Virus record (IMG/VR): IMGVR_UViG_3300027772_000010
Span: 35,834-99,833 of that record
Direction: 5' to 3' (one strand)
Length of the DNA stretch: 64,000 bases
DNA from: a virus
In this document: in pieces, positions 1 to 64,000 of the stretch
Layout of the letters: each line of letters starts with the position of its first letter
How positions within the stretch are numbered: position 1 is the first letter of the stretch
Notes under the pieces: model-generated
What the model saw: only the letters and a program-made list of their open reading frames with translations
What the model was told of the DNA's origin: nothing
Databases searched by the model: none
Translations under genes and position numbers: made by a program

Positions 1-288
1 AAGTTTTTAACTCTCTTTGTATCTTAGTTAAAACTACTTTAGGATACTGTTGAATTAACTCTTCATATTTATTAAAATCAAACTTCTCATCTTCTAAATA
101 ATAAAGCTTAATGTCTTCTTCTCTTTCATCTTTTCTTAATCTAATCTTTGGACTACTAATATCACATAATAAAAATATAGCCCACATAATTTTAGAAGTC
201 CTAGTCTTTTCTCTACTACTTTTATAGAATGTTCTATAAGGCTCTGCATGCATAAACTCTGGATTTACTTCCCAAAATTTACTAACAT
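1..288 (-). CDS. Hypothetical protein, 3' end runs off the window (MLVNFWEVNPEFMHAEPYRTFYKSSREKTRTSKIMWAIFLLCD...)
   Basis: Manually translated; ATG at 288 and frame open for 96 codons to position 1; co-oriented with the neighbouring minus-strand operon. Confidence 0.8.
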
Positions 289-299
289 TTTTTATATAA

Positions 300-707
300 T
301 CAAAATTCTGCATCAAATAATAATCCATCGTTTGTGTTTTTATTATTATATAAATATAAATTCTTTGTATTTACTCTTTCTCCAGTTTCTATATCTGTAA
401 ACTCTTTTACTATAATCTCCTCACTATCATAATAGTTTCTTTTTATTTCATCACCTGTTTTAATTTTTCTAGTTGCTACTAAGTAATGACCATTTACTTT
501 GACATTAGGATCAAAAGAATGTTTTATATATTTTACAATAGGATCTATTATATGATAATTATCTTCTAGTTGTATTGTGTATTGGGTAGGTACTTTGGAT
601 TCTTCGCAACAAATAAATAAAATATTTTCTCCTACAAAAAAATCTTTATCAGAGATAACTATTTTTAATTTGTTTTTCTGTATTATCTTAAAATTATTAT
701 TATTCAT
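300..707 (-). CDS. SET-domain-like protein (putative lysine methyltransferase)
   Basis: YIKHSFDPN matches the NHSCxPN motif; ATRKIKTGDEIKRNY matches the AxRDIxxGEELTxDY motif. Confidence 0.7.
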   Translation of the reverse strand: MNNNNFKIIQKNKLKIVISDKDFFVGENILFICCEESKVPTQYTIQLEDNYHIIDPIVKYIKHSFDPNVKVNGHYLVATRKIKTGDEIKRNYYDSEEIIVKEFTDIETGERVNTKNLYLYNNKNTNDGLLFDAEF

Positions 708-1212
708 GTATTAATCTATCTTTAAAAATTTCTGACAAACTATCATGATATAAAACTATATCTTCTCCTCTTAATAATTTCTTTAATTGCTTTTGTTCTA
801 ATGGCAATTCTAACAAAAGGTTTTTAAATTTATTATTTGCTGATCTAAGTTTTAATTCTTTTTTATCATAAATAGGAGTTTCATTAAGATCTACTAAACA
901 GTCTATTCTTGGAAAATGAACAATAGACCTCATTGATTTATCTAAAAAACAAATTGGAACTGTAGTGTTCATTAATAAGAAAAATCCTGAACTTGAACAT
1001 TCCTCAATAGGATAAAGAACTATATCTTCATAATCCTCAATAGCTTTAGTTAAAGGATGTACAAAACTTGTATATCCACCAGGGGTATTAATAAAAAAGT
1101 TAATTGGTAAATCATTATTATTTAAAAATGTTATGGCATCATTAATTGCTGATAACTCAAAATCATTGTTAAAAATATAAGTTAATCTTTTATTATCTAC
1201 AATTAGTTCCAT
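700..1212 (-). CDS. ClpP-like serine protease (S14 family)
   Basis: FINTPGG motif, CSSSG (catalytic Ser position) and IVHFP (MIHQP-like catalytic His). Confidence 0.7.
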   Translation of the reverse strand: MELIVDNKRLTYIFNNDFELSAINDAITFLNNNDLPINFFINTPGGYTSFVHPLTKAIEDYEDIVLYPIEECSSSGFFLLMNTTVPICFLDKSMRSIVHFPRIDCLVDLNETPIYDKKELKLRSANNKFKNLLLELPLEQKQLKKLLRGEDIVLYHDSLSEIFKDRLIHE

Positions 1213-1221
1213 GATAAAGCT

Positions 1222-1551
1222 TTAAGCAGTAATTTGTTTTATAATTCTAAGAGATATAGTAGTACAATTACCATGAACATAAATAAATTTATCCGCAGGA
1301 GAAGATAATTCAATACTAAAAAATAATTCTTTAGATTCTCCTGGTTCAATTATTGTGCCAGTGTCAATTCCTGAAGGAGTTGTACACCCACAACTTTTAG
1401 CTACACTCCTACAAGTAAATCTAGTAGTGCCAATATTCTTTATTATAGAAGATCCTGAAACAGTTTGATTTTTTTGACCAGTAACAGTTACACTTGATGG
1501 TTCAAATACTATTGTAGTCAAATCATTATTTGGGTCTAAGTTATTTTCCAT
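1222..1551 (-). CDS. DUF1573-like Ig-fold protein
   Basis: IKNIG...SCGCT...IEPGES pattern typical of Bacteroidota DUF1573. Confidence 0.65.
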   Translation of the reverse strand: MENNLDPNNDLTTIVFEPSSVTVTGQKNQTVSGSSIIKNIGTTRFTCRSVAKSCGCTTPSGIDTGTIIEPGESKELFFSIELSSPADKFIYVHGNCTTISLRIIKQITA

Positions 1552-1861
1552 TTTGTTCTATTATTATGTTATTTTGTGATTTAAAGTTTGACCAACTTTC
1601 TTGGTCCATCATATCAGGAAAACAAGGGTTATCTACTTTTTTACACCCTGCGGTACCATAATATAAGTCAGGAGTTTCACATCCACATTCTAAGCAGCTA
1701 CCCTTTAAGGTGCATTCTTTAGCTACTTCTGCTCTCCATAGCACTTGCTCTTTTTCCCAATCAGATAAAAAACCTGCCTCCCTGAGTTGAGCAGAGAGGA
1801 AGTTTTTTATATTTTTAAAATTAATCTTTGCAGGGTTAGCTGCATTTGGATCTGCAAACAT
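1541..1861 (-). CDS. Cys-rich putative Zn-binding protein
   Basis: C..CLECGC..C..CFPDMM cysteine pattern. Confidence 0.6.
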   Translation of the reverse strand: MFADPNAANPAKINFKNIKNFLSAQLREAGFLSDWEKEQVLWRAEVAKECTLKGSCLECGCETPDLYYGTAGCKKVDNPCFPDMMDQESWSNFKSQNNIIIEQNGK

Positions 1862-1870
1862 ATATCTTAT

Positions 1871-2215
1871 TTATGATAGTTCTAAAATATCCCAGTTTTC
1901 ATCAAAGTCTGATTTTGATTTTTTAGAAGACTCTTTTTTATATTCTTCTTTGTCTTCACCTTCATCTTCTGACTCTTCACTCATAAGAGGGTTTTCTTCA
2001 AAATATTTTTTCATACACTTATATGATCCTTTTTCAATATCATATATGTCAACAGTTAGTAGCCAACCATTTGTTATTTTTTCAATGCTTTTTGTAATGT
2101 CCTCTTTATCATTACTTTTAGTCAAAGTAAATGTTTCTTTGTCAGTACTTTTAGCCATAGAGTATGACTGTTTTTCTAAATTTTTTTCTTTTACTAAATA
2201 CATGTTTCCTTTCAT
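1871..2215 (-). CDS. Hypothetical protein (acidic/basic C-terminus)
   Basis: ORF track; tight operon packing. Confidence 0.7.
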   Translation of the reverse strand: MKGNMYLVKEKNLEKQSYSMAKSTDKETFTLTKSNDKEDITKSIEKITNGWLLTVDIYDIEKGSYKCMKKYFEENPLMSEESEDEGEDKEEYKKESSKKSKSDFDENWDILELS

Positions 2216-2219
2216 TTTA

Positions 2220-2645
2220 TTATAAATTATGTTTAACGGTTATTATATCTTCTGGGATTAAAAAAGTAAGTTCTAAAGGTTCTTCATTTTCTTCTATTTT
2301 ATGACAATAGAAAGAAAATGGCATCATGCCCTGTAAATAACTACCAAATACTGGTCTAGCTTCTTTGCTAGGATCATTTCCCTCAGGATGTTTGTAACTT
2401 ACAATAGGTCTGTCTACAAAATGGTCTGGAACAGATACTATATCTCCTGCAGAGTAGTCAGAGTTTAAGCCTGTTTTTAATACTTTAAAAGCATTTTTAA
2501 TTTCTGTAGCTTGTTTCTCAATTCCAATTAGTCTTGAAGCTAACTCACTTTTGTAAGCATAGCACTGGATTAAGACATGTTTTTCTTTTTCAATGTTAAA
2601 ATTGAAATCTGGAATACTTTTTTCTTTAAATTCTTTTACATTCAT
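2220..2645 (-). CDS. Hypothetical protein, possibly GroES-like
   Basis: VLIQ...FKVLKTG...YSAGDIVSV resembles the Cpn10 strand pattern; weak. Confidence 0.4.
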   Translation of the reverse strand: MNVKEFKEKSIPDFNFNIEKEKHVLIQCYAYKSELASRLIGIEKQATEIKNAFKVLKTGLNSDYSAGDIVSVPDHFVDRPIVSYKHPEGNDPSKEARPVFGSYLQGMMPFSFYCHKIEENEEPLELTFLIPEDIITVKHNL

Positions 2646-2920
2646 GATTTTTGTTGTTTTGGTTTATAATTTAATTGTTTTAATGTGTTTATAAGGTTTT
2701 TTACTTTTTTTTGGTTTCTTATTTTAAATGCTGCTCTTAATTTTCTCTTTAGTTTAAATATACTTGGGATTAGTTTTCCAAATTGTTCAAAATATATTTC
2801 CCTTTCTGAGTGGGATAACATTTCTTTTTTGACATGAGTTATATAATCTTTATATATTTCTTCTACTTCCTTCTTATTTATATTTAATCTCTCTGCAACT
2901 TGAGTATAAATGTTATCCAT
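2642..2920 (-). CDS. HU/IHF-like DNA-binding protein
   Basis: IYTQVAERLNINKKEVEEI...EIYFEQFGKL resembles the HU N-terminal helices and the IxGFGxF strand; basic. Confidence 0.6.
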   Translation of the reverse strand: MDNIYTQVAERLNINKKEVEEIYKDYITHVKKEMLSHSEREIYFEQFGKLIPSIFKLKRKLRAAFKIRNQKKVKNLINTLKQLNYKPKQQKS

Positions 2921-3056
2921 TAATTATTATTTAACGCATTATAATCCTTAAGCCAATGTAAAGTAAAATAAAAATTATTATTTTGTAAGGTTTTTTTATA
3001 AAATCTTCTAAATTACTTGTTTTTTTAAGCCATACATGTAGCCAAATCATAATGTA

Positions 3057-3064
3057 CAAAAATA
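3057..3064 (-). promoter_or_regulatory. Bacteroidota sigma70 -7 box (TATTTTTG)
   Basis: TAnnTTTG match in the intergenic gap upstream of the HU-like gene. Confidence 0.45.
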
Positions 3065-3097
3065 TAAAAATATTTATTAATGTAAACAAAAAATTTA

Positions 3098-3289
3098 TCA
3101 TACTAAAATAATGTTAATAGAATCATCTAAACTTAAACAAATGGTTAAGTTCTTATAAGTGGTTAATTCTTCATAATCTTCTATACCTAAGTCCCTCTTC
3201 AAAGTTTGATAAGTATTATTATTCAGTATTAAAAACTTTCTATACTTTGAATTATAAATTTTTATAATATCTATTATACTCTTATTCAT
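3098..3289 (-). CDS. Hypothetical protein
   Basis: ORF track; overlaps the upstream stop. Confidence 0.55.
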   Translation of the reverse strand: MNKSIIDIIKIYNSKYRKFLILNNNTYQTLKRDLGIEDYEELTTYKNLTICLSLDDSINIILV

Positions 3290-3692
3290 ATTGAAAGGTT
3301 ATTTCTAATTTAAACTCCTTGCTTTTATATAAAGTGATTAGCCAAGAAGGTAATTCATACTTTTCAATCTTAGCTTTTGAAAATTTATCACTAGATAAAC
3401 TCATTTTTTTAGTAATAATATTATTTTTAACTAGCCTATCATTAATATAAGCACCTACATATGAAGAATATACACCTATTTCCTTGGCTATAGCCACATG
3501 CATTTGATTCATATTCTTAAATTGCTTTCCATTTAGCTTTTGATCCTGATCTAAAATATAATATAGTACCCAATATAATACTTCATAAGTTTTATCTGAT
3601 AATAATATTCCCTTACTAGCTAATAATACCCTGGCCCTTTCTATAAACCCATCTTTTTTGTTATTTTTAAACTCTTGTTTTAAAATTTTCAT
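3282..3692 (-). CDS. Hypothetical protein, possible winged-HTH
   Basis: IAKEIGVYSSYVGAYINDRLVKNNII resembles a wHTH. Confidence 0.45.
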   Translation of the reverse strand: MKILKQEFKNNKKDGFIERARVLLASKGILLSDKTYEVLYWVLYYILDQDQKLNGKQFKNMNQMHVAIAKEIGVYSSYVGAYINDRLVKNNIITKKMSLSSDKFSKAKIEKYELPSWLITLYKSKEFKLEITFQYE

Positions 3693-3714
3693 TTTAATAT
3701 TGTTTTATGTAATG

Positions 3715-3722
3715 CAAAAATA
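3715..3722 (-). promoter_or_regulatory. Bacteroidota sigma70 -7 box (TATTTTTG)
   Basis: TAnnTTTG followed by CA, about 20 nt upstream of the ATG at 3692. Confidence 0.55.
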
Positions 3723-3756
3723 TAACATTTTTTTTAAATATTATGTTTTTTTTATT

Positions 3757-4071
3757 TTAATCCAAAAATACTAGTTCCTTTTCTAACATTTCCTCTAAAG
3801 TATCCTCTGTAAACTCACTACAATCCTTTGCTAATTGCACAAAAGCCTCAAAATCATCCTTATGTATTCCGAATCTGTCTAATTTATAGGTCTCATAAGG
3901 AGCACAAGTCTCATCTAAGGTAATCTCTGCTAACTGTACCCCCTGAATATTACCCTGATTAGGATGAATAGTTATCCAAATACAAGTATACTCCTGCCCC
4001 TTAATAACCCACTTCTTTGAAGGTATCTCATCAGGCTTGTTTAAGTCATTGATACATATTAATCTACACAT
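3757..4071 (-). CDS. Hypothetical protein
   Basis: ORF track; protein-like composition. Confidence 0.75.
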   Translation of the reverse strand: MCRLICINDLNKPDEIPSKKWVIKGQEYTCIWITIHPNQGNIQGVQLAEITLDETCAPYETYKLDRFGIHKDDFEAFVQLAKDCSEFTEDTLEEMLEKELVFLD

Positions 4072-4076
4072 ATTAT

Positions 4077-4268
4077 TTATTTTTTATGTTCTTCATAATA
4101 ATTTAAAATAAATCCTAAAAGTACTACTATGTTCATACCACAAGATACCAGTACCTCATGTATATCCTCATAGATAGTAGTCATAAGGTGTATATGCCCC
4201 ACTGTCCAAAAAGGAATAGCTAGGTTTTGTGAAATCCACACAATTAAATACTTGAAAAATTTTATCAT
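4077..4268 (-). CDS. Small membrane protein
   Basis: Two hydrophobic segments. Confidence 0.65.
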   Translation of the reverse strand: MIKFFKYLIVWISQNLAIPFWTVGHIHLMTTIYEDIHEVLVSCGMNIVVLLGFILNYYEEHKK

Positions 4269-4282
4269 ATTTAAATTTCATG

Positions 4283-4290
4283 CAAAATTA
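4283..4290 (-). promoter_or_regulatory. Bacteroidota sigma70 -7 box (TAATTTTG)
   Basis: TAnnTTTG followed by CA just upstream of the ATG at 4268. Confidence 0.55.
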
Positions 4291-4313
4291 AATATTTTTT
4301 TTCAACTAGTAAT

Positions 4314-4356
4314 AAAAAAAAATACCAGCTTCTTCTAATTAAAGAAAAAACTGGTA
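4314..4356 (-). terminator. Intrinsic terminator closing the candidate ncRNA
   Basis: TACCAG...CTGGTA stem followed by a 9-nt U tract on the minus strand. Confidence 0.65.
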
Positions 4357-4728
4357 CCTATAAGTAAAATATTGTTTATATAACTCTAACCCTTTAACTA
4401 ATAAGTTAAATAAGTTCTTTTAAAGCATAAAAAGGTTAACCCAGACTTAACAGGCATACCAGTATTTTAGTAAACTTAGTTTCTTTGTTCCTATTAAGTA
4501 GTTGGTTTATAAGTAATCATATATCTCTACTTAGATTACCTACTATCCTGTATACATTAAAAGTAGAATTACTCTATTTAAACTTTTAATCTTTCTCTCC
4601 TTACCCTTCAGGTGAGCTTGTTATCCTGGGAGGTCCTACCTTATTCAAAACTATCTAGTGAAATCCTTACCAACCAACTTTTCAGTTCAAATCTCAGGGC
4701 ACTAGAATTTGTCTCAGTGAAAAAACTG
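4314..4728 (-). ncRNA. Candidate ~400-nt structured non-coding RNA
   Basis: Bounded by a TAACTTTG promoter and an intrinsic terminator; only very short ATG-started ORFs found by eye; several internal stems. Confidence 0.5.
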
Positions 4729-4731
4729 ATG

Positions 4732-4739
4732 CAAAGTTA
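4732..4739 (-). promoter_or_regulatory. Bacteroidota sigma70 -7 box (TAACTTTG)
   Basis: Exact TAnnTTTG followed by CA, at the strand switch. Confidence 0.6.
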
Positions 4740-4942
4740 AGTAAAAAAAAGTTATTGATACCATATTTTTTAAAAATTTTTCTGAAGACCCCGTAAAATC
4801 TAAATTTTTTAAAATTTTTTTTAACCCCCTAGGCAAAATTGTTTTTGAAATTGAGTGCTGGAGTATCCCTCCCTCCAAGCCCCAGCTAACTTCGGGATTT
4901 TGGAATAGCCCCACCTATTATTAACAATTAAATTTTTCAATT

Positions 4943-5335
4943 ATGCAATCAAATTCCAGTACAACTGTAGTAGGCTCAGCCACTTACACACAAATTGATA
5001 CTCTAGTAGTGTCACCAATTACTTGTCAGATAACTTCTAGCAAGGTAGTCCACTCTGACAAAGATAACTCTGACACTCAAGTATTTGAGCTTGAATTTCT
5101 AGGGGAGTATAAAGGCGCAGGTATGCAAAAGGCTTATAGAAGATTAGGCCAAGGTATCACCAAGACTGGCGAAGCCTTTACTGTAGCACCTTTGAAGACT
5201 TTGGACAACTGCGAGATTATAGTTACCAAGAGAGATTCTGATGGTACTGTATTCTTCTCTGTTAAAGGCAGAGCAAAGGATTTCACTGCTGAAGCTGCTG
5301 ATGCTGCTGCAAGAGCCAAGAGTATCTTTGGTTAA
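4943..5335 (+). CDS. First gene of the plus-strand (early) block; beta-rich hypothetical protein
   Basis: 130-aa ORF, higher GC than its neighbours, with its own terminator. Confidence 0.75.
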   Translation: MQSNSSTTVVGSATYTQIDTLVVSPITCQITSSKVVHSDKDNSDTQVFELEFLGEYKGAGMQKAYRRLGQGITKTGEAFTVAPLKTLDNCEIIVTKRDSDGTVFFSVKGRAKDFTAEAADAAARAKSIFG

Positions 5336-5339
5336 AAAT

Positions 5340-5367
5340 AAGGGGAGAAATCCCCTTGTTTTTTTTT
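5340..5367 (+). terminator. Intrinsic terminator
   Basis: AAGGGGA-gaaa-TCCCCTT hairpin plus T tract. Confidence 0.85.
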
Positions 5368-5606
5368 AGTATTTTTAACACATTTAATAGGAAAAGAAAT
5401 ATAATAATTTATCTAATTTTTAATTTATTAATTAAAACACAAAATAAATTATTTATTTTCTAAACCAATTTATTTTTATTTAATTACCTATTTAACAAAA
5501 AAATTAATCTTAAACTCTACATTGTTAGTTGCCATATCTAACAACATAAAGTTTTCAAGTTTGGTATCTATAATACCTAATTTTTTTTGTTAATAGTTTG
5601 GAAATG

Positions 5607-5657
5607 AGGGAGTTTGGTTGGTAGTATTACTAAGAACTCCCTTTTTTCCTTTTTTTT
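5607..5657 (+). terminator. Terminator-like hairpin
   Basis: AGGGAGTT...AACTCCCT stem followed by T tracts. Confidence 0.55.
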
Positions 5658-5712
5658 CAAAACACATTATAGGCCTTTTGGTACATTATATAGCAAAATG
5701 TTTATTTTTTAT

Positions 5713-5765
5713 ACCTGAGCTACAGGGTTTTTTAGATTACACAGAAGCTAAGTGAAAGTAATCTA
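5713..5765 (+). ncRNA. Double-hairpin motif, copy 1
   Basis: ACCT-GAGCTACA-GGGT followed by TAGATTAC-ACAGAAGCTAAGTGAAA-GTAATCTA. Confidence 0.55.
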
Positions 5766-5767
5766 TA

Positions 5768-5870
5768 TAATTAAATGCACCATAACTCACTTCCCAAGGG
5801 TGAGCAGTTGTAATATCAGTACAAAGTAGAAATACTGGGGTACTTATTACAATTGAGTGCAGAGGGAAAT
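5768..5870 (+). ncRNA. Twister-like (P1-type) self-cleaving ribozyme
   Basis: AAA-P2(TGCA)-CC-...-P4(CTCAC/GTGAG; loop TTCCCAAGG)-long P5 with GAAA loop-P2'(TGCA)-GAGGG; both twister pseudoknots can form. Confidence 0.6.
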
Positions 5871-5877
5871 AAAAACT

Positions 5878-5907
5878 TAACAATCCTAAGTTGTTGAAGG
5901 CACTTAG
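5878..5907 (+). ncRNA. Compact H-type pseudoknot candidate
   Basis: TAACAA/TTGTTG stem; loop CTAAG pairs with downstream CTTAG. Confidence 0.35.
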
Positions 5908-5995
5908 TTCCCTAATAATTTACGAATATTGAATTAACAACAGTTCTTTATAGTATTTTATTAGGGTTTTAGTGTAAAACACAATCCATTATTAA

Positions 5996-6048
5996 ATCCT
6001 GAGCTACAAGGATCAAGAACTACTACAGAAGCTTAGTGAACAGTAGTT
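5996..6048 (+). ncRNA. Double-hairpin motif, copy 2
   Basis: ATCCT-GAGCTACA-AGGAT followed by AACTACT-ACAGAAGCTTAGTGAAC-AGTAGTT; loops nearly identical to copy 1, stems different but paired. Confidence 0.55.
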
Positions 6049-6216
6049 TTTATAATTAATATTAAACAATATAACTATGTTAGGAATTATAGTAATTTTC
6101 ATAATGGTCTACGGATCATATTGTGCTAAGAAAGCACACCAAGAAATAATTAACAACAAAAAACTTTTTAAATAACAAATAATTAACTTTATTAACACTA
6201 AAAATTAACAAAAAAA

Positions 6217-6816
6217 ATGGAAAATTTATTTAACAATTTACAAGAACCAACAGGAGACATTAAAGTAAGTACAGAAAAAGAATGGTTATCTCTTAATTTA
6301 GGAGGAACTATTGTACTACAAAAAGGAAATTTTTCTCAATCATTTACATATTGGGGAAATGTTAGTAAAATGAATTTTAATAACGCTAACTATATAACAA
6401 TGGAAGATTGTGATTGGGATACACATACTACTATGCTAGGCAATCTTAAAATAGATAGTATATCTAAACTTAGAACTACATTAGAGAATAGTGGGTTAAA
6501 AACACTTTCAGATAGTCTTAATTTTAGCACTGAAGAAATAAAAAAAGCTATATTTTCTATTGTTCCTAACTCAACCATAGTAAAAAATGTATTTAGAGAA
6601 AACTTTATATTATGGGAATCATTAACAGATAATGAAAAAAAAGTAATAAGAGTAAAAGATGCAATAGAAAATTACAATGATTACTTTGTCAACAACCCTT
6701 ATAAATTAAAATATTTAATCTTAAAAGAAGATGGTAAATTAGATGGTGAAACAATACCAACAATAGATCAACTAAATGAAAGATTAAATGACTTATTATT
6801 TAACATTAAAAATTAA
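6217..6816 (+). CDS. Hypothetical early protein
   Basis: 199-aa ORF with an A-rich leader. Confidence 0.8.
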   Translation: MENLFNNLQEPTGDIKVSTEKEWLSLNLGGTIVLQKGNFSQSFTYWGNVSKMNFNNANYITMEDCDWDTHTTMLGNLKIDSISKLRTTLENSGLKTLSDSLNFSTEEIKKAIFSIVPNSTIVKNVFRENFILWESLTDNEKKVIRVKDAIENYNDYFVNNPYKLKYLILKEDGKLDGETIPTIDQLNERLNDLLFNIKN

Positions 6817-6820
6817 CAAC

Positions 6821-7048
6821 ATGAATTCAAATTTTTTATCAAAAGTATGTATAGCTTTATTTTTAACAACCTTATTTTTATTAATTTCCTCATTATTATA
6901 TGTTTATCATCAAACCAATTTAAACGCAACTTTGTTTGAAGTAGAGTTAGTTGATAGAGATATATTAGTTTATGACAATGATAATTTTGTAGGATCAGTA
7001 GAATTGCAAGGGCAATTAGACAGTCTAATGACTGATTACTTGCAGTAA
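6821..7048 (+). CDS. Small membrane protein
   Basis: Second ATG (6821) preferred; N-terminal TM helix. Confidence 0.65.
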   Translation: MNSNFLSKVCIALFLTTLFLLISSLLYVYHQTNLNATLFEVELVDRDILVYDNDNFVGSVELQGQLDSLMTDYLQ

Positions 7049-7090
7049 ATTTATAAAGACATTAAACTTAACTAACAAACCTTTTAATGG

Positions 7091-7131
7091 GACTGTACCT
7101 TTTAGCATTTAGCTATTAGGTGCAGTTTTTT
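7091..7131 (+). terminator. Intrinsic terminator
   Basis: GACTGTACCT...AGGTGCAGTT stem plus T tract. Confidence 0.6.
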
Positions 7132-7156
7132 ATTTATTAACATTAACTTATTTAAA

Positions 7157-7363
7157 ATGAAAGATCCAAACTTAACAAATTTAATTGATATTAAGTTAGC
7201 TGCTTTGGTAGCTCGTAAAAAGTCTGAAAATAAACTTAGTAATCAAATAGCAGAGAATAAACTTTGGCCTTCAACATTACAAGAAAATTCAGTATCACAT
7301 TTTAGTGCTCAAAACACTAACTATAGTGCAATAATACAAACCATTAAAAATTATAATGGATAA
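7157..7363 (+). CDS. Hypothetical protein
   Basis: ORF track. Confidence 0.55.
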   Translation: MKDPNLTNLIDIKLAALVARKKSENKLSNQIAENKLWPSTLQENSVSHFSAQNTNYSAIIQTIKNYNG

Positions 7364-7485
7364 CAAATACATTTAAGGCATTGTATATAGTTGCCACACA
7401 AAACACAATATAGTTTTAAATGTATAGGTAGCTCAAACCTTAATCAGAGCTCTGTTTGTCAACTACATAATAAGTTGATACCTTG

Positions 7486-7518
7486 GTGGTTATATGGTTA
7501 AACCACTTTTTATTTTTT
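7486..7518 (+). terminator. Intrinsic terminator
   Basis: GTGGTT...AACCAC stem plus T tract. Confidence 0.55.
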
Positions 7519-7625
7519 AAATAAGATTATGACTAAAAAGAAAAAAATTAGTATAGTATTTGACTTTGAATCTGTTGTAGAAATAGATTGTTTAGATTAA
7601 AAATTAACCTATTAACAAAAAAAAT

Positions 7626-8855
7626 ATGAAATTACCAATATTCTCAGACTCATTTATAGAGTTTTTAAACAACATTAAAAAAGAATCTAGAATTGCTAGA
7701 TTAATAATATCTGTCATTCAAATGCACAATGATGGTTTTAAGAATATGTTACCTAGAGTATTAACTAATGACAATGTTAATTATATTACATATAGATCTG
7801 ATGGTAACATATCATTTTTACCTACTGGAAAAGAACACGTTGTAAATGATGACAACACTTGGTCTAGAACTAATAGACAATCTGGCAAACCAGCTAAAAT
7901 AATTCGCAAATTATTCACAGACAAAATGTTATCATTACTTAATGAACAAGACTTTGAAATATTTAATAACTACTATAAATGTAAATTTAACACTACAGGA
8001 TATAGATTTGAATTATTAGATAATACTCAAATTGCTGAAGTTTATGATATGACTTTAGAAAATGGAAGTTCAAGTCTAAATAATTCTTGTATGAATGGTA
8101 AAAGTGATTGTTTAGATATTTACACTTATTGTAAAGACTTAAAAATTTTAGCTTTATTTAACCAAAACAATGAATTAGCAGGTAGAGCATTAGTATGGAC
8201 TATTATAGATGAAGAAATAGATGGATCAAAAATTATCTTAATGGATAGAGTTTATGTAACTCAGGACTATTTATATGATTTATTTATAGAACATGCTACA
8301 TCTAATAAATGGTGGTATAAACAAGATTATAAGTCTATGCATAGTAAAACTAGTTTTATTAATTCTGAAGGAAATGTTTTATATAGAAAGTTTAAAATAT
8401 ATACTGCTACAGATTTTGACACTTATCCTTATATAGATACTTTTCAATATGGTGATGATGGTTATTTAACAAACCAGCCTGATGGTAAATATGAATATTC
8501 TAGTACAGATGGTGAAAGATCTGGAGGTGATGTTTATGATGATATTACAGGTAATTATATAAGTCAAGATGATGCAGTAACAATAGAGTATGGTGAATAT
8601 GAAGGTGAAAGAACACATATAGATAATACTGTAATGGTTAATGATTCTTATTATTGGAAAGACAGTGAAGATTTATGTATTATTAATTATGAATACTATC
8701 TTAAAGAAGATTGTGTATATTCTGATTATGATGATGAATACTATTTAGAAGACGATTGTGTATATTCTGAATATCATAGCACACATATATTAATATCAGA
8801 TGCTTATGAAGTTGATGGTAACTATTATCATCAAGATATTGTAAACAAATTATAA
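7626..8855 (+). CDS. Conserved phage protein (SCM...GRALVW...DRVY...PYIDT) with an acidic Tyr-rich repeat tail
   Basis: Motif series recalled from phage proteins encoded next to M28-like peptidases; C-terminal DCVYS repeats. Confidence 0.6.
   Translation: MKLPIFSDSFIEFLNNIKKESRIARLIISVIQMHNDGFKNMLPRVLTNDNVNYITYRSDGNISFLPTGKEHVVNDDNTWSRTNRQSGKPAKIIRKLFTDKMLSLLNEQDFEIFNNYYKCKFNTTGYRFELLDNTQIAEVYDMTLENGSSSLNNSCMNGKSDCLDIYTYCKDLKILALFNQNNELAGRALVWTIIDEEIDGSKIILMDRVYVTQDYLYDLFIEHATSNKWWYKQDYKSMHSKTSFINSEGNVLYRKFKIYTATDFDTYPYIDTFQYGDDGYLTNQPDGKYEYSSTDGERSGGDVYDDITGNYISQDDAVTIEYGEYEGERTHIDNTVMVNDSYYWKDSEDLCIINYEYYLKEDCVYSDYDDEYYLEDDCVYSEYHSTHILISDAYEVDGNYYHQDIVNKL
8691..8775 (+). repeat. Imperfect 45-nt tandem repeat (EYYLxxDCVYS x2)
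   Basis: gaatactat...gattgtgtatattctga occurs twice. Confidence 0.7.
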
Positions 8856-8874
8856 ATTATTAAACAAAAAAATT

Positions 8875-9882
8875 ATGAACAGATTACAAGAATTAAAAAA
8901 TGTATTAAAAGTACAAACCTCTTCTTATGACCAATGGAGAATGTTTGCATTTATAATAAGATATATTACTAAATTTAACAATATTTCTTATTACACAGAT
9001 AATGGTAATGTATACATTACTAAAGGAAGTGCTAACTCTTACCCTTGTGTAGTAGCTCATATGGATACTGTTCACTCTATTGTAGAAGATTTATCATTAT
9101 TAACTATAAATGAGAACATTACAGGATTTAATAATGTTACTATGACTCAAACAGGTGTAGGGGGTGATGACAAAGTAGGTATATTTATAGCCTTACAATG
9201 TTTAAATCATTTTGACAATATTAAGTTAGTCTTTTTCAGAGATGAAGAAGTTGGTTGTCAGGGATCTTATCTAGCAGAAATAGACTTTTTTAACAATGTT
9301 AATTTTGTTTTACAATGTGATAGAAGAGGTAATAGTGATTTTATTGTTAATGCAGGAAGTGTAGAATTATCTAGTAAAGACTTTCAGAATGACATTATAA
9401 CTGTAATTAAAAAATATGGATATTCTTTTAATAATGGTATGATGACAGATGTTATGGCTTTAAAAGAAATTGGCTTACCTGTCTCTGCAGCTAATATTAG
9501 TTGTGGGTATTATAATCCTCATATGGAAAATGAGTATGTTAATATTCCAGATGTAATGAACTGTTTAGATATGGTTATAAATATTATTGCTAGTTTTGGA
9601 CATAAATCATACTATCATGTATACAATACAACAGTGTCTAAAAATAAAGACAAAAACTATAATTATAATTTTTTAAAAACTAATTATGGTATTTTAGAAG
9701 ATGATTATATTTTTGACACAACAGATTCTTATACATTTAACAAATCAGAAGAAATGGATTACAAAAAAGAATATTATTATTGTAAAAATTGCTTAACTTA
9801 TGAATATAAAAGTAGTTTACAAAATGATTTATGTGATTTTTGTATGGAATATGAAACTGAAAAAAACAATTATTTCCTTTAA
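8875..9882 (+). CDS. M28/M20-clan zinc peptidase
   Basis: AHMDTVH, GGDDKVG, DEEVG, DRRG and GYYNPH metal-ligand motifs. Confidence 0.8.
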   Translation: MNRLQELKNVLKVQTSSYDQWRMFAFIIRYITKFNNISYYTDNGNVYITKGSANSYPCVVAHMDTVHSIVEDLSLLTINENITGFNNVTMTQTGVGGDDKVGIFIALQCLNHFDNIKLVFFRDEEVGCQGSYLAEIDFFNNVNFVLQCDRRGNSDFIVNAGSVELSSKDFQNDIITVIKKYGYSFNNGMMTDVMALKEIGLPVSAANISCGYYNPHMENEYVNIPDVMNCLDMVINIIASFGHKSYYHVYNTTVSKNKDKNYNYNFLKTNYGILEDDYIFDTTDSYTFNKSEEMDYKKEYYYCKNCLTYEYKSSLQNDLCDFCMEYETEKNNYFL

Positions 9883-9892
9883 ATAACTAAAT

Positions 9893-10777
9893 ATGACTAA
9901 CAACGAAGAAATATTTAATCAAGGATTAGATATACTAAATAAATTTAAACTAAATTGGAACGTAACAAAATTACCTTTATTTTCTAATTTAGAAACTGAC
10001 ATTTTACCCACCAATTCTTTTGGTATTTTTAGAACAGATACAAATGAGTGGTTAGGAACTCATGGTAAAAATTATGTTCCTTTGCAAAACTTTGATTTAA
10101 TTAATACAGTATTAACTGCTTCACAAGACATTCAAGACTTTAATTTACAAGAAGTTAGAGCTGGAGTTTTTTTAAAAGGTAGAAAAGTGTATATTCAATT
10201 ACCATTAAGGAATGAAGAAATAGGTGCTTCTCAAGTTAAAAGATGGATTACAGCATTAAATTCTCATGATGGTAGTACAGCAGTAGCTTTTGGTTCACAA
10301 CAAACAGTAATTATTTGTGAAAATACTTTTTATAAAGCTTATAAAGAATTAAATAAAGTAAGACATAGCTTACATATGAATCAAAAATTAGAAGTTATGG
10401 TAGAAGATTTAAATGCTTCTTTACTATTAGATAAATTAATGGTAGATGAATTTAAGTCTTGGATTGATAAACCTATTACTACTAATCAAATAGATGCTGT
10501 ATTAAAGTCTATAGTATCATTAGATGATACACAAGATTTGGAAGACATAAGCACTCGTAAAAGCAATCAAATCAAAAAAATTAATGAATCTTTTGAAACA
10601 GAGTTTGCTACACAAGGAGAAAACTTGTGGGGATTATTTAATGGAGTAACTCGTTACACTAACCATAATATGTTTCCTAATAAAAGTCAAAATAGTATTC
10701 AAGAAAGCTTAATGCTTGGTCAAGCAGCTAAAATTAATGAAACTGCTTTTAATCAAATACATGCATTTGCAAATTAA
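9893..10777 (+). CDS. DUF932 family phage/plasmid protein
   Basis: RTDT..LG....Y.PLQN, GRKV, NSHDGS, ICEN.F, RH and LWGLFNGVT.Y..H motifs. Confidence 0.8.
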   Translation: MTNNEEIFNQGLDILNKFKLNWNVTKLPLFSNLETDILPTNSFGIFRTDTNEWLGTHGKNYVPLQNFDLINTVLTASQDIQDFNLQEVRAGVFLKGRKVYIQLPLRNEEIGASQVKRWITALNSHDGSTAVAFGSQQTVIICENTFYKAYKELNKVRHSLHMNQKLEVMVEDLNASLLLDKLMVDEFKSWIDKPITTNQIDAVLKSIVSLDDTQDLEDISTRKSNQIKKINESFETEFATQGENLWGLFNGVTRYTNHNMFPNKSQNSIQESLMLGQAAKINETAFNQIHAFAN

Positions 10778-10791
10778 TTTAAACTAATTAA

Positions 10792-10820
10792 AGTAGTGGG
10801 AGTAAAATCCCACTATTTTT
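10792..10820 (+). terminator. Intrinsic terminator
   Basis: AGTAGTGGGA-gtaaaa-TCCCACTATT plus T tract. Confidence 0.8.
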
Positions 10821-10852
10821 ATTTTATTAACAAAAAAATTTAAATTAAAATA

Positions 10853-11053
10853 ATGGAATTTAAAATCAAGGAAATAATTGAACAAATAAAATTACTTAAT
10901 GATACCGATTTTTACAAAGTTAATAATGTAATAGATGAACAAGATTTACATCCTGAAACAAAAAAATTAGCTAACTCTAATAGACGAATAATGACTTTAT
11001 TCACTCAGCTCTATTGGCAGATAAGACAGGAAAAGAATAGGTTTTTAAAGTAA
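10853..11053 (+). CDS. Hypothetical protein
   Basis: ORF track; A-rich leader. Confidence 0.65.
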   Translation: MEFKIKEIIEQIKLLNDTDFYKVNNVIDEQDLHPETKKLANSNRRIMTLFTQLYWQIRQEKNRFLK

Positions 11054-11080
11054 CTATTAAATATAAAAGTAACAAAAAAA

Positions 11081-11476
11081 ATGAAAAAATTAATTACATT
11101 ATGCATGCTTATAATAGCTATGCAATTAAATTCTCAAATGGTTAAGACAAACCATGGTTGGGATTATTACTCTAAACTATATTTATTTAAAGAATACGGA
11201 GAAAAGGCAATATATTTTTCAAGAGTATCAAAGTTATCATATAATGAGAATGATAATGGTCTAATGATAATATACACAGATGGCCAAACAGAAACACTTT
11301 ATTTAACTCAAGTTGAACCAATATTTACATCAAAAACTGATGCAGGACATAAGTATGATGTACATGAAATGTTAAATTATACAACATATACTGGATTGTA
11401 TCTTCAAATTATATTTGCTGAAAAGGTAGTAATGAGGTTATTTTACCCAAATGGATTTAGAGAGTATTCATATTAA
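11081..11476 (+). CDS. Secreted hypothetical protein
   Basis: MKKLITLCMLIIAMQLNSQ is a Bacteroidota-style signal peptide with Q at +1. Confidence 0.7.
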   Translation: MKKLITLCMLIIAMQLNSQMVKTNHGWDYYSKLYLFKEYGEKAIYFSRVSKLSYNENDNGLMIIYTDGQTETLYLTQVEPIFTSKTDAGHKYDVHEMLNYTTYTGLYLQIIFAEKVVMRLFYPNGFREYSY

Positions 11477-11499
11477 CTTAACAAATAAAAATTAAACAA

Positions 11500-11850
11500 A
11501 TGAAAGATTATTTAAAATTTAAATTACAAGGTGCTGCAGAAGCAATTATAAATCTACATGAAAATTTAGATCCTAAATTAAATGTAAAAGCCTTTGCTTA
11601 TTATAATAACTTATCAAAAACAATTGATGTTACACTATATTGGAATAGTGATTATAACATTGATATTAATGAAGAAGTAGAAATGAGTAAAGATTTTAAT
11701 GATATTCAAGACTTTAATGAATTTTGTTTTGAAATATGGAATTTTATTGATGAATTAGAAAAGACTAAATATGATTCAGAGTATTCTCCTAAACAAATTA
11801 AAAAAGAATTTGAGGAAGAAATGAAATCAGAGTATTTAAGAGGAAATTAA
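11500..11850 (+). CDS. Hypothetical protein
   Basis: ORF track. Confidence 0.7.
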   Translation: MKDYLKFKLQGAAEAIINLHENLDPKLNVKAFAYYNNLSKTIDVTLYWNSDYNIDINEEVEMSKDFNDIQDFNEFCFEIWNFIDELEKTKYDSEYSPKQIKKEFEEEMKSEYLRGN

Positions 11851-11860
11851 TAATAAAGAT

Positions 11861-12046
11861 ATGAATGAAGCAAAATTAAAAGCAAAAGAATTAGTTGACA
11901 AAATGTTACATTGTTATCAAGGTAATATTGATGAATATACTGCTAAACAATGTGCATTAATAGCAGTTGATGAAATATTAGATGCTTGCAAAACTTATTT
12001 ATCATCATATTATTTAGAAGTTAAAAAAGAAATAGAAAAATTATAA
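11861..12046 (+). CDS. Small conserved phage protein (KAKELVDK..AKQCALIAVDEI..EVKKEIEKL)
   Basis: Pattern recalled from Flavobacteria-type phages. Confidence 0.7.
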   Translation: MNEAKLKAKELVDKMLHCYQGNIDEYTAKQCALIAVDEILDACKTYLSSYYLEVKKEIEKL

Positions 12047-12049
12047 ATT

Positions 12050-12307
12050 ATGGTACCTAATGAATTATTAAATAAAATGTTAAATTTTGCAGAATCTATT
12101 ACTGACCAATTACAAAAAGCAAAGTTAATTAATGGAGCATACAATACATGGTATTTAAATACTTCTAAACAAAATCCTTATTCTTATAATGATATAAAAA
12201 AAGAAAAAGTTTATTATGATGGTACTACTCCAATTTATTATTGTAAAGAAAATACTGCAATAATAAAAAAATTAAACACTGCTACAAAAAGAAAGTTAAA
12301 ACAATAA
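12050..12307 (+). CDS. Hypothetical protein
   Basis: ORF track; tight packing. Confidence 0.65.
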   Translation: MVPNELLNKMLNFAESITDQLQKAKLINGAYNTWYLNTSKQNPYSYNDIKKEKVYYDGTTPIYYCKENTAIIKKLNTATKRKLKQ

Positions 12308-12317
12308 AATAAATTTT

Positions 12318-12509
12318 ATGAATTATATAATTATTAAAAAAATTAAAGATTTAAAATCAAATAAAGAATTACCAGTTATTCTTTTAGACACTCATGGAGA
12401 AGTATTAGAATATCATACAATTGAAGAAGCTGAAGAAATGAGAGCTAGATTTGAGGTTAATTCAGATTCAGGACATGTATACACAATTAAAAAAATTGGC
12501 ACAATTTAA
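12318..12509 (+). CDS. Hypothetical protein
   Basis: ORF track; tight packing. Confidence 0.65.
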   Translation: MNYIIIKKIKDLKSNKELPVILLDTHGEVLEYHTIEEAEEMRARFEVNSDSGHVYTIKKIGTI

Positions 12510-12515
12510 AAAATT

Positions 12516-12713
12516 ATGGAAATTAACATTAACTTATTAGAAGCTGCATCTGAATTAGCACATGAAGTTGTATGTGCAAAGTTTAACGATGATGACAATT
12601 TAATACACATGGAAGATGCTGATGGTATATATTATACAGAAAAAGCACAAAACTTATTTGACGAATGGTACGACCATTATTACAATTTATTATTAAACTT
12701 AAAAAATAATTAA
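12516..12713 (+). CDS. Hypothetical protein
   Basis: ORF track; tight packing. Confidence 0.65.
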   Translation: MEININLLEAASELAHEVVCAKFNDDDNLIHMEDADGIYYTEKAQNLFDEWYDHYYNLLLNLKNN

Positions 12714-12718
12714 AAATT

Positions 12719-13078
12719 ATGGGAAGATATTATAGTGGAGACATAGAAGGCAAATTTTGGTTTGCTTTACAAAGTAGTGATGCTGCTAGTAGATTTGGAG
12801 GACAACAATTTGAACCATCTTATATAGAATACTATTTTGATGAACAGCATTTAAAAGATGTAGAAGCTGAAATAAAAATTATAGAAGATTCTTTAGGAGA
12901 AAAGAAACAAATTTTAGATAATTTTTTTGATAAGCAAACAGGATATACTGATAAAGATATTACAGACCTTGGTATATCTAAAGACGAATTAAAAGAATAT
13001 GCAGATCTAGGATTAGGCATTAAAATTAGAGATTGTATTAATGCTCAAGGTACTTGTTCTTTTGAAGCAGAATTATAA
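12719..13078 (+). CDS. Hypothetical protein (MGRYYSGDIEGKFWF...)
   Basis: ORF track; protein-like sequence. Confidence 0.75.
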   Translation: MGRYYSGDIEGKFWFALQSSDAASRFGGQQFEPSYIEYYFDEQHLKDVEAEIKIIEDSLGEKKQILDNFFDKQTGYTDKDITDLGISKDELKEYADLGLGIKIRDCINAQGTCSFEAEL

Positions 13079-13098
13079 CAATTAAATAAATTACCAAT

Positions 13099-13290
13099 AT
13101 GAACTACAATGAATATTTATTCTCTTGTCTATTAAAAATATATGATAAGAAATTTGAAGAATTAGAATATGATTTGCAATATAAAAACATTGGGGAACTT
13201 TATTTACAGTTTGCAGAAAGTAAATTTAACATTAATACTAAAAGTGAGTATGAATGTATAATAGACTATCTAAAAAACAAAATAAATTAA
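13099..13290 (+). CDS. Hypothetical protein
   Basis: ORF track. Confidence 0.6.
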   Translation: MNYNEYLFSCLLKIYDKKFEELEYDLQYKNIGELYLQFAESKFNINTKSEYECIIDYLKNKIN

Positions 13291-13307
13291 ACAACTAAAT
13301 AAAATTT

Positions 13308-13952
13308 ATGACTTTAAAAAACTTATTAAATAAAACTAATCTTTATTATTATGATAAAGATACTTTAACTTTTAAAGTGGGTAAATGGGTATATGTATTA
13401 TATATTTCAATTATATTTAATTTAATTATTATCGGTAAATTATTAACTAATAACCTTGATATTAACTTTAAATATATTTCTACAGTAAAAATATTACAAA
13501 CAAAAAACCAAATTATCCAACATTTAGAAGTTAAAGATCAAGACACTGCAATTGAGTGGAAAGATTTTAGAAAAAGCTTACCTTTAACTATGTCTAAGCA
13601 AGAAGAAAATAAATTACATTCTTTATATTTTAAATATAAAGATTTAATTAATTCTCACCATTGTCCACATAACTTATTATGGTATATTGCATTCAAAGAA
13701 TCAAGATTAAATTTAAATGCTAAAAATTCTAGTTCTTCAGCTCAGGGTATGTTTCAGTTTATAAATGGAACTTGGAATGTTATGTGTAAGAAAGGAGGAA
13801 TGGATATATCTGGTAGGTTTAATGAAGCTAAACAAGTGAAGGTAATGTGCATTTATCTTGATTTTTTATTCGAAAAATATAAAAATTGGCAATTAGTACA
13901 TAAAGAATACACAGGTGGAGTTATACATTATAAACTACCTTATTACAAATAA
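13308..13952 (+). CDS. Membrane-anchored lytic transglycosylase (SLT/lysozyme-like)
   Basis: KESRLNLNAKN.SSSAQGMFQF..GTW carries the catalytic Glu and GxxQ motifs; N-terminal TM. Confidence 0.8.
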   Translation: MTLKNLLNKTNLYYYDKDTLTFKVGKWVYVLYISIIFNLIIIGKLLTNNLDINFKYISTVKILQTKNQIIQHLEVKDQDTAIEWKDFRKSLPLTMSKQEENKLHSLYFKYKDLINSHHCPHNLLWYIAFKESRLNLNAKNSSSSAQGMFQFINGTWNVMCKKGGMDISGRFNEAKQVKVMCIYLDFLFEKYKNWQLVHKEYTGGVIHYKLPYYK

Positions 13953-13988
13953 ATAAATTAACTATTAACAAATTAAATTATTAACATT

Positions 13989-14207
13989 ATGCATTACTAT
14001 TCAGAAAAATTAAAAAAAGACATTAGCTGTAAAGAAATTTTATCTTATGCAGATACTTATAGAGTTGGTTATGTAAAAGCCAAGTATGAGTTAAAAGTAA
14101 AAGAAGTTCCTACAATTAAACCAAAAAAAACTATTAGACATTTTTCTAAAAATGATATGTTATTATTGGCATTATATGGATTAAATATCTTAAAACTAGA
14201 AATTTAA
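13989..14207 (+). CDS. Hypothetical protein
   Basis: ORF track. Confidence 0.6.
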   Translation: MHYYSEKLKKDISCKEILSYADTYRVGYVKAKYELKVKEVPTIKPKKTIRHFSKNDMLLLALYGLNILKLEI

Positions 14208-14209
14208 TT

Positions 14210-14524
14210 ATGTATTATCTTGTAGAACTTTTTAACAATCAATCATTAAATAGACTTGTTAAAATAAAAACAAGTATAGATTTAATGGATTATATTAGCG
14301 AAGCAGATAAAGTAGTGGTGTTTTCTACAGTTATTTGCCCAAAAATCTTTGGCATATCTATACAAACTAAATCTGAAAAAGATTCTTTAATATTTGCAAA
14401 ATTATTAGAATATGCTTCAAAGAAAAATAACAAATCAAATGATATTATCGTGGATTTATTAATTAAAATTCATTATAATAAATTTTTACAAATCACAGAA
14501 AAAATAAATAATACAAATGCTTAA
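14210..14524 (+). CDS. Hypothetical protein
   Basis: ORF track. Confidence 0.6.
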   Translation: MYYLVELFNNQSLNRLVKIKTSIDLMDYISEADKVVVFSTVICPKIFGISIQTKSEKDSLIFAKLLEYASKKNNKSNDIIVDLLIKIHYNKFLQITEKINNTNA

Positions 14525-14723
14525 TTACTTTACAATAAAACCGTTTTTTATTAAAAATAATAAGGGATCTTTAGAAGAAATTACTAAAGGAACTTATTTA
14601 TTACAAGAAGACTTTGAACAATTAAAAAGAGAATTATCATTCTATAAAGAAAGTTTTGAGAGATTAAACTCTGAATTAGATGAATGTAAAATAATCTCTG
14701 ATTTATTAACTGCTAAGCTTTAA
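14517..14723 (+). CDS. Small coiled-coil protein
   Basis: ORF track; TAATG coupling to the helicase gene. Confidence 0.6.
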   Translation: MLNYFTIKPFFIKNNKGSLEEITKGTYLLQEDFEQLKRELSFYKESFERLNSELDECKIISDLLTAKL

Positions 14724-15763
14724 TGATAGATAATATTCAACAACAAGCAATTCAAGCCCACATATTAAACAATTGTAAATCTATTATTGGATTGTCTGTT
14801 GGTATGGGTAAGACAAAAATTGCAATAGATAGAATTTTTAGCATAAGGGAAACAAACCCTTGTGCTAAAATTTTATTTACAGGTGCCAGAGAAATTTATT
14901 CTACAAACTTTTTATCAGAATTAACAAAATGGAATTGTAGTAAAGAAAATATAGATATGATATGTAATAAGTCTTTACATAATTATATAAAACACTATGA
15001 TTTAATTATTTATGATGAAGCCCACAAAGAAACAACTAAAGTTTATTATGAATTATTAAAACTTATAAAAATTAATTCTAATATTGAAGTTATTGGATTA
15101 ACTGGAACACCATTATTAAACCATCCTATTTATAATATTTTACCTATTTCTTATAAATATTTAATGCATGATGCTATTGAAGAAAAAATGTTAAATAATT
15201 TTGAAATGTATATTTTAAAGTATGATTTACCTGAAGATGAAAAAGCATTGTATAAATATTATTATAAGAGGTATTTAAATGCTCCTATGGTTAAACATTA
15301 TTGTCCAGAATTAAATAAATTAAAGATTTTTTTAAATAATTTAAAAAGTAAAGTTAGTATAACAAATCAAATTATTGATAAAGAATTACAAGATAAAAAA
15401 ATATTAATTTATGCTGGATCTATAGAGCAAAGTAATTTATTTAATTTTCCTGTATATAATTCTTCTCTAGATAAAGAAGAGAAAATTAAAATATATGATA
15501 ATTTTTATAAATCAAAAAAAGAAAAGTTAGTAAATGTAGGTATTTTAAAAGAATCTGTTAGTATTCCTCATTTAAAATGTGGGTTTGTATTAGGAATAGA
15601 TAGTTCAACTTCTTCTAAGCAACAACTAATAGGTAGATTTTTAAGACTAACTGTAGATGATTTATCAAAAATTTTTTTTATTGTAGCAAAAGATACAGTA
15701 GAAGAAAAGTGGGTACTAAATGGTATGGAAAATTTTAAACAAATAAAAATAATTAATATTTAA
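14723..15763 (+). CDS. Superfamily 2 helicase
   Basis: VGMGKT, DEAH, LTGT and QLIGRFLR motifs. Confidence 0.85.
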   Translation: MIDNIQQQAIQAHILNNCKSIIGLSVGMGKTKIAIDRIFSIRETNPCAKILFTGAREIYSTNFLSELTKWNCSKENIDMICNKSLHNYIKHYDLIIYDEAHKETTKVYYELLKLIKINSNIEVIGLTGTPLLNHPIYNILPISYKYLMHDAIEEKMLNNFEMYILKYDLPEDEKALYKYYYKRYLNAPMVKHYCPELNKLKIFLNNLKSKVSITNQIIDKELQDKKILIYAGSIEQSNLFNFPVYNSSLDKEEKIKIYDNFYKSKKEKLVNVGILKESVSIPHLKCGFVLGIDSSTSSKQQLIGRFLRLTVDDLSKIFFIVAKDTVEEKWVLNGMENFKQIKIINI

Positions 15764-15765
15764 TT

Positions 15766-16641
15766 ATGACAACATTTAACAAAGAAACATCTAGATTAAG
15801 TTATTCTTCTTTAACTAGATTAATAAAAGAAGGTAAAGATTCTTTTCTAAATCCTGTTTATAGAAAATCTAATGCTTTAGAAAAAGGAACAGTTATAGAC
15901 AAAACAGTATTTAAAGAAGAATTTACAGAATTAATATTAGATATATTAATTCCTAAACCTCAACCAAAGTCTATTATAGATTACATTATTGATAATAAAA
16001 AAGAGTTTGACTTAGTTTCTGTAGAAGAAGCAAGCCAAGCAATGGAAGTTAAGTCTAAGAATTATCAAAAAATGTTAGATACAATCTTAGAATACCAAGA
16101 TTATATAGAATATTATAAAGATCCAAAAAATAAATTGTTAAAAACAAACTATGATTTAGGTCAAGAAATTGGAAATTATTTATTAAAAGATGAACAAGCT
16201 TTATATTTATTTTCTAGTGGCCAAGCTCAATTTGAATATAGTTTTAAATATAGAGACTTTAACATATTTATTAAATTAGATTATTTAAGAATAGATCATG
16301 TTAATAAAGAAATAATTGTAACAGATTTAAAATCTAGTAGTTATCCTCCAAAGTTTCCTGATAGTGTTAAAAAATATTTTTATCACTTACAAGGTAAACT
16401 CTATTTAATGGGTATAGAAGATTTTATGGAAAAAAATAATTATAGTAACTATACTTTAAGGCCTTTTCATTGGGTGGTATGTAATTCACTAAAAGTTGAT
16501 GAACCACTTATTTATCCTTTATCATATCGTGATGAAATAGAGGGTAAAGTATTAATTGATGATGCCTTAGATTTAATTGAAAAATATATTAAAAATGAAT
16601 GGAAAGATATTGAAGTATCCCCAGAAGCCCCAATTTTTTAA
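15766..16641 (+). CDS. PD-(D/E)XK exonuclease (RecE/Cas4-like)
   Basis: LSYSSL, KLD, DLKS and YHLQ..LY motifs. Confidence 0.75.
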   Translation: MTTFNKETSRLSYSSLTRLIKEGKDSFLNPVYRKSNALEKGTVIDKTVFKEEFTELILDILIPKPQPKSIIDYIIDNKKEFDLVSVEEASQAMEVKSKNYQKMLDTILEYQDYIEYYKDPKNKLLKTNYDLGQEIGNYLLKDEQALYLFSSGQAQFEYSFKYRDFNIFIKLDYLRIDHVNKEIIVTDLKSSSYPPKFPDSVKKYFYHLQGKLYLMGIEDFMEKNNYSNYTLRPFHWVVCNSLKVDEPLIYPLSYRDEIEGKVLIDDALDLIEKYIKNEWKDIEVSPEAPIF

Positions 16642-16660
16642 AGAATTAGAAGAGTTAAAA

Positions 16661-17233
16661 ATGACTCAGACTTCTTTATTTTTATTAAATCATATAAGTA
16701 TCTTTAAAAAAATAGCTAATAATTTGTCTATTTTAACATATTTTCATACTGAAAATTTAATTAATTCTTATTTATTTAATAAAGAGATTGAATATAATTA
16801 CTCTAGTAATGTTATTTATTTAGTATTTAAAAAAGATGTAAAATATAATAATAATATTCTTTATAATAAAAAGAAATTAACTATTTTAGAGGTCTTAGAA
16901 GAAATACCAGAAACTATTGATTATTATGAAGATGATATTGCGCATGTGTTTACTATTAAACCTGATAATGAAGACTTTGATAATCATATACAATTATTAA
17001 AAAAAGGATTATATTTAAATATGTCATTATTAACTTCTGTAGATACTGTTAGTGCATTTGTAAATAAATTAATTAGTAAGCAAGGTTTATATGAAATAAT
17101 GCAAGCAGAATTAAATGTAGAAGATATACCTTATCCTTTCTTAAAGCTTTCTAAAGAAAAAGAAACTTATAGTATAGATAATGCACAAGTAATTGATGCT
17201 AAAGATTTTCAAATATTAAAACAATTTATCTAA
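16661..17233 (+). CDS. Hypothetical protein of the replication module
   Basis: In-frame ATG at 16661 preferred over the overlapping TTG start. Confidence 0.7.
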   Translation: MTQTSLFLLNHISIFKKIANNLSILTYFHTENLINSYLFNKEIEYNYSSNVIYLVFKKDVKYNNNILYNKKKLTILEVLEEIPETIDYYEDDIAHVFTIKPDNEDFDNHIQLLKKGLYLNMSLLTSVDTVSAFVNKLISKQGLYEIMQAELNVEDIPYPFLKLSKEKETYSIDNAQVIDAKDFQILKQFI

Positions 17234-19263
17234 TGAATTATATAATAACTAGAAATCAGCAATTTTTTAAAAAAATAGGTGATTATAATTACTGTTCTTT
17301 AGAAGATATGGTTTTGCCTGAAACTATTGCATTAGATACAGAAACTACAGGATTTGATCCATTTACAGACTCTATATTTTCAATACAAATAGGTACTGGC
17401 ACTAATAACTATCTTATAGATTTACAAACTCATACAGGCAATATTATTCTTTTACAAGAAGTAATACCTTTTATTGAAAACAAAATAATAATATTTCATA
17501 ATGCAGCATTTGATTTATCTTTCTTTTTTATAAAAAATTATTTTATAAAAAATGTAAGAGATACAATGTTAGCTTCTATGATTTATTATAATGGAGATCC
17601 TTCTATAAGAAATTCTTTTAAAGAATGTATGAATAGAGAATTAAATATTTATTATGATAAAACTGAACAAGGTAATATAGCTACAGTTCAATTATCTCAA
17701 CCTTCAACTATTGAATATTGTTTTAATGACGTAGATAAACTAATAGACTTACATAATAAATATTTAGAAAAATTAACAGATTATAATGCTTTAGAAACTT
17801 ATGTTTTACATTGTAGCCATATAAGAGCTTTAACTTATATTCAATTATGTGGATTGCCTTTATCTAAAGATGCTTGGCAAAACAAAATGGATATTGACTA
17901 TAAAAAATATAAAGAAGCTGAATATATAGTTAAAGAATATATTTTTGATAATCTTCCTAAATATAGAAATTTACAATTAGAATTATTTTCTACTGAAAAA
18001 AAAATTAATTGTTTATTATCTTCTTCTCAACAAATGATACCTGTATTTAAAAGTTTAGGTATTAATGTTGAGATAGATGAAAAAGGAGTTGTTAAAGAAA
18101 GTATAGAAAAAAATGTTTTATCTAAATCTAAACATGAATTTGTAAAATTATGGTTAAATTTTAAAGAAAATGAACATAATGTAACCACTTTTGGTAGTGG
18201 TATTTTAAATAAAATACAACCTGATAATAGAGTATATACTAGATTTAATCCTATATTAGATACTGCTAGAATTTCTTCAAGAAAAGGAGAGATTAACTTT
18301 TTGAATTTTCCTGCAACTAAAGAAACAAGAGAATGTTTTATAGCTAATAATGGTTATAAAATTATAGTAGCAGATTATGCAGGTCAAGAAACAATTGTAG
18401 GTGCTGATATTACAGGAGATTTTGCTATGATTGAATCTATTGTAGATAAAAAAGATTTGCATTGTGCATTTGCCAGAGTTTTATATCCTGAAATAAAAGA
18501 TTTAACTGATGCAGAAATTATTAAAGAACATAAAGCTAAAAGAAATGCTTCTAAAGGGCCTAGATTTTGCTTTCAGTTTGGAGGTACAGGCTATACTTTA
18601 GCACTAAATGAAGGCTTACCTATTGAAGAAGGTATGCGAATTGAAAGTTTATTTAAACAATTACATTCTGGTATTTATGAGTATGGTAATAATAAATTAA
18701 AAGAAGCTATTAATAAAGGATATATTGAATATGCTTTAGGTTTCAAACTTAGATTACCTAATTATAAATATTTTATAGTTGCACATGCTGATATTTTAAA
18801 ATTTGATAATAATTTTTGGGAAACTTATAGGTTAGGTAAAGCAGAGTATAAGAATAAAAAAGAAGCAGACAAAGTATTTGATTATTATGAAGTTAAAAAT
18901 TATGCTGCTTATGAATTATTTTTAAGTAATAAACATAAGATAAGTGATTACTTTACTTTAAAATCTCAGTATCTTAGATTATGTTTAAATGCACCAACTC
19001 AAGGAACTGCAGCACACCAAACTAAATATGCTACTGTATTGTTATTTAATGAAATAGAAAAAAATAATGACTACTGGAATGTTAGAATTGCTAATGTTAT
19101 TCATGATGAGATTGTCTTGGAAGTAAAAGATTCTTTATGTGATAAATATAAAGTTATTTTAGAACAAAGCATGATTAATGGAGGTAATTTATTTCTAACT
19201 AATCCAGTCTTATTTATGAGTGCAGATGCTAATGTAGCAGAGTCTTGGTACGCTGCTAAATAG
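17233..19263 (+). CDS. polA: DNA polymerase family A with 3'-5' exonuclease
   Basis: DTETTG, HNAAFD and YCFND exonuclease motifs; TARISS, DYAGQE (A), RxxxKxxxF (B), HDE (C). Confidence 0.92.
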   Translation: MNYIITRNQQFFKKIGDYNYCSLEDMVLPETIALDTETTGFDPFTDSIFSIQIGTGTNNYLIDLQTHTGNIILLQEVIPFIENKIIIFHNAAFDLSFFFIKNYFIKNVRDTMLASMIYYNGDPSIRNSFKECMNRELNIYYDKTEQGNIATVQLSQPSTIEYCFNDVDKLIDLHNKYLEKLTDYNALETYVLHCSHIRALTYIQLCGLPLSKDAWQNKMDIDYKKYKEAEYIVKEYIFDNLPKYRNLQLELFSTEKKINCLLSSSQQMIPVFKSLGINVEIDEKGVVKESIEKNVLSKSKHEFVKLWLNFKENEHNVTTFGSGILNKIQPDNRVYTRFNPILDTARISSRKGEINFLNFPATKETRECFIANNGYKIIVADYAGQETIVGADITGDFAMIESIVDKKDLHCAFARVLYPEIKDLTDAEIIKEHKAKRNASKGPRFCFQFGGTGYTLALNEGLPIEEGMRIESLFKQLHSGIYEYGNNKLKEAINKGYIEYALGFKLRLPNYKYFIVAHADILKFDNNFWETYRLGKAEYKNKKEADKVFDYYEVKNYAAYELFLSNKHKISDYFTLKSQYLRLCLNAPTQGTAAHQTKYATVLLFNEIEKNNDYWNVRIANVIHDEIVLEVKDSLCDKYKVILEQSMINGGNLFLTNPVLFMSADANVAESWYAAK

Positions 19264-19308
19264 TGTAAAAAAATTAATAACTTTTAAAATAAAAAATATG
19301 AGAAACTA

Positions 19309-19695
19309 ATGAGTAATAAACAAAGAAGAAAGGGACATCTATTAGAACAATTAACTGTAAAAGATCTAAGAGATATTTTCCCAAAAGCAAAGACTTCAAG
19401 AAATGCATCTCATTTACTTGATAGTTGTAAAGTAGATTTAGCTTTTTTACCTTTAAATATTCAATGCAAAATGGGCTATTTAAATAATAGACCTAAATGG
19501 GATATTTTAAGGGATGAGAGCAAAGAACTACTAGAAAAAAATTATCCAAAAAATGACTTAATTCATAAACATCCGTTTATTTTAAGACATAAAATGGGTA
19601 GAACAGATATTGCTTCCATGGATTGGAAGTTTTTTTTAGAAATTTATAAATTTTATGTTACAAACAACTCAAAGCAATTTGAAGGATACCTCTAA
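19309..19695 (+). CDS. Holliday junction resolvase-like PD-(D/E)XK nuclease
   Basis: RRKGHLLEQ...VD....NIQCK pattern. Confidence 0.7.
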   Translation: MSNKQRRKGHLLEQLTVKDLRDIFPKAKTSRNASHLLDSCKVDLAFLPLNIQCKMGYLNNRPKWDILRDESKELLEKNYPKNDLIHKHPFILRHKMGRTDIASMDWKFFLEIYKFYVTNNSKQFEGYL

Positions 19696-19808
19696 TTTAC
19701 TTAGAGATAAAAAAAGTAATTTTAGTATGTTACCAGAATTATTTATTTTAGATAAAAAAAATAATAGAGAAAATGTAAATACATTGATAAACAATTATGA
19801 AATTTTTG

Positions 19809-19816
19809 TATCTTTG
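19809..19816 (+). promoter_or_regulatory. Bacteroidota sigma70 -7 box (TATCTTTG)
   Basis: TAnnTTTG about 100 nt upstream of the helicase operon. Confidence 0.45.
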
Positions 19817-19914
19817 TACTCTCAACATTTAGCCAATCTTGAATACAAAAAATTTTGTCAAGAATGTGAATAAATGTTATTTAAAATTATTTGAACCCAT
19901 TGATTAAATTATAA

Positions 19915-20415
19915 ATGATTACAGAAGAAACAGTAGGTAAATTATTAATCAATTATCCTAAATGCAAATTTCCAAACCCTTTATTAAGGAATGGATTAAT
20001 ACGATTTATTGATAATAATGAATCAAACACAGATTTATCTAATTTTGAAGTAACAAATTTAGGTTTAAATGTACTTAATGGAACAAAATATGTAAGTGAA
20101 ATAACTGATGATTTTGTTGAAAATTATTATGAAAAATTTACTCAAACTATGTTAGGTATTAATAAAGTATCTTTTAGTCCAAAATCTTTAATTAAGAAAA
20201 AACTAGAAGTATTTATTAATAAATATAAAACATCTTTTGATGAAATTTTAAGAGCAGTAGACTTTTACCATCAAAACATTAAAGATAATGGAAATCTTGC
20301 CTTCTCCCTGGATGCCCAATACTTTATAGAAAAAAATGGTGGAAGCTTACTATTAGATAATATATTAGAAATGCAAAAAGGAGTGTTTATTAAAAATGAT
20401 AAATTAGTATTCTAA
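19915..20415 (+). CDS. Hypothetical replication-module protein
   Basis: Coupled (TAATG) to the DnaB-like gene. Confidence 0.7.
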   Translation: MITEETVGKLLINYPKCKFPNPLLRNGLIRFIDNNESNTDLSNFEVTNLGLNVLNGTKYVSEITDDFVENYYEKFTQTMLGINKVSFSPKSLIKKKLEVFINKYKTSFDEILRAVDFYHQNIKDNGNLAFSLDAQYFIEKNGGSLLLDNILEMQKGVFIKNDKLVF

Positions 20416-21533
20416 TGGAAATATTAAATAGAATTAAAGAAAATAAACAACAATTATTAGATGGGTATATTAATTGTGTTCCCAATCCTTTTAATGGTAT
20501 GAAAAAGTACTTTAGTGGTATTTTTCCTGGAGCATTAGTTTGCGTTACTGCTGAGACTTCAGTAGGTAAAACTTCTTTAGCTAAATATATTTATGTATTT
20601 AGCGTAGCAGATTATATATTATCATTAAAAAACCCATCTGATTTAGATTATGTTTGTTATTGGTTTGGATTAGAAGAATCAGTAGAAGAATTTGAGATTA
20701 GTATTATTCAGTATGCTTTAGCTAAATATTACAATGTCAATAAAACTCAAGATGAATTATTATCAAGGATTAATCCTTTAGATGAAAAAACTATTGAATT
20801 AATGGAATCTACTATAATTAAAGATTATTTTAATTTAATAAAGAAATTTATAATATTTGATGACCATACGTCAAATCCTACTGGTATTTATAAACAATGT
20901 AGGAATTTATCTTATTCTAGAGGCCAACACATTAACAAAACAATTGAAACTAAAGATGGTCCATTGGAAGTCTATAGTCATTATAAACCTAATAATCCTA
21001 ATGAAATTGTAACAGTAGTTATAGATAATGTTAATATCTTAGAACCTGAAAAAAATGATTTAGGAATTCCATTAGATTTATCTGGAAGTATAGACAGAAT
21101 GGTTAATTCTTATGCTAGAAAACAAATGACTAAACATTGGAACTGGCATGTATGTTGTGTTCAACAACAACAGATGGCTGCAGGAGATTTAAATCACTTT
21201 AAAGCAGGTAGATTAGAACCTGAGCCTCAGAAATTAGGAGATAATATAAAAGTAGCAAGATCTTATCAAGTTATTTTAGGATTATTTTCTCCTTACAAAC
21301 ACAAACTAAACAATTATTATGGTTATCAAATTTTAGAATCAGATAAATCTCATGGGTTAGAAGATTGTTTTAGATCTATTCACATGTGTAAGAATAGATT
21401 TGGAAGAACAGGTGTGGCTGAACCTATCTTTTTTAATCCAAAAGGATTTAGTTTTGAATCTTTACCTGAGCCTAAAAATAGTTTAGAAATTACAAATTTT
21501 ATAAATAAAAAAAATCAAATTTTAAATGAGTAA
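20415..21533 (+). CDS. DnaB-like replicative helicase
   Basis: AETSVGKTS Walker A, VIDNV Walker B, QQ and KNRFG arginine finger. Confidence 0.85.
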   Translation: MEILNRIKENKQQLLDGYINCVPNPFNGMKKYFSGIFPGALVCVTAETSVGKTSLAKYIYVFSVADYILSLKNPSDLDYVCYWFGLEESVEEFEISIIQYALAKYYNVNKTQDELLSRINPLDEKTIELMESTIIKDYFNLIKKFIIFDDHTSNPTGIYKQCRNLSYSRGQHINKTIETKDGPLEVYSHYKPNNPNEIVTVVIDNVNILEPEKNDLGIPLDLSGSIDRMVNSYARKQMTKHWNWHVCCVQQQQMAAGDLNHFKAGRLEPEPQKLGDNIKVARSYQVILGLFSPYKHKLNNYYGYQILESDKSHGLEDCFRSIHMCKNRFGRTGVAEPIFFNPKGFSFESLPEPKNSLEITNFINKKNQILNE

Positions 21534-22263
21534 AGAAAATTTTTTATTACCCACAAAACCCCAACAACCAACTGTAGTTAATCCAAGAACTATGGTTATT
21601 TTTTCTCAAAAAAAAACTGGTAAAACTCATGCATTATCTCAACTATCTAATTCTCTTATTTTAGATATGGAAGGAGGTGCAGATTTTTATGAATGTACAA
21701 AAGTTAATATGACTAATCTTAATGAGTTTGATACAATTATACAAGCTTTTTCTGAACAAAAACCCCAGTATGATTATATTATTATTGATACAGTTACTTC
21801 ATTAAAAGAAAAAGTTCTTAATCAGTTAGCAGTAAGATCTTACAATAGAGAAGAAAATAAAAATGAATCTTTTGATTTTGATGTAGATAAGTTAGCTTAT
21901 GGCAAAGGTCAAGTATATAAAAGAGAAGCTTTATTTAAAATTATGGAATTTTTTACAAAGTTCTGTAAGACTTTAATAGTAGTAGGGCATGTATCTGACA
22001 AATCAGTAACTGCAACAGGTCAAACTATTAAAGAATTAAATTTAGAAGGTAAACTAAAAGATTTATTGGCTTTAAGAGTAGATGCAATTGGATATATGTA
22101 TAGAGACCCTGAAAATAAAAATAGTAATATACTATCTTTTAATCACACAGATGATGTAATAGGCGGATCTAGAAGTAAGCATTTAAGAAATAAAGAGTTT
22201 AAAATTTCTGAACTTAATGAGAAAGAAGAACTTATAACTTTTTGGAATCAAATTTTTATTTAA
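21526..22263 (+). CDS. AAA_24/Sak4-like ATPase
   Basis: SQKKTGKT, LDMEGG, IIIDTVT and GH motifs. Confidence 0.8.
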   Translation: MSKENFLLPTKPQQPTVVNPRTMVIFSQKKTGKTHALSQLSNSLILDMEGGADFYECTKVNMTNLNEFDTIIQAFSEQKPQYDYIIIDTVTSLKEKVLNQLAVRSYNREENKNESFDFDVDKLAYGKGQVYKREALFKIMEFFTKFCKTLIVVGHVSDKSVTATGQTIKELNLEGKLKDLLALRVDAIGYMYRDPENKNSNILSFNHTDDVIGGSRSKHLRNKEFKISELNEKEELITFWNQIFI

Positions 22264-22297
22264 TAATTAACAATTTAAACAAATAATATAAATTTAT

Positions 22298-23131
22298 ATG
22301 AATAATAACATAAAAACAGCTAGTAGTAATCCTGCAATTAAGAAATATTATGGTGTAGGATCTTTTCAACCTATTATGGTAAACCCAAGTGGAAAAGATT
22401 TGGGTGCTTTTCTTAATAGACAAATAACTTCTGAGCCACAATATTTAACTACTAAGAATGTTGAGGGACAAGAAGTAAAGTCTTTAAGAATAGATATTTG
22501 GGGTTTGCTTCCTGCAGTAGATGTAAAAACCAAAGTAACTTTTTGGTTAGAAGGCAGATATGATGTTGCTAGATCTGGCAAAACTAAAATGATAAATGGT
22601 CAAGGCTTTGCTACATATGTAGAAGATTTGTCTGTGTTAAATAAAAACAAAACTTGGTATTATACTGAAAATGCAAGAAAATGTATTAAAGGAGAAGATG
22701 CAGTAGTTGAGTTTTTTGTTAAACTTATGAATTGGGAAACTGATTTATCTAAATATACTTTGAAAGATGGAGATACTCCTCAAATTTTCTTACCAATAGA
22801 AAATTTATTTAAAGGAGATTTTGCTGATTTGCAAAAATTAGTTTTAGATAATAAAACTATTAAAGTATATTGTGGTATTAAAAGTAGACAAGTAGATAAC
22901 AATACTTACTATGATATGGAAATTTATTCTAAAGCATTTATGAAGGATAATCCTAATAGAAAAGGTGCAAAAGAAATTATAGATGCTTTAATGGGAGAGT
23001 ATGGTGGATTCTCTGGTAACATTGCTCCAATATCTGAAACTTTAGAAGAATTTAATCCTGAAGAAATAAAAGCAAATACTCCTCCTCAAACTCAATCTAG
23101 TACCTTAGGAGATAATCCATTTGCATTTTAA
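22298..23131 (+). CDS. Hypothetical protein, possibly ssDNA-binding
   Basis: Lies between the ATPase and primase genes; flexible tail ending DNPFAF. Confidence 0.5.
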   Translation: MNNNIKTASSNPAIKKYYGVGSFQPIMVNPSGKDLGAFLNRQITSEPQYLTTKNVEGQEVKSLRIDIWGLLPAVDVKTKVTFWLEGRYDVARSGKTKMINGQGFATYVEDLSVLNKNKTWYYTENARKCIKGEDAVVEFFVKLMNWETDLSKYTLKDGDTPQIFLPIENLFKGDFADLQKLVLDNKTIKVYCGIKSRQVDNNTYYDMEIYSKAFMKDNPNRKGAKEIIDALMGEYGGFSGNIAPISETLEEFNPEEIKANTPPQTQSSTLGDNPFAF

Positions 23132-23143
23132 TTAAACTCTATT

Positions 23144-24157
23144 ATGATATATGCTTTAGATCAACAGTATGAAATATTTAGGCATTATTTTGGAAGTTTT
23201 GACTTAAAAACTAGTTTTAAAAATCCATTAAGAAATGATAAAACTCCTAAATGTTATTTTACAGAAAGAAATGATACTCTTTTATTTATGGACTGGGCAT
23301 TTAATCCTACTCATTTAGATTGTATTGAATATGTAAATAAACTGTATAATTTAAATGATAGAAAGTCTAGTATAAATAAAATTAATTTAGATTTAAAGTA
23401 TAGTAATAAAGTTAAAGGTAATTTTTTATCTGAAATTAAGGGGGAGCACCAAAAAGCTCCTCTTTTAATTTTAGAAAAAAAACCTGTAATTGAACAAAAG
23501 TCTAAATATACTGGTATTATTAAATCTTTTGAAGATTTTGAATTAAATTACTGGAATCAATTTCAAATTAATTTAAATATTTTAAATAGGTTTGAAATTA
23601 AACCTATTAAGTATGTATTAAAAAATGATGTTATTAATTATTCTTCTAGCAAATTTAATCCTATATTTGGTTATTATGATAATGATGAATTATTTAAATT
23701 ATATAATCCTTTAGGTAATCCTATGCAAAAATGGAGGACTATTAAAGCTATCCTAGAAGGTTATTCTAAATTAGAGTATAAAACTAATGTTTGTTTTATT
23801 ACTTCTTCTTTAAAGGATACTATGTGTTTAAATAGTCTTGGGTTTGATGCATTTAATTTGCCATCAGAAAACAGTTACAAAATATTGCTACCTATAATTG
23901 ATGAACTATTTAGCAAGTTTGACCATGTTTATATATATACTGACAATGATGACACTGGTAAAAGATTTTCTAGATTATTAACTTTAGAAATTGATACTAG
24001 ATTAAATTATCTTAACAACCCTTCTTTTATGAAAGAAAAAGATCCTTCAGATGTTGTTAAATTTTTAGGGTCTAATAGATTATTAGAAATAATTCAAGAA
24101 AAGCTCAATAGAGATAAAGTAAATTTAATAAAAAATAATTTAGCTGTTAATTTGTAA
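23144..24157 (+). CDS. DNA primase (TOPRIM)
   Basis: NPLRNDKTPKC N-terminus, SSLKD, DNDDTG and KDPSD motifs. Confidence 0.85.
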   Translation: MIYALDQQYEIFRHYFGSFDLKTSFKNPLRNDKTPKCYFTERNDTLLFMDWAFNPTHLDCIEYVNKLYNLNDRKSSINKINLDLKYSNKVKGNFLSEIKGEHQKAPLLILEKKPVIEQKSKYTGIIKSFEDFELNYWNQFQINLNILNRFEIKPIKYVLKNDVINYSSSKFNPIFGYYDNDELFKLYNPLGNPMQKWRTIKAILEGYSKLEYKTNVCFITSSLKDTMCLNSLGFDAFNLPSENSYKILLPIIDELFSKFDHVYIYTDNDDTGKRFSRLLTLEIDTRLNYLNNPSFMKEKDPSDVVKFLGSNRLLEIIQEKLNRDKVNLIKNNLAVNL

Positions 24158-24236
24158 TTAATATATTAATGTTATATTATTTAATAATTTTAACATTTAA
24201 TTTAATTTTAAAAAGTTTTATTTGTTAAAAACACTG

Positions 24237-24244
24237 TATATTTG
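24237..24244 (+). promoter_or_regulatory. Bacteroidota sigma70 -7 box (TATATTTG)
   Basis: TAnnTTTG in the intergenic gap, about 27 nt upstream of the ATG at 24272. Confidence 0.6.
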
Positions 24245-24271
24245 TAAGCTAAACCATAAAAATCAAATTAT

Positions 24272-24589
24272 ATGAACAATTTAATTAAATTATTTATTCT
24301 AAGTGAAGGAATTACTTTATGTTTTACAGTTATTTTATTTTATAAGTATTTTATAAATAAAAAACTAACTAAAACTATACAAAATGAAGTAAATAGATTA
24401 GTTTTTAAATTAGCTAATTCTTATGAAGAAAATCGTAAGTTAGAAAACAAAATTATAGAGTTATCAAGAAGAATAATAACTCCACAAACTAACAAAAAAG
24501 AAGTAGCTTCTGAGTTAGAAAAAAATACCCCAAGTAAAAAACCAAATACTTTTAGAAAACCAAGAACTACTAAAAAAATTAAAGAATAA
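24272..24589 (+). CDS. Membrane-anchored coiled-coil protein
   Basis: N-terminal TM, coiled coil, basic tail. Confidence 0.65.
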   Translation: MNNLIKLFILSEGITLCFTVILFYKYFINKKLTKTIQNEVNRLVFKLANSYEENRKLENKIIELSRRIITPQTNKKEVASELEKNTPSKKPNTFRKPRTTKKIKE

Positions 24590-24696
24590 ATTACATAAAA
24601 AAACTTTGTAATGTATTTTTTAAATATAAAATAACAGGTTTACTTTTAAAATATATTAAATAGGTTTACTGTTTAATTAATATTATTTATTTATTT

Positions 24697-24744
24697 AGTT
24701 TGTAAGCTTAAAGATACTATGTCTTTAAGTTTACAAACTTTTTT
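24697..24744 (+). terminator. Long hairpin / intrinsic terminator
   Basis: AGTTTGTAAGCTTAAAGA...TCTTTAAGTTTACAAACT (18-bp stem) plus T tract. Confidence 0.7.
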
Positions 24745-24761
24745 ATTTTAATCAAAAAACT

Positions 24762-24986
24762 ATGCTAGAATACACAACAGAAGAATTAATTTCTAAATAT
24801 ATTAATATTGGCTTAAACAAACAACAAGCAATTAGAGCAGCTCTTATTGACATAAATAATAGTAAAAACTTAGAAAAGAAATTATCAATAATTTATAGTA
24901 ATAATAGTATAGAAATATTTGATAATCTTTTTTTAATTAAAAAAGAATTAGAAACATTATTAACTCAAACTAAACAAAATGATTGA
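24762..24986 (+). CDS. Hypothetical protein
   Basis: ORF track. Confidence 0.6.
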   Translation: MLEYTTEELISKYINIGLNKQQAIRAALIDINNSKNLEKKLSIIYSNNSIEIFDNLFLIKKELETLLTQTKQND

Positions 24987-25584
24987 TAACTTAAATAAAA
25001 TTTTACCAATACTCCAGTTTCAACCTGGATATTTTTTTGAAATAATTATCTATAAAAATGATAATTTAGATCAGCCTTATCAAAAAAATAATAATTTAAT
25101 AAAACATTATATGATTAATAGTTTAAGTGAATTATTTTTTTATTATGATGAAATGAAAAGACTGGCAAATATATTTAATGGAACTGTATATATTAAACTA
25201 GGTTCTTATTCTAAAGAACAATTAGGATACAAAATGGTGGAAACCCTTTCTAATAAATTTCAAACTAAAGATTTAGATTATTCTGATATATTTTTAACTT
25301 CTATTGAAAATATGAAACCTACTTTAAATTTTTATGTTATTAACTTGTATTTTAATAATTTATCTTTAACGGGTTTATTTAAAATAAGAAATATACTTAA
25401 AGATATTTTTTTAGGAAATGAAACTATTTTACCTGAATTAGAAACTAAATCTGGTATGCAAATAATAACAAATCCTTTTAATATTGACAAACTTAAAATT
25501 CATCAAGAAGAATATTATAAATGTACTATTAAAAAAGATAATGTAGCAGTTTTATATTGTAATAATAAAAATATATCATTATGA
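24979..25584 (+). CDS. Hypothetical protein
   Basis: ORF track; overlapping start/stop coupling. Confidence 0.75.
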   Translation: MIDNLNKILPILQFQPGYFFEIIIYKNDNLDQPYQKNNNLIKHYMINSLSELFFYYDEMKRLANIFNGTVYIKLGSYSKEQLGYKMVETLSNKFQTKDLDYSDIFLTSIENMKPTLNFYVINLYFNNLSLTGLFKIRNILKDIFLGNETILPELETKSGMQIITNPFNIDKLKIHQEEYYKCTIKKDNVAVLYCNNKNISL

Positions 25585-26291
25585 TTTTAGCATTAAGTGG
25601 TAAATCAGGTTCAGGAAAAGATATTGTTGGAAAAATAATACAATATTTAACAGATAAAGATAAAGGAGGGTATCAACACCCTAATTCTCAAGATGATTTT
25701 GAGTCTTATTGTAAAAACTTTAAACAAAAATATTGCGATTGGGAAATAAAAAAGTTTGCAGGTAAAGTAAAAGAAATAGCTTCCCTTCTTACTGGTATTC
25801 CTATAGAAAAGTTTGAAGACCAAGAGTTTAAAAAAAAAGCTCTTGGTAGAGAATGGTGTTATTCCACAGAATGGCAAGGAAGAGAACACTGGGTAGAAAT
25901 GACTTCAAGAGAGTTTCTTCAAAAACTTGGCACAGAAGCAATGCGTAATGGATTACATACTAATGTATGGTGCAATGCATTATTTGCTGATTATGTGTCT
26001 AAATTTAATCCTACAAATACAATATTAGATGAAATGTCTGATATGTCTTATAAAAATTATTATCCTAATTGGATAATAACGGATTTACGTTTTAGTAATG
26101 AACTAACAGCTATAAAAAAAAGAGAAGGTATTACTATTAGAGTAAATAGACCTGGAATAAACCTTTTAGACCATCCAAGTGAGACAAGTTTAGATACTGC
26201 AGAGTTTAATTATACAATAGATAATTCAGGCACTATTGAAGAATTAATTAAAAAAGTTAAAGATATTCTTGTAAAAGAAAAAATCATATAA
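25581..26291 (+). CDS. Deoxynucleoside monophosphate kinase
   Basis: GKSGSGKD, FA..VKE, REFLQKLGTE, ITDLRF.NE and H.SE motifs. Confidence 0.88.
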   Translation: MILALSGKSGSGKDIVGKIIQYLTDKDKGGYQHPNSQDDFESYCKNFKQKYCDWEIKKFAGKVKEIASLLTGIPIEKFEDQEFKKKALGREWCYSTEWQGREHWVEMTSREFLQKLGTEAMRNGLHTNVWCNALFADYVSKFNPTNTILDEMSDMSYKNYYPNWIITDLRFSNELTAIKKREGITIRVNRPGINLLDHPSETSLDTAEFNYTIDNSGTIEELIKKVKDILVKEKII

Positions 26292-26306
26292 TTAATAATT
26301 TTTTTA

Positions 26307-26314
26307 TAGATTTG
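26307..26314 (+). promoter_or_regulatory. Bacteroidota sigma70 -7 box (TAGATTTG)
   Basis: TAnnTTTG in the gap upstream of the RNR genes. Confidence 0.55.
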
Positions 26315-26370
26315 TAACCCTTTTTTCCCCAAAAAAAATTATTATTAATATTTAAAAATTAACAAAAAAA

Positions 26371-27375
26371 ATGAATCAAAATGAAAGAGTCTTTGAGAAA
26401 CAAGATATTTTTAAAAAGAGAGAAAACATATTACCTTATGAATATCCTGAACTTTTAGAATATAAAAAAGCTATTAGACATTCTTATTGGCTAGAATCAG
26501 AATTTAACTTTACCTCAGATATAAATGACTTTAAAATAAAAGTTAATGATTCTGAAAGAGAAGCTATAAAAAGAACAATGTTAGCTATTGCTCAAATAGA
26601 AGTTAAAGTAAAAACTTTTTGGGCAGATATGTATAAAAGAATGCCTAAAACTGAAATTGGGGATGTAGGTATGACCTTTGCAGAAAGTGAAGTTAGACAT
26701 AAAGATGCTTATGCTGAATTATTAAATGTCTTAGGCTTACAGAAAGAGTTTGAAACCTTAATAGAAGTTCCTGCTATTAAAAATAGAATCAATTATCTTA
26801 CTAAATACTTAGATGGAACTAGAAGTAAGGATAATAAAATGTATACTAAAAGTATACTTTTATTCTCTTTATTTATAGAGCATGTTTCTTTATTCAGTCA
26901 GTTCCTAATTATGATGTCTTTTAATAAAGAAAAAAATCTTTTTAAAGGTATATCAAATGTAGTTGAAGCAACAAGTAAAGAAGAAGATGTTCATGGTAAT
27001 TTTGGAGTTGAAATAATTAATATTATTAAAAGAGAGAATCCAGAATGGTTTGATGAAGAATTTGAAAACTTAGTTTATTCTGCATGTAAAAAAGCATTTA
27101 TAGCTGAGTGCCAGGTACTTGATTGGATATTTGAAAAAGGAGAGTTAGATTTCTTATCTAAAGAAACTATCCAACATTTTATTATGAATAGATTTAATAA
27201 TTCTCTTATAAAAATAGGAATGAGTCCTGTTTTTAGTCCTGACATTACTTTACTTGAGAAAACAATGTGGTTTGAAGTAGAAATAACTTCAACAAAAGAA
27301 GGGGACTTTTTTTATAAACGTAGCGTAGATTATTCTAAAAAAACTAAATCAATTACAGAAGATGACTTATTCTAA
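26371..27375 (+). CDS. nrdB: Class I ribonucleotide reductase beta subunit
   Basis: ESEVRH.DAY (iron ligands and radical Tyr), EHVSLFSQF, EEDVH and DFF motifs. Confidence 0.92.
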   Translation: MNQNERVFEKQDIFKKRENILPYEYPELLEYKKAIRHSYWLESEFNFTSDINDFKIKVNDSEREAIKRTMLAIAQIEVKVKTFWADMYKRMPKTEIGDVGMTFAESEVRHKDAYAELLNVLGLQKEFETLIEVPAIKNRINYLTKYLDGTRSKDNKMYTKSILLFSLFIEHVSLFSQFLIMMSFNKEKNLFKGISNVVEATSKEEDVHGNFGVEIINIIKRENPEWFDEEFENLVYSACKKAFIAECQVLDWIFEKGELDFLSKETIQHFIMNRFNNSLIKIGMSPVFSPDITLLEKTMWFEVEITSTKEGDFFYKRSVDYSKKTKSITEDDLF

Positions 27376-28987
27376 AAATTACTGGTTAAATGAGGAGAGT
27401 AGACTTTATTTAAATAGAGGATACATTACAGAAACTCCTGAAGAAAGAATTAAACACATTTCTTATAGTGCAGAACAAATTCTTAAAATAGAAGGTTTTG
27501 CTGATAAGTTTGAAAATTACATGCAAAGAGGCTTTTATTCTTTATCTACTCCTGTATGGAGTAATTTTGGTAAAACTAAAGGATTACCTATAAGTTGTTA
27601 TGGGTCTAATGTAGATGATTCTCTAGATAGCATTTTAAATGCTGCAAGAGAAATAGGCTTAATGTCTAAATATGGTGGAGGAACATCTGCTTATTTAGGA
27701 AATATTAGATCTAGAGGTACTGTTATATCTACAGGTGGTAAAGCAGATGGTCCAACTCATTATGCTAAAATTTATGATACAGTAATAGATACTTGTAAGC
27801 AAGGAGAATCCAGAAGAGGTGCTTGTGCAATATGGCTTCCTATAGAACATGAGGATATTGAAGAATTTTTAGAAATAGGTAGTGATGGTAATCCTATACA
27901 AAATCTGCAATTTGGTGTTACTATTACAGATGAGTGGTTAAAGTCTATGAAAGAAGGAGACACTCCTAAAAGAAAAATCTGGGCTAAAGTTATTGAGAAA
28001 AGAACTGAGTTTGGGTTTCCTTATTTAATGTTTAAAGATAATGCTAATAATAATTCTCCTTACAAAGAATTAGGATTAGAAATTACTGCAAGTAATCTTT
28101 GTTCCGAAATAATGCTTCCTACAAATAGTTTTGAGTCATTTGTATGTTGTATTGGTTCTATAAACCTACTTCATTGGGATGAAATAAAAGATACAGATGC
28201 TATTGAAACTTATACTTTATTCTTAAATGCTGTAATAAATGAATTTATAGAAAAGTCTTCAGTACTTCCAGGTATGAAAAGAGCCTATAGGTTTGCAAAA
28301 AATCACAGAGCTATTGGTGTAGGAGTTTTAGGGTATCATTCTTTATTACAATCTAAATTAATTGAGTTTGAATCTTTAGAAACTAAGCAATTAAACTATC
28401 AAATATTTAAAACTTTAAAAGAAAGAACTGAATTAGCTAGTCAATCTTTATTTAATACTCATGGATATACTTGTGGTAGAGAAAGTTTTGCAAATACTAC
28501 ATTAATTGCAATTGCTCCTACAAAATCTTCATCTTTTATTTTAGGGCAAGTAAGTATGGGAATAGAGCCTATTAAATCTAATTATTTTATTAAAGATTTA
28601 GCTAAAATTAAAACTGTATATAAAAATCCTTTCTTAGTAACTGAATTAGAAAAGTACAATTTAAATACTAATGAAATTTGGGAAAGCATTTTAAAAAATA
28701 ATGGATCTGTAGAACATTTAGATTTTCCTACAAAAAATGTCTTTAAAACTTTTTTAGAAATTTCTCCTAAAGAAATTATTTTACAAGCAGCTCAAAGACA
28801 AAAATTTATTGACCAGGCTCAATCTTTAAATCTAACAATACATCCTTCTGTACCAGCTAAAGATATTAATCAACTATATTTATATGCTTGGGAAGAAGGC
28901 ATTAAGACTTTATACTATCAATTTAGTGAAAGTAGTGCCCAAAGTTTTGTTAGAAATATTTTAGAGTGTGCTTCTTGTAGTGGGTAA
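27362..28987 (+). CDS. nrdA: Class I ribonucleotide reductase alpha subunit (short, no ATP cone)
   Basis: STPVW, ISC, GGG, SNLCSEI, APTKSSS, KTLYY and a C-terminal CxxC. Confidence 0.93.
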   Translation: MTYSKNYWLNEESRLYLNRGYITETPEERIKHISYSAEQILKIEGFADKFENYMQRGFYSLSTPVWSNFGKTKGLPISCYGSNVDDSLDSILNAAREIGLMSKYGGGTSAYLGNIRSRGTVISTGGKADGPTHYAKIYDTVIDTCKQGESRRGACAIWLPIEHEDIEEFLEIGSDGNPIQNLQFGVTITDEWLKSMKEGDTPKRKIWAKVIEKRTEFGFPYLMFKDNANNNSPYKELGLEITASNLCSEIMLPTNSFESFVCCIGSINLLHWDEIKDTDAIETYTLFLNAVINEFIEKSSVLPGMKRAYRFAKNHRAIGVGVLGYHSLLQSKLIEFESLETKQLNYQIFKTLKERTELASQSLFNTHGYTCGRESFANTTLIAIAPTKSSSFILGQVSMGIEPIKSNYFIKDLAKIKTVYKNPFLVTELEKYNLNTNEIWESILKNNGSVEHLDFPTKNVFKTFLEISPKEIILQAAQRQKFIDQAQSLNLTIHPSVPAKDINQLYLYAWEEGIKTLYYQFSESSAQSFVRNILECASCSG

Positions 28988-29008
28988 TTATAAATAAATA
29001 ATTATAAT

Positions 29009-29449
29009 ATGAAATTAACATTATTAGTTATAGGTATTTTATTATTATTAACCTTAGTCTCAAAAGAAGATTGTCCTTGTAATAGAGTGCATCACCCAAA
29101 AAGATTGGTTCTATTAGATTCTTCCAAAACTTTAGTAGGAAGAGTTAAAAAAGTTGAATCAGATCTTGATGGTGATATACATATTCAATTAAGAATAAAG
29201 AATAAAAGTTTATTATCCAAAAATAACCATAAAGATGAAAATGGGTGTATAGTAGGTGAAATTGTATGTGCTGTCCCATCAATATTTCCAATTTGTTGGT
29301 TTTATAAAAATAAAATTATAATTCCAACAGAAGGAGATAGTATTGAAATTGAAGGACCTTATGTTTTTGATAAAACACATGGTATTACAGAAATACACCC
29401 AATAATGAATTTAAAAATTAAACACAAACACAATGAAAAAATTAACTGA
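29009..29449 (+). CDS. Exported OB-fold-like protein
   Basis: Signal peptide; DGDIHI, GEIVC, G..V.D..HG..EIHP motifs. Confidence 0.55.
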   Translation: MKLTLLVIGILLLLTLVSKEDCPCNRVHHPKRLVLLDSSKTLVGRVKKVESDLDGDIHIQLRIKNKSLLSKNNHKDENGCIVGEIVCAVPSIFPICWFYKNKIIIPTEGDSIEIEGPYVFDKTHGITEIHPIMNLKIKHKHNEKIN

Positions 29450-29594
29450 AGATGATATAAGAGATATATCAATTGTAATAACTGACAAACTTGTAGAATT
29501 AGAATTAATTCCTGATTGTATTGATACTGATAATGAATCTGAATTTGAAGTACAAGATATTATAACTGAAATTCTTACTAAAAAATTAAATTAA
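29433..29594 (+). CDS. Small acidic protein (53 aa, not in the ORF track)
   Basis: Manual translation MKKLTEDDIRDISIVITDKLVELELIPDCIDTDNESEFEVQDIITEILTKKLN; fills the gap exactly. Confidence 0.65.
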   Translation: MKKLTEDDIRDISIVITDKLVELELIPDCIDTDNESEFEVQDIITEILTKKLN

Positions 29595-29599
29595 ATAAA

Positions 29600-29782
29600 A
29601 TGAAAAAAACATTATTTATCCTATTATTATTTATAATAGTATCATGCTCTAAAGATTGCATATACGACAAAGCTCAATTAGATAAAATGTTTGAAAATGA
29701 AGTAAGAGCAGCTGGAAGTAATTGGCAAAAAGTTGATTTAATAATCCAAAAGTATAATATAATGTATAGAAATGCTTGTTAA
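29600..29782 (+). CDS. Small lipoprotein
   Basis: MKKTLFILLLFIIVSC lipobox. Confidence 0.7.
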   Translation: MKKTLFILLLFIIVSCSKDCIYDKAQLDKMFENEVRAAGSNWQKVDLIIQKYNIMYRNAC

Positions 29783-29792
29783 TTTAATTTAA

Positions 29793-30665
29793 ATGGAAAA
29801 ATTTCAAAAAACTAAAACAATATTATGTAAAGATAATGGTAGAAGTGGCGATGCTACTTCTGCCAATTTTATTTTAGGGTGTAGAGACCAAAACAATAAT
29901 CCTTATTGTCAATATTGTTATGTACACAGATTTAATAGACCAGCTGTTTATCTTAATACTAATATAAGTGAAATTTTATTAGCTTGTAATAATTGGGTTA
30001 ATACTAAACCTTTAATTAAAACTCCTAATCAAGTTCATAATAGTTTATACCTTGTAGATATTGGGTGTGATGTAGATATAAATAAATATTGGAATAAATA
30101 TGATTGGAAAAGAGTATTTGATTACTTTAAAGATCATCCAAGAATGGGTGCTACATTTGCAACTAAATGGTACAATCCTTTGTTATTAAATTATGACTCT
30201 AATAAAAAAATTAGAATAAGACATTCTTTAATACCAGAAAATATTAGAACTCAAGTAGAAAAGTCTACAAGTTTAACATTAACTAGAATTAAAGGAGCTC
30301 AAAAATTATTTGAAGCAGGTTGGGAAGTACATTTTAATTTAAGTCCTGTTATTTATTATGACAATTATTTAAATGATTATAAAGAATTATTTAATATAAT
30401 TAACAATGAAGTTAGTCAAGAATTTAAAGACCAATGTGGGTTAGAAATTATATTTTTAACTCATAATGCTAACTTAAATAAAATTAATTTAGAAAGAGGA
30501 TTAAATGAATCTTTATTATGGAATCCAGAAATACAAGAAGAAAAAATAAGTAAGTATGGTGGAAATAATGTTAGATACAAATGGCAATTAAAAGAAAAAT
30601 TAATTAATGAACTTACTCAATTAATTAATGAAGATTTAAAAATAAAAATTAGATATATATTTTAA
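29793..30665 (+). CDS. Spore photoproduct lyase-like radical SAM protein
   Basis: NGRSGD, GC-x8-C-x2-CY, DIGC..D, TFATK, EVH.N.SPVI, FLTHN, NVRY pattern of the SplB-like family. Confidence 0.75.
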   Translation: MEKFQKTKTILCKDNGRSGDATSANFILGCRDQNNNPYCQYCYVHRFNRPAVYLNTNISEILLACNNWVNTKPLIKTPNQVHNSLYLVDIGCDVDINKYWNKYDWKRVFDYFKDHPRMGATFATKWYNPLLLNYDSNKKIRIRHSLIPENIRTQVEKSTSLTLTRIKGAQKLFEAGWEVHFNLSPVIYYDNYLNDYKELFNIINNEVSQEFKDQCGLEIIFLTHNANLNKINLERGLNESLLWNPEIQEEKISKYGGNNVRYKWQLKEKLINELTQLINEDLKIKIRYIF

Positions 30666-30668
30666 AAT

Positions 30669-31304
30669 ATGGCACAATTAAATGCAAATACACCTTATAT
30701 AGAGTGTAAAATTAGAAAAGAATTTATAGGCCTAGAAGAAGACTTACCAGGATTTATATTTGGAGTTAAGTCTGTTATAAACTATCCTATGTTATTTCAT
30801 TTTCAGTCTAATATAGGTGCAATAATGTGGAATATGCCTATATCAGCACTTCAACATAAGGATGATTATGATGTGCTATCTAATAATGAACAAAAAAGAC
30901 TTTCTCTATTAGAAAGTTGGGATTGCCAATCTAGTGCTATATCAGTTACTTGTTTTAAATTTTTACAACATAAAAGAGTAGATGTATTTTGTAGAGATGG
31001 AAAATGGAGAAGTGGTATTTATCATTTTACAATAGATGACTATGAAACTGATCCTAATAGTGTTAATGTAGGATATGCTGAAGATTTAGATAGCAAATGC
31101 TTCCATTTTATTGAAATGGATTGTGGTAATTTTTGTATACAACCTAATAATTTACTAAGATGGCACAATGCAGATTTTATTAAACCTTATAGTAAAGAAA
31201 CTCCCCCTAAAATAAAAATTAATAATCCAAGAATGTCTAGTGAGGATGTAGATATGACTTATGCAAATAGTCCATATTATATTTATAGACCAGAAAATAT
31301 TTAA
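30669..31304 (+). CDS. Conserved phage hypothetical protein
   Basis: LNANTPY, MPISAL, WDC, YHFTID and QPNN motifs recalled from aquatic phages. Confidence 0.7.
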   Translation: MAQLNANTPYIECKIRKEFIGLEEDLPGFIFGVKSVINYPMLFHFQSNIGAIMWNMPISALQHKDDYDVLSNNEQKRLSLLESWDCQSSAISVTCFKFLQHKRVDVFCRDGKWRSGIYHFTIDDYETDPNSVNVGYAEDLDSKCFHFIEMDCGNFCIQPNNLLRWHNADFIKPYSKETPPKIKINNPRMSSEDVDMTYANSPYYIYRPENI

Positions 31305-31311
31305 TATTATT

Positions 31312-31343
31312 AAAAAAGCCACCTTAATTGGTGGCTTTTTTTT
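31312..31343. terminator. Bidirectional intrinsic terminator at the convergence point
   Basis: AAAAAAGCCACC-ttaatt-GGTGGCTTTTTT between converging gene blocks. Confidence 0.9.
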
Positions 31344-34300
31344 TATTTATTTTTATTTTTCATTTCTTCAGATAATTGTTTATATGCTTGTTGTAAAGCT
31401 TCTTTATCTTCTAGGTAGGCTTCCTGTATTTCTTGTTGTTCTTCTTTGTCTTCTTCACTTTTATTAGGATCTCTATCTCCAAATTTATATGATCTATTAT
31501 CAATAGCTTTTTTAGATAATAATTCAATAAATTTTTTACTTTTTCTTTCTTTTAATTTTTCTTTATCTTCTGCAAAAGAAGAAAAACTATTTAAAATTTC
31601 TTTATTTATACCTAATCCTATTAATTTATTTTTTAATAATGTTGATCCATAAATTAACTCAAATTCTTCTGTTTCTTCATTTTTAATTAATTTAGGCTTT
31701 AATAAAGGTAATTCTTCTGCATTATTCATTTCTAGTACTGTTAATAAAAATTCTTTTTTTTCTTCAGTAATATTTTCAAACATTTCTTCTTCATACCCTA
31801 TATCAATTGTTCCTAAAATTTCTTTAATTTGAGATAAAAAAGGTGAAAATTTATAAGCTTCTACAGTAAATTTTTTATAATCTATTCCATAAGCATCATC
31901 AATATCAAAAGGAACATAGTTTAATAGAAAACTAGCTAAAGAATATTCTCCTGTTGCAAGACCCCAATCTTTTAAATTTAATATTTTTTTACCTTCTTCA
32001 TCTTCTTCTTCTTCTGGCCACTCTAAAGATTTTAAAAACCCTAACAATAATATAAGTCCTAAATTTAAAACTCCAAAATTAAGTAATTTGTTAATTGATT
32101 CTACATCTGCAGTTAAACTTAATTTTAATTTTAAATAACCTTGAACTATGTTTAAATAATTTTGATCAATATCAAATTTAGTTAACATATCTAAATCAGC
32201 TTGAGTAAAATTTTCTTTTGTTTTAAATTTTTTATCAATTAAACTTTTAATATAATTAAGTTGTTTATTAAAATTAGGATTATTAGTATCTAAATTAAAT
32301 TCTCCAGATATTTTAAAATTAACATTATCAATTGGTTTATCTTTAATATTTGTTAAATACCAATTTATAGGTAAATTTAATAAAATATTAGAACTTGTTT
32401 TTCTATTTGTATCTTTTCTAAATTTTTCATTATCATTAGCTAATTCTTTTAATTTTTTATTTATTTTACCTTCAGATTGAGTTAAAAAAGAAACTAAACG
32501 ATTTCTTAAAAAATTTAATTCTCTAAAAAATTGTATTTTAGATACATTATTTAAAATTAATAAATTTTGATCTACATCTTTATTAAATTTAGCATCTTTA
32601 TCAATAAATCTATAACCTGAAATAGCCATTCTATCAAAAGCCTTAGTTAAAGAATTTAAAATACCTGTTTCATAACTAGTAAAATTGTTTTTAATTTTTC
32701 TAGACCCTATAGTGGTAGTTAATGAAGATAATATATAATCTTTAAATTGAAATAATATTAATCCTATTCCAGTATTTCTCCAATATGCTTTATTAAAAAT
32801 ATTATACACCCCTTGAGCTTTTTCCATTAAATTGGAAATATCATTTGACATAGTAATATTTAAAAATTCATTTAATTCTACATTAGTTAAAGGATTAATT
32901 CCTAAATTTTTAGGACTAGCTTTTTCAATATTAACATTAGAATCTATATCTAAATTATAATAATTTTTATAAGCTAAATTAGTAGTATTTTTTAAATATA
33001 AATTCTTAGGCAATTTAGTTCTATCTAAAACTATTAAACCATTTTCAATTTTTAAATATTTTTTTAAATTTTTTATAGGCTTTCCATTCTCATCTATAAT
33101 TGGATTACTATTTAAATATTGAAATATTGTATTTTCTTCAATAAACTTTTCACCAATATTGCTAAGCATTTGGGTATTAGTTAAGCTAAATTCCCTTGTT
33201 AAGATAGATTCACTTTCATCAAATTCTGTAAAACCTGTACCTCTATTTTTTCTTAAATTTCTTGAAATATGCTTTATAAGATTATTATTATACTTTGCTA
33301 CATTAGTATCTCTTCCTGTAAACATATTTTTTAATGCGTCAAAAAAAGATAATCTAGTATTTGGGTTAGCAGGATTTCCAAAATTACCTATAAAACTATT
33401 TACAACATTATTTAAGTTAGTACCCATATATAACATTTCAGCATTATGAGCAAACATATTAATAACACTTTTAGCAAAAGTACTAGGATTTGTATGTAAA
33501 AATACTCCAAATTGACCAATAGTTAAGTTTATTATTCCAGATTGTATAACACCTTTTAATAATTTAGATGATATTATTCCTAAAGTAAACCTTAAAGCAC
33601 TTAATGATTTTGTTGGTTTAAAAAATTTATTAAACCAATACCTATCTTTAATTGTATCAATAATATTTGAATTAGTTACACCTGCCCTTGTTTCATTATA
33701 ATCAGCAGTCATTCTAATCCAAGATTCCCATCTTATATTTGTTTCATAATTATATCTAGCTTGAGTAATGCTTTTTTGGTTAGATAAAAAATCTGTAGAT
33801 AATAATAATCTATTATTTCTTTCAACTTCAAAAGGTTTAGGAATTTTATATTCTCCTAATAATAAAATATTATCATTAATTCTATTTTTATTTAGGTTAT
33901 TTTTTATATATTCAATTAAGTTAGAAATTATTTTTTTATAACCTTTTGCAACTTCTTTTTCTAATTCAGCATTATTTTCTATATTTTTTTCTCTTAAATC
34001 TCTGTTAAAAAATTCTGATAAACTTAGTTTCCAAGCATTATATGCTCTTTTTAATAAATTAGATTCTGTATCATTTATTAAAAAAGAAAAAGGTTTGTAA
34101 ATTAAAGTATCTAATGCTCCTATATAAGTAAGATATACCATAACACTAGCTAATGGATTAACTGAAGCTGCCAATGTTAAAGATATAGGAAAAGCCATTC
34201 TAAATATTCTATTATAAAATTCTCTATATTCTTTAGAATTACTTAAAAATGCAGCACTATTATTTATTAATACTCCTCCTAAATCATTAGAAGGCATATT

Positions 34301-37300
34301 ATGTTTTAAATTATCTTGTTTTATTTTTTCAATAACAGTTAATTTTAATGTTGCTATTTCCCTTTCTTTAGGATTATTTGATTGAACAAGTTTTTCTAAA
34401 TTAATATAATCATTGTCTACAAAATTAATTCCTGCTAAAGATTTTTTATCTGATAAATTAAAAAAGTATTCATCACCTAGCATTAAAAAATTAATATTAT
34501 CAATTTTAATTTCACCTTCAATATCTTGTAAATACCCTATATTATTTTTAAAATAATTCATTAATCCTTCTACATAAGCCATTTGATTTGTGTAAACAGG
34601 ATTTTCAAAACCATTTATAGTTTTGGGAACTACTACAAATTTGTCAATTAAAGCAGCTTTCTTATTATCTATAATATTTTGAACAACACTTGCTAGTTGT
34701 GATGCACTAATAGTATTTTCAGTAAAAGCAAATTTATTATTAAAATAAGGTAAAGATTTTTTATTAAAATTTAAATTTGCTAAATTATTTTCTAATTGAA
34801 ATATATAATCATTTTTATATTTTTGTAATATATTTTGATTATTATTAGATAATAAATTATTTTGTTCACTTAATTTTAAAGTATATAATGTTTCATACCC
34901 ATTAATATAATTATTTAAAAATAAAAATAAACTTTTTGATATTTTTTTATTAATATATAATTGAGTAATATTATCTTTTATTGCATTTGGCGAATTATAT
35001 TTTTTATTAATAATAGATTTTAATATTTTAGGATCTTTATTTTCTACTTCCTCTAATATAACATTTTGATTTATAATAGTTGCTAAATTATCCTTAACAA
35101 TTTTTTGAGATAAAGTTTTTCTAAATACTTTAAAATTATATTTTTGTAATAACTTAAATGTAAGTTTACCTTTTTCATCTTTTGCTGAAACCCATGTTTC
35201 ATTAAATTCACCTAATTGATTTAATTTTTCTTGAAATAAATTATATTCATGGACATCTTTTGCTGAAGCCATTAATGCAAATTGCCTTAAAACTGCATTA
35301 GCATTGTCAACAGATCTTAAATAAACATCTTTTTGGAAAGTTAAAGGCATTATATTTTCTTTAAAAGAAGATATATTAAATTCTCCTGTAATAAGATCTT
35401 TAACTGTACCTAAAGGAGACATATCATTATTTACATCTTCTTGTTTTTTAACATTAGGAGTTAAATTTGTTTGTGTTAATTCTAAAAAGTTTTTTTGATC
35501 TTGAGTATTTAAAGTTTTAAAAGTTACATCTAATAATTTTTGAGAAAGATCTTGATAAACTCCTTTTATAGTTCCAAGTTTTGCATCTCTATATGTAGCT
35601 TTTGTTAATTTTAATGCTTCTGAAAATATTTTATTTTCATTAGAATCAGGTAAAGTATCTATAATTTTATTATAATCTGATAAAGATTGAAAAGTATTAT
35701 TAAATCCTTTAAAATTCCATTCAATTAAAGTAATTAATGAATTTAAATTTTGTAAAGTTGTAATAGCTGCAGCTACATATTGTAAATGGTTAGCTCTATC
35801 TTCTTGAGTTTGAGTTTCTTGTTGTTCTTTTGTTAAGTTATTAAAATTTTTCTTCTCTAAATCTTCTAAAATACCACTTTTTTCAAAATTATTTAAAGAT
35901 TGTTCAACTTTTTGTATCTCTAATAAAGACATTTGTATATAATTAATAATTCTATCAGAATTATCAATATTTGAATCTTTTTCTGTAATTATATCAATTA
36001 AAGTATCAATACTTTTAATTAAATCAGTTTGTTTATTTTCAATAAACCTTTGTCTTTGGTTTTTTAAGTTTTGTAAAATATTGCTTAATATTTCATCTGT
36101 AGAAGAATTAAATACTTTTTCATCATTAGAAGTTGTAAATTTTAAACTGTATAATTCATCAAAAGTTATATTAGCTTCAGAAAAATTAGTATCAAAATTT
36201 TCTGTAAAAAATAAATGATTAATATTATCTACACTTCTTTGAAAAGCTTTTCTATACTCTGGATTAAAAAAGTTATTAATGTAGTTTAAAATTGAAGTAA
36301 TAAGACTTTTTAAAGATAAAGGTACATTTTCTGTAACTCCTAATAAACTATTAGCTACAACCTTACCCATTATTTCTTCCTCAGTTTTATCTACATCTCC
36401 ATTATAAACTTCTAAGTAAGACTCATAATAAAGTTGATATTCAGGAGTTCTACTAATATAATTTTTTAAATTAACATACTCAGGACTTGTTTTAGGTAAC
36501 ATAGCTACCATAAAGTGAGCTACTTCTTCTGTTAATGCAGCCTCATCTCCTTCTAAATATTTAATAGTTTTATTTGCTAAATTAGCTACACCATTATAAC
36601 TTAATGTTTTATTATTAGCTAAAACATATCTATCTTGGTATTGATTAATTTGCTCAATAGTAATTCCAAATTTTTCTGCAAAGTTATTAATAATTCTTTT
36701 AACTTCTTTTTGCCTATATTTATTAAATTCTTCTGGATTGTTTTGAGAAAATATTTCAAAGAATTTATCTTTACTGACATTTGGTAATATTAAAGAATAT
36801 AAAATTTGTTTGTCAAACTCTTCAGTAGTTTCTGCATCTTTATTTCTTAAAGATTCAAACTCATTAAATTGTTCTTCAATAGAATTAGGAATTAAATCAG
36901 GTTTAATGGTCAAAAAAGGTAAATTTTCATAAGGAATAAACCTATTATAATCCCAAATATCTTTATATCTAGCAAATTCTATTTTAGCTTTAAAAATATC
37001 TTTCCAATTAGAAATTCTAACATTATTTTTTATTAAAGGATCTTTTTGATTATAACTTTCATAAGTAAAAAAATCAATTACTTTTCCTTGTACACCTGTA
37101 ATTATTTCTTCTTTTTGATTAGAATTAGGTTGTTTTTTTAAATTATAAGTACCTACAATATTATTATTTTTATCAACTACATTATAACTAGTTATAATAT
37201 TAAAGTTAGATTCTATAACTAAATTACTAATTTTAAATCCTTCTGGAACTATAAGCCATGTATCAGTTATGTATTCCTCTCCATAAATATCTCTAATTTT

Positions 37301-40210
37301 TAAAGCTTCAGGATATTTTGTTAAAAATTTATTTTTAGTTTCTTCTCTAGAAAAAAGACTAACCCAGTCTATATCATGTAATAAATTTTCATTAGGTCTT
37401 TGAATAGTACCTTGTTCTCCTAAAGAAGTTGATCCTGTTAAAATAAAACCTATATTAGACAATACATTAATAATAGATTCTCCAAACTTATCAGATTGCA
37501 TAGCCTCCTCTAGAGAAACTTGCTTAGTTGGTTTACCAAATGCACCTGGTTTATATAGAGACGAGGTGATTAACTTTTTGTTTTGCTGTAGAATATTGTT
37601 AGAAATAATACCTACATTTTTATTAATTTTATTTATTTCTGTATTAGTTAAATAAGTAAAAAACTGTTTTATTAAGTCTTTAATTTTATCTACTAATAAT
37701 TTAGAATAATTACCTTCTAATTTATTTTGTAAATCTTCTGAAATTAATTGACCTATATATTTAAAATATTCATCTTTTTTTAATTTATTATAATTATATA
37801 CCCAATTACCTTCTATATCTTTAGTTCCAAAACCTTTTGGTAATAAAAAAGCTTCAGTTTGAATTAAATCATTAATAATAGATTTAACTAAAGGATTGTA
37901 TTGCATCATAAATGCAATAAACTCTCCTGCTATAAGAGGTAAATCTTTTTTATCTTTAACATAAGCTATTTTAGACAATATATCTGCAAAACCTACTTCA
38001 TCTATTTTTAATTTATTTTTAATTTCATTAATATCTTTTACTGCAATTCCAAATTGATTTAAATAAATTTCTAAAATATTAGATAAATCTGTACTTGCTT
38101 TTTGTATTAAAGCCCCATTAACTTCTACAGGTATATAACCTAAAAATAAACTATTATTATATTCTTCAAACTCTTTACTAGTTACTTCATTTAAAGGTTT
38201 TCCAAAAATTTTATCACTTATAATAGGTTTAGATACTGCAGTATATTTAAGCATATCTTCTCCCTTAAAATTATAATTAAAAGCATTATTAGAAATAGTA
38301 TAACCACTTCTTTCATATTTTTTAACAACATCTTCTGGTACAAAAGATATAAAATCTATACCTTGATTTACAAGGTTAGGCAAAGCTTCTGCTAATAATT
38401 CTTTACTACTAGGAGAACTATTTACTCTAGTTACAAATACTGCTTTTTCAGAATCATAAGTTCCAAAAATATAAGTATTTTTATAATTAAATACTTGGTA
38501 TTGAGTTATTAAATTTTTAAATACTTCTTTAGGTATTTCTTTACCAGGTCTTGCAATACTAATTAAATTAACATAATTATTATATATTTCATTTATTTTT
38601 TCATCAGATATATTTGGAATTAATTCAGAAATTGTAGAAAAAATTTTAGCAGAACCAGTAACAATATTTTCTTGAAAAGTATCTTCAGGAAGTTCAGTTG
38701 TGTATTCTGAATAATCATCAATATAATAATTATCTATATCATCTTGTAAATTTTCAAAATTATCAATTCCTTGTAAAAAATCTTCTAATTTTTTTTGATC
38801 TTCAATAATATTAGTAGCAACTGCAAATGCTTCAGAATAAATAGAATTATTTTTATTTATTTTAAATAAAGATAAAAGAAAATTAAATATTTCTTCCATT
38901 TTATTATTAAATTTAGTAGGTTCAGATGCAGGGATTTCTTTTAATACAGAAATAAATTTTGCATCTGTAAATAATGCTACTATAAACTCTTCTAAATTTT
39001 TTACTGCATAAAAATTATTTCTACCCAACTCTTCTGAAGTTTTACCTTCAATATATTCTCCTACATTTTGTATAGTTTCTTTATAATACTTATTAAATTC
39101 TTTATATAATTCACTTTCTTCATTTACTTCTCTTAACCATTTAGCAGATAAAGAATGTAAAATTTCATGTATAATTGTAGGCTCAACCCCCATTCCTCTA
39201 AATCTTACAAACTCATTAATTTGAATTTCTTCAGTAAATAAGTCTATTTGTTTATAAAGTCCTGCTGAATTTTTTTCTTTATTTGTTTGAGGATCAATTA
39301 CTATAATTTCAGGAACTAATTTAACACTAACTCTTTTTGTATATTTAATTAAATGTTTAGCTAATTGATTTAAAGGATGACTAGAATTTGCAATTTTAGT
39401 TAATATTTCTTTATCAGTAGTAGTTTCTCCTTCAGCAAAATACTTTGTTCTAATATTTTTATCTAGTTCTCCCCTTTTAAGTACAGGAGTTTCAATTAAA
39501 GTTTCAGTAGGAGTCTCAACTAATGTTTCAGTTGGGGTTTCATATTGTGATAATAAATCAGGCCCTGGAGCTACTTTAAAAGTTATATATGTAGTATCAT
39601 AATTAGGAGTTACAATTACTCCTGGATAATCAGTTTCTATTTTATCCTTAACTGAGTTAACTATATTTGTAGCTGCTACTTTAGTATTTTTTTTACCTTT
39701 TATTTTATCACTTTGATAATTTAATCTATAAGATCCAGGAATTAAATTTTGATCCTTATCTACATTCTGAACATAAGTAGGTTTGCCAGTAAGATATTCA
39801 TCATGAATTTTTTGTAAAATACTATTTTTAACACTTAAACCTTCATTTAAATATTTTGTAATATCAGGTTTGGATAAGTTTAATTTTGTTAAATTTTCAG
39901 CATTAATACTTGTTTCTTGCCCAAATAAAGGACTTACATTAACCATAACTAAATCTGAATTACTAATTTTTACTACAGGTTCAGGTAGTTCATTATTAAT
40001 ATCTTCAATAAGTTTGAGTTGTTTATTCCTTTTTTGAGTTTTTAAAGGACTTAAATAATACCTTGGGGTAACTTCAACAACTTTTTTAAACAATAAAGAA
40101 TCGGTTATTTGTTTCCAAATATTTAAAGCTAAATTATTGAAATAATCTGCTTTTTCAGGGTCAGTTAATCTAAATTTGTCTTCAATATAACCAAAAGTAC
40201 ACTTATCCAT
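31343..40210 (-). CDS. Giant virion cargo / polyvalent protein (zincin HExxH, nucleotidyltransferase-like and GNAT-like segments)
   Basis: 2955 aa; IIHEILH, LTGSTSL..HDIDW and KYERSGY motifs, hydrophobic segments; downstream of the RNAP gene. Confidence 0.7.
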   Translation of the reverse strand: MDKCTFGYIEDKFRLTDPEKADYFNNLALNIWKQITDSLLFKKVVEVTPRYYLSPLKTQKRNKQLKLIEDINNELPEPVVKISNSDLVMVNVSPLFGQETSINAENLTKLNLSKPDITKYLNEGLSVKNSILQKIHDEYLTGKPTYVQNVDKDQNLIPGSYRLNYQSDKIKGKKNTKVAATNIVNSVKDKIETDYPGVIVTPNYDTTYITFKVAPGPDLLSQYETPTETLVETPTETLIETPVLKRGELDKNIRTKYFAEGETTTDKEILTKIANSSHPLNQLAKHLIKYTKRVSVKLVPEIIVIDPQTNKEKNSAGLYKQIDLFTEEIQINEFVRFRGMGVEPTIIHEILHSLSAKWLREVNEESELYKEFNKYYKETIQNVGEYIEGKTSEELGRNNFYAVKNLEEFIVALFTDAKFISVLKEIPASEPTKFNNKMEEIFNFLLSLFKINKNNSIYSEAFAVATNIIEDQKKLEDFLQGIDNFENLQDDIDNYYIDDYSEYTTELPEDTFQENIVTGSAKIFSTISELIPNISDEKINEIYNNYVNLISIARPGKEIPKEVFKNLITQYQVFNYKNTYIFGTYDSEKAVFVTRVNSSPSSKELLAEALPNLVNQGIDFISFVPEDVVKKYERSGYTISNNAFNYNFKGEDMLKYTAVSKPIISDKIFGKPLNEVTSKEFEEYNNSLFLGYIPVEVNGALIQKASTDLSNILEIYLNQFGIAVKDINEIKNKLKIDEVGFADILSKIAYVKDKKDLPLIAGEFIAFMMQYNPLVKSIINDLIQTEAFLLPKGFGTKDIEGNWVYNYNKLKKDEYFKYIGQLISEDLQNKLEGNYSKLLVDKIKDLIKQFFTYLTNTEINKINKNVGIISNNILQQNKKLITSSLYKPGAFGKPTKQVSLEEAMQSDKFGESIINVLSNIGFILTGSTSLGEQGTIQRPNENLLHDIDWVSLFSREETKNKFLTKYPEALKIRDIYGEEYITDTWLIVPEGFKISNLVIESNFNIITSYNVVDKNNNIVGTYNLKKQPNSNQKEEIITGVQGKVIDFFTYESYNQKDPLIKNNVRISNWKDIFKAKIEFARYKDIWDYNRFIPYENLPFLTIKPDLIPNSIEEQFNEFESLRNKDAETTEEFDKQILYSLILPNVSKDKFFEIFSQNNPEEFNKYRQKEVKRIINNFAEKFGITIEQINQYQDRYVLANNKTLSYNGVANLANKTIKYLEGDEAALTEEVAHFMVAMLPKTSPEYVNLKNYISRTPEYQLYYESYLEVYNGDVDKTEEEIMGKVVANSLLGVTENVPLSLKSLITSILNYINNFFNPEYRKAFQRSVDNINHLFFTENFDTNFSEANITFDELYSLKFTTSNDEKVFNSSTDEILSNILQNLKNQRQRFIENKQTDLIKSIDTLIDIITEKDSNIDNSDRIINYIQMSLLEIQKVEQSLNNFEKSGILEDLEKKNFNNLTKEQQETQTQEDRANHLQYVAAAITTLQNLNSLITLIEWNFKGFNNTFQSLSDYNKIIDTLPDSNENKIFSEALKLTKATYRDAKLGTIKGVYQDLSQKLLDVTFKTLNTQDQKNFLELTQTNLTPNVKKQEDVNNDMSPLGTVKDLITGEFNISSFKENIMPLTFQKDVYLRSVDNANAVLRQFALMASAKDVHEYNLFQEKLNQLGEFNETWVSAKDEKGKLTFKLLQKYNFKVFRKTLSQKIVKDNLATIINQNVILEEVENKDPKILKSIINKKYNSPNAIKDNITQLYINKKISKSLFLFLNNYINGYETLYTLKLSEQNNLLSNNNQNILQKYKNDYIFQLENNLANLNFNKKSLPYFNNKFAFTENTISASQLASVVQNIIDNKKAALIDKFVVVPKTINGFENPVYTNQMAYVEGLMNYFKNNIGYLQDIEGEIKIDNINFLMLGDEYFFNLSDKKSLAGINFVDNDYINLEKLVQSNNPKEREIATLKLTVIEKIKQDNLKHNMPSNDLGGVLINNSAAFLSNSKEYREFYNRIFRMAFPISLTLAASVNPLASVMVYLTYIGALDTLIYKPFSFLINDTESNLLKRAYNAWKLSLSEFFNRDLREKNIENNAELEKEVAKGYKKIISNLIEYIKNNLNKNRINDNILLLGEYKIPKPFEVERNNRLLLSTDFLSNQKSITQARYNYETNIRWESWIRMTADYNETRAGVTNSNIIDTIKDRYWFNKFFKPTKSLSALRFTLGIISSKLLKGVIQSGIINLTIGQFGVFLHTNPSTFAKSVINMFAHNAEMLYMGTNLNNVVNSFIGNFGNPANPNTRLSFFDALKNMFTGRDTNVAKYNNNLIKHISRNLRKNRGTGFTEFDESESILTREFSLTNTQMLSNIGEKFIEENTIFQYLNSNPIIDENGKPIKNLKKYLKIENGLIVLDRTKLPKNLYLKNTTNLAYKNYYNLDIDSNVNIEKASPKNLGINPLTNVELNEFLNITMSNDISNLMEKAQGVYNIFNKAYWRNTGIGLILFQFKDYILSSLTTTIGSRKIKNNFTSYETGILNSLTKAFDRMAISGYRFIDKDAKFNKDVDQNLLILNNVSKIQFFRELNFLRNRLVSFLTQSEGKINKKLKELANDNEKFRKDTNRKTSSNILLNLPINWYLTNIKDKPIDNVNFKISGEFNLDTNNPNFNKQLNYIKSLIDKKFKTKENFTQADLDMLTKFDIDQNYLNIVQGYLKLKLSLTADVESINKLLNFGVLNLGLILLLGFLKSLEWPEEEEDEEGKKILNLKDWGLATGEYSLASFLLNYVPFDIDDAYGIDYKKFTVEAYKFSPFLSQIKEILGTIDIGYEEEMFENITEEKKEFLLTVLEMNNAEELPLLKPKLIKNEETEEFELIYGSTLLKNKLIGLGINKEILNSFSSFAEDKEKLKERKSKKFIELLSKKAIDNRSYKFGDRDPNKSEEDKEEQQEIQEAYLEDKEALQQAYKQLSEEMKNKNK
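39485..39545 (-). repeat. 24-nt tandem repeat (ETPTETLV/I)
   Basis: YETPTETLVETPTETLIETP linker. Confidence 0.7.
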
Positions 40211-40253
40211 GTAATTAATTTAAGTAATAAAAGGTAAATATAAGGAAAAATTA

Positions 40254-40742
40254 TTAATTTTCTAAGATATTTTCCTTAATATATAGTTCAATAATAAGTT
40301 TGTCAGAACTTAGTTTAAGAATGTTTAATAAATCATAAACACTATTTAACTCTTCAACTTGTTCTTCATTAAATTTATTAGCTAGTGTTAATAAATTATA
40401 ATCTCCTTCATCTAAAGCATGTTTAGCTAAAGCTCTACATTGCATAGTAGTCTCAGTTTCAATCTCTAATGTTTTATTTACTATTTCTTCAAAAGATTCA
40501 AACATATTTGGAGGTTCTGGAATACTATCTAACTCAGGCATTACATTAAAAGATAATAAATAATCTTTAGCCCAAGAAGCATGGTTTAACTCATCTTCAT
40601 AGTTTTTCTTCCAAAGTTGTGCAGCATTAAAGTAAGCTTTATCTTTAAGCCATAAATACATTTGCTCGTATTCTTTAGAAGTTTTTTGTTCTTGATTAAT
40701 TCTATAGTTTAATAGTTCTATAGTTTTTGGTGTTATTAACAT
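40254..40742 (-). CDS. Ferritin
   Basis: INQE....EY, EDELNHA, EIE and EEQVEE ferroxidase-centre pattern; 162 aa. Confidence 0.8.
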   Translation of the reverse strand: MLITPKTIELLNYRINQEQKTSKEYEQMYLWLKDKAYFNAAQLWKKNYEDELNHASWAKDYLLSFNVMPELDSIPEPPNMFESFEEIVNKTLEIETETTMQCRALAKHALDEGDYNLLTLANKFNEEQVEELNSVYDLLNILKLSSDKLIIELYIKENILEN

Positions 40743-40771
40743 ATTTATAAATTTTTATGGTTTAATTAATT

Positions 40772-43700
40772 TTAATCTACGCAAGGAGGTACTGAACTAA
40801 AATCTTCTTCAGTAGGTTGAGTAGATGGTTGAGTAATGGGTTCAATTTCAGTAGCAATATTTGAAGTAAGCTCTAAATTTGCAAGATTTGCATTACTACT
40901 TTCTATATTAGAACGAGTAATACCTAAATTACTTATAACTTCTTCTAAAGAATTAAATGCAATAGGATTTATTTTTCCATTAAATTCATTTGATAATAAA
41001 TTACCTCCAATAATTCCTACATTTTTATATAATAAATTCTCACCTTCAAAAGCTTGTCTATCATTTCTTACTTTATTTAAACTACCTACTAATTTAAATA
41101 ATTTTTTAGATCCTTTATCATTAAAAGTAATATAAGCAGAACTTAAAAAGTTATCTAATTTTACTAATTTTTTAGCATCCTCTGTAGGCAAAATAATAGA
41201 TTTATCTACAACATAAACATCTACATAATCATTATTTATTGTTATAGGAGTACTATTAACAAATACATTTTTAATTAATTTTTTAGTATTATTATCTAAT
41301 AAATAAGTATCTTCTAAATTTTTAGTATATTTATTAAATATTTCTGGATTATTTAAAATAATAAAATCACTATAAGCATTTAATATATTTAAATTATCTT
41401 TAATTATTTCAGAATTTACAATTGAATTATTTAATAAATAAGAATAAGGTTTATCAATATATAATAAAAAGTTTTGTAAAATAATATTATCTAAAAATAA
41501 TAAATCAAATACATTACTTCTTCCTTTATTATTTTTTCCACTAAATAATCCTGATTGAACCATATTAATAAAAAATAACTTTTGAGTAATTTCTTGTGCA
41601 CTAAATACATTATCTTTAGTAATAATATCTTGATTACCTCCGTAATATAAAGTTTTATTATCTATTGACATTATATCAATAATATTTTTAGGATTTAAAG
41701 AACTATTAAAAGACTCTGATTGGCCTAAAAATTGTATATCAAAAGGATAAAGTTGTTTTAAAGTTGCTATATCTTCTATATTTTTTTCAAAGAAAGGATT
41801 ATTATCTACAAATCTAATAATAAAATTTAAAATATTTAAATTTAAATTTTGCACATCTGATTTTACATAATTATCTCCAGTTTTTTCTATTATAGTATTT
41901 TGTCCAAAAATTAATTTTAAGTCAGAAACTTCTTTAAAATATGCTTTTTTAAGATTTTCTGCAGAACCAAACTCTGCTAATAAATTTAAATATAAATTAG
42001 AACTTAAATTAGCATTAAATAAATATCCTAAATATTTTATATTATTAAGTTCTTTAAAATATTGTTTAAAGAAATTAAAATTTGGATCTTTTAAATTAAT
42101 ATTAAACTTAATATATATATTTTCTATAATTTCAACTAACTTTTGAAGTTTATAATATATAAAACTATTTGATAAATTAATATTAAATTTATTTGATAAA
42201 GTAGAATTTAATAATTGTTTTATTTTATCATAAGAAAAAATTAAACTAGCAAAGTTTTTACCTAACCCTTTTTGATAATAATTAATAGTGTTTATAATAT
42301 CAGATAACTCATTAGCTAATTCTAGCATTTCATGTAAAAAATAAACTATTTCTTCTTCTGAAATATCAGAAGATAATATGTCTGATACTAAATTACCTGG
42401 TTTAAATTTTTTATTTAATAATTCTAAATTAATGTTTATTTTTTCATCTTTATCTAAAAATATAAATTTACTAGGATTTTCTTTTAAATTATATAAATTA
42501 TATTTAAATATATTATTTTTATATCTATTAATATCATCTGATTCAATAGATTCTTTAATAATTTTATCTACTAGAGGATAATCTGTAAATATTCTATCAA
42601 CAATGTTTTCATCTAAACCTGTAATATATAATAAAGATCTTAATCCTACTAATTGTTTTTGCAAATTTAAAGGAACAGATAAATCTTTCTTAATATTATC
42701 TACTGCTTGTGCTAATAACTCAGCAATAGCCATATTTGGCTTTAACCCAGATTTAGTTACATAATTATTTAAACCTTTAAATATATTAAATTGTTCAGTA
42801 TCTTTTTGATTTTTACTTAATAAATTAATTGATTTAACATTAAATCCTACTGTACTTTCAATTCCAAAATTCTTTAAAAATTGATTTAAAGCTACAAATT
42901 GGTTATAAATAGCTGCAGGTCCAATATTTTGTGCACCTGACATAATATCTCTAAAAGTATTTAAAGAGTTAACTAAATTAGCATCTCTATAAGGATTTTG
43001 AGCTCTTAATAATTTATCTTTTTTACTTTCTTTAGAAGTATTTCTATTTTCTAAATCAGTATTTATATCTTCTAATCTTTGAAATCCATTTCCTGTAATA
43101 TATTCATTTACACTTTTTTCATTAGTAACAACCCCTTTAATAATATCTAAATAAAGATTTTGATATTGACTAGTACTAAGTTGTGCTGCAACATTTAAAT
43201 TTTTCCAAGAATCTTTATAAATAGCATAAATATCATTTATTTGTTTATTTATTTCTTTTACAGAATTTTTTAAACTTTCATTTTCTTCTATTTTAATAGA
43301 GTCATAAAAAGTATTAAGAGTTTCTTTAATTTCTAAATATCTTGGATAATTTTTTAATTGTCTTGAAAGTGCTGTAGATAATTGTTTTCCAGAAAGATCA
43401 TATTCTTCTATTAAATCTTTTTCTAAATCAGAAATTATTTTATTTTTTTCTTCTTTTAATTTTTTAATATCAGATCTTTCTTTAAATAAATCTGGATTTT
43501 TTTCAATTAAATTACTTTTTTCTAAAAATAAATCATTTAAAGTTAATTGGTCAATATCAGTAATATTTTCTTTAATCCATTCTTTAAAATTAATATTACT
43601 ATCTTTTTCTAAAGAATAAGAAATAGGAATTAATTTATTATCTTTTGAATAATAATTTTTTACAATACCAAATAGTTTATCAATATCCATATCAAAACCT

Positions 43701-46700
43701 GCAATATTGGTAGAACCATCAGGCATATAAATAATTGGGCCAGAAGAAGGATGTAATAATTTTTTAATTCTTACTGCAAATATAGAGTACATTGCTTCTG
43801 TTGGTATTCTATACACAACAAATTCTCTTAATTCTTCTGGAATTAAATTTACATCTAACTCTCCTGTTTCAGAATTTAATGCTGCTTTAAACATGTTTTC
43901 ACTAAATGCAGGTACTGCTACTTCAAATATTAATTTTTTAATAGTTTTACCATTTGCATCTATAACATCTTCTACTAATATATTTAAACTTTTATCATTA
44001 GCAACAACTCCATTAAAAAATTGAATACCATTAATTTTTGTTTTAACTACATTTTGTTTTATTAAAGATTGTATTTTTGAAACTAAAGCTAATCCAAACT
44101 GAGTATTATTTAATAAATCGGGTAATTTTTCTGGGGTTAAAGTTTCTAAATTTAAATATTCTCTATCATTATATAATGAAGCAACTAAATCATAAATTCT
44201 ATCTTCTTTAAAAAATTCATTATATAAATCATTTTCTCCTTTGTCTACATAATTAACTCTTAATTGATTTAATAAATTTGTTAATTCAAGCCCATTAAAT
44301 GTTTTATTATTAATTACAAATTCAGAGTCTGCATCTATACCATTACTTATAAGTCCTTCAATTTGTGTGCCTATATCTGCTTGACCTTCTAAATGTTCTG
44401 GAGTTTCTACTTGTAATCTATCTTCAGTAATAGGAATATCTATAACATAATTTTCTTCAAAATTTTGTTCAGGTTTCCAATTATTTACATCTTCTAAACT
44501 TTTAATATTTTTATTTTCTATTTCTTTTAATAAATCAAATACAACAATATCTCCATTTTGGTTTACAGGCATTTCAGCTTTAACAGCACTCTCATAAACA
44601 ATTTTATCTATTATTGCATTATTTGGATTATAAGTCCATGATTTATTTTTTTCATTAAAAGTATAACCAAACATTTTTCCAATCATAGCTTGGTATAAAT
44701 TAGGCTCTTCTCCTAAAAATACTCTTTGTGCAGTAAAATTATCTGTAGATGTTTTTTCCATGTAAGGAAGTAATATATCAGAATTTTTACTTTTAGTTTT
44801 AGTATATACTATATTTTTAATAACTTTAAAGTTATTTTCTGTAAACTTATTTAAATAATTACCATTTAATTCTGCATTATAAGCTTCTTCTTGGTTATCA
44901 GAATACATATTTAATCCTACATGATATTTTTTAGAAAAATCTAAAGAGGATACAGATGAAGCATCAGTAGTATTACTTTTTTTAGTAGGCAAGAATTTAA
45001 TTTCTTTTTCTAAATTAGAATATCTAGTTAAAATTTTATTATAATCTTCTTGAATTAAAGCAACTTCTTCTAAATTATTTTCTAATTTTAAAGTATTTAT
45101 TTTTTCTAACAAAGGAGCTGCTTCAATATTAAATTCTTCTTTTATTTTATCTAATTTAGCACTGTTTAAAGAATAGACAGGTGTACCATCTAATAAAGTA
45201 TAATTTGAAAACAAATTAGCCATTTTTTTAAGAATATCTTCATTAGAAAACTTTTCTTCTTTTAATCTTTGAAGAAAAAAATCTTCAGCTATTTTATTTA
45301 CTACGGGATTTTCTATGTCTTTTAAAATAATTCTTTTACCACTATTTTTAGTTATAATTTGTTTATTTTTATAAGTAGCATTTAAATTTACTTTTTTAGA
45401 ATTTGCAGCAATAGCTTTAACTCTTTTTTGCTCATCATTCTCTTTAAAGAAACCTGAATGACCTACTGAAAGTAATTTAACTTGTGTATTTAAAACATAG
45501 TGTTTTACAGCAACTTCTTTAATATTATTTTTTAATTGCTCTACTCCTGCTTTAGTTTTTAAATAAATTGTTTTATCTAATAAATTACTATTAATATAAT
45601 ATCCTTCTAAATCATCATTATAAGTAATTAATTTAGTATCAATAAATTTTTGATATAAATCATTTCCTAATTTAGTTTGGTATTTATTAATAATATCTAT
45701 AAGTTGTTTTTCAGCAGTTTGTTTATTTTCAGTATCTCCATTAACATAAGTATTATAAATTTCTAATACTTCTTCATTATCTGCAATTTCATAAAATGCA
45801 GGATTAAATAAAATTAATTTTTGCTTAGCAATAGCTTTATCAATATTTTTTCCAATATTAATACCATTATTAATTTGCTCATTTAATTCATTATCTATTT
45901 TTAAATAACTAATAAAATATTTAAAATATGAAATAGGATCTTGTCTAAAATTTAATTGATTTAAAGCTCCTTGATTAAGACTGTAATTATCAATTAAATA
46001 AATATTAGATTTATCTGATAAAATTGGAGTAGGGATACTACCAGAACTTATAACATTAAATAAATTAGCTAATAACTCTGCTTGTGTAAAATCAGAATAT
46101 TCTTCTTTAATATTTTCATCAAGTTTATGTCCAATAAATATAGATAAACTTAAAGGATTACTAGCATTTTTTACATAGTCTGCCCATAATGACATACTAA
46201 TAATATCTCCATTAAACTTTTTGTAAAAATCTGTATCTTCATAAGCTACTCCATTTTTAATAGCAGCAATGCTAGAATTAATAATACTTAATTCTTCACT
46301 TAATTCTGAAGGACTAAGTACTGGAAATAATGTATCATTATTAATATTATAAACTTTATTAATTATACTTGAGTTTAATATATTATCACCATTAATAATA
46401 CCTTCTAAAACAGTTAAAAAGTTTATCCCATTTTTTAAATCTGTTTGTTTAATTTTATTAAAAACTTGTTCTTTAATATTTTTTTGAGTTGTTGTAAGAC
46501 TCGGCGATAATAAAGTTGCAATAATTTCAGCTAATTGAGCTACACTTTGATTAGGAGCTAATATTAATTCATTTTTAGTATTAAAATTATTTTGTAATTC
46601 GCTACTATTTAAAAGATTATTAAATATATCTTCTCGTACTCTATTTAAACCTGCATTTACATAATCAACTTTATTTTGAATTTTTAAACTTTTTACTTCT

Positions 46701-47899
46701 ATATCTTCTATAACTTCAATACCATTTATATAAATTGGTTTATCTCTAAATATAGTAGTTTTAGTTTCTAAAACTTTAATACCTACAGGATATTGTTGAA
46801 AATATAAAAATAAATCAGTATAAATATCTGGACCTGCACTATTAAATAAATTATTATTTGTTTTTAAAGCATTTAATCTCTTTAAAAATGTAGATATAGG
46901 TTGAGATAATATAGAAAATTCTTGAGTAGATAATACTGTTAATTTGTCTAAAATTTGATCTATTGTTAAATTATGTACATTATTATTAGAAACTGCTATT
47001 AACATTTTTTGTATTAAATCTGCAGGTTTCCAAAATAATTCAATATTAGATTTTATAACTTTGTTGCCAGAACTATCATACATATTAATACCTCTAAGCA
47101 TTAATTTAAGTCTAGCAGATATTTTATCTGAAGGATCTTCTGTTAAAGGATCTTTTTCATATATTTGAATATTATTTTCTAGATCTTCTTTTTCATTATT
47201 TAAATCTTCTACTAATTGATTATCTAGCTTAAATAAACCATCTCTTCCTAAATAATTAATTAATTCTTTTAATCTTAAGTTATTTTTAAAATTTTCTAAA
47301 GAAATAATAGGATAATTAAGATCTTTAAAAACACCTAAACTATTAATATAGTTAATAGTTTGTTGAATATAAATTTTATCATACTCTGTTAAAACTTCAT
47401 TATTATTATTTAATCCTGTAGTTAACTGATTAGATAACATATTTTTATATCCATTTAAAGAACCTAAAAATCTAATAAGAACATTACTAGATTTAACTCC
47501 TTCTTGATAAGGTAATTTAAATAAATCATTTATATTAATAAAGTCTGATACAGGTTTATTATTTTCATTAGCTAATTTATAAAAAATTTCTGTAAAAGAT
47601 TTATCTAAAGTTTTAAGTATATTAGAGTTTATATTATTATTTATAAAATAATTAATAATAGGATTATTAATAATAACATCTGTTGAGGTTAATTTTCCAG
47701 TTTTAAAATCTCTTAATTCTTTAATTTGATTTATTCCTTCATCAATTACAGCTTTATTAATGTTAAAAAATTCTAATAAACCTTCCTCACCATTATTAAT
47801 AATATTTAAATAAGTATCATATAAATTATTAGTATTTAAAATTAATAAATACTCATCTTGAGATATTTCATTAGGGAAAGGATTAATGTAGCAAGCCAT
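40772..47899 (-). CDS. Virion-packaged DNA-dependent RNA polymerase (crAss-like, double-psi beta-barrel)
   Basis: AGFDMDIDKLF catalytic DxDxD at 43679-43693 preceded by YRIPTE; also KR, TDA and LAQAVDNIK motifs; 2375 aa. Confidence 0.85.
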   Translation of the reverse strand: MACYINPFPNEISQDEYLLILNTNNLYDTYLNIINNGEEGLLEFFNINKAVIDEGINQIKELRDFKTGKLTSTDVIINNPIINYFINNNINSNILKTLDKSFTEIFYKLANENNKPVSDFININDLFKLPYQEGVKSSNVLIRFLGSLNGYKNMLSNQLTTGLNNNNEVLTEYDKIYIQQTINYINSLGVFKDLNYPIISLENFKNNLRLKELINYLGRDGLFKLDNQLVEDLNNEKEDLENNIQIYEKDPLTEDPSDKISARLKLMLRGINMYDSSGNKVIKSNIELFWKPADLIQKMLIAVSNNNVHNLTIDQILDKLTVLSTQEFSILSQPISTFLKRLNALKTNNNLFNSAGPDIYTDLFLYFQQYPVGIKVLETKTTIFRDKPIYINGIEVIEDIEVKSLKIQNKVDYVNAGLNRVREDIFNNLLNSSELQNNFNTKNELILAPNQSVAQLAEIIATLLSPSLTTTQKNIKEQVFNKIKQTDLKNGINFLTVLEGIINGDNILNSSIINKVYNINNDTLFPVLSPSELSEELSIINSSIAAIKNGVAYEDTDFYKKFNGDIISMSLWADYVKNASNPLSLSIFIGHKLDENIKEEYSDFTQAELLANLFNVISSGSIPTPILSDKSNIYLIDNYSLNQGALNQLNFRQDPISYFKYFISYLKIDNELNEQINNGINIGKNIDKAIAKQKLILFNPAFYEIADNEEVLEIYNTYVNGDTENKQTAEKQLIDIINKYQTKLGNDLYQKFIDTKLITYNDDLEGYYINSNLLDKTIYLKTKAGVEQLKNNIKEVAVKHYVLNTQVKLLSVGHSGFFKENDEQKRVKAIAANSKKVNLNATYKNKQIITKNSGKRIILKDIENPVVNKIAEDFFLQRLKEEKFSNEDILKKMANLFSNYTLLDGTPVYSLNSAKLDKIKEEFNIEAAPLLEKINTLKLENNLEEVALIQEDYNKILTRYSNLEKEIKFLPTKKSNTTDASSVSSLDFSKKYHVGLNMYSDNQEEAYNAELNGNYLNKFTENNFKVIKNIVYTKTKSKNSDILLPYMEKTSTDNFTAQRVFLGEEPNLYQAMIGKMFGYTFNEKNKSWTYNPNNAIIDKIVYESAVKAEMPVNQNGDIVVFDLLKEIENKNIKSLEDVNNWKPEQNFEENYVIDIPITEDRLQVETPEHLEGQADIGTQIEGLISNGIDADSEFVINNKTFNGLELTNLLNQLRVNYVDKGENDLYNEFFKEDRIYDLVASLYNDREYLNLETLTPEKLPDLLNNTQFGLALVSKIQSLIKQNVVKTKINGIQFFNGVVANDKSLNILVEDVIDANGKTIKKLIFEVAVPAFSENMFKAALNSETGELDVNLIPEELREFVVYRIPTEAMYSIFAVRIKKLLHPSSGPIIYMPDGSTNIAGFDMDIDKLFGIVKNYYSKDNKLIPISYSLEKDSNINFKEWIKENITDIDQLTLNDLFLEKSNLIEKNPDLFKERSDIKKLKEEKNKIISDLEKDLIEEYDLSGKQLSTALSRQLKNYPRYLEIKETLNTFYDSIKIEENESLKNSVKEINKQINDIYAIYKDSWKNLNVAAQLSTSQYQNLYLDIIKGVVTNEKSVNEYITGNGFQRLEDINTDLENRNTSKESKKDKLLRAQNPYRDANLVNSLNTFRDIMSGAQNIGPAAIYNQFVALNQFLKNFGIESTVGFNVKSINLLSKNQKDTEQFNIFKGLNNYVTKSGLKPNMAIAELLAQAVDNIKKDLSVPLNLQKQLVGLRSLLYITGLDENIVDRIFTDYPLVDKIIKESIESDDINRYKNNIFKYNLYNLKENPSKFIFLDKDEKININLELLNKKFKPGNLVSDILSSDISEEEIVYFLHEMLELANELSDIINTINYYQKGLGKNFASLIFSYDKIKQLLNSTLSNKFNINLSNSFIYYKLQKLVEIIENIYIKFNINLKDPNFNFFKQYFKELNNIKYLGYLFNANLSSNLYLNLLAEFGSAENLKKAYFKEVSDLKLIFGQNTIIEKTGDNYVKSDVQNLNLNILNFIIRFVDNNPFFEKNIEDIATLKQLYPFDIQFLGQSESFNSSLNPKNIIDIMSIDNKTLYYGGNQDIITKDNVFSAQEITQKLFFINMVQSGLFSGKNNKGRSNVFDLLFLDNIILQNFLLYIDKPYSYLLNNSIVNSEIIKDNLNILNAYSDFIILNNPEIFNKYTKNLEDTYLLDNNTKKLIKNVFVNSTPITINNDYVDVYVVDKSIILPTEDAKKLVKLDNFLSSAYITFNDKGSKKLFKLVGSLNKVRNDRQAFEGENLLYKNVGIIGGNLLSNEFNGKINPIAFNSLEEVISNLGITRSNIESSNANLANLELTSNIATEIEPITQPSTQPTEEDFSSVPPCVD

Positions 47900-47924
47900 A
47901 AAATTAATATTTATTTTTTATAAT

Positions 47925-50900
47925 TTAGCAATAAACATCGTTATCTTGATTAAAGATAGAATTTGATGTAATATCATTATTTTTTGTATCCATTATAATA
48001 TTTTTATCATAATCAATTATAACAGAGTTGTCAGCATAAAAGTTCTCAGGATCTAAATCTACAGAATAAAAGTCTCTAGTATTTTCATTTAATGTAATTA
48101 AAGTATCCCACAAATAATCCATAATATTATCTAAATTAAAATTTAATTTTAAATTTTCTAATTTTATTTTTTGAGATGTATTAGTAGATGTTTCATTAAT
48201 ACTTGTAGGAATAATTTTAAAAATTTGACTTATTGTTGGGTTTTTATCAGAAGCAGTTCTAAGTCTATTTAAAAAAACATTATAATTTCCTTGTAAATCT
48301 TGTGATGTAAATACATCAGAAATACTAGTTTTAAGAATAGTTTTAATATTTTCTAAATCTTCTTGTGTTCCTTCAAAAAATTCTCTTAACTTAGGCGTTT
48401 GCAAAGGAATAATAATAGGATTTTCTCCACTTTTTTCTAATATTAAAAATACTCCGTTATTAGTTAAATTATCTGCAGGTATATTTAATTCAGAAACTTC
48501 TCTATTAACAAAAGGATTAACTAATTTTTTAACTTTATCTACTTCATATACAAAAGCAATAGTAGACTTAAATCCATTAACTTTATTTAAAAAGTTATTT
48601 ATTCTTATAGGTTGATTATTAAATAAAAATGCATCTTTTTTAACTTTTTTAATTTTAACTTTAAATGGTTGTACAGTAAAAGTATTACCTACCTTAGTAA
48701 TAGTTAATTTATTTCTTACTTGGGCATTCCTAGTATTTCCCTTATTAGCAGGAATAATTGCTACTAAAGCATTATTTACTACTACTCCTAATGCTGCATT
48801 ATTTCTAAAATCTTTTTCAGTCTTTAAAGTGTTATTGTATTTATTTTCTGTATCTAATACAACTATTTCTCCTTCTTGATTAGTTAAATCATTGGCATAA
48901 ATACTATTTAATATACTAGATTCAGGAATAGTTATTTTAGATATAATATTTTCTTGTTGAAAAGAATTAATTGGTTTTTTATTTATATCTTTAAGTACAT
49001 AAACATTATTAGACTCTATTTTATTACTAAAAAATAATCCATTATCTTTAAAAAGTTTTTCAACCTCTGTTTCAGTTAATATTTTATTATTAAACTTTTT
49101 ATTTAATTCTTGATTATTAAAAATACTTACATCATATTGTTTGTTATTTTGCTCATCATAAGTAATATTAAATTTAACATAAGTTACTCTATTTAAAGAA
49201 ACAATATTACTATCAGCTTCATCTTCAAATCCTTCTAAGACATTATTTGAACTAGTTTCAAAATTAACTTGATTAGCTTGACCTGTAATTAATTGTGTTG
49301 CAGGATCTAATACAGGTTTACCTTCAAATTCTGCAGGAGTTTGATTTTCTAAAACAGCTAGTTCTGCATTATATTTAGCTTCTGTTGGTAAAATTATTTC
49401 AACATTAGATGTAGTAAAAATTTGAGGAAGCGTAGCATTAATATTAAACTCTCCGTTAGTTTTTTTTTCTGTTATTGATAGACCTCCCAAATTTTCTTCC
49501 CATACATTATTCTCATTTAAAAACAATGGTACTAATTCATAAGATTCCGTACCTTTTTTTGTTATTTTTTTTCTAACTATTAAAGCATCACCATCCTCAT
49601 TTTTAAATATAGTTCCTTTAGGTATATTTTCTAAAAAATCAAATTTTTCTTGCGGTGTTGATTTTCTACTAATTATATCAAGTCTTCTTCTTTCTATATC
49701 AGCTTTAGCATCTGTAGTAGGTTTAGTTTCTAAATTAGAAACAATAGTTATCCCTTCTATTTCTATTATAGGCACCCCTGTTGCCTGACTTAACTGAAAT
49801 TCATCTGGATATGAATCTTCATTATTAGGTAACTCAGGGTTATTATCTTCTTTTACTAACTTTTGTTGCTCTAAAATATAATCTGGTATTTCTTCTTCTG
49901 TTATAGCTTCTGTATTAGTAATAATTTCTGCAGGTTTATCTATAACTAAATTAGGAATACTTAAATAATTATTTATTAATATTAAAGCTGACTTAGATAT
50001 ATTAATAGTATTAAGTTTTGTTTCTGTAAAATTTAAAAAAGAAATTGTATTACCAAAATCACTAATATCATATTTAACTTTTGAAACAATTACTTTTGTA
50101 TTACCAACTTTTACAGATGGTATTTTTTCTAATAATGTTTTATAAAAACCTAATTGTTTTGACCAACCATTAGTTTCTTTATCTCTTAAATTTTCAGTAG
50201 CTTTTCCTTTATTATCTGAAATAGTTTTTAAGTCAATAATATCTACTTTACCATCTTTACCTACAGCAATAATATCCATAGTACCTGCAACACCTATTGT
50301 ATTATCATTAATACCTGTTGAACTTTCTCCTATAAATTTTAAACCATCATAAGCATGATAAAGCACTCTTTCTTCTGTTATAAATTTAAATCCCTGTTGT
50401 ATTAATGAATCTCTTTGCTCTATTAAATCATTAAACATTTTAACATAACTTTCTTTTTTTAAGTTAAATGTTATTCCATTACTTCCAAAATAATCTAATT
50501 GGGCTTGTAATATAGCATCCATGTTTTCTTTAGTAACACTTAAATTACCAAAAATAAACCTTCCTAATGAATCAAAAAGATTTCCAACATTTGCACCAGC
50601 AATTAAATATTCATTAGAGTTTAAATCATCTCTTTCTACAGAAGTAACTCTTTTATATTCTTTATCATTAATAATGTAGAAATTATTTGTTATTTCATCT
50701 TCATCAAAGTCAGACTTTAATTTACTATTTTTTTCAATAAGACTAATAACATTATCTTGTACATTATCACTTAACTGAGTAGGAGTTTCAACAGCAGGTT
50801 GTTCTTGATTTTTTGCAGAATTTTCTTCAATTGTTTTAATATAATTATTAACTAATAATGCTCCATTTTTTTGGTCAAAATTATTAATTAAATTTTCTTG

Positions 50901-53900
50901 ATTATTATTTATCAAACTAATATTATAATTTAACTTTATAATGCCATCAGTAACAACAGAAGTTAGTGTATCTAAATTAACATTTTTATAATTTTGAATA
51001 TCTCCAACATATCCCATATCTTCTAATATAGAAAACATACCTAATAATAAATCAGGATCATTATCAAATGCTTGTATTAATTCATCTTTATTGAAAGATA
51101 CATAATAAGGTAAAACTGTTTCTTCTAATAATTGTTTATTATATAATCTATTATTCTTTTTTAATTTCTCTAAATCTTGTTTAGTTGCTTGACCATTTAT
51201 TAGATTATCAAAAATTTTTCTATATTCTTTTATTTTAGTTAATCTTTCTTTATCACCTTTAATTGATTCTTCTAATTGTTTATCAATAGTTACATCTTTA
51301 ACAGTTCTTTTACCTTCTGCATCAGTTATTAAGGCTTTTCTATTTAAAGTTTGAGATTTTAAACCATTATTAAATCTTGAATTAAATTCTTTATGAGTTT
51401 TTTTAATTTCTTTTAATTTATCAGCTTTAATTCTAATTAAATTTTTTATTTCATTTTCTTTTTCTTCAGATAAATTATCAATAAGTCCTGGAGATAAATA
51501 AGAATTTAATCTATCTTGTAATTGTTCATTTATTTCATTAAATTCTGTATCTAAATTATTTAAATTTTCTTGAGCATCAAAGTAACCATTAGTGTAAGTA
51601 TCAGTAATAGAAGTTAAAGATTTATCTAAACTTTTATTAGTTTCATTTAAAGTCTTTAATTCTTCTCGCAATTCCTTATCTTTATCAATTGCTTGCCCTA
51701 TTTCTAATAAAGAATTAATTTTATCAATTCTAGTTTGATTAGCTAATTTATTAAATAAATTTTGTTGATAAATACTTCTAACAAATCCTGCTTGAGGATT
51801 TAATAACTCAGGGTTATTTTCTATAGCAGTTTGATATTGAGTTTTAAATTGATTTTGAATTGGTCCTAAATTTTTATTAAATAAATTAATTAAATTTTTA
51901 GTACTTTTTTCTCTACCTACAATATTATTGTATTCTTTTATATTGTTAATAGTTATTTCATCTAAAGTATCTTTACCTATTATTTCAATATATTTATTAT
52001 AATCAAAAAATCCATTTTCATCTAAATAAGGAGTTAAATCTAATTGATTATTATTATTTGGAATACCTAAAGATTGAGCTAAACTAGCTACTACTTTTTC
52101 TTTATTAACTTTATTTAATTCTGAATTTAAAATAACATTATCAAAAGTTTTGCTACCATTAAAACTTTCAATATTTTTTAAATTAACTCCTACACTTTTT
52201 AATATAGATTTATGTAATGGATTTTCAAAATCTAATTTAGAAATAAAATCATTATCTAAATTAAAGTCTTTCTTAGTTTGTTCAAAGTTATTTTTAATAG
52301 TATCAAAAGATTCAATAAGATTATTATAAGTTTCTTGAGTTAAACTATTTCCAGAAGTACTAGGATTGCTAATAAAAGTTGATAATAAACTTTTAAATTT
52401 ATTAGGATCTTTTATAGCTGCTTGCAATGCATTTATAGTATTTATGCCATTATCTTTTTTAAATATATCATTTACATTTTTATAACTTTCTATTGAAGAA
52501 GACATAATTCCTCCAGTTAAGCCTGCAATTAATGCAGTTTCTGGATCTAAAAATCCTAAATCTTTTAATGTTTCTTTATTATATTCTTCATTACCTGTTA
52601 AAGAAGCATTAGCTGCATTAGCTAAAACTTGTGCTAAAGGCTCTAAAATAGTTTCTTCAGATGCTTCTTGCAAACCTTCTTTACGAAAAGATTTAGCTAC
52701 AGTTCCCATTCTATCACTAAATCTAGCTACTGCATAATTTCTTAATTCTTTATTAAATAAATAATCTTTTACACTAGGATTTTTAATATCCACTAAATCA
52801 TCTGTAAGAGATTTAATTACCTTTGGTATATCTTCAACAAAAACATTGTTTGCTTCTTTCTTTACTCTATCTGCTACAAAATCAGCTCCTATTTGTCTAT
52901 ATTTATTTTCTAGACCAGGAGTAAGTTGAGAAACTGCTGATATAGCTCCTGAAGTAATTAATACTTGAGCTAACCCTGGATCTAAACCTTGTTCTTTATA
53001 ATTTTTTTCAACGTCATGTTTTACTTCTGCATAAGTAGATGTAGTATTAATAAATTGTCCTGCAATTTTACTAAAGTTTCTGCTAGCTTTTGCAGCAGTT
53101 ATTCCTTTTGCACCTAATCTTAATAAAGTTGCTTCTAATAAAGGAGCTGCTGCTCCTTCTGTAAATATAGTGGCTGCAACTTCTGCTGCAATAGTAGGAG
53201 CTTCTTCTGCAATACCTACTGCAATAGCTTTACTAGTTCCTCCCAAAGCAGCAGATGTACCTCCAGGCATACTATAAATATCTCCAGCTTGCTTTTTTAA
53301 TTCAGAACTATTACTATAAAAATAATTTTCAATTAAATCTCGTTGAGAACCTTTTACAGAAATGCTCATATCATTAGCTTTTACATCAACAACTTGTCCC
53401 AATTTATTAAAACCAATTTGGTAGTTATTATTTTTATCAGCTTCAAGATTTACCCATTCTACTCCTTTATTAAAAAGACTAATATTTCCTTCATCTTGTG
53501 CAAAATTAATAGCTTTCCATAAATCAGCACTATATTCTAATTTTCTAGCAGATTCTGATTCTGGATTAATAGTTGTAGCTAATGACCCTACTTGTTGTTT
53601 ACCATATTCTGCAATATAATTTTTTCCTTTATCTAATTGTTGTAAATAATAATTTACTCTATCAGCACTAAATAAACCAGATTCTTTTGATCGCAATTCT
53701 AATTTATCTTGGGCTGCTTGTTGTCTTTCATTTAAATTTTTAGCAACTTTTAAAGCTTGTAATTCATTAATTTTTTCAGCTTGAAACATTTTTAAACTCT
53801 GACCAATTCTAGCCCCATTTAAATTATATAATGCTTCATTGTTAGATGCAATTTCTTGAAAATCAGGATCTTGAATTAAACTTAAAATTTTTTGTTGTTG

Positions 53901-55316
53901 TTCAGGAGTACTATATAAATTTTGTATAGTTCCCATTAATTGATTAGAATTATTTTTTAAACTAGGAAAATTTTCTAATAATGCATTAAATTTTTCATCA
54001 AATACATTAATATCTTTATCCCAACCATTTTTAATAATTTTTTGTTGTAGTCTATCTTTAGACCCTGCATTACTAAACTCTACTTTATCATAATAATAAT
54101 TAGTAGTATTTTCTAAAGCATTTTTAGTATTTATATCTGACATGTAATTTTTTACTTTTACATTATCTCTTTCTGTGCTTACTATATTATTTGCAAACCA
54201 ATCAAATATAGCATTACCTGTTGAAACTTTATTTGTTTCTTGTTCTTTATTTAAATCTTTAATAGTTGTTTCATCTTCTAAATTCATAAACTTTTTAGCA
54301 GACTCTAATAAACCTTTTATAGGTTTTTCTAAACTAGCTGTAATTTGTGGTAATTCATTTACAGGAGTATTTTTTAATATTTGAATAGGATCAATATTAT
54401 AATTTTTTAAATTTTGTAAATCTTTTTTTCCTCCTTCAAGTTGTTTTTTTGCGCTATTTATTTCTTCTTTTCTTTTTGAATATGTATCATATATATTATA
54501 AATTCCAATAATTGGAATTATTGATGAAGGCTTGTTTAAAGGATTGTTTTCTTTTGCTAAATTTAAAAATTCATTTTGCTTAGAAAGATTTTCTACTTTT
54601 TTAGTATATGAATCAATACCTTCATTTAATTCTTCAACACGTTTATTTTTTTGATTAATATCTGTAATAAGTCCTCTTCTATTAGTTAAAGGTTGTGCTT
54701 TTAATTTATTTATTTCTGCGTTATATTTTGCAGTAATAGGTTGTAAATCTTTATTATATAATAACTTTATATTAGGAGGTAATTGATCTAAACTTGGATT
54801 TTCTTCTCCAGCCATTGTTAAAAGAGCTAAATAATTTTTTTTTATTTTTTCACTTTCTTTATTATAATTATCGTCAATAACACTTTTTTGTTCTTCAAAA
54901 GAAGATCCTTGTCTATATCCTACATTTGCAAGTTCACTAGCTTTAGCATTTGTGTTAATAGGTTTAGGTGTTTCAATATTGCTTTGACCATACCCTTTTA
55001 CACTTTTAGATTGATTTACATTAGGAATTTGATTACTAATTTTTTGTTGAGGAGTCTGCTCTTCTTCTCCTGTAAAAAAATTTGATACTTTATCTATTAC
55101 TTTACTAAAAGCAGTTTGTTCTTCTTCTTGTTTTACAACAGGTTTAGGTGCAACAGGTTGTTGTTGCATAGGTTTTTGTTGGGTAGGTTGTTGTTGATTA
55201 AAAGAACTACTTCTTACTCTTTGAATTTCATTAGCTATAGCTTGAGCATCTTGTGTATTCCCCGCACTATCAGCAGCTTGTAAAGCTGAATATAATTTAT
55301 TTAAATATTCATTCAT
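47925..55316 (-). CDS. Giant virion cargo protein with an internal PD-(D/E)XK nuclease domain
   Basis: 2463 aa; YKRVTS...GVAGTMD...IIDLKT...QLGFY (about 50100-50680); EASEE-type helical/hydrophobic segment. Confidence 0.7.
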   Translation of the reverse strand: MNEYLNKLYSALQAADSAGNTQDAQAIANEIQRVRSSSFNQQQPTQQKPMQQQPVAPKPVVKQEEEQTAFSKVIDKVSNFFTGEEEQTPQQKISNQIPNVNQSKSVKGYGQSNIETPKPINTNAKASELANVGYRQGSSFEEQKSVIDDNYNKESEKIKKNYLALLTMAGEENPSLDQLPPNIKLLYNKDLQPITAKYNAEINKLKAQPLTNRRGLITDINQKNKRVEELNEGIDSYTKKVENLSKQNEFLNLAKENNPLNKPSSIIPIIGIYNIYDTYSKRKEEINSAKKQLEGGKKDLQNLKNYNIDPIQILKNTPVNELPQITASLEKPIKGLLESAKKFMNLEDETTIKDLNKEQETNKVSTGNAIFDWFANNIVSTERDNVKVKNYMSDINTKNALENTTNYYYDKVEFSNAGSKDRLQQKIIKNGWDKDINVFDEKFNALLENFPSLKNNSNQLMGTIQNLYSTPEQQQKILSLIQDPDFQEIASNNEALYNLNGARIGQSLKMFQAEKINELQALKVAKNLNERQQAAQDKLELRSKESGLFSADRVNYYLQQLDKGKNYIAEYGKQQVGSLATTINPESESARKLEYSADLWKAINFAQDEGNISLFNKGVEWVNLEADKNNNYQIGFNKLGQVVDVKANDMSISVKGSQRDLIENYFYSNSSELKKQAGDIYSMPGGTSAALGGTSKAIAVGIAEEAPTIAAEVAATIFTEGAAAPLLEATLLRLGAKGITAAKASRNFSKIAGQFINTTSTYAEVKHDVEKNYKEQGLDPGLAQVLITSGAISAVSQLTPGLENKYRQIGADFVADRVKKEANNVFVEDIPKVIKSLTDDLVDIKNPSVKDYLFNKELRNYAVARFSDRMGTVAKSFRKEGLQEASEETILEPLAQVLANAANASLTGNEEYNKETLKDLGFLDPETALIAGLTGGIMSSSIESYKNVNDIFKKDNGINTINALQAAIKDPNKFKSLLSTFISNPSTSGNSLTQETYNNLIESFDTIKNNFEQTKKDFNLDNDFISKLDFENPLHKSILKSVGVNLKNIESFNGSKTFDNVILNSELNKVNKEKVVASLAQSLGIPNNNNQLDLTPYLDENGFFDYNKYIEIIGKDTLDEITINNIKEYNNIVGREKSTKNLINLFNKNLGPIQNQFKTQYQTAIENNPELLNPQAGFVRSIYQQNLFNKLANQTRIDKINSLLEIGQAIDKDKELREELKTLNETNKSLDKSLTSITDTYTNGYFDAQENLNNLDTEFNEINEQLQDRLNSYLSPGLIDNLSEEKENEIKNLIRIKADKLKEIKKTHKEFNSRFNNGLKSQTLNRKALITDAEGKRTVKDVTIDKQLEESIKGDKERLTKIKEYRKIFDNLINGQATKQDLEKLKKNNRLYNKQLLEETVLPYYVSFNKDELIQAFDNDPDLLLGMFSILEDMGYVGDIQNYKNVNLDTLTSVVTDGIIKLNYNISLINNNQENLINNFDQKNGALLVNNYIKTIEENSAKNQEQPAVETPTQLSDNVQDNVISLIEKNSKLKSDFDEDEITNNFYIINDKEYKRVTSVERDDLNSNEYLIAGANVGNLFDSLGRFIFGNLSVTKENMDAILQAQLDYFGSNGITFNLKKESYVKMFNDLIEQRDSLIQQGFKFITEERVLYHAYDGLKFIGESSTGINDNTIGVAGTMDIIAVGKDGKVDIIDLKTISDNKGKATENLRDKETNGWSKQLGFYKTLLEKIPSVKVGNTKVIVSKVKYDISDFGNTISFLNFTETKLNTINISKSALILINNYLSIPNLVIDKPAEIITNTEAITEEEIPDYILEQQKLVKEDNNPELPNNEDSYPDEFQLSQATGVPIIEIEGITIVSNLETKPTTDAKADIERRRLDIISRKSTPQEKFDFLENIPKGTIFKNEDGDALIVRKKITKKGTESYELVPLFLNENNVWEENLGGLSITEKKTNGEFNINATLPQIFTTSNVEIILPTEAKYNAELAVLENQTPAEFEGKPVLDPATQLITGQANQVNFETSSNNVLEGFEDEADSNIVSLNRVTYVKFNITYDEQNNKQYDVSIFNNQELNKKFNNKILTETEVEKLFKDNGLFFSNKIESNNVYVLKDINKKPINSFQQENIISKITIPESSILNSIYANDLTNQEGEIVVLDTENKYNNTLKTEKDFRNNAALGVVVNNALVAIIPANKGNTRNAQVRNKLTITKVGNTFTVQPFKVKIKKVKKDAFLFNNQPIRINNFLNKVNGFKSTIAFVYEVDKVKKLVNPFVNREVSELNIPADNLTNNGVFLILEKSGENPIIIPLQTPKLREFFEGTQEDLENIKTILKTSISDVFTSQDLQGNYNVFLNRLRTASDKNPTISQIFKIIPTSINETSTNTSQKIKLENLKLNFNLDNIMDYLWDTLITLNENTRDFYSVDLDPENFYADNSVIIDYDKNIIMDTKNNDITSNSIFNQDNDVYC

Positions 55317-55334
55317 TTGTAATAGTTTACTTAT

Positions 55335-56675
55335 TTATTTTAAATTATATTTTTGAAAAAGTCCTTGCATATTTGCAGGAGGAGGAACTACTCCAGTTCC
55401 TTGTGTAGTAGAATTACCTCTACCTCCCATTTGATTAAGAACATCTAACATTACATTTGGAGGTACAGGAATAGGATCAATAGGTTTTTTCTTTAGTGTA
55501 TATCCTTTTAAAACATTTTGACCATTTACAGTAGTTATATATAATGAATTAGGGTCTACTAATTTTTTACTTTGTACAGTTACATTTTTTCCATTTACTG
55601 TTGAGGTACTAGTTGTATTAACTATTCCATTTTCAGGAATTAGATAAGCTGCCACTCCATTTTTAAGAGCATCCTTTTCCATTGCTCCTGTAACAGGTTT
55701 GTTTCCTTTTACTAGTACTCCTCCTTTAAAATCATAAGGAGCATAAAATTCATTTTGTTTATCTTGAGCTGTTTGCATTCTATTTTCTTGTTTCCATTGT
55801 AAATCCATAGTTGCATCAGGCTTTATTCCCACACTAGATATAGTATTACTTATTCCAGCAACTTTACTTGCAGCAGCTCTTGCACTTTCATCTATATAAT
55901 CATTAATAAATTGATCTTTATTTACATTTGGGTTAGTTGTAACTTCATAATTTCCTCTTCTTTCTAAATGAGATACAATTTCAGGATTATTTTTAATTGT
56001 AAAATTTTTAAAATCTTTTATTGCGTCTATTAATTGATCTACATTTCTTCCTTCTTGTTTAGCTTGAACTAATCCATAAGTACCATAATCTCTTAAAACT
56101 TCTTGTTGATCTGTAGGCAATTTACTAAAAAATCCATCCCAAACTGATGTTAAGTCAACATTTTTATAAATAGGAGTTAACTCAAAATCATTAGTTTCTC
56201 CATTTAAAAATTTTCTATAGTTAATTGTTGCAGGAGCATCCCAAAGTCTTTTTTCAAGAGTAGGGTCATTTTGTAAAATTTCTTGCATTTTTCTTGCTTG
56301 CTCAGAAGAATATACAGCTCTTTTTAACTGAGGGTCAGCTTTTAATGAAATTAAACTAGTATTTAATTTATTAAAATTAGCATTATCAGATAATTGTACA
56401 TTACCTGCATTATCTATAACAGATGCTAATTTATTTTGTAAATCTTTTTCAAGATAATCAAATTTTTTATCTAATTTAACTTCTTCTAAAAATTTAGCTT
56501 GAGCTTCTAACATTCCCTCAAATCTTTTATTAGCTATATTTTGAGTATATTCAGCATTTCTGTCAATTAGATTCATATCTAATCCTTGAAAATCTGCAAA
56601 ATCTATATTGGCAAATGTAGGATTAAGTAAGATTTGTTCAGCTACTGAAGTATTTGGTGAAAATCTTTGTGCCAT
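55335..56675 (-). CDS. Putative virion cargo protein
   Basis: 446 aa, helical, directly upstream of the giant genes. Confidence 0.6.
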   Translation of the reverse strand: MAQRFSPNTSVAEQILLNPTFANIDFADFQGLDMNLIDRNAEYTQNIANKRFEGMLEAQAKFLEEVKLDKKFDYLEKDLQNKLASVIDNAGNVQLSDNANFNKLNTSLISLKADPQLKRAVYSSEQARKMQEILQNDPTLEKRLWDAPATINYRKFLNGETNDFELTPIYKNVDLTSVWDGFFSKLPTDQQEVLRDYGTYGLVQAKQEGRNVDQLIDAIKDFKNFTIKNNPEIVSHLERRGNYEVTTNPNVNKDQFINDYIDESARAAASKVAGISNTISSVGIKPDATMDLQWKQENRMQTAQDKQNEFYAPYDFKGGVLVKGNKPVTGAMEKDALKNGVAAYLIPENGIVNTTSTSTVNGKNVTVQSKKLVDPNSLYITTVNGQNVLKGYTLKKKPIDPIPVPPNVMLDVLNQMGGRGNSTTQGTGVVPPPANMQGLFQKYNLK

Positions 56676-56694
56676 AATTTAATATATTTTAATG

Positions 56695-59600
56695 TTACCT
56701 ACTAATATTATTAAAAAGAAAGTCTAATGGAGATCCTGCAAAAGCATTATTAAAAGAACCTGTATTACCCATAATTTGATTAGCAAATCTTTGTCCTTGT
56801 TCTCCTCTAAACATATCTGGTTTTGCAGCCATTATATTTAATAATTGTAATTTTTGATTTTGTTCTTTTTGAGTATTTTCACCCATACTTTTAACATATT
56901 GAGAATACAATTCTGAATCTGTAACAGCTTTTTTACCCAATAAGTTTCTTTTAAGATTTGCTAAATTTTGAGCAGCTGTAAGATTTTCATTTCTTACATC
57001 TATATTCTCTCCTAGTAATCCTTGTTGAAGACCTTGAGTTGTATTATAAAGTCCTACATTTTTTTCATTTAAAGCACTTAAAGTATTTCCTACTTGATTC
57101 ATAGCTGTTGCACCTGCATTAGCAATATTACTAGCTAAAGTACTCCAATCTCCTGTTTGTCCTGCTAAAGCATTTGCAGAATTTCTTTGAGCTCTTTCTA
57201 TATTATAAAGAATGTTTCCTATAGGAATTTCATTCTTTCTACTTCTAATATAAGTATCAGGAGTTTCCATTATATATAAAGGATCTAAATCCATTAATGC
57301 ATTTGTATAAGCTTCATTTGCTGCAAGTCCTCTTCCTAATTGTCCTTCTAATAGTCCATAATTAAACCTATTTTGCATAGGCATTTGTCTTGCACCAGCT
57401 ACTGCATTAATCCTTGCTAATTCTAAATTAGCTGCTTTTTCTGCAGGAGTTTGAGGAGTATTTACTTTAGCAGGTTGTTGTTTTGGTGGCACTGCCTTTA
57501 ATTGTTGTATTCCTTTCAATTTAGGAGTGTCTCCTAATGTAGAAATATTGTAAGGATTTGGCCTCATTCCTGGAGTTTTTTTAAGATAAGCATTATATAT
57601 TTTTTCTCCTTCAGGACTATCTAATATTTTTTCAGCATTTTTAATCAATTCTGCAGTGGGCTCTATACCTAATTCTGTAAAATAATCTTTAAAAACTGTT
57701 TCTTTACTAACATTTTTATCGTAAGTTTTACCTCTTGTTTTTTCAACAAAATATCTAGCATCAAAAAATGGATTATTTCCTCCAAAATAAGTTTTATAAC
57801 CAGGAGTTTTACTTTGTCTAACATTTGCAAGATCCATTTGTTCTACAGCTTGAGCTAATGGTAAATATTCTTCATAAGCCATATTTTGTGGAAAATTAAC
57901 TTGTAGTTTTCCCACTTTACGCCCGTTTATTACTTCATTTCCAAGATTAGGATTATATTTTAAAATATTGTTATCTGTTAAATATTTATAAGTATTAGCA
58001 ATTGGATTAGTCCAAGTCACTGTATCATTAACATCATCAAAAGTATATCCAGCTTCTGCAGGATATAAATTTCTGTCTATTCCTACATTGCTGTCTGTAC
58101 CATCTTGATATTTATTAACCATCCCCCCATAAGCCATCATAGGATTTTCCATAGGTAATTGCATCTGCCCTTCAGCCAATTCTTTACCAGCTTTTATTAA
58201 GTCATTCATTTGCATACTTAAATCTACAAAGGATTGTTTATTACTTTCTTTTAATTTATCAGTATTAAAAGAATTAGGAGTAGATTGTTTTTGATATTTA
58301 TTTTTAGCATACTCAGAAATTTCAGCAGGAGATATTTTTTTATTTTTTCCTTTTGTAATTTGTTCTATTTGAATCATCCTTTCTTTTGCTACTTCAGGAG
58401 TAAACATATCAATTAGTTGTTGATATTGTGCTGGAGTGTATTTGTTTCTTGAACTTTGAATATGAGAGCCTGTAGGTAATACATCTGTAATTTCATTATC
58501 AGACATACTTTCATGAGATTGAGTAGCTTTTACAGATTGAATAGTACCATCAGGTAATACTACTTGTTCAGGTTGACCTTGATAAGACTCTGTTTGCACT
58601 GGCATTCTATTATACAAAGTATCTAATGCATCTATTTCTCCACCATCTTGTTTTTTCCACTTAGCAGCATTTCTAGCAAAGTTAGCCATTTGTACTACAT
58701 TAGTAGGATATTTATCTTTATTAGCCATTACTTTATTAGCAGCCTCTTGTACTCCCATTCCTCTACTAGCAGCCCATTCAGTAAACTTACCTTTATTAGC
58801 AGGGTTGATATTAATTCCTCCACCCATAGCATACATAAAGTCATTATCTTCATAACCCATCATAGGCCCTGCTATCATTCCACCACCAGGGTAATTCATA
58901 GGATACATAGAGTTATTTTGAAAATCTTGTGGAGCACCTTTTGGTGCATCTAGTAATCCTCCTAAAAAATATTGTGTAGGATATTCTACATATCCTCCCA
59001 TATTATAATAATCTCCAGCTAACATTAACTCTTCCATTTCAGGAATAATTCCACCATCAGCCCAAGTAGACCTAGCATAAGCTCTAAAGTAAGGATTGTT
59101 TTTTAAATTAGTTTTATGTCTAGCATAAAAGGCTTCTTTACCATATTTAGATTTACTTCTTTCCCCCATATTAGGATCACCAAAATATTTTTTAGTACCA
59201 TCAGGGCCAGTAACAACATGAGTTTTACCTTTTCTATCATTACTCTTTCTTACAGTATAACCTCCATTTCCGTACTCATCTACCATACCACCCATAGCCA
59301 TATTAGCAATAATATTATCTTGTACAGACTTAGGTAAAGCTTTAAATCCAGGATTGTTAATTCCTCCACCATTAGCAAAATTTAATCTCATACCTGCATT
59401 TATTGCATTTGGATTTAAATCTGCATTAATTGATAATCTATCATTTAAATTATAAGACCCTGTTAACCCAAAATCATCTATTTTTGCTCCATCTAAACTT
59501 ACATATCCACCAAAATAGGGTCCAAATGAAAAGTTTTTATCATAATACATAGGATTTATATTTCCCCTTACAAAATCTTCTCCAAACCTAGGTTCAACAG

Positions 59601-60843
59601 ATGTATTAACATCTAATGTTGGGTTAAAAGGAAAGGCTCTACCTTTAATTGCCATGTTAGCTATTATGTTATTTTGTACAGATTTAGGTAAAGCTTTAAA
59701 TCCTACGTTATCTATTCCACCACCTTCAGCATATTCATTTATATAACCACCCATTGCAGCTTTTTTCCAACTACCACCTTTTTCTTTATACCATTTAGCA
59801 GCAAAACCATTTGCGTAAGCTGAATTACCAGTTATTGTTACATAACCATTTTGTTTCATTACCCATGTTCCAAACTTAGTTGTAGGGCACCATACGTCAG
59901 ATATACCTGCATCTTCTTTATGTAAATTTTGAGTGCTTTCTGTATTTCTTCTAATAAATGTCCAACTCATTATTGTTGGATTATGTTTTTTAACTACACT
60001 ACAAACTCTATATCCAAGGAGAACAGCAGCTATTTCCATAGCTAATCCATGGTCTTTTTCTTTTTGACTAAAACCATAAGTTTGTTTATCTTCTTTTTTA
60101 GTCAAGCCTTTATCATGCCCATCATATACAATTCCTGAAGCAAAAAAAGATTGAATTTGAGATATACTCATTTTAAGAATATTTTTTACCCAATTATCTT
60201 TTTTAAAGAATGTATTTAAACTTAACCCATTTCCATTATCAGTTAATTCTGCAGATATTTTAATAGACATATGTTTTGTTATGTCTTTTGCTTCAACTAA
60301 GTTATCAGGGTATTTAGAATTAGATTCTGCCAATACCCATTTATGATTAGGAGTACATTTAATATCAAAATTTGTTTGTTTTTTAAACAATCTAATTAAA
60401 GGAGCATCATTAAAAAATTGTAATGTTAGAATAGGAGTCCATTCATTTTTATTTGTTTCTTGGTTATAAGCTAATATATCTTCGCCTACACTTAATTCAT
60501 TATAATGTTTCCACCCTTCTTTAGTTAAAGCTTGGGAATCCATAGGAACACAAGGATATACATCATATTTAGCTTTAGCAGCAGCTTTAGCTTTACTCCA
60601 TAATGAAGGATTAGTAGGAACATTTCCCCCACTAGCCATTTGTTCTACCATTTCTTCTTGAGTACCCATCATTTGCTCTTCAGAATTTTTTGGAGCATTA
60701 GCCATCATTTCTTGTTGTTGGTATTGAGCAATAATTTCTTGAGCTTCAGGGTATGCCTTAAAGAAAGCTTCTTGTGTTGGGAATTTCTTATAAAACTCAG
60801 CTTCTGTTTTTACTCCTGCTATCTGTAATAATAATTCTTTCAT
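56695..60843 (-). CDS. Modular virion-type protein with about 14 xxxGG-delimited modules; contains an intein
   Basis: MASGG, AAMGG, YAEGG, FANGG, MAMGG, YGNGG, WADGG, YNMGG, YFLGG, YPGGG, YAMGG, KQDGG, MAYGG, plus the variant YQDGT. Confidence 0.75.
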   Translation of the reverse strand: MKELLLQIAGVKTEAEFYKKFPTQEAFFKAYPEAQEIIAQYQQQEMMANAPKNSEEQMMGTQEEMVEQMASGGNVPTNPSLWSKAKAAAKAKYDVYPCVPMDSQALTKEGWKHYNELSVGEDILAYNQETNKNEWTPILTLQFFNDAPLIRLFKKQTNFDIKCTPNHKWVLAESNSKYPDNLVEAKDITKHMSIKISAELTDNGNGLSLNTFFKKDNWVKNILKMSISQIQSFFASGIVYDGHDKGLTKKEDKQTYGFSQKEKDHGLAMEIAAVLLGYRVCSVVKKHNPTIMSWTFIRRNTESTQNLHKEDAGISDVWCPTTKFGTWVMKQNGYVTITGNSAYANGFAAKWYKEKGGSWKKAAMGGYINEYAEGGGIDNVGFKALPKSVQNNIIANMAIKGRAFPFNPTLDVNTSVEPRFGEDFVRGNINPMYYDKNFSFGPYFGGYVSLDGAKIDDFGLTGSYNLNDRLSINADLNPNAINAGMRLNFANGGGINNPGFKALPKSVQDNIIANMAMGGMVDEYGNGGYTVRKSNDRKGKTHVVTGPDGTKKYFGDPNMGERSKSKYGKEAFYARHKTNLKNNPYFRAYARSTWADGGIIPEMEELMLAGDYYNMGGYVEYPTQYFLGGLLDAPKGAPQDFQNNSMYPMNYPGGGMIAGPMMGYEDNDFMYAMGGGININPANKGKFTEWAASRGMGVQEAANKVMANKDKYPTNVVQMANFARNAAKWKKQDGGEIDALDTLYNRMPVQTESYQGQPEQVVLPDGTIQSVKATQSHESMSDNEITDVLPTGSHIQSSRNKYTPAQYQQLIDMFTPEVAKERMIQIEQITKGKNKKISPAEISEYAKNKYQKQSTPNSFNTDKLKESNKQSFVDLSMQMNDLIKAGKELAEGQMQLPMENPMMAYGGMVNKYQDGTDSNVGIDRNLYPAEAGYTFDDVNDTVTWTNPIANTYKYLTDNNILKYNPNLGNEVINGRKVGKLQVNFPQNMAYEEYLPLAQAVEQMDLANVRQSKTPGYKTYFGGNNPFFDARYFVEKTRGKTYDKNVSKETVFKDYFTELGIEPTAELIKNAEKILDSPEGEKIYNAYLKKTPGMRPNPYNISTLGDTPKLKGIQQLKAVPPKQQPAKVNTPQTPAEKAANLELARINAVAGARQMPMQNRFNYGLLEGQLGRGLAANEAYTNALMDLDPLYIMETPDTYIRSRKNEIPIGNILYNIERAQRNSANALAGQTGDWSTLASNIANAGATAMNQVGNTLSALNEKNVGLYNTTQGLQQGLLGENIDVRNENLTAAQNLANLKRNLLGKKAVTDSELYSQYVKSMGENTQKEQNQKLQLLNIMAAKPDMFRGEQGQRFANQIMGNTGSFNNAFAGSPLDFLFNNISR
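59297..59724 (-). repeat. Direct repeat pair encoding GGGIxNxGFKALPKSVQxNIIANMA
   Basis: Copies at about 59651-59724 and 59297-59370. Confidence 0.85.
59824..60552 (-). mobile_element. Intein (243 aa) with a degenerate LAGLIDADG remnant
   Basis: Cys1 CVPMDSQALTKEG; block B TPNH; block F DVWCPTT; block G TGN followed by extein Ser; removal restores DVYP-SAYANG. Confidence 0.88.
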
Positions 60844-60854
60844 AATTTATATGT

Positions 60855-63800
60855 TTATAGTTGGTCTAACCAACCAGTTTTATTTTGTTTTTTATTAATT
60901 TTTTGAGAAACTTGGCCACCATATTTATACTCTTCTATATTATTAAAGTCATAATCAATATAGCCACCATCTTGCCCAAATCCTGTTATTTTACCTATAA
61001 TGTTTCCAATCCCTTTCATACCTGTTGCTCCACCTTTCATGTTGCCCAGCATACCTTTTAATCCGCCCATATTTTTGACCATTCCTACTCCACCTTTAAT
61101 GTTTCCAAATAAACCTGAAGCAGTATCCATCATATTTCCAAAGTCTTGGGAAGACCTAACTAGTCTATTACCTGAAACATATCCTGATTTATCATAATTA
61201 GATAAAGCATCTTTAGCTTGAAAAGTTCCAACAGTACTACCTACTCCTTCTCCTACATCTCCAATACCACTACCAATCATTCCTACATTTCCTGTAGCAG
61301 CTCCACCAATAACTTTTGCAGCACCACTTGTTACATTACCTACTCCTTTACCTACTGTATAACCACCTGTTCTAGTTAAAAATGAATCTCCTACAATATC
61401 TTGTGAAATATCTCCTATAATTGGAACAGTGCTCATCATTCCTAAATAAGCACCTACAGGTTCTTTAGCCCAATCCATAAAACCCCAATCTACTTTATCA
61501 TCTTCAAAAGATTGTCTATCTTTTCTTACTTTTGTATGCATAAAATCATTTTCATATGCTGACTCTAAATCAGCTAAAGAAGCTCTATTAGCATTACTAT
61601 TAAATATTCTAGGGCTTCTTTGTCTGGAATAAAAAGGCATCATTCCACCATATTGATATTTACCAACTCTTCCCCCATACATATTAACTAAATCATTTAG
61701 ATTAACTCCCATATCATAAGGAGTAGTATCATCACTAAAGTGTACTCTAGGAACTGGATTATAGTTTTCGTGAAATACATTACTTTTATGAATATATTCA
61801 GGATACCCTACAGGTAACATATCCATATTACCACCATTTTGGTATTTTCTTAAATATCCTCCATATTTATTTATAAAAGGAACTCCTTTCCATGTAGAAG
61901 AATTTATTGAAGGACCCATAGTAGAGCCCGTAGTAGTATTTTGATTAGGATAATAATAATCAAATAATCCTGCATTTTTTAAAGCTTGGTCATTTTCAAA
62001 ATTTAATTGCTCATCTGTTTTTCCCCCACTAAGTGGTGCTTGCCAATTACTTATATCAGGCATTACATTATTTCCTCTCATTGTAGGTTGAGAAAACTGA
62101 CTCATTAATCCTGTTACTTGACTAACCCCTTGATTTACAGACCCTAATACATCATTAATTCCTGAAAATACACTTGGCTTGTTAATTTCCTCTTCCATGT
62201 TTTCAATGTTAGTAGGCATAACAGATCTAAAGTAACTATTATCTTGAGATAGTTGAGGACCTACTCCAAAACCTTTATAAGCATCTTGATAATTAAGGTA
62301 TCCTCCTCCTTGATATTTTTTAAATTTATTTTTCATATCATTATATATTAAACCTCCATCTTCTTTTTTATGACTATAATCTATTCTTTTAGATGAAGTT
62401 TTTTCTCTTTTAAATTTTTCTTTTTCTGCACTACTTAATTCAGATGCAGTTTTAGGGGTATCACTACTTATTCTTTTAGAAGGTCTGCAAGCAGGATAAC
62501 CTTTTCTTTTCTCACCCTTTTGTCTACCACACTCTTTACCTGTTTTAACATCTACCCACTTCTCAGCAAACCATCTATCTAATCCCCCATGTTGGCCACC
62601 ATCTTTCATTATAGGTATCTCTGTTACTTTATTTGTAGGAAATACATAGTCTCCTGTATTTGGGTATAAAACTACTCCATTAGCTGCTACAGGAAAAGCC
62701 ATATTATTAGTAGTTATATAATTACTATTAATTATTTTTTTAGGTGTAAAATTATCTAAATTAGATATTAAATAACCATTATTATCATTTACTTTTCCTC
62801 CTTGTTTAAAATCTCCAAGTTTAGCATTCTTTAATAATAAATCTATATCTTTAGCTTCAAATCCAAAACTAGGATAATAATCTTGTCTATCTCTTGATTC
62901 TTCACCATATCCAGACACTCCTTTTAATATCATTGGTAAAGCATCTCTATCAATATTATTTTCATACATTTCTGTATAAATTCTATTAAAATGTTTTTGC
63001 TGGGCATCTCCTTTTAATTTTTTAGTAGAATAAAACCAATTTGGATATTCTAAATATTCTGAAAAACCTGGTGTACTAGTAGTTAATAACTTTGATTCTG
63101 AAACATTATCTACTGGAATATCATAAGCCCATTTTGGAATATTATTATTTACATCTCCACCACCTTGGAACTCAGCTGGAACAGCCATTGGTTGTCCAGG
63201 ATATACTTTTGGTGCATTTTGTTGTAAAATAATATCAGACCTTAATTTTGTTTTAGGGTCATAATAAATTTTATCTTCTAGCTCAAAAGGGTTAAACATT
63301 AGACTCTCTAATTCATCTAATAGAGGAGTTGCTTTTTTTAAATATTTACCCATAGTTGGGTTAATATTTCTATCAATAAATTGATTTGCATATCTTGTAG
63401 GATCAAAATCAAATCTATCTGAATATTTTAAATATTCTCCTTTAGCATCTTTACCTTTAGTTACATAATGTTTTCCCATAACAAAATCATCATAAGGGTA
63501 TAAATCAAATGCTGGGTTAACAGGGTCAGGTACTCCATCATCATTAGGTACTCCCCAATTCCTTACAGCTTCATCAGATAAAAGAGTATCAGGGTAGAGT
63601 TTATTATAATCTCTTATTCTATATTTATTTGGAGCAGTTTGCTCAAATGCTCCTGTTTTAGAAGGCAACCCTAAATACATTCTAAGAGCATCTTGCTCTC
63701 TAGCAAGAGGTTCCATAAGTTCATTACTATAATCTTTTCCTTCTATACCAACTGCTGTTCTTAAAAGTTGGTTTAAAGGAGTAAAGTATCCTTCTTCAGT

Positions 63801-64000
63801 ATCTAAGTTACCTAAGTTTTCTTTTAAAGATAAGGCTTTTTTTAATTTAGATAATGTGCTTTTTTTATCTTCTACCTTTCCTCCTTTTTGATAAGTAGAA
63901 GCTCCTTGTTTTTGTAGTGTTTTCTTTGCTGCTATTTTTGCCATTACCAAGGATGGTGTATGAGTTATGTGTGAAGCAGCTACAGGGTTAAACGTGTTGT
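60855..64000 (-). CDS. Second modular xxxGG-delimited virion-type protein (5' end probably outside the window)
   Basis: YQKGG, FQGGG, FKQGG, MKDGG, KEDGG, YQGGG, NKYGG, YQNGG, NMYGG, YQYGG, GQDGG, YKYGG; frame open from 63950 to the window edge; Gly-zipper region near the C-terminus. Confidence 0.75.
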   Translation of the reverse strand, partial: NTFNPVAASHITHTPSLVMAKIAAKKTLQKQGASTYQKGGKVEDKKSTLSKLKKALSLKENLGNLDTEEGYFTPLNQLLRTAVGIEGKDYSNELMEPLAREQDALRMYLGLPSKTGAFEQTAPNKYRIRDYNKLYPDTLLSDEAVRNWGVPNDDGVPDPVNPAFDLYPYDDFVMGKHYVTKGKDAKGEYLKYSDRFDFDPTRYANQFIDRNINPTMGKYLKKATPLLDELESLMFNPFELEDKIYYDPKTKLRSDIILQQNAPKVYPGQPMAVPAEFQGGGDVNNNIPKWAYDIPVDNVSESKLLTTSTPGFSEYLEYPNWFYSTKKLKGDAQQKHFNRIYTEMYENNIDRDALPMILKGVSGYGEESRDRQDYYPSFGFEAKDIDLLLKNAKLGDFKQGGKVNDNNGYLISNLDNFTPKKIINSNYITTNNMAFPVAANGVVLYPNTGDYVFPTNKVTEIPIMKDGGQHGGLDRWFAEKWVDVKTGKECGRQKGEKRKGYPACRPSKRISSDTPKTASELSSAEKEKFKREKTSSKRIDYSHKKEDGGLIYNDMKNKFKKYQGGGYLNYQDAYKGFGVGPQLSQDNSYFRSVMPTNIENMEEEINKPSVFSGINDVLGSVNQGVSQVTGLMSQFSQPTMRGNNVMPDISNWQAPLSGGKTDEQLNFENDQALKNAGLFDYYYPNQNTTTGSTMGPSINSSTWKGVPFINKYGGYLRKYQNGGNMDMLPVGYPEYIHKSNVFHENYNPVPRVHFSDDTTPYDMGVNLNDLVNMYGGRVGKYQYGGMMPFYSRQRSPRIFNSNANRASLADLESAYENDFMHTKVRKDRQSFEDDKVDWGFMDWAKEPVGAYLGMMSTVPIIGDISQDIVGDSFLTRTGGYTVGKGVGNVTSGAAKVIGGAATGNVGMIGSGIGDVGEGVGSTVGTFQAKDALSNYDKSGYVSGNRLVRSSQDFGNMMDTASGLFGNIKGGVGMVKNMGGLKGMLGNMKGGATGMKGIGNIIGKITGFGQDGGYIDYDFNNIEEYKYGGQVSQKINKKQNKTGWLDQL

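Follow-up and report, generated by a model that had tools for sequence, protein, structure and literature searches.

A probable structured non-coding RNA gene at the divergence point of two gene arms in aquatic crAss-like phages

The locus and its relatives

The window, i.e., the whole stretch of 64,000 nt analyzed here (positions 35,834-99,833 of IMG/VR record IMGVR_UViG_3300027772_000010), is DNA of an uncultured aquatic crAss-like phage. Its plus strand carries genes for a family-A DNA polymerase and a ribonucleotide reductase, its minus strand contains giant ORFs of 2,400 to 2,950 aa, and many TAnnTTTG boxes are present; relatives of this phage stem from metagenomes of lakes, rivers, and the sea. 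At the divergence point of two gene arms lies an ORF-free unit on the minus strand (4739-4314). Homologous units, found through the divergent 130-aa neighbor (4943-5335) and through exact words of the unit's conserved core, are 418 to 426 nt long and comprise 10 distinct sequences from 3 lineages. These are strains of the window type with approximately 95% genome identity (L001, L004-L009, and L013), a second lineage consisting of L011/L015, which is the complete 97.7-kb genome G001 with terminal repeats, and of G002, and a third represented by L003, the same contig as L010 and L014. The gene order is the same in all 3 lineages, running from the divergent 130-aa gene through a promoter box, the RNA, a hairpin with U-run, and another promoter box to small genes. 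Searches of IMG/VR with 4 core patterns returned only the same 5 contigs and one extra locus (L023), which was rejected as a homologue, being a chance 18-mer within a 492-aa ORF.

The first gene of the plus-strand arm, which encodes the 130-aa protein, matches no Pfam or PHROG family and has only 23 relatives among 5.8 billion proteins. Between this gene and the RNA promoter, a GC-rich block (4830-4915; core TATTYCAAAATCCCGAAGT.AG...GGGCTTGG) is kept in all 3 lineages while its surroundings diverge, and two A/T-tract units, each after a GGGG(G)T run, are found at approximately 4740-4830. The 4740-4915 region may serve the first plus-strand gene as leader or promoter, or may encode another RNA. 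Further along, where the replication arm begins, a lone 199-aa gene lies between two long ORF-poor gaps (5336-6216 and 6817-7625); the layout matches that of the highly transcribed g004-g006 gaps of phage phi14:2, and the two gaps are poorly conserved between lineages. A motif of 42 to 66 nt is repeated in the plus-strand leader (5710-5775, 5995-6059, and 5774-5815) and recurs in many short contigs from 3 RNA libraries with flanks unlike those of the window, and is thus common to other elements in those samples. The replication arm also encodes an M42-type (PF05343) aminopeptidase (8875-9882), an unusually widespread phage-borne peptidase, with more than 1,400 relatives at E values of 1e-10 or better and 524 IMG/VR stretches encoding such a peptidase.

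On the leftward side, the segment between the second promoter and a 104-aa gene (4069-4275) is a variable slot: a 63-aa ORF (4077-4268) is absent from L003, L001 and L008 carry approximately 176 extra nt at 4069-4086, and in one metatranscriptome contig, 4259 and 4275 are separated by 889 other letters. Farther in this direction, a 136-aa protein (3282-3692) is the best conserved of the 5 flanking proteins compared, with 85% identity to its G001 counterpart. It contains an HTH-like stretch, has weak protein-atlas leads to wHTH/RepL/MarR-type proteins, and is possibly a regulator of the leftward arm. PHROG and Pfam searches with the immediate neighbors of the unit gave no matches except for one sub-threshold Pfam, and the protein-atlas leads for 2 downstream proteins included no RNA-binding family.

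Boundaries, coding status, and conservation of the unit

The unit opens with a putative Bacteroidota-type -7 promoter box, TAACTTTG (extended, TTTnTACTTAnCTTTGCA), at 4732-4739 of the minus strand. The box is kept in all 3 lineages while the DNA upstream diverges, and near-invariant sequence starts 4 to 5 nt downstream of it; the RNA would start at about 4731-4727. Bare TAnnTTTG occurs in the window at chance frequency (121 found versus 130 expected), so that the promoter is called from its context and its conservation rather than from the motif as such. The combination of an A-tract, TAnnTTTGCAT, and an intergenic position is found at only 3 sites of the window, 4739, 4290, and 3722, all of which head the same leftward arm. 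Upstream of the box, no clear -33 TTTG, an element located approximately 19 to 21 nt upstream in Bacteroidota primary-sigma promoters, is evident.

At the opposite end, a terminator scan, which recovered 5 terminator-like sites versus 0.8 expected in shuffles, identified a 17-bp hairpin (4359-4320; -19.9 kcal/mol) with a 6-nt loop followed by U9 (4314-4359 in total, minus strand), i.e., a GC-containing hairpin with a U-run directly after it, as an intrinsic (rho-independent) terminator is defined. The other 2 lineages have a hairpin with U9-10 in the same place, built from unrelated hairpin sequence. Directly past the terminator, a further promoter-like box, TAATTTTG (AAAAAAAATATT-TAATTTTGCAT; 4283-4290, minus strand), precedes the downstream small genes. 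It is conserved in all 3 lineages, which suggests that the downstream genes have their own promoter, and a similar site is present at 3722-3715. In the window lineage, the 5' end of the RNA (CAGUUUUUUC, 4715-4731) repeats the 5' arm of the terminator (4320-4345) and could thus pair with the terminator 3' arm (-14 kcal/mol), a pairing that is not kept in the other lineages.

The body of the unit (4314-4731, minus strand; approximately 410 to 418 nt) contains no ORF of at least 25 aa on the RNA strand. TAA, TAG, and TGA are each present in all 3 minus-strand frames, so that recoding of one stop opens no frame. The only plus-strand ORFs in the unit, of 42 and 34 aa, are not conserved, and L003 has a 1-nt insertion in the 42-aa ORF. 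This organization agrees with a sequence-only reading of the stretch, which had described a host-type promoter, approximately 400 nt devoid of a credible ORF, a hairpin with U9 terminator, and a new promoter for the next gene: all 4 elements were recovered, the first as a putative promoter, and a conserved small ORF, which could have explained the region otherwise, was found on neither strand of the unit.

Metatranscriptomes provide a weak indication of transcription. Short contigs from 2 studies fall inside the RNA gene (4572-4711 and 4389-4523); contigs of this kind give no strand, ends, or level and hence do not prove a discrete transcript. Five RNA runs contain 6% to 14% of the words of 3700-5400. 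Among the 4 runs aligned, one has long contigs over the whole region and is DNA-like, and the others have sparse short contigs. In one run (X2), 5 of the 8 contigs listed fall on the 130-aa gene, the runs having been selected with a stretch that includes that gene.

The 5' part of the unit (4498-4731, minus strand), a core of approximately 235 nt covering the predicted helices P1 to P5, is nearly invariant, with 91% to 94% identity between lineages (93.6%, 90.7%, and 94.5% in the individual comparisons). By comparison, the 5 flanking genes share 59% to 81% nucleotide identity, with 40% to 66% at third codon positions, and the 130-aa protein is only 46% to 58% identical between lineages. The core is better conserved than any neighboring protein gene compared. 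When the window is set against G001, the core ranks first for stretches of 100, 200, and 240 nt, with identities of 0.97, 0.95, and 0.94, respectively, and a median of 0.77. The nearby non-coding DNA of 5336-6216 and 6817-7625 is hardly alignable between lineages, and the 3' 140 nt or so of the RNA drop to 57% to 68% identity with their helices retained. Substitutions within the core are mostly common to L011 and L003; such sharing between lineages fits vertical descent under purifying selection, not recent transfer. The GC content is higher in the core (0.34 to 0.37) than in the flanks (0.19 to 0.25), as had been pointed out previously. The unit had also been called purine-rich, and a purine excess does exist, but it is modest (57% for the core, 53% overall).

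No match to any Rfam 15 family was obtained at the gathering score, either in the whole window or in the homologues. The families covered include GOLLD, ROOL, OLE, HEARO, raiA, 6S, 6S-Flavo, and RNase P, along with tmRNA, SRP, group I and II introns, pRNA, and riboswitches. At E values up to 10 across 3900-5200, the only match within the RNA was a chance-level one to mir-320 on the terminator hairpin (19.7 bits versus 55.5); the homologues L003 and L011 had none in the RNA, and L003 had a single chance-level snoRNA match outside of it. ARAGORN found 0 tRNA or tmRNA genes on both strands of the window. These searches, which include the Rfam comparison proposed earlier, bear out the remark that the RNA is not recognizable as a tRNA, tmRNA, RNase P, or 6S RNA. 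A tRNA-like reading of GAUUUGAAC was discarded, because its flanks form no T-arm and ARAGORN was negative. Equally, blastn of 4200-5000 against 50,697 GenBank phage records produced no match, and 2 core patterns had 0 matches in 185,579 prokaryote genomes. Searches with nhmmer and covariance model R1 of 80 loci (1.09 Mb) from phages sharing the nearby M42-type peptidase, alongside positions 1-12000 and 60001-100418 of phi14:2 and the complete G001, revealed no further homologue; many of the 80 loci may lack the equivalent region. The same tools found no second copy of the RNA in the window or in G001, and the RNA has no internal repeats.

Several known classes could be set aside. A group I intron was rejected, given that no ORF or RNA gene is interrupted, that Intron_gpI does not match, and that only the tetraloop-receptor module is held in common. 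A retron msr-msd or diversity-generating (DGR) template RNA was dismissed because the complete 97.7-kb G001 has no RVT_1 and there is no second copy, and an antisense RNA because similarity or complementarity of the RNA to the rest of the window nowhere exceeds 14 nt (E values of 0.08 or worse).

Predicted fold and tertiary motifs

The fold model comprises 12 helices and 67 pairs on the minus strand and was scored on the 10 distinct sequences. The P2 arm (4654-4706) consists of a 7-bp helix, UCUAGUG/CACUAGA, around the hairpin AACU-GAAA-AGUU (4687-4676; GAAA loop at 4683-4680); it contains a G-C to A-U double change (alignment columns 31/75), and the isolated segment refolds alike. P3 (4603-4634) is a predicted hairpin of ACCU/GGGU, a CC/AA internal loop, CAGG/CCUG, and a 12-nt loop. 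Its paired bases are all invariant, and covariation speaks neither for nor against it, as is also the case for the GAAA hairpin of P2, which never varies; the CUC/GAG pairing of the minimum free energy structure in this region was rejected, since C118A breaks it in 2 lineages. The P4 hairpin (4556-4590), AUUAAAAG/CUUUUAAU with an inner UAGA/UCUA, is paired throughout in all sequences and includes an A-U to G-U change (columns 144/178). The P5 arm (4509-4543) combines a 10-bp helix, an 11-nt GAAA-receptor motif, two pairs, and a GNRA cap (4527-4524), and has one double and three single compensatory changes. In the 3' domain (4387-4454), the predicted helices are P6 (CCUG/UGGG), P7 (UAACCU/GGGUUA), P7a (CUU/AAG), and P7b (UUUAAC/GUUAAA), with four double changes in P7a and P7b, and with columns 283/291 of P6 occurring as G-U, G-C, and A-U. 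Isolated arms refold as in the model. A closing helix suggested by RNAalifold, AAUUCUA/UAGAGUU, is broken in several sequences and was not retained.

Across the 10 sequences, the 67 model pairs are 99.3% paired, and 6 of them changed on both sides, namely one in P2 (G-C to A-U), one in P5 (U-A to C-G), and two each in P7a and P7b. Sliding the partners left 0 to 2 such double changes, and 0 of 500 shuffles reached the observed value. The homologue comparison proposed by the sequence-only reading thus did uncover compensatory changes. However, there are only 3 independent lineages, so that many unrelated column pairs also seem to covary, and the structure was chosen partly from the same alignment that was used to score covariation; the case for helices kept by compensatory changes is therefore suggestive rather than proof. 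In a 70-pair model, to which 3 P5-apex pairs were added, standard pairs reach 99.3% on the minus strand versus 89.7% on the plus strand. The difference comes from 70 cells that are G-U, and it favors the minus strand as that of the RNA. The folding energy is moderately unusual (z = -2.46 sense and -1.90 antisense).

All 5 pairings listed in the earlier reading are present in the sequence. CTAGTG/CACTAG and GTAATC/GATTAC have changes on both sides of a pair, and ATTAAAAGT/ACTTTTAAT is supported by an A-U to G-U change. Of the 5' TCAGT/ACTGA hairpin, only 3 to 4 pairs are left in the other lineages. The long-range pairing AGTTGGTT/AACCAACT gains no support from covariation and competes with the invariant AACU-GAAA-AGUU hairpin, and the pseudoknot that had been suggested from crossing pairings is accordingly not supported: AGUUGGUU/AACCAACU overlaps the GAAA hairpin and has a G-G mismatch in L003, in which C230G is matched instead by G186C, next to helix P5.

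A GAAA loop and an 11-nt receptor are both conserved in the core, each in the right helical context. The P2 hairpin AACU-GAAA-AGUU is invariant across lineages. The two halves of the P5 receptor read UCUAAG (4535-4530) and UAUGA (4521-4517) in the window and CCUAAG...UAUGG in 2 lineages, the outer C-G being replaced by U-A in the window, and the P5 cap varies between GAGA, GAAA, and GCAA but is always GNRA. On both strands of the 64-kb window, helix-embedded CUAAG...UAUG occurs at a single site, that of P5; GAAA hairpins with at least 4 pairs occur approximately once per 4 kb. The presence of loop and receptor together in one invariant core of 235 nt suggests that the RNA folds compactly or that copies dock with one another. 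Judging from these motifs, the P2 GAAA loop most likely docks into the 11-nt receptor of P5.

Interpretation and comparison with known systems

Collectively, these results make it probable that the minus strand of 4739-4314 constitutes an autonomous gene whose product is a structured non-coding RNA of approximately 410 nt, and that the family to which this RNA belongs, carried by aquatic crAss-like (Crassvirales) phages of one narrow clade, had not been catalogued before. The boundaries, constraint, compensatory changes, motifs, and novelty thereby support the original suggestion of a novel large phage RNA forming its own transcription unit. Presumably, host RNA polymerase starts at the Bacteroidota-type -7 box, by analogy with phi14:2, and transcription would end at the strong intrinsic terminator; since the next genes appear to have their own promoter, a discrete RNA should be released. 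The 5' 235 nt or so would fold into five hairpin arms, with the invariant P2 GAAA loop docking in the P5 receptor and either compacting one molecule or joining copies, and the 3' 140 nt or so would make up a second domain, in which structure is conserved and sequence is not. Given that the core and the purine-rich single-stranded joints within it are near frozen while the neighboring proteins drift, the RNA may act in trans on a slowly evolving partner, for which a host machine, a small ligand, or the RNA's own copies are candidates. Recognition of such a partner by a trans-acting folded RNA is a conjecture that we put forward tentatively, as a possibility. It is doubtful, although conceivable, that the RNA is an infection-phase effector, compact and maybe self-assembling, which binds a highly conserved host component and disables or redirects it, or which soaks up a small signaling molecule of host defense, perhaps within a wider superfamily of loop-and-receptor RNAs nearly unchanged in aquatic crAss-like phages.

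The layout of an aptamer-sized core, a variable region, and a terminator upstream of same-strand genes could also be that of a cis-acting leader, a riboswitch or attenuator in which the core senses a signal and controls terminator read-through into the downstream small genes, and tetraloop-receptor contacts are found in some riboswitch aptamers. However, the promoter-like box that follows the terminator in all 3 lineages would provide the downstream genes with a promoter of their own, the core lies approximately 140 nt from the terminator, and no riboswitch model matches. Moreover, pairings that could compete with the terminator arms reach at best -7.5 to -14 kcal/mol, which is weak next to the -17 to -22.5 kcal/mol of the folded 75-nt 3' tail that holds the terminator, and they are differently placed in each lineage, which means that there is no conserved antiterminator. 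For this reason, and because of the conserved promoter box past the terminator, the unit was not assigned to the riboswitches or attenuators, and we consider a leader function unlikely. A transcript that primes or activates DNA synthesis where the arms diverge, akin to ColE1 RNA II and the T4/T7 origin transcripts, would suit the location at the divergence point beside the A/T tracts of 4740-4830, as well as the proximity of the 136-aa protein, whose resemblance to wHTH/RepL-type proteins is a weak protein-atlas lead (score 0.90 or below). This role is quite unlikely in view of the strong terminator with its U-run, the lack of a G-rich 3' segment for a persistent hybrid, and the compensatory changes and tetraloop-receptor module, which point to a folded, free RNA; to our knowledge, known origin transcripts do not need some 235 invariant nt.

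Extreme nucleotide conservation alone cannot separate an RNA role from a DNA role, and the adjacent GC-rich block at 4830-4915 may itself be a DNA signal, so that the core might be a packaging site, protein-binding array, or recombination site to which the RNA is incidental. Against this, substitutions keep pairing even as G-U, which is an A-C mismatch on the other strand (hence the 99.3% versus 89.7%), the 3' domain retains helices while losing sequence identity, the conserved block is bracketed exactly by promoter and terminator, and neither internal repeats nor a second copy are present; a purely DNA-level function is thus very unlikely. A packaging RNA of the phi29 pRNA type, or a different RNA carried in the virion, would likewise be a stand-alone phage RNA, and the GAAA loop with its receptor and a palindromic AUAUAU beside the cap offer potential contacts between copies. 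We nonetheless hold it to be highly improbable: the Rfam library includes the pRNA family and gave no match, crAss-like phages package with a terminase, pRNA is known to us only from phi29-like phages with protein-primed DNA, and pRNA sequences drift fast, unlike the conserved core. Nothing besides the missing annotation speaks for a protein gene that has decayed or been recoded, or for a gap that lacks ORFs by chance, and this explanation is effectively refuted by the three stop types in all frames, by conservation above every neighboring gene, and by the 1-nt insertion tolerated inside the core in L003.

An RNA gene of the preferred kind, autonomous and structured, would be of broader interest. 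The crAss-like phages rank with the most abundant Bacteroidota viruses, and very little is known of their RNA biology; abundant non-coding transcripts have been observed in one cultured member. The unit described here is sharply bounded and contains a pair of tertiary-contact motifs that is textbook for large ribozymes; with these bounds, the conserved core, and the motif pair, it represents a concrete candidate of approximately 410 nt for structural, pull-down, and knock-out work. If the RNA indeed targets a host machine or a defense signal, phage takeover would gain a strategy that relies on RNA.

The motif pair of the phage RNA is that of the P4-P6 domain of Tetrahymena-type group I introns, in which the GAAA loop of L5b docks in the 11-nt receptor of J6a/6b. 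A GAAA tetraloop and a helix-embedded CCUAAG...UAUGG receptor are present in both, and the helices of the phage RNA are probably packed side by side in the same manner. Unlike group I introns, the phage RNA is bounded by a promoter box and a terminator of its own; it lacks flanking exons and matches no group I model, and none of the catalytic core elements were identified in it. With 6S and CsrB-type RNAs, it shares the character of a free-standing RNA that could bind a conserved host machine, and its core contains five AGGA motifs by raw count. It differs from 6S RNA in that none of the 6S models, the Flavobacteria form among them, matches, and in that it is not shaped like a rod with a bubble at its center; as far as we know, CsrA is not typical of Bacteroidota.

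For the marine crAss-like phage phi14:2, which infects Flavobacteriia, host RNA polymerase has been found to read the middle and late genes (bioRxiv 10.1101/2020.03.07.982082), and two long intergenic regions are transcribed above most genes, with unknown function (bioRxiv 10.1101/2020.03.07.982082). The abundant RNAs of these g004-g006 regions are likewise long, non-coding, and located near the start of a gene arm. Nevertheless, they belong to the early phase, run rightward, and are probably products of the virion polymerase, whereas the window RNA is leftward and lies behind a host-type box, and the two have opposite strands relative to the replication arm. Searches of phi14:2 positions 1-12000 and 60001-100418 with nhmmer and the covariance model detected no similarity to the window RNA, and by position, the phi14:2 RNAs correspond better to the gaps at 5336-6216 and 6817-7625 of the window.

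Finally, GOLLD, ROOL, and OLE are large "ornate" non-coding RNAs of bacteria and phages with structures determined by cryo-EM (PMC12286853). The phage RNA differs from them in being smaller (approximately 410 nt), in having no Rfam match and no adjacent tRNA genes, and in residing in Crassvirales phages of aquatic Bacteroidota-type hosts. At the same time, it resembles them in its length of hundreds of nt, its independent gene, and its many conserved helices and tertiary motifs, and, like many of them, it is phage-borne. GOLLD, ROOL, and OLE are homo-oligomers, and the GAAA loop and receptor of the phage RNA could, in principle, join copies as well.

Follow-up and report, generated by a model that had tools for sequence, protein, structure and literature searches.

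Layout of the locus

The window, i.e., the whole stretch of DNA analyzed here, covers 64,000 nucleotides of a virus record in IMG/VR (IMGVR_UViG_3300027772_000010, positions 35,834 to 99,833). The phage looks crAss-like from its genes, and its family-A DNA polymerase is nearest to Crassvirales, at ~30% identity. A long co-directional block of replicative genes lies on the + strand (Table 1). It ends with a spore-photoproduct-lyase-like radical SAM gene (29793-30665, + strand) that adjoins the ribonucleotide reductase genes. On the other strand are three adjacent giant open reading frames (ORFs) of 2955, 2375, and 2463 amino acids (31343-55316, - strand), none with a PHROG match and only the third with the DFDxD signature. 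By this signature, the third ORF is a candidate for a crAss-type virion RNA polymerase. PHROG, PDB sequence, genome-search, and BLASTP comparisons gave no support beyond the signature itself, and the ORF has no detectable similarity to the DFDxD giants of the other phages described below.

The replicative block is headed by two copies of a small double-hairpin motif. Three serial terminator-like hairpins with T-runs stand before copy 1, as if insulating the early block from transcription upstream. A scan of the + strand found no sigma-70-type promoter upstream of either copy, and no Bacteroidota-type -7 element was seen there by eye. The short ORF that follows copy 2 is conserved in two related contigs, L123 and L030.

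Each copy comprises two hairpins joined by a 4-nt linker, the first with a stem of 4-5 bp and an 8-nt loop and the second with a stem of 7-8 bp and a 17-nt loop. Both lie where the original prediction had placed them and have the sequences it described, including a second stem that is fully rewritten between the copies and nevertheless paired in both. A pattern joining the two loops has exactly two sites in the 64 kb, with 0.00 expected from 100 shuffles, and in a covariance-model search of the window the same two copies are the only matches at E<=1. Both hairpins appear in the minimum-free-energy folds, but at weak single-sequence z-scores (-1.3 and -1.8), so support for the motif comes from comparative data and not from folding energy.

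The stretch between the copies (5766-5996) is strongly structured, at -60.5 kcal/mol (z = -6.0), and folds as a three-way junction followed by further hairpins. A CCC in one of its loops could pair with a GGG downstream. The RNA is kept in the related contigs L123, L150, L030, and L132, with variable hairpin tips and, in L123, a 120-nt insertion. It had been described as twister-like, a description that is not supported: no twister, twister-sister, hammerhead, or any other Rfam model matches it in a scan of 5300-6300 at E<=10.

Table 1. Features of the window and of related loci; positions without a prefix refer to the window
Feature	Position	Strand	Basis or remark
Motif copy 1	5713..5765	+	read from sequence; joint-loop pattern; covariance model 66.2 bits, E 7e-13
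Copy 1 stem 1	5713-5716 with 5725-5728	+	one U.G pair
Copy 1 loop 1	5717-5724	+	
Copy 1 linker	5729-5732	+	
Copy 1 stem 2	5733-5740 with 5758-5765	+	
Copy 1 loop 2	5741-5757	+	
Copy 1 loop-loop helix	5717-5723 with 5744-5750	+	
Structured noncoding RNA bracketed by both copies	5776..5990	+	fold; aligned with L123, L150, L030; present in L132
Motif copy 2	5996..6048	+	read from sequence; joint-loop pattern; covariance model 60.5 bits, E 2e-11
Copy 2 stem 1	5996-6000 with 6009-6013	+	
Copy 2 loop 1	6001-6008	+	
Copy 2 stem 2	6018-6024 with 6042-6048	+	
Copy 2 loop 2	6025-6041	+	
Copy 2 loop-loop helix	6001-6007 with 6028-6034	+	
Terminator-like hairpin with T-run	5334-5375	+	upstream of copy 1; terminator scan
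Terminator-like hairpin with T-run	5563-5588	+	upstream of copy 1; read from sequence; hairpin in cmscan alignments
Terminator-like hairpin with T-run	5600-5657	+	upstream of copy 1; read from sequence; hairpin in cmscan alignments
First ORF after copy 2 (32 aa)	6077..6175	+	hydrophobic N-terminus; start codon 29 nt past stem 2
Co-directional replicative block headed by motif	6217..31304	+	helicase, family-A DNA polymerase, ribonucleotide reductase; ORF list; Pfam
Giant ORF (2463 aa), candidate crAss-type virion RNA polymerase	47925..55316	-	signature alone: DFDED at residue 1536
Hatchet ribozyme	L130:75-250	+	75 bits; same operon as motif copy
Pistol ribozyme	L164:4850-4914	+	43.8 bits; same operon as motif copy
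DUF2693-FD RNA	L206:6266-6314	+	~180 nt upstream of another motif copy
ORF-bearing insertion (~430 nt)	L030:9115-9560	+	exactly after copy 1
Different gene	L150	-	exactly after copy 2
CPR noncoding unit	L184:1640-2023	-	headed by motif
CPR noncoding unit	L190:600-851	-	headed by motif
Motif-DUF805 composite	L239:549-676		
Motif-DUF805 composite	L242:128-256		
Motif-DUF805 composite	L240:1501-1625		
Motif-DUF805 composite	L241:1501-1625		
Motif-DUF805 composite	L204:1501-1626		
Motif-DUF805 composite	L203:1094-1220	-	

Relatives and covariation

Pattern and covariance-model searches together identify ~45 distinct relatives in crAss-like phage contigs, a few Bacteroidota metagenome-assembled genomes (MAGs), and two chromosomes from the CPR (Paceibacterota). 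Among the contigs, L123, L131, L150, and L125 come from freshwater and groundwater samples. A first, loose 17-base pattern gave mainly chance matches and was replaced by stricter patterns with a filter for hairpin potential. Scans of viral, metagenome, and genome collections with the stricter patterns produced ~30 distinct instances in which the loops are kept and both stems are rewritten. The covariance model was built from six gap-free instances and recovered every one of the pattern-found instances as well as loop variants. Neither the leader nor a motif copy had a true blastn match among GenBank phages, and the motif is absent from the crAss-like phage phi14:2, where the only match is at chance level (12.9 bits).

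The stems are well supported by this collection. In an alignment fitted to the model, whose sequences are mutually related, 90.8% of the cells are paired across 31 distinct rows, versus 50.8% in shuffles and 35-42% in slid controls; with the pseudoknot written in and 39 distinct sequences, the values are 88.8%, 60.1%, and 30-41%. Double-sided changes occur at 13 of the 13 stem pairs, and a model-independent, anchor-based script finds the same stems. The prediction of an unclassified structured element with covarying stems is thereby borne out by homologues.

The consensus RNA totals ~55 nt. Its loops are near-invariant, the first being the 8-nt GAGCUNNA and the second the 17-nt ACANNAGCUWAGUGAAA; loop 2 has a fixed length and contains no inner stem. 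Exceptions in loop 2 are an A at position 13 in L040 and L192 and a U at position 11 in L241. The linker between the two hairpins (P1 and P2) ranges from 3 to 12 nt and is variable in sequence, and the two conserved blocks differ in spacing by as much as ~10 nt among instances. In total, ~20 unpaired or tertiary nucleotides are invariant across phages with proteins that have diverged beyond recognition.

A loop-loop helix

The original prediction included a kissing contact between the AGCU sequences of loops 1 and 2, and covariation in the homologues supports it. The contact was tested with a scan that left positions 6-7 of loop 1 and positions 4-5 of loop 2 free. Three matched loop classes emerged, AC with GA, GU with AU, and UU with AA, and the Bacteroidota genomes add a fourth, AU with AA, plus one U.G case. 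Position 7 of loop 1 and position 4 of loop 2 form C-G 30 times and U-A 8 times with no mismatches, while pair 6:5 is A.A, G.U, or U-A and shifts in step with pair 7:4. The four AGCU loop-loop pairs never vary, and the two further pairs covary. One phage genome has two different matched classes. These matched, covarying classes confirm the contact; a loop-loop helix of 6-7 bp locks the two hairpins into a compact pseudoknot.

Geometric reasoning, as opposed to computation, suggests how the parts would be arranged. A linker of 3-4 nt would permit the loop-loop contact only as an H-type arrangement, and stem 1 would be stacked on the loop-loop helix with stem 2 alongside, as in the pistol ribozyme. 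This agrees with the earlier comparison to a pistol-like topology lacking P3, since the loop-loop pseudoknot is present and loop 2 has no inner stem.

RNA rather than DNA

Non-Watson-Crick pairs flanked by Watson-Crick pairs are informative about the strand that folds. On the sense strand, these are G.U in 12 cases versus A.C in 2, and the loop-loop helix has further G.U pairs on the same strand. The excess of G.U points to a folded RNA and disfavors an N4-type hairpin in template-strand DNA, where the sense-strand G.U pairs become C.A mismatches. We place the probability that the motif is an RNA structure at roughly nine in ten.

The original prediction had also raised a hairpin promoter for the virion RNA polymerase, by analogy with phage N4, in which a T7-like enzyme reads a template-strand hairpin. 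In the crAss-like phages, the motif would then be a folded single-stranded DNA promoter for the virion-packaged RNA polymerase, with early transcripts starting just 3' of hairpin 2. Its situation has promoter-like aspects: one or two copies head the early or replicative block, a terminator-like hairpin or a stop codon often precedes the motif, a start codon follows 12-42 nt later, and gene cassettes have been inserted or swapped exactly at the 3' edge of the motif. In phi14:2, which has no known early promoters, the gp66 protein uses single-stranded DNA as its template (preprint 10.1101/2020.03.07.982082). As with N4, there is a conserved hairpin with covarying stems at the head of early genes in a phage that would package a giant polymerase. 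An N4 promoter is one hairpin of template-strand DNA, with a stem of 5-7 bp and a loop of 3 nt, and is read by a T7-like enzyme (PMC4496689), whereas the motif has two hairpins with loops of 8 and 17 nt, a tertiary helix, and a fold on the sense strand, in a phage with a polymerase candidate of the DFDxD type. The motif is also present in bacteria, where a phage polymerase is unexpected: it lies beside tig and clpP in the CPR and within arrays of lipoprotein genes in Bacteroidota. In addition, the loops are invariant even though the giant polymerase candidates have no detectable mutual similarity, the spacing of the two conserved blocks varies, and phi14:2 lacks the motif. The analogy with N4 is not supported for a phage that looks crAss-like from its DFDxD ORF and DNA polymerase, and a virion-polymerase promoter is improbable.

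Relation to known RNA families

No Rfam 15 family, pistol, twister, and RAGATH included, has a match overlapping the motif at any locus in gathering-level and E-value scans of the window and ~45 loci. The window has no gathering-level match at all, and nothing matches at the motif in 5300-6300 at E<=10, so that none of these families fits. Membership in pistol or a RAGATH family, which had been entertained, is not supported on this basis. Searches of the literature by loop sequence and by topic found no description, and the motif appears new to both the literature and Rfam.

The closest comparison is with pistol (RF02679). Both RNAs are ~50 nt and have a 5' hairpin loop that is fully used in a pseudoknot of ~6 bp with a strand enclosed by P2, and both are found in phage or metagenome operons ~20-30 nt ahead of small ORFs. 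Unlike pistol, the motif has no P3 and has different conserved nucleotides, and the A-rich P1-P2 linker that is conserved and catalytic in pistol is variable here. The pistol model gives no match at the motif in the window or in eight other motif loci at E<=10, and it does detect a true pistol in L164. In that contig, the motif lies 27 nt before one ORF and the pistol ends 22 nt before another ORF of the same operon. A hatchet ribozyme shares an operon with the motif in L130.

Known ribozyme classes cluster within operons in such a fashion (PMC10085705). The neighborhood link is suggestive, with co-occurrence in 2 of ~35 contigs; no ribozyme was found in the window, in the other loci scanned, or in the remaining 134 kb of two complete motif-bearing genomes. 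The earlier suggestion of a RAGATH-type RNA gains some support. It suits an unclassified structured motif found in phage-like operons of small genes with known ribozymes, an association seen in two contigs, and it does not extend to any of the RAGATH families in Rfam 15.

The put RNAs of HK022 and EAR are processive antitermination RNAs. The put and EAR elements resemble the motif in having two adjacent hairpins located in early leaders, twice per genome and at the head of long operons. They have no sequence relation to it, and put acts on the host RNA polymerase just past the promoter, whereas the motif is often intercistronic and precedes single small genes. A hammerhead was rejected for want of a CUGANGA core or stem III, and an intrinsic terminator for want of a consistent U-tract. 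Type III toxin-antitoxin repeats, integron attC sites, and IS200/IS605 ends were also rejected, as the copies of the motif are single and syntenic and their loops do not vary.

Position among genes

Each genome has one or two copies of the motif, which are intercistronic or lie in a leader. Among 32 cases, the upstream ORF has the same orientation as the motif in 29 and the downstream ORF in 26. In at least 13 instances, loop 1 begins 11-19 nt past the upstream stop codon, too short a distance for the motif to have its own promoter. In most phage instances, a start codon follows 12-42 nt past stem 2. The downstream genes are mutually unrelated, with no family in common. A signal peptide, lipobox, or transmembrane N-terminus is found in roughly half of the ORFs that come next, and many of the downstream genes encode lipoproteins or small membrane proteins. 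No ORF follows the motif in the CPR loci or at copy 1 of the window, and in L172 two copies ~400 nt apart stand ahead of consecutive genes. A terminator-like hairpin ends 4-8 nt before the motif in L040, L146, and L135. As a rule for the motif, an upstream terminator was rejected, as only 6 of 33 instances pass a strict scan.

A long co-directional replicative block is headed by the motif in the window and in the phage genomes G005, G007, and G008. In three complete motif-bearing phage genomes of 94-124 kb, the motif occurs once each, heading a block transcribed away from the structural genes, and each genome has one ORF of 3900-5100 amino acids with DFDxD. In phi14:2, the corresponding block is of the early class, which the virion polymerase transcribes; that phage yielded no early promoter motif, and it has abundant long early noncoding RNAs with no known function (preprint 10.1101/2020.03.07.982082).

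The close relatives L030 and L150 differ right after the motif copies: a gene has been inserted after copy 1, and a different gene has been swapped in after copy 2 (Table 1). Such exact placement suggests that the motif marks a recombination or module boundary.

Bacterial loci and the DUF805 RNA

In the CPR, the motif is found once in each of two chromosomes, beside tig and clpP. It heads a conserved noncoding unit that continues with a covarying 10-bp hairpin with a U-rich tail, which is terminator-like and lies 25-60 nt after the motif, and then a long hairpin containing U.G pairs. Because its gene neighborhood differs between the two genomes, the unit resembles a small-RNA gene that is mobile or independent. 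The motif is absent from 190 related genomes (150 class-mates and 40 family-mates of CPR genome G001), indicating that it is sporadic in the CPR and ruling out a housekeeping RNA.

Within one Bacteroidota family, 4 of 17 genomes have one or two copies. Each copy in the Bacteroidota MAGs ends 1-3 nt before a DUF805 RNA (RF03081, 74-85 bits), and together the two form a composite leader of ~140 nt that lies 80-90 nt before lipoprotein genes. The composite leaders stand in arrays with a DUF805 RNA at every gene; array genes without the motif have a terminator hairpin or just a stop codon in its place. A DUF805b leader precedes the gene immediately upstream of the motif in CPR locus L184. The DUF805 and DUF805b RNAs (RF03081 and RF02914, clan CL00115) are thus physical neighbors of the motif in both Bacteroidota and CPR. 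They are, however, structures distinct from it: DUF805 RNA is absent from the window and from the phage loci, and in many cases it occurs without the motif. For this orphan RNA motif, the association provides a physical partner for joint study.

Candidate functions

The best reading of the motif is a putative new pseudoknotted RNA acting in cis. Among specific functions, a self-cleaving or processing module ranks highest, at somewhat less than even odds. The motif would then most likely be a candidate small self-cleaving ribozyme of a new class and otherwise a site for a universal host RNase. A cut in the polycistronic early transcript would give the downstream RNA its own 5' end. In the window, copies 1 and 2 would release the ~230-nt structured RNA between them, and cutting at copy 2 would in addition set free the replicative-block mRNA. 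The narrower proposal is a ribozyme class with a pistol-like pseudoknot, no P3, and a different catalytic core that punctuates operon transcripts in crAss-like phages and some Bacteroidota and CPR, here excising the 230-nt RNA; it is more tentative than the processing role in general.

A processing RNA fits best with the invariant loops in divergent hosts, the small pseudoknot, the sporadic and phage-rich distribution, the lack of a gene-family link, the intercistronic placement, and the ribozyme neighbors. Several observations are less favorable. The inter-hairpin linker, catalytic in pistol, varies in length and sequence, and the loop 2 variants in L040, L192, and L241 leave no strictly invariant candidate for a scissile dinucleotide. 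Transcription would have to read through the terminator-like hairpins just before the motif in L040, L146, and L135, and the fusion to the cis-regulatory DUF805 RNA in Bacteroidota suggests regulation as much as processing. Ribozymes co-occur in few contigs, and two other complete motif-bearing genomes have none. Weinberg and colleagues reportedly found in 2015 that the majority of ribozyme-associated candidate motifs did not cleave when tested. To our knowledge, only about ten classes of natural self-cleaving RNA have been described. The small size, invariant loops, covariation-backed pseudoknot, and hatchet and pistol neighbors would make the motif a strong candidate for a further one. Whatever its chemistry, it marks where the early transcription unit starts in a wide range of uncultured crAss-like phages, and it bears on how these phages express their early genes.

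Next in rank is a noncatalytic cis-regulatory leader, a rather doubtful alternative in which the pseudoknot would be a binding site for conserved cellular machinery, be it RNA polymerase, the ribosome, or an RNA-binding protein, and would control elongation, translation, or stability. One form of it, acting on elongation, would be a put/EAR-like antitermination element heading the 25-kb operon. The fusion with DUF805 into one leader ahead of lipoprotein genes helps this alternative, as do the location at the head of replicative blocks in four phages (the window, G005, G007, and G008), the short distance from stem 2 to the start codon, and the frequency of exported or membrane products among the next ORFs. 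Set against it are the lack of a family common to the downstream genes, the lack of any ORF after the motif in the CPR loci and at copy 1, and the lack of a candidate partner protein gene that travels with the motif; an antiterminator also needs nothing like the two closely spaced copies before consecutive genes in L172. The unrelated downstream genes count equally against a riboswitch aptamer, a compact pseudoknot that would sense a general metabolite or ion and gate downstream expression. The motif is like small aptamers in its size, in its pseudoknot, and in having invariant A-rich strands that are unpaired, and both the CPR terminator-like hairpins with U-rich tails and the tandem copies in the window lineage would suit one. 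The phage instances share no conserved expression platform, and the motif is often wedged directly behind an upstream stop codon, leaving a riboswitch slightly less probable even than the virion-polymerase promoter. Least likely of all is a tRNA D-arm mimic or a domain of a trans-acting small RNA that would decoy a tRNA-binding enzyme or nuclease or give it a handle. The motif heads noncoding RNAs in the CPR loci and at copy 1; in sequence, its loop-loop helix matches a canonical D-stem, and the part of loop 2 that follows reads like the beginning of a D-loop. The likeness was noticed post hoc and holds at ~14 of 17 positions; the order of strands differs from that of tRNA, the tRNA model and ARAGORN find nothing at the motif, and most copies lie in mRNA leaders.

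The comparison with D-arms used five tRNAs of motif-bearing phages. The likeness is between positions 5717-5723 with 5744-5757 of the window and tRNAs such as those at L223:1346-1420 and L227:4833-4905, and it may reflect coincidence, descent from a tRNA, or mimicry.

What the first reader, a model, noticed from the sequence alone, without database searches (positions are those of the whole stretch)
56695..64000. Two 'beads-on-a-string' polyproteins with about 25 [aromatic/M/K]-x-x-G-G junction motifs: candidate phage di-glycine polyprotein processing system
Seen: both ORFs consist of short, unrelated modules (8-150 aa) whose boundaries fall at a recurring motif (MASGG, YAEGG, FANGG, YQNGG, KQDGG, YKYGG...). 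Some spacers consist of little more than the motif (YINEYAEGG, MVDEYGNGG). Several modules look like self-contained mini-proteins that I recall as stand-alone ORFs in other viruses: NVPTNPSLWSKAKAAAKAKYDVYPSAYANG..., GLDRWFAEKWVDVKTGKECGR...YPACRP, RKSNDRKGKTHVV...FGDPNM...FYARH, INPANKGKFT...ANFARNA. Known: cleavage after GG matures adenovirus ((M/L/I)xGG) and ASFV (GG-X) virion polyproteins and ubiquitin-like precursors. Inference: the phage packs a variable cocktail of small effectors into the capsid as polyproteins that are released by a GG-specific protease, or the motif is a repeated capsid-loading tag. The junctions may also act as module-swapping points.
Basis: partly seen in the sequence, partly recalled or inferred. 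Interest (0 to 1): 0.88.

Follow-up and report, generated by a model that had tools for sequence, protein, structure and literature searches.

The report
Gly-Gly seams in crassvirus cargo proteins
Two large proteins that this marine crAss-like phage most likely carries in its particle and injects are strings of small swappable modules, each joint marked by a short peptide (aromatic/Met-x-x-Gly-Gly); the pattern is real, widespread and not described in the papers I could search, but nothing shows that the joints are cut.

Summary
The 1382-aa ORF (56695-60843, minus) and its upstream neighbour (60855 to beyond the window end) have 35 GG runs in 2411 aa. The rest of the window has 28 in about 17,000 aa. 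Of the 35, 26 have Tyr/Phe/Trp/Met within three residues upstream (0 of 5000 shuffles reach this).

The genes follow the tail-ring and muzzle genes and precede the giant virion proteins, so they sit where PhicrAss001 has cargo proteins C1/C2.

Ends of homology between orthologues fall within 5 aa of a GG in 52-57% of cases, against 17-19% by chance. Strain variants with 95-99% identical flanks differ by a whole cassette bounded by FQxGG and FKQGG.

One module occurs in 2059 protein clusters. In 138 of 139 copies GG precedes it, and in 139 of 139 TWxxGG follows.

PhicrAss001 gp45 carries the same seams, and its natural length variants differ by GG-bounded deletions.

Cleavage is unproven. No known GG-specific or prohead protease was found, and three gp45 GG sites lie within a stretch that the published cryo-EM study reports as resolved. 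My re-analysis of the published gel data is inconclusive.

This scan found the same motif earlier in at least 14 other genomes. A 243-aa intein splits one module.

The parts
60855..64000 (-). Cargo protein A (C1-position protein), incomplete. The 5' end lies beyond the window. 1047 codons are visible; a close variant is 1296 aa.
   Evidence: Orthologues directly follow the ring-1 and muzzle-like genes. 19 GG runs.
56695..60843 (-). Cargo protein B, 1382 aa. It has a conserved N-terminal leader, a variable string of modules and a conserved C-terminal body.
   Evidence: 16 GG runs. BFVD top hits are crAss 'Cargo protein 1' proteins.
60625..60843 (-). Conserved leader of protein B (residues 1-73), ending in the first seam, QMA[S/M]GG.
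   Evidence: Conserved in all 7 orthologues, and module content diverges right after the GG.
60553..60624 (-). N-extein of the small module NVPTNPSLW...DVYP.
   Evidence: The intein-free allele in L001 is 60% identical over 30 aa to a 56-aa stand-alone ORF of phage P-SCSP2, E 1e-10.
59824..60552 (-). Intein, 243 aa, Cys98 to Asn340, followed by Ser341.
   Evidence: tblastn E 7e-22 to 5e-20 among the listed hits, to the inteins of phi92-like DNA polymerases. L001 has the exact intein-free junction YP|SAYANG.
59773..59823 (-). C-extein of the same module (SAYANGFAAKWYKEKGG).
58639..59772 (-). Variable string of modules of protein B (residues 358-735), with 13 of its GG seams.
   Evidence: Cassette gain, loss and replacement between orthologues. 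The AF2 model shows folded beads and floppy seams.
59362..59646 (-). Beta-rich module (residues 400-494) inserted between two copies of the GINNPGFKALPKSVQxNIIANMA unit.
   Evidence: Present only in the window and L001. Poorly predicted by AF2.
59050..59259 (-). Module YTVRKSNDRKGKTHVV...TWADGG (70 aa).
   Evidence: Found in 2059 cluster representatives, at any position. GG precedes 138 of 139 copies and TWxxGG follows 139 of 139. AF2 pLDDT 70-95. Replaced by a DUF5754 module in L004.
58639..58812 (-). Module ININPANKGKF...NAAKWKKQDGG.
   Evidence: Homologous to PhicrAss001 gp45 residues 373-423, E 8e-4 for the pair. Absent in L003 and L007. AF2 pLDDT 93-98.
56698..58638 (-). Conserved C-terminal body of protein B (residues 736-1382), with only 2 GG runs.
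   Evidence: No detectable similarity to the gp45 C-terminus by hhalign.
62796..63155 (-). Variable cassette of protein A between AEFQGGG and DFKQGG.
   Evidence: A variant with 95-99% identical flanks (P0154) has a different, weakly DUF6973-like cassette in this slot.
62391..62594 (-). C-half of DUF5872 (GLDRWFAEKWVDVKTGKECGR...).
   Evidence: Pfam PF19197, E 3.5e-14. 69% identical to an 86-aa stand-alone ORF of phage P-SCSP2.
61728..61886 (-). Stretch with the invariant pair YGG...YQNGG, weakly similar to the portal-bound domain of gp45.
   Evidence: BLASTP E 0.002 to gp45 440-492. Profile E 0.005. The GG pairs are invariant in 34 homologues.
60969..61361 (-). Gly-rich hydrophobic segment of protein A. 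It is a candidate membrane-inserting part; its GG runs are of a different kind from the seams.
   Evidence: Read from the sequence and conserved in orthologues. gp45 has a comparable Gly-rich predicted transmembrane segment.
60858..60968 (-). C-terminal tail of protein A: two seams, then ...KTGWLDQL.
   Evidence: Orthologues both start (..SSGWLD) and end (..GWLDQL/EL) with GWLD.

Best explanation
These are the two cargo (ejection) proteins of a marine crAss-like phage. They are packed in the head and tail lumen and pushed into the host ahead of the DNA.

Each has a conserved leader and a conserved body, with a variable string of small independently folding modules in between or alongside. The modules include small basic modules and a DUF5872 half; relatives also carry SLT-like, kinase-like and HExxH modules.

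The peptide [Y/F/M]-x-x-G-G-[hydrophobic]-[V/I] is the standard seam between modules. I read it as staying uncut in the virion, with three roles:
1. A flexible hinge that lets any two modules be joined and lets the chain pass the narrow portal and tail channel bead by bead.
2. Conserved flanks that probably serve as a generic handle recognised by the packing or ejection machinery.
3. Because every module ends and starts the same way, recombinants with joints at seams stay functional. That explains the cassette swapping.

Shown: the motif, its restriction to the cargo proteins, its position at exchange points, and the folded-bead/floppy-seam model.

Inferred: virion location, lack of cleavage, and the handle function.
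For: - Gene position: it follows CrAss_Ring_1 (E 4e-27) and a muzzle-like gene, and precedes the giant proteins, as in PhicrAss001.
- BFVD best hits are crAss 'Cargo protein 1' proteins, E 1.7e-5.
- Motif enrichment. It is confined to the two cargo proteins in a complete 105-kb relative.
- Homology break points lie within 5 aa of GG in 52% and 57% of cases, against 17% and 19% at random.
- Cassette replacement between 95-99% identical variants, exactly between two seams. GG-bounded unit loss in G001 and in PhicrAss001-type gp45.
- Codons at the seams vary, so the conservation is on the peptide, not on DNA.
- AF2: modules pLDDT 70-98, seams below 50.
- Against cutting: gp45 residues 425-552, which hold AFGGWLNTQGG...NEGG, are reported as a resolved, portal-bound compact domain.
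- No C5, C48, C39, MPTase-PolyVal or S78 protease in G001, and a Crassvirales review never mentions a protease.
- None of 150 homologues ends in GG.
- Some proteins start with only MGRGG before the first module.
- Co-packaged giant proteins do not avoid the motif: 12 observed, 13 expected.
Against: - No experiment on these proteins exists.
- The homology of protein A to the solved gp45 domain is weak: E 0.002-0.005, and the Pfam crAss_CARG1 model does not hit.
- In my peptide-mass re-analysis of the published PhicrAss001 gel, gp45 is not seen at or near its full size of 90.7 kDa. The 12-copy portal protein is seen.
- Natural 729-aa gp45 variants leave only 66 residues between two segments that lie about 420 A apart in the virion. 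One uncut chain cannot occupy both sites there.
- The two-sided, P4-P1-like conservation and the short 7-residue spacers also fit a protease site.
- An unknown or host protease cannot be excluded.
Confidence: 0.5

Rival explanations
1. Polyprotein processing. The seams are cleavage sites of a Gly-Gly-directed protease, phage-encoded but unrecognised or taken from the host. It releases the modules as free small proteins inside the capsid or after injection.
For: - The motif resembles the adenovirus (M/I/L)xGG-X and ASFV GG-X sites (established knowledge).
- Several modules are free-standing tiny genes in other viruses.
- Short N-terminal leaders ending in the motif recall cleaved capsid-targeting peptides.
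- gp45 was not found at full size in the published gel peak lists.
- The 729-aa gp45 variants are hard to fit with a single tethered chain.
- The 2955-aa giant has an HEILH motif, and some orthologues carry HExxH modules.
Against: - No CE-clan, C39, MPTase or prohead protease was detected in a complete relative. The ClpP-like hit is 13 bits, below the cut-off.
- Three GG sites lie inside the gp45 segment that the cryo-EM paper reports as resolved.
- No homologue ends in GG.
- Co-packaged proteins do not avoid the motif.
- Cleavage at GG pairs 7 residues apart would yield useless nonapeptides.
Confidence: 0.3
2. Address tag only. The motif is a repeated docking peptide that binds the portal, the ring proteins or a scaffold, and so loads the cargo into the procapsid. 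Its position at joints is secondary.
For: - The motif or the related GWLD tag sits at protein starts and ends as well as at joints.
- Both resolved gp45 segments begin at or a few residues after a GG site.
- 39 of 150 homologues share a conserved C-terminal GYxFEIL-like tail, so address-like peptides are a theme in this family.
Against: - AF2 gives no defined structure for the motif.
- The number of motifs follows the number of modules rather than staying fixed.
- No binding partner was tested.
Confidence: 0.12
3. No function of its own.
For: Each module type keeps its own variant, for example TWxDGG or KKQDGG.
Against: - Unrelated modules (an SLT-like module, a weakly DUF6973-like cassette, a DUF5872 half, a beta-rich module) are all flanked by the motif.
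- The residues before a given module vary in detail but keep [YFM]xxGG whatever precedes them.
- Free-standing versions of the modules lack the motif.
Confidence: 0.08

Closest known systems
Cargo protein C1 (gp45) of Bacteroides phage PhicrAss001 (Bayfield et al. 2023, PMC10172136; Pfam crAss_CARG1 PF25725)
   Same: - Same gene slot after the ring and muzzle genes.
- gp45 itself has FSAYGG, FAEGGG, KAFGG, AKDGG, NAFGGWLNTQGG and FAYGG.
- It shares the ININPANKGKF-type module.
- It has a Gly-rich hydrophobic segment.
- Its natural variants gain and lose GG-bounded cassettes.
- BFVD top hits are C1-type proteins.
   Different: - The Pfam C1 model does not match, and pairwise similarity is weak.
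- Here the functions are spread over two larger proteins with many more modules.
- The seam motif and the cassette exchange are not mentioned in the papers read.
Polyvalent proteins of phages and conjugative elements (Iyer, Burroughs, Anand, de Souza, Aravind 2017, PMC5512222)
   Same: Many unrelated effector-type domains in one virion-delivered polypeptide, with mosaic evolution.
   Different: - No MPTase hub was detected here.
- The modules are mostly tiny (8-150 aa).
- That paper does not mention a linker or glycine motif: 0 occurrences of either word.
GG-directed viral maturation: adenovirus protease (M/I/L)xGG-X, ASFV pS273R GG-X
   Same: A short motif ending in Gly-Gly, repeated in virion-internal proteins.
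   Different: No CE-clan protease gene was found, there is no evidence of cleavage, and the host is bacterial.
Proteolytically processed head and ejection proteins of T4 and phiKZ/SPN3US-type jumbo phages
   Same: Packaged cargo proteins carry a recurring short motif, and short N-terminal targeting peptides are removed (established knowledge; PMC10052503 was listed but not read).
   Different: Those motifs end in Glu and depend on a T4 gp21-type prohead protease. That family was not searched for here, and no protease of the families tested was found.

Membership tests
Crassvirus cargo protein C1 (gp45-like) | Gene directly downstream of the tail-ring and muzzle genes and upstream of the giant RNA-polymerase-associated proteins | tested here: met
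   In relatives L001 and L002 the order is CrAss_Ring_1 (E 4e-27), a 1672-aa muzzle-like protein, protein A, protein B, a 445-aa protein, then a giant. The downstream half of this order is seen in the window. PhicrAss001 has the same order.
Crassvirus cargo protein C1 (gp45-like) | Match to the compact portal-binding domain (Pfam crAss_CARG1, PF25725) | tested here: not met
   No hit at E <= 0.1 in either protein, nor in six frames of G001 (the control genomes cannot ring for this family). Only weak similarity: protein A 705-757 against gp45 440-492, E 0.002 and 0.005.
Crassvirus cargo protein C1 (gp45-like) | Structural resemblance to C1-type proteins | tested here: inconclusive
   Foldseek against BFVD: the three best hits are 'Cargo protein 1 compact domain-containing protein', E 1.7e-5 to 3.7e-4, but TM-scores are below 0.2 because the model is a flexible string.
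Crassvirus cargo protein C1 (gp45-like) | Presence inside virions and ejection into the host | not testable with these tools
   Uncultured phage, no proteomics.
GG-processed viral polyprotein (adenain / pS273R type) | Cognate CE-clan or other GG-specific protease encoded by the virus | tested here: not met
   PF00770, PF02902 and PF03412 give no hit in the complete relative G001. No protease family turned up among the window ORFs that were scanned, which were not all of them, apart from an M42/M28-like aminopeptidase in the early arm.
GG-processed viral polyprotein (adenain / pS273R type) | Products with ends at the GG sites | tested here: inconclusive
   The closest studied homologue, gp45: GG sites lie within the resolved residues 425-552. 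However, gp45 was not detected at full size in the gel peak lists, and bands 11-13 are not held.
Polyvalent proteins (Iyer et al. 2017) | Several unrelated effector domains in one phage late-region polypeptide | tested here: met
Polyvalent proteins (Iyer et al. 2017) | MPTase-type zincin hub domain | tested here: not met
   PF18818 gives no hit in G001. HExxH motifs in some orthologues and in the 2955-aa giant were seen by eye only.
Intein | Cys at the start, Asn at the end followed by Ser/Thr/Cys, homology to known inteins, and an intein-free allele with an exact junction | tested here: met
   Cys98, Asn340 and Ser341. tblastn E 7e-22 to 5e-20 among the listed hits, to phi92-like DNA polymerase inteins. 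L001 reads YPSAYANG without the insert.
DUF5872 (PF19197) | Match to the Pfam model | tested here: met
   C-half in protein A: E 3.5e-14, profile positions 52-112. The N-half-like module in protein B is not hit by the model, but it is 60% identical to a stand-alone ORF that lies three ORFs upstream of the C-half ORF in phage P-SCSP2.

The most novel reading that the evidence does not exclude
The seams are cleavage sites of a still unrecognised Gly-Gly-specific protease. Crassviruses, including the abundant human-gut ones, would then package polyproteins and release a strain-specific cocktail of small effectors. That would be a maturation system of the adenovirus/ASFV kind in tailed phages.
Probability: 0.27. 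Interest if true: 0.85.

Novelty: new variant of a known kind. Interest (0 to 1): 0.62.

Why it matters
Crassviruses are among the most abundant phages in the gut and are common in the sea. What they inject with their DNA is largely unknown.

A universal seam peptide would give three things:
- a simple rule for cutting these huge 'hypothetical' proteins into functional modules;
- an explanation for why assemblies break in these genes, namely strain-level cassette exchange;
- a hypervariable injected payload that probably takes part in the arms race with the host.

PhicrAss001 gp45 carries the same seams and is cultured, imaged and analysed by mass spectrometry. The question of cut or uncut can therefore be answered with existing data or one experiment.

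The natural 729-aa gp45 variants also challenge the published picture of one chain tethering portal and tail barrel.

Tried and rejected
- Gap boundaries in the MAFFT alignments gave no signal for protein A, because non-homologous cassettes are force-aligned. I replaced this test with BLASTP HSP ends.
- The seam is not a DNA repeat or recombination site. Codons vary and there is no long nucleotide identity.
- AlphaFold2 of protein A residues 560-880 gave pLDDT 37, so no fold search was run on it.
- phmmer of protein A against PDB sequences found nothing relevant.
- hhalign of the protein B C-terminal body against the gp45 C-terminus gave probability 0.2%. The 446-aa neighbour against gp46 gave nothing.
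- Foldseek against PDB with the string model found nothing at E <= 0.001.
- A search with the gp45 domain returned only near-identical sequences. It was useless for a profile but revealed the length variants.
- Motif avoidance in co-packaged proteins showed no signal.
- Peptide-mass fingerprinting of the PhicrAss001 gel bands identified the expected proteins in bands 3-9 but no gp45. Bands 11-13 were cut from the stored file.
- The 460-aa Gly-rich ORF of G001 is an unrelated FTNCTGG..SFGG repeat protein.
- Paper searches for DUF5872, DUF5754, and polyprotein or cargo terms found no description of the motif.
Full report
WHAT IS THERE. The region holds two adjacent minus-strand ORFs. Protein B (56695-60843) is 1382 aa. 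Protein A runs from 60855 to beyond the window end. The start at 63950 that the ORF list suggests is not real. Orthologues carry the same residues internally (...NTFNPVAASHITHTP...) and start 190-250 aa further upstream with MAKGKNKLNK..SSGWLD. The window is a low-GC phage. It has a plus-strand replication arm with PolA, ribonucleotide reductase and helicases, and three minus-strand giants of 2955, 2375 and 2463 aa. No whole genome is held for it.

WHAT KIND OF PHAGE AND PROTEIN. Seven related IMG/VR loci were found. In them the genes upstream of protein A are a CrAss_Ring_1 protein (E 4e-27) and a 1672-aa protein with a weak crAss muzzle C-terminal match. The order ring, muzzle, A, B, a 445-aa protein, giants is the order ring gp43, muzzle gp44, cargo C1 gp45, cargo C2 gp46, RNA-polymerase-associated gp47-50 of PhicrAss001. 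Proteins A and B therefore sit in the cargo slot. Foldseek against BFVD with a model of the protein B string returns crAss 'Cargo protein 1' proteins as its three best hits, E 1.7e-5 to 3.7e-4. The Pfam C1 model itself does not match. I file the proteins as working like C1-type cargo, with family membership only partly met.

THE MOTIF IS REAL.
- There are 35 GG runs in 2411 aa, against 28 in about 17,000 aa of the remaining ORFs.
- 26 of the 35 have F/Y/W/M within three residues upstream. Shuffles give 3.4 and 4.3 per protein and never reach the observed 14 and 12 (0 of 5000).
- From 141 distinct sites in orthologues the logo is Y/M (-3), A/Q (-2), D/M/Y/N (-1), GG, M/K/Y/I (+1), V/I (+2), N/D (+3), Y (+5). 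GG is often repeated 7 residues on.
- Glycine codons at the seams vary, so the peptide is conserved, not a DNA repeat.
- In the complete relative G001 (119,980 bases, about 105 kb unique) only the two cargo proteins carry the seam motif. One other ORF there passes the regex through an unrelated ...SFGG... repeat.

THE SEAMS ARE EXCHANGE POINTS.
- The alignment of protein B orthologues shows a conserved leader (1-73), a conserved body (from about 736) and a cassette-like middle. After QMA[S/M]GG comes either the NVPTNPSLW module or a KRKDGSYSKRGLWDNIRANKGSGK module. After YGNGG comes either the YTVRK module or a DUF5754 module, and both end in TWADGG. The ININPANKGKF module is present or absent.
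- BLASTP homology ends lie within 5 aa of a GG in 52% (n=33) and 57% (n=89) of cases, against 17% and 19% for random positions. These ends are not independent events.
- P0154 (1296 aa, from a 98-kb ENA contig) is 95-99% identical to protein A on both sides but has another cassette, weakly DUF6973-like, exactly between AEFQxGG and DFKQGG. The two ends of the assembly therefore seem to carry two strain variants.
- G001 shows the same. Its cargo genes are present at both contig ends as variants about 80% identical, one lacking a 35-aa GG-bounded unit.

HOW WIDESPREAD.
- An exhaustive search with the string region of protein B found 2059 cluster representatives at E <= 1e-3, and 837 at E <= 1e-10.
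- The 70-aa YTVRK module sits at any position in proteins of 170-2400 aa. GG precedes it in 138 of 139 copies and TWxxGG follows in 139 of 139. The five residues before it read YGKGG, YGNGG, FANGG, MANGG and so on.
- Only two proteins of 38-123 aa hold this module, and both are mini-strings.
- Other modules do exist as free genes. In Prochlorococcus podovirus P-SCSP2, tiny ORFs between the scaffold and capsid genes match the two DUF5872 halves: 69% identity to protein A, and 60% over 30 aa to the intein-free module of protein B. BFVD has 59-139-aa viral proteins matching single modules.
- The free versions in P-SCSP2 lack the seam motif.

STRUCTURE. AlphaFold2 of protein B residues 343-741 gives confident small domains. 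The YTVRK module has pLDDT 70-95, the ININPANKGKF module 93-98, and the PGFKALP helices 65-83. These are separated by stretches below 50 that include the GG spacers. This is the beads-on-a-string picture. Protein A residues 560-880 could not be modelled (pLDDT 37).

CUT OR NOT.

Against cutting:
1. No adenain, Ulp1, C39, MPTase-PolyVal or HK97-type protease is found in six frames of G001. The 170-aa 'ClpP-like' ORF reaches 13 bits, below the cut-off, and its window counterpart has no Pfam hit. A Crassvirales review never mentions a protease.
2. PhicrAss001 gp45 has the same kind of seams and shares a module with protein B. The cryo-EM paper reports clear density for residues 425-552, bound to the portal. 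That stretch starts AFGGWLNTQGG and also holds NEGG, so these three GG sites lie within the resolved stretch.
3. None of 150 homologues ends in GG. Some start with only MGRGG before a module.
4. Co-packaged proteins do not avoid the motif: 12 observed, 13 expected. The power of this test is low.

For cutting, or at least not against it:
1. The motif looks like known GG-X sites.
2. I re-analysed the published MALDI peak lists of the PhicrAss001 virion gel. Bands 3-9 give gp50+gp47, gp49+gp44, gp20, gp26+gp22, gp22+gp25, gp25 and gp23. gp45 (90.7 kDa) is never above decoys, although the portal, also 12 copies, is seen. Bands 11-13 are not held, so this is absence of evidence only.
3. Natural gp45 variants with a 99% identical portal domain are 685-842 aa long. 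The common 729-aa form lacks 113 aa, exactly from AFAEGGG to AKDGGG. That leaves 66 residues between the barrel-bound segment (214-245) and the portal-bound domain (from 425), which lie about 420 A apart. At 3.8 A per residue, 66 residues reach about 250 A. One intact chain cannot hold both sites in those phages; this is an inference.

The later mass-spectrometry study used one whole-virion band and gives no sizes.

VERDICT. The swap-point idea is supported. Cleavage is possible but unshown.
- Uncut seam (hinge plus handle): 0.5.
- Cleavage site: 0.3.
- Pure address tag: 0.12.
- No function of its own: 0.08.

The papers I could search do not describe the motif. The same scan noted it before in at least 14 other genomes, with follow-ups reaching similar conclusions.

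- the cassette swap between variants of one assembly;
- the GG-bounded length variants of PhicrAss001 gp45 and their conflict with the tether model;
- the 138/139 and 139/139 counts for the YTVRK module;
- the gel re-analysis.

ALSO PRESENT. A 243-aa intein (59824-60552) splits the 41-aa NVPTNPSLW module after YP. It is homologous to the inteins of phi92-like DNA polymerases, and L001 has the exact intein-free allele.

Noticed in passing
window 59824-60552 (-): A 243-aa intein (Cys98...Asn340|Ser341) sits inside a tiny non-enzymatic cargo module. It has Gly, not His, as its penultimate residue. It is homologous to the DNA-polymerase inteins of phi92-like coliphages, and an intein-free allele exists in L001.
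   Followed up: partly
window 62796-63155 (-) and protein P0154: A variant of protein A with 95-99% identical flanks carries a different cassette, weakly DUF6973-like (E 1.4e-4). It matches the fragment reported at the start of this genome record, so the assembly appears to end in two strain variants of one gene. G001 (the L007 record) shows the same at its two ends.
   Followed up: yes
L009 5988-8516 (PhicrAss001 gp45) and proteins P0222-P0341: gp45 variants with a 99% identical portal domain range from 685 to 842 aa through GG-bounded deletions. The 729-aa form leaves 66 residues to span the roughly 420 A between the barrel and portal sites. That does not fit a single tethering chain.
   Followed up: partly
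proteins P0220, P0221: Single proteins of 1331 and 1424 aa contain both a protein-A-like body and the protein-B C-terminal body. The two cargo genes are therefore fused or recombined in some phages.
   Followed up: no
window 39155-39169 (-), residue 348 of the 2955-aa giant: HEILH motif (…EPTIIHEILHSLSAKW…), a possible zincin site. No Pfam family matches this giant protein.
   Followed up: no
window 40254-40742 (-): A ferritin-like gene (Pfam E 4e-19) lies between two of the giant virion proteins.
   Followed up: no
window 8875-9882 (+): An M42/M28-like aminopeptidase gene in the early/replication arm (E 7e-8). It is the only clear peptidase family among the window ORFs I scanned.
   Followed up: no
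window 47925-55316 (-), residues 1643-1733: A weak PD-(D/E)XK nuclease match (E 5e-4, below the Pfam cut-off) in the 2463-aa giant.
   Followed up: no
150 representatives: 39 of 150 string proteins end with a conserved tail of the type ...TPEQ..L...GYxFEIL. Many start with MK(K/R)xLKKYxxGG. These may be terminal address peptides.
   Followed up: partly
G001 78844-80223 (+): A 460-aa protein made of about 15 repeats FTNCTGGxxSFGGxGGTASG. It looks like a beta-helix fibre and is unrelated to the seam motif.
   Followed up: no
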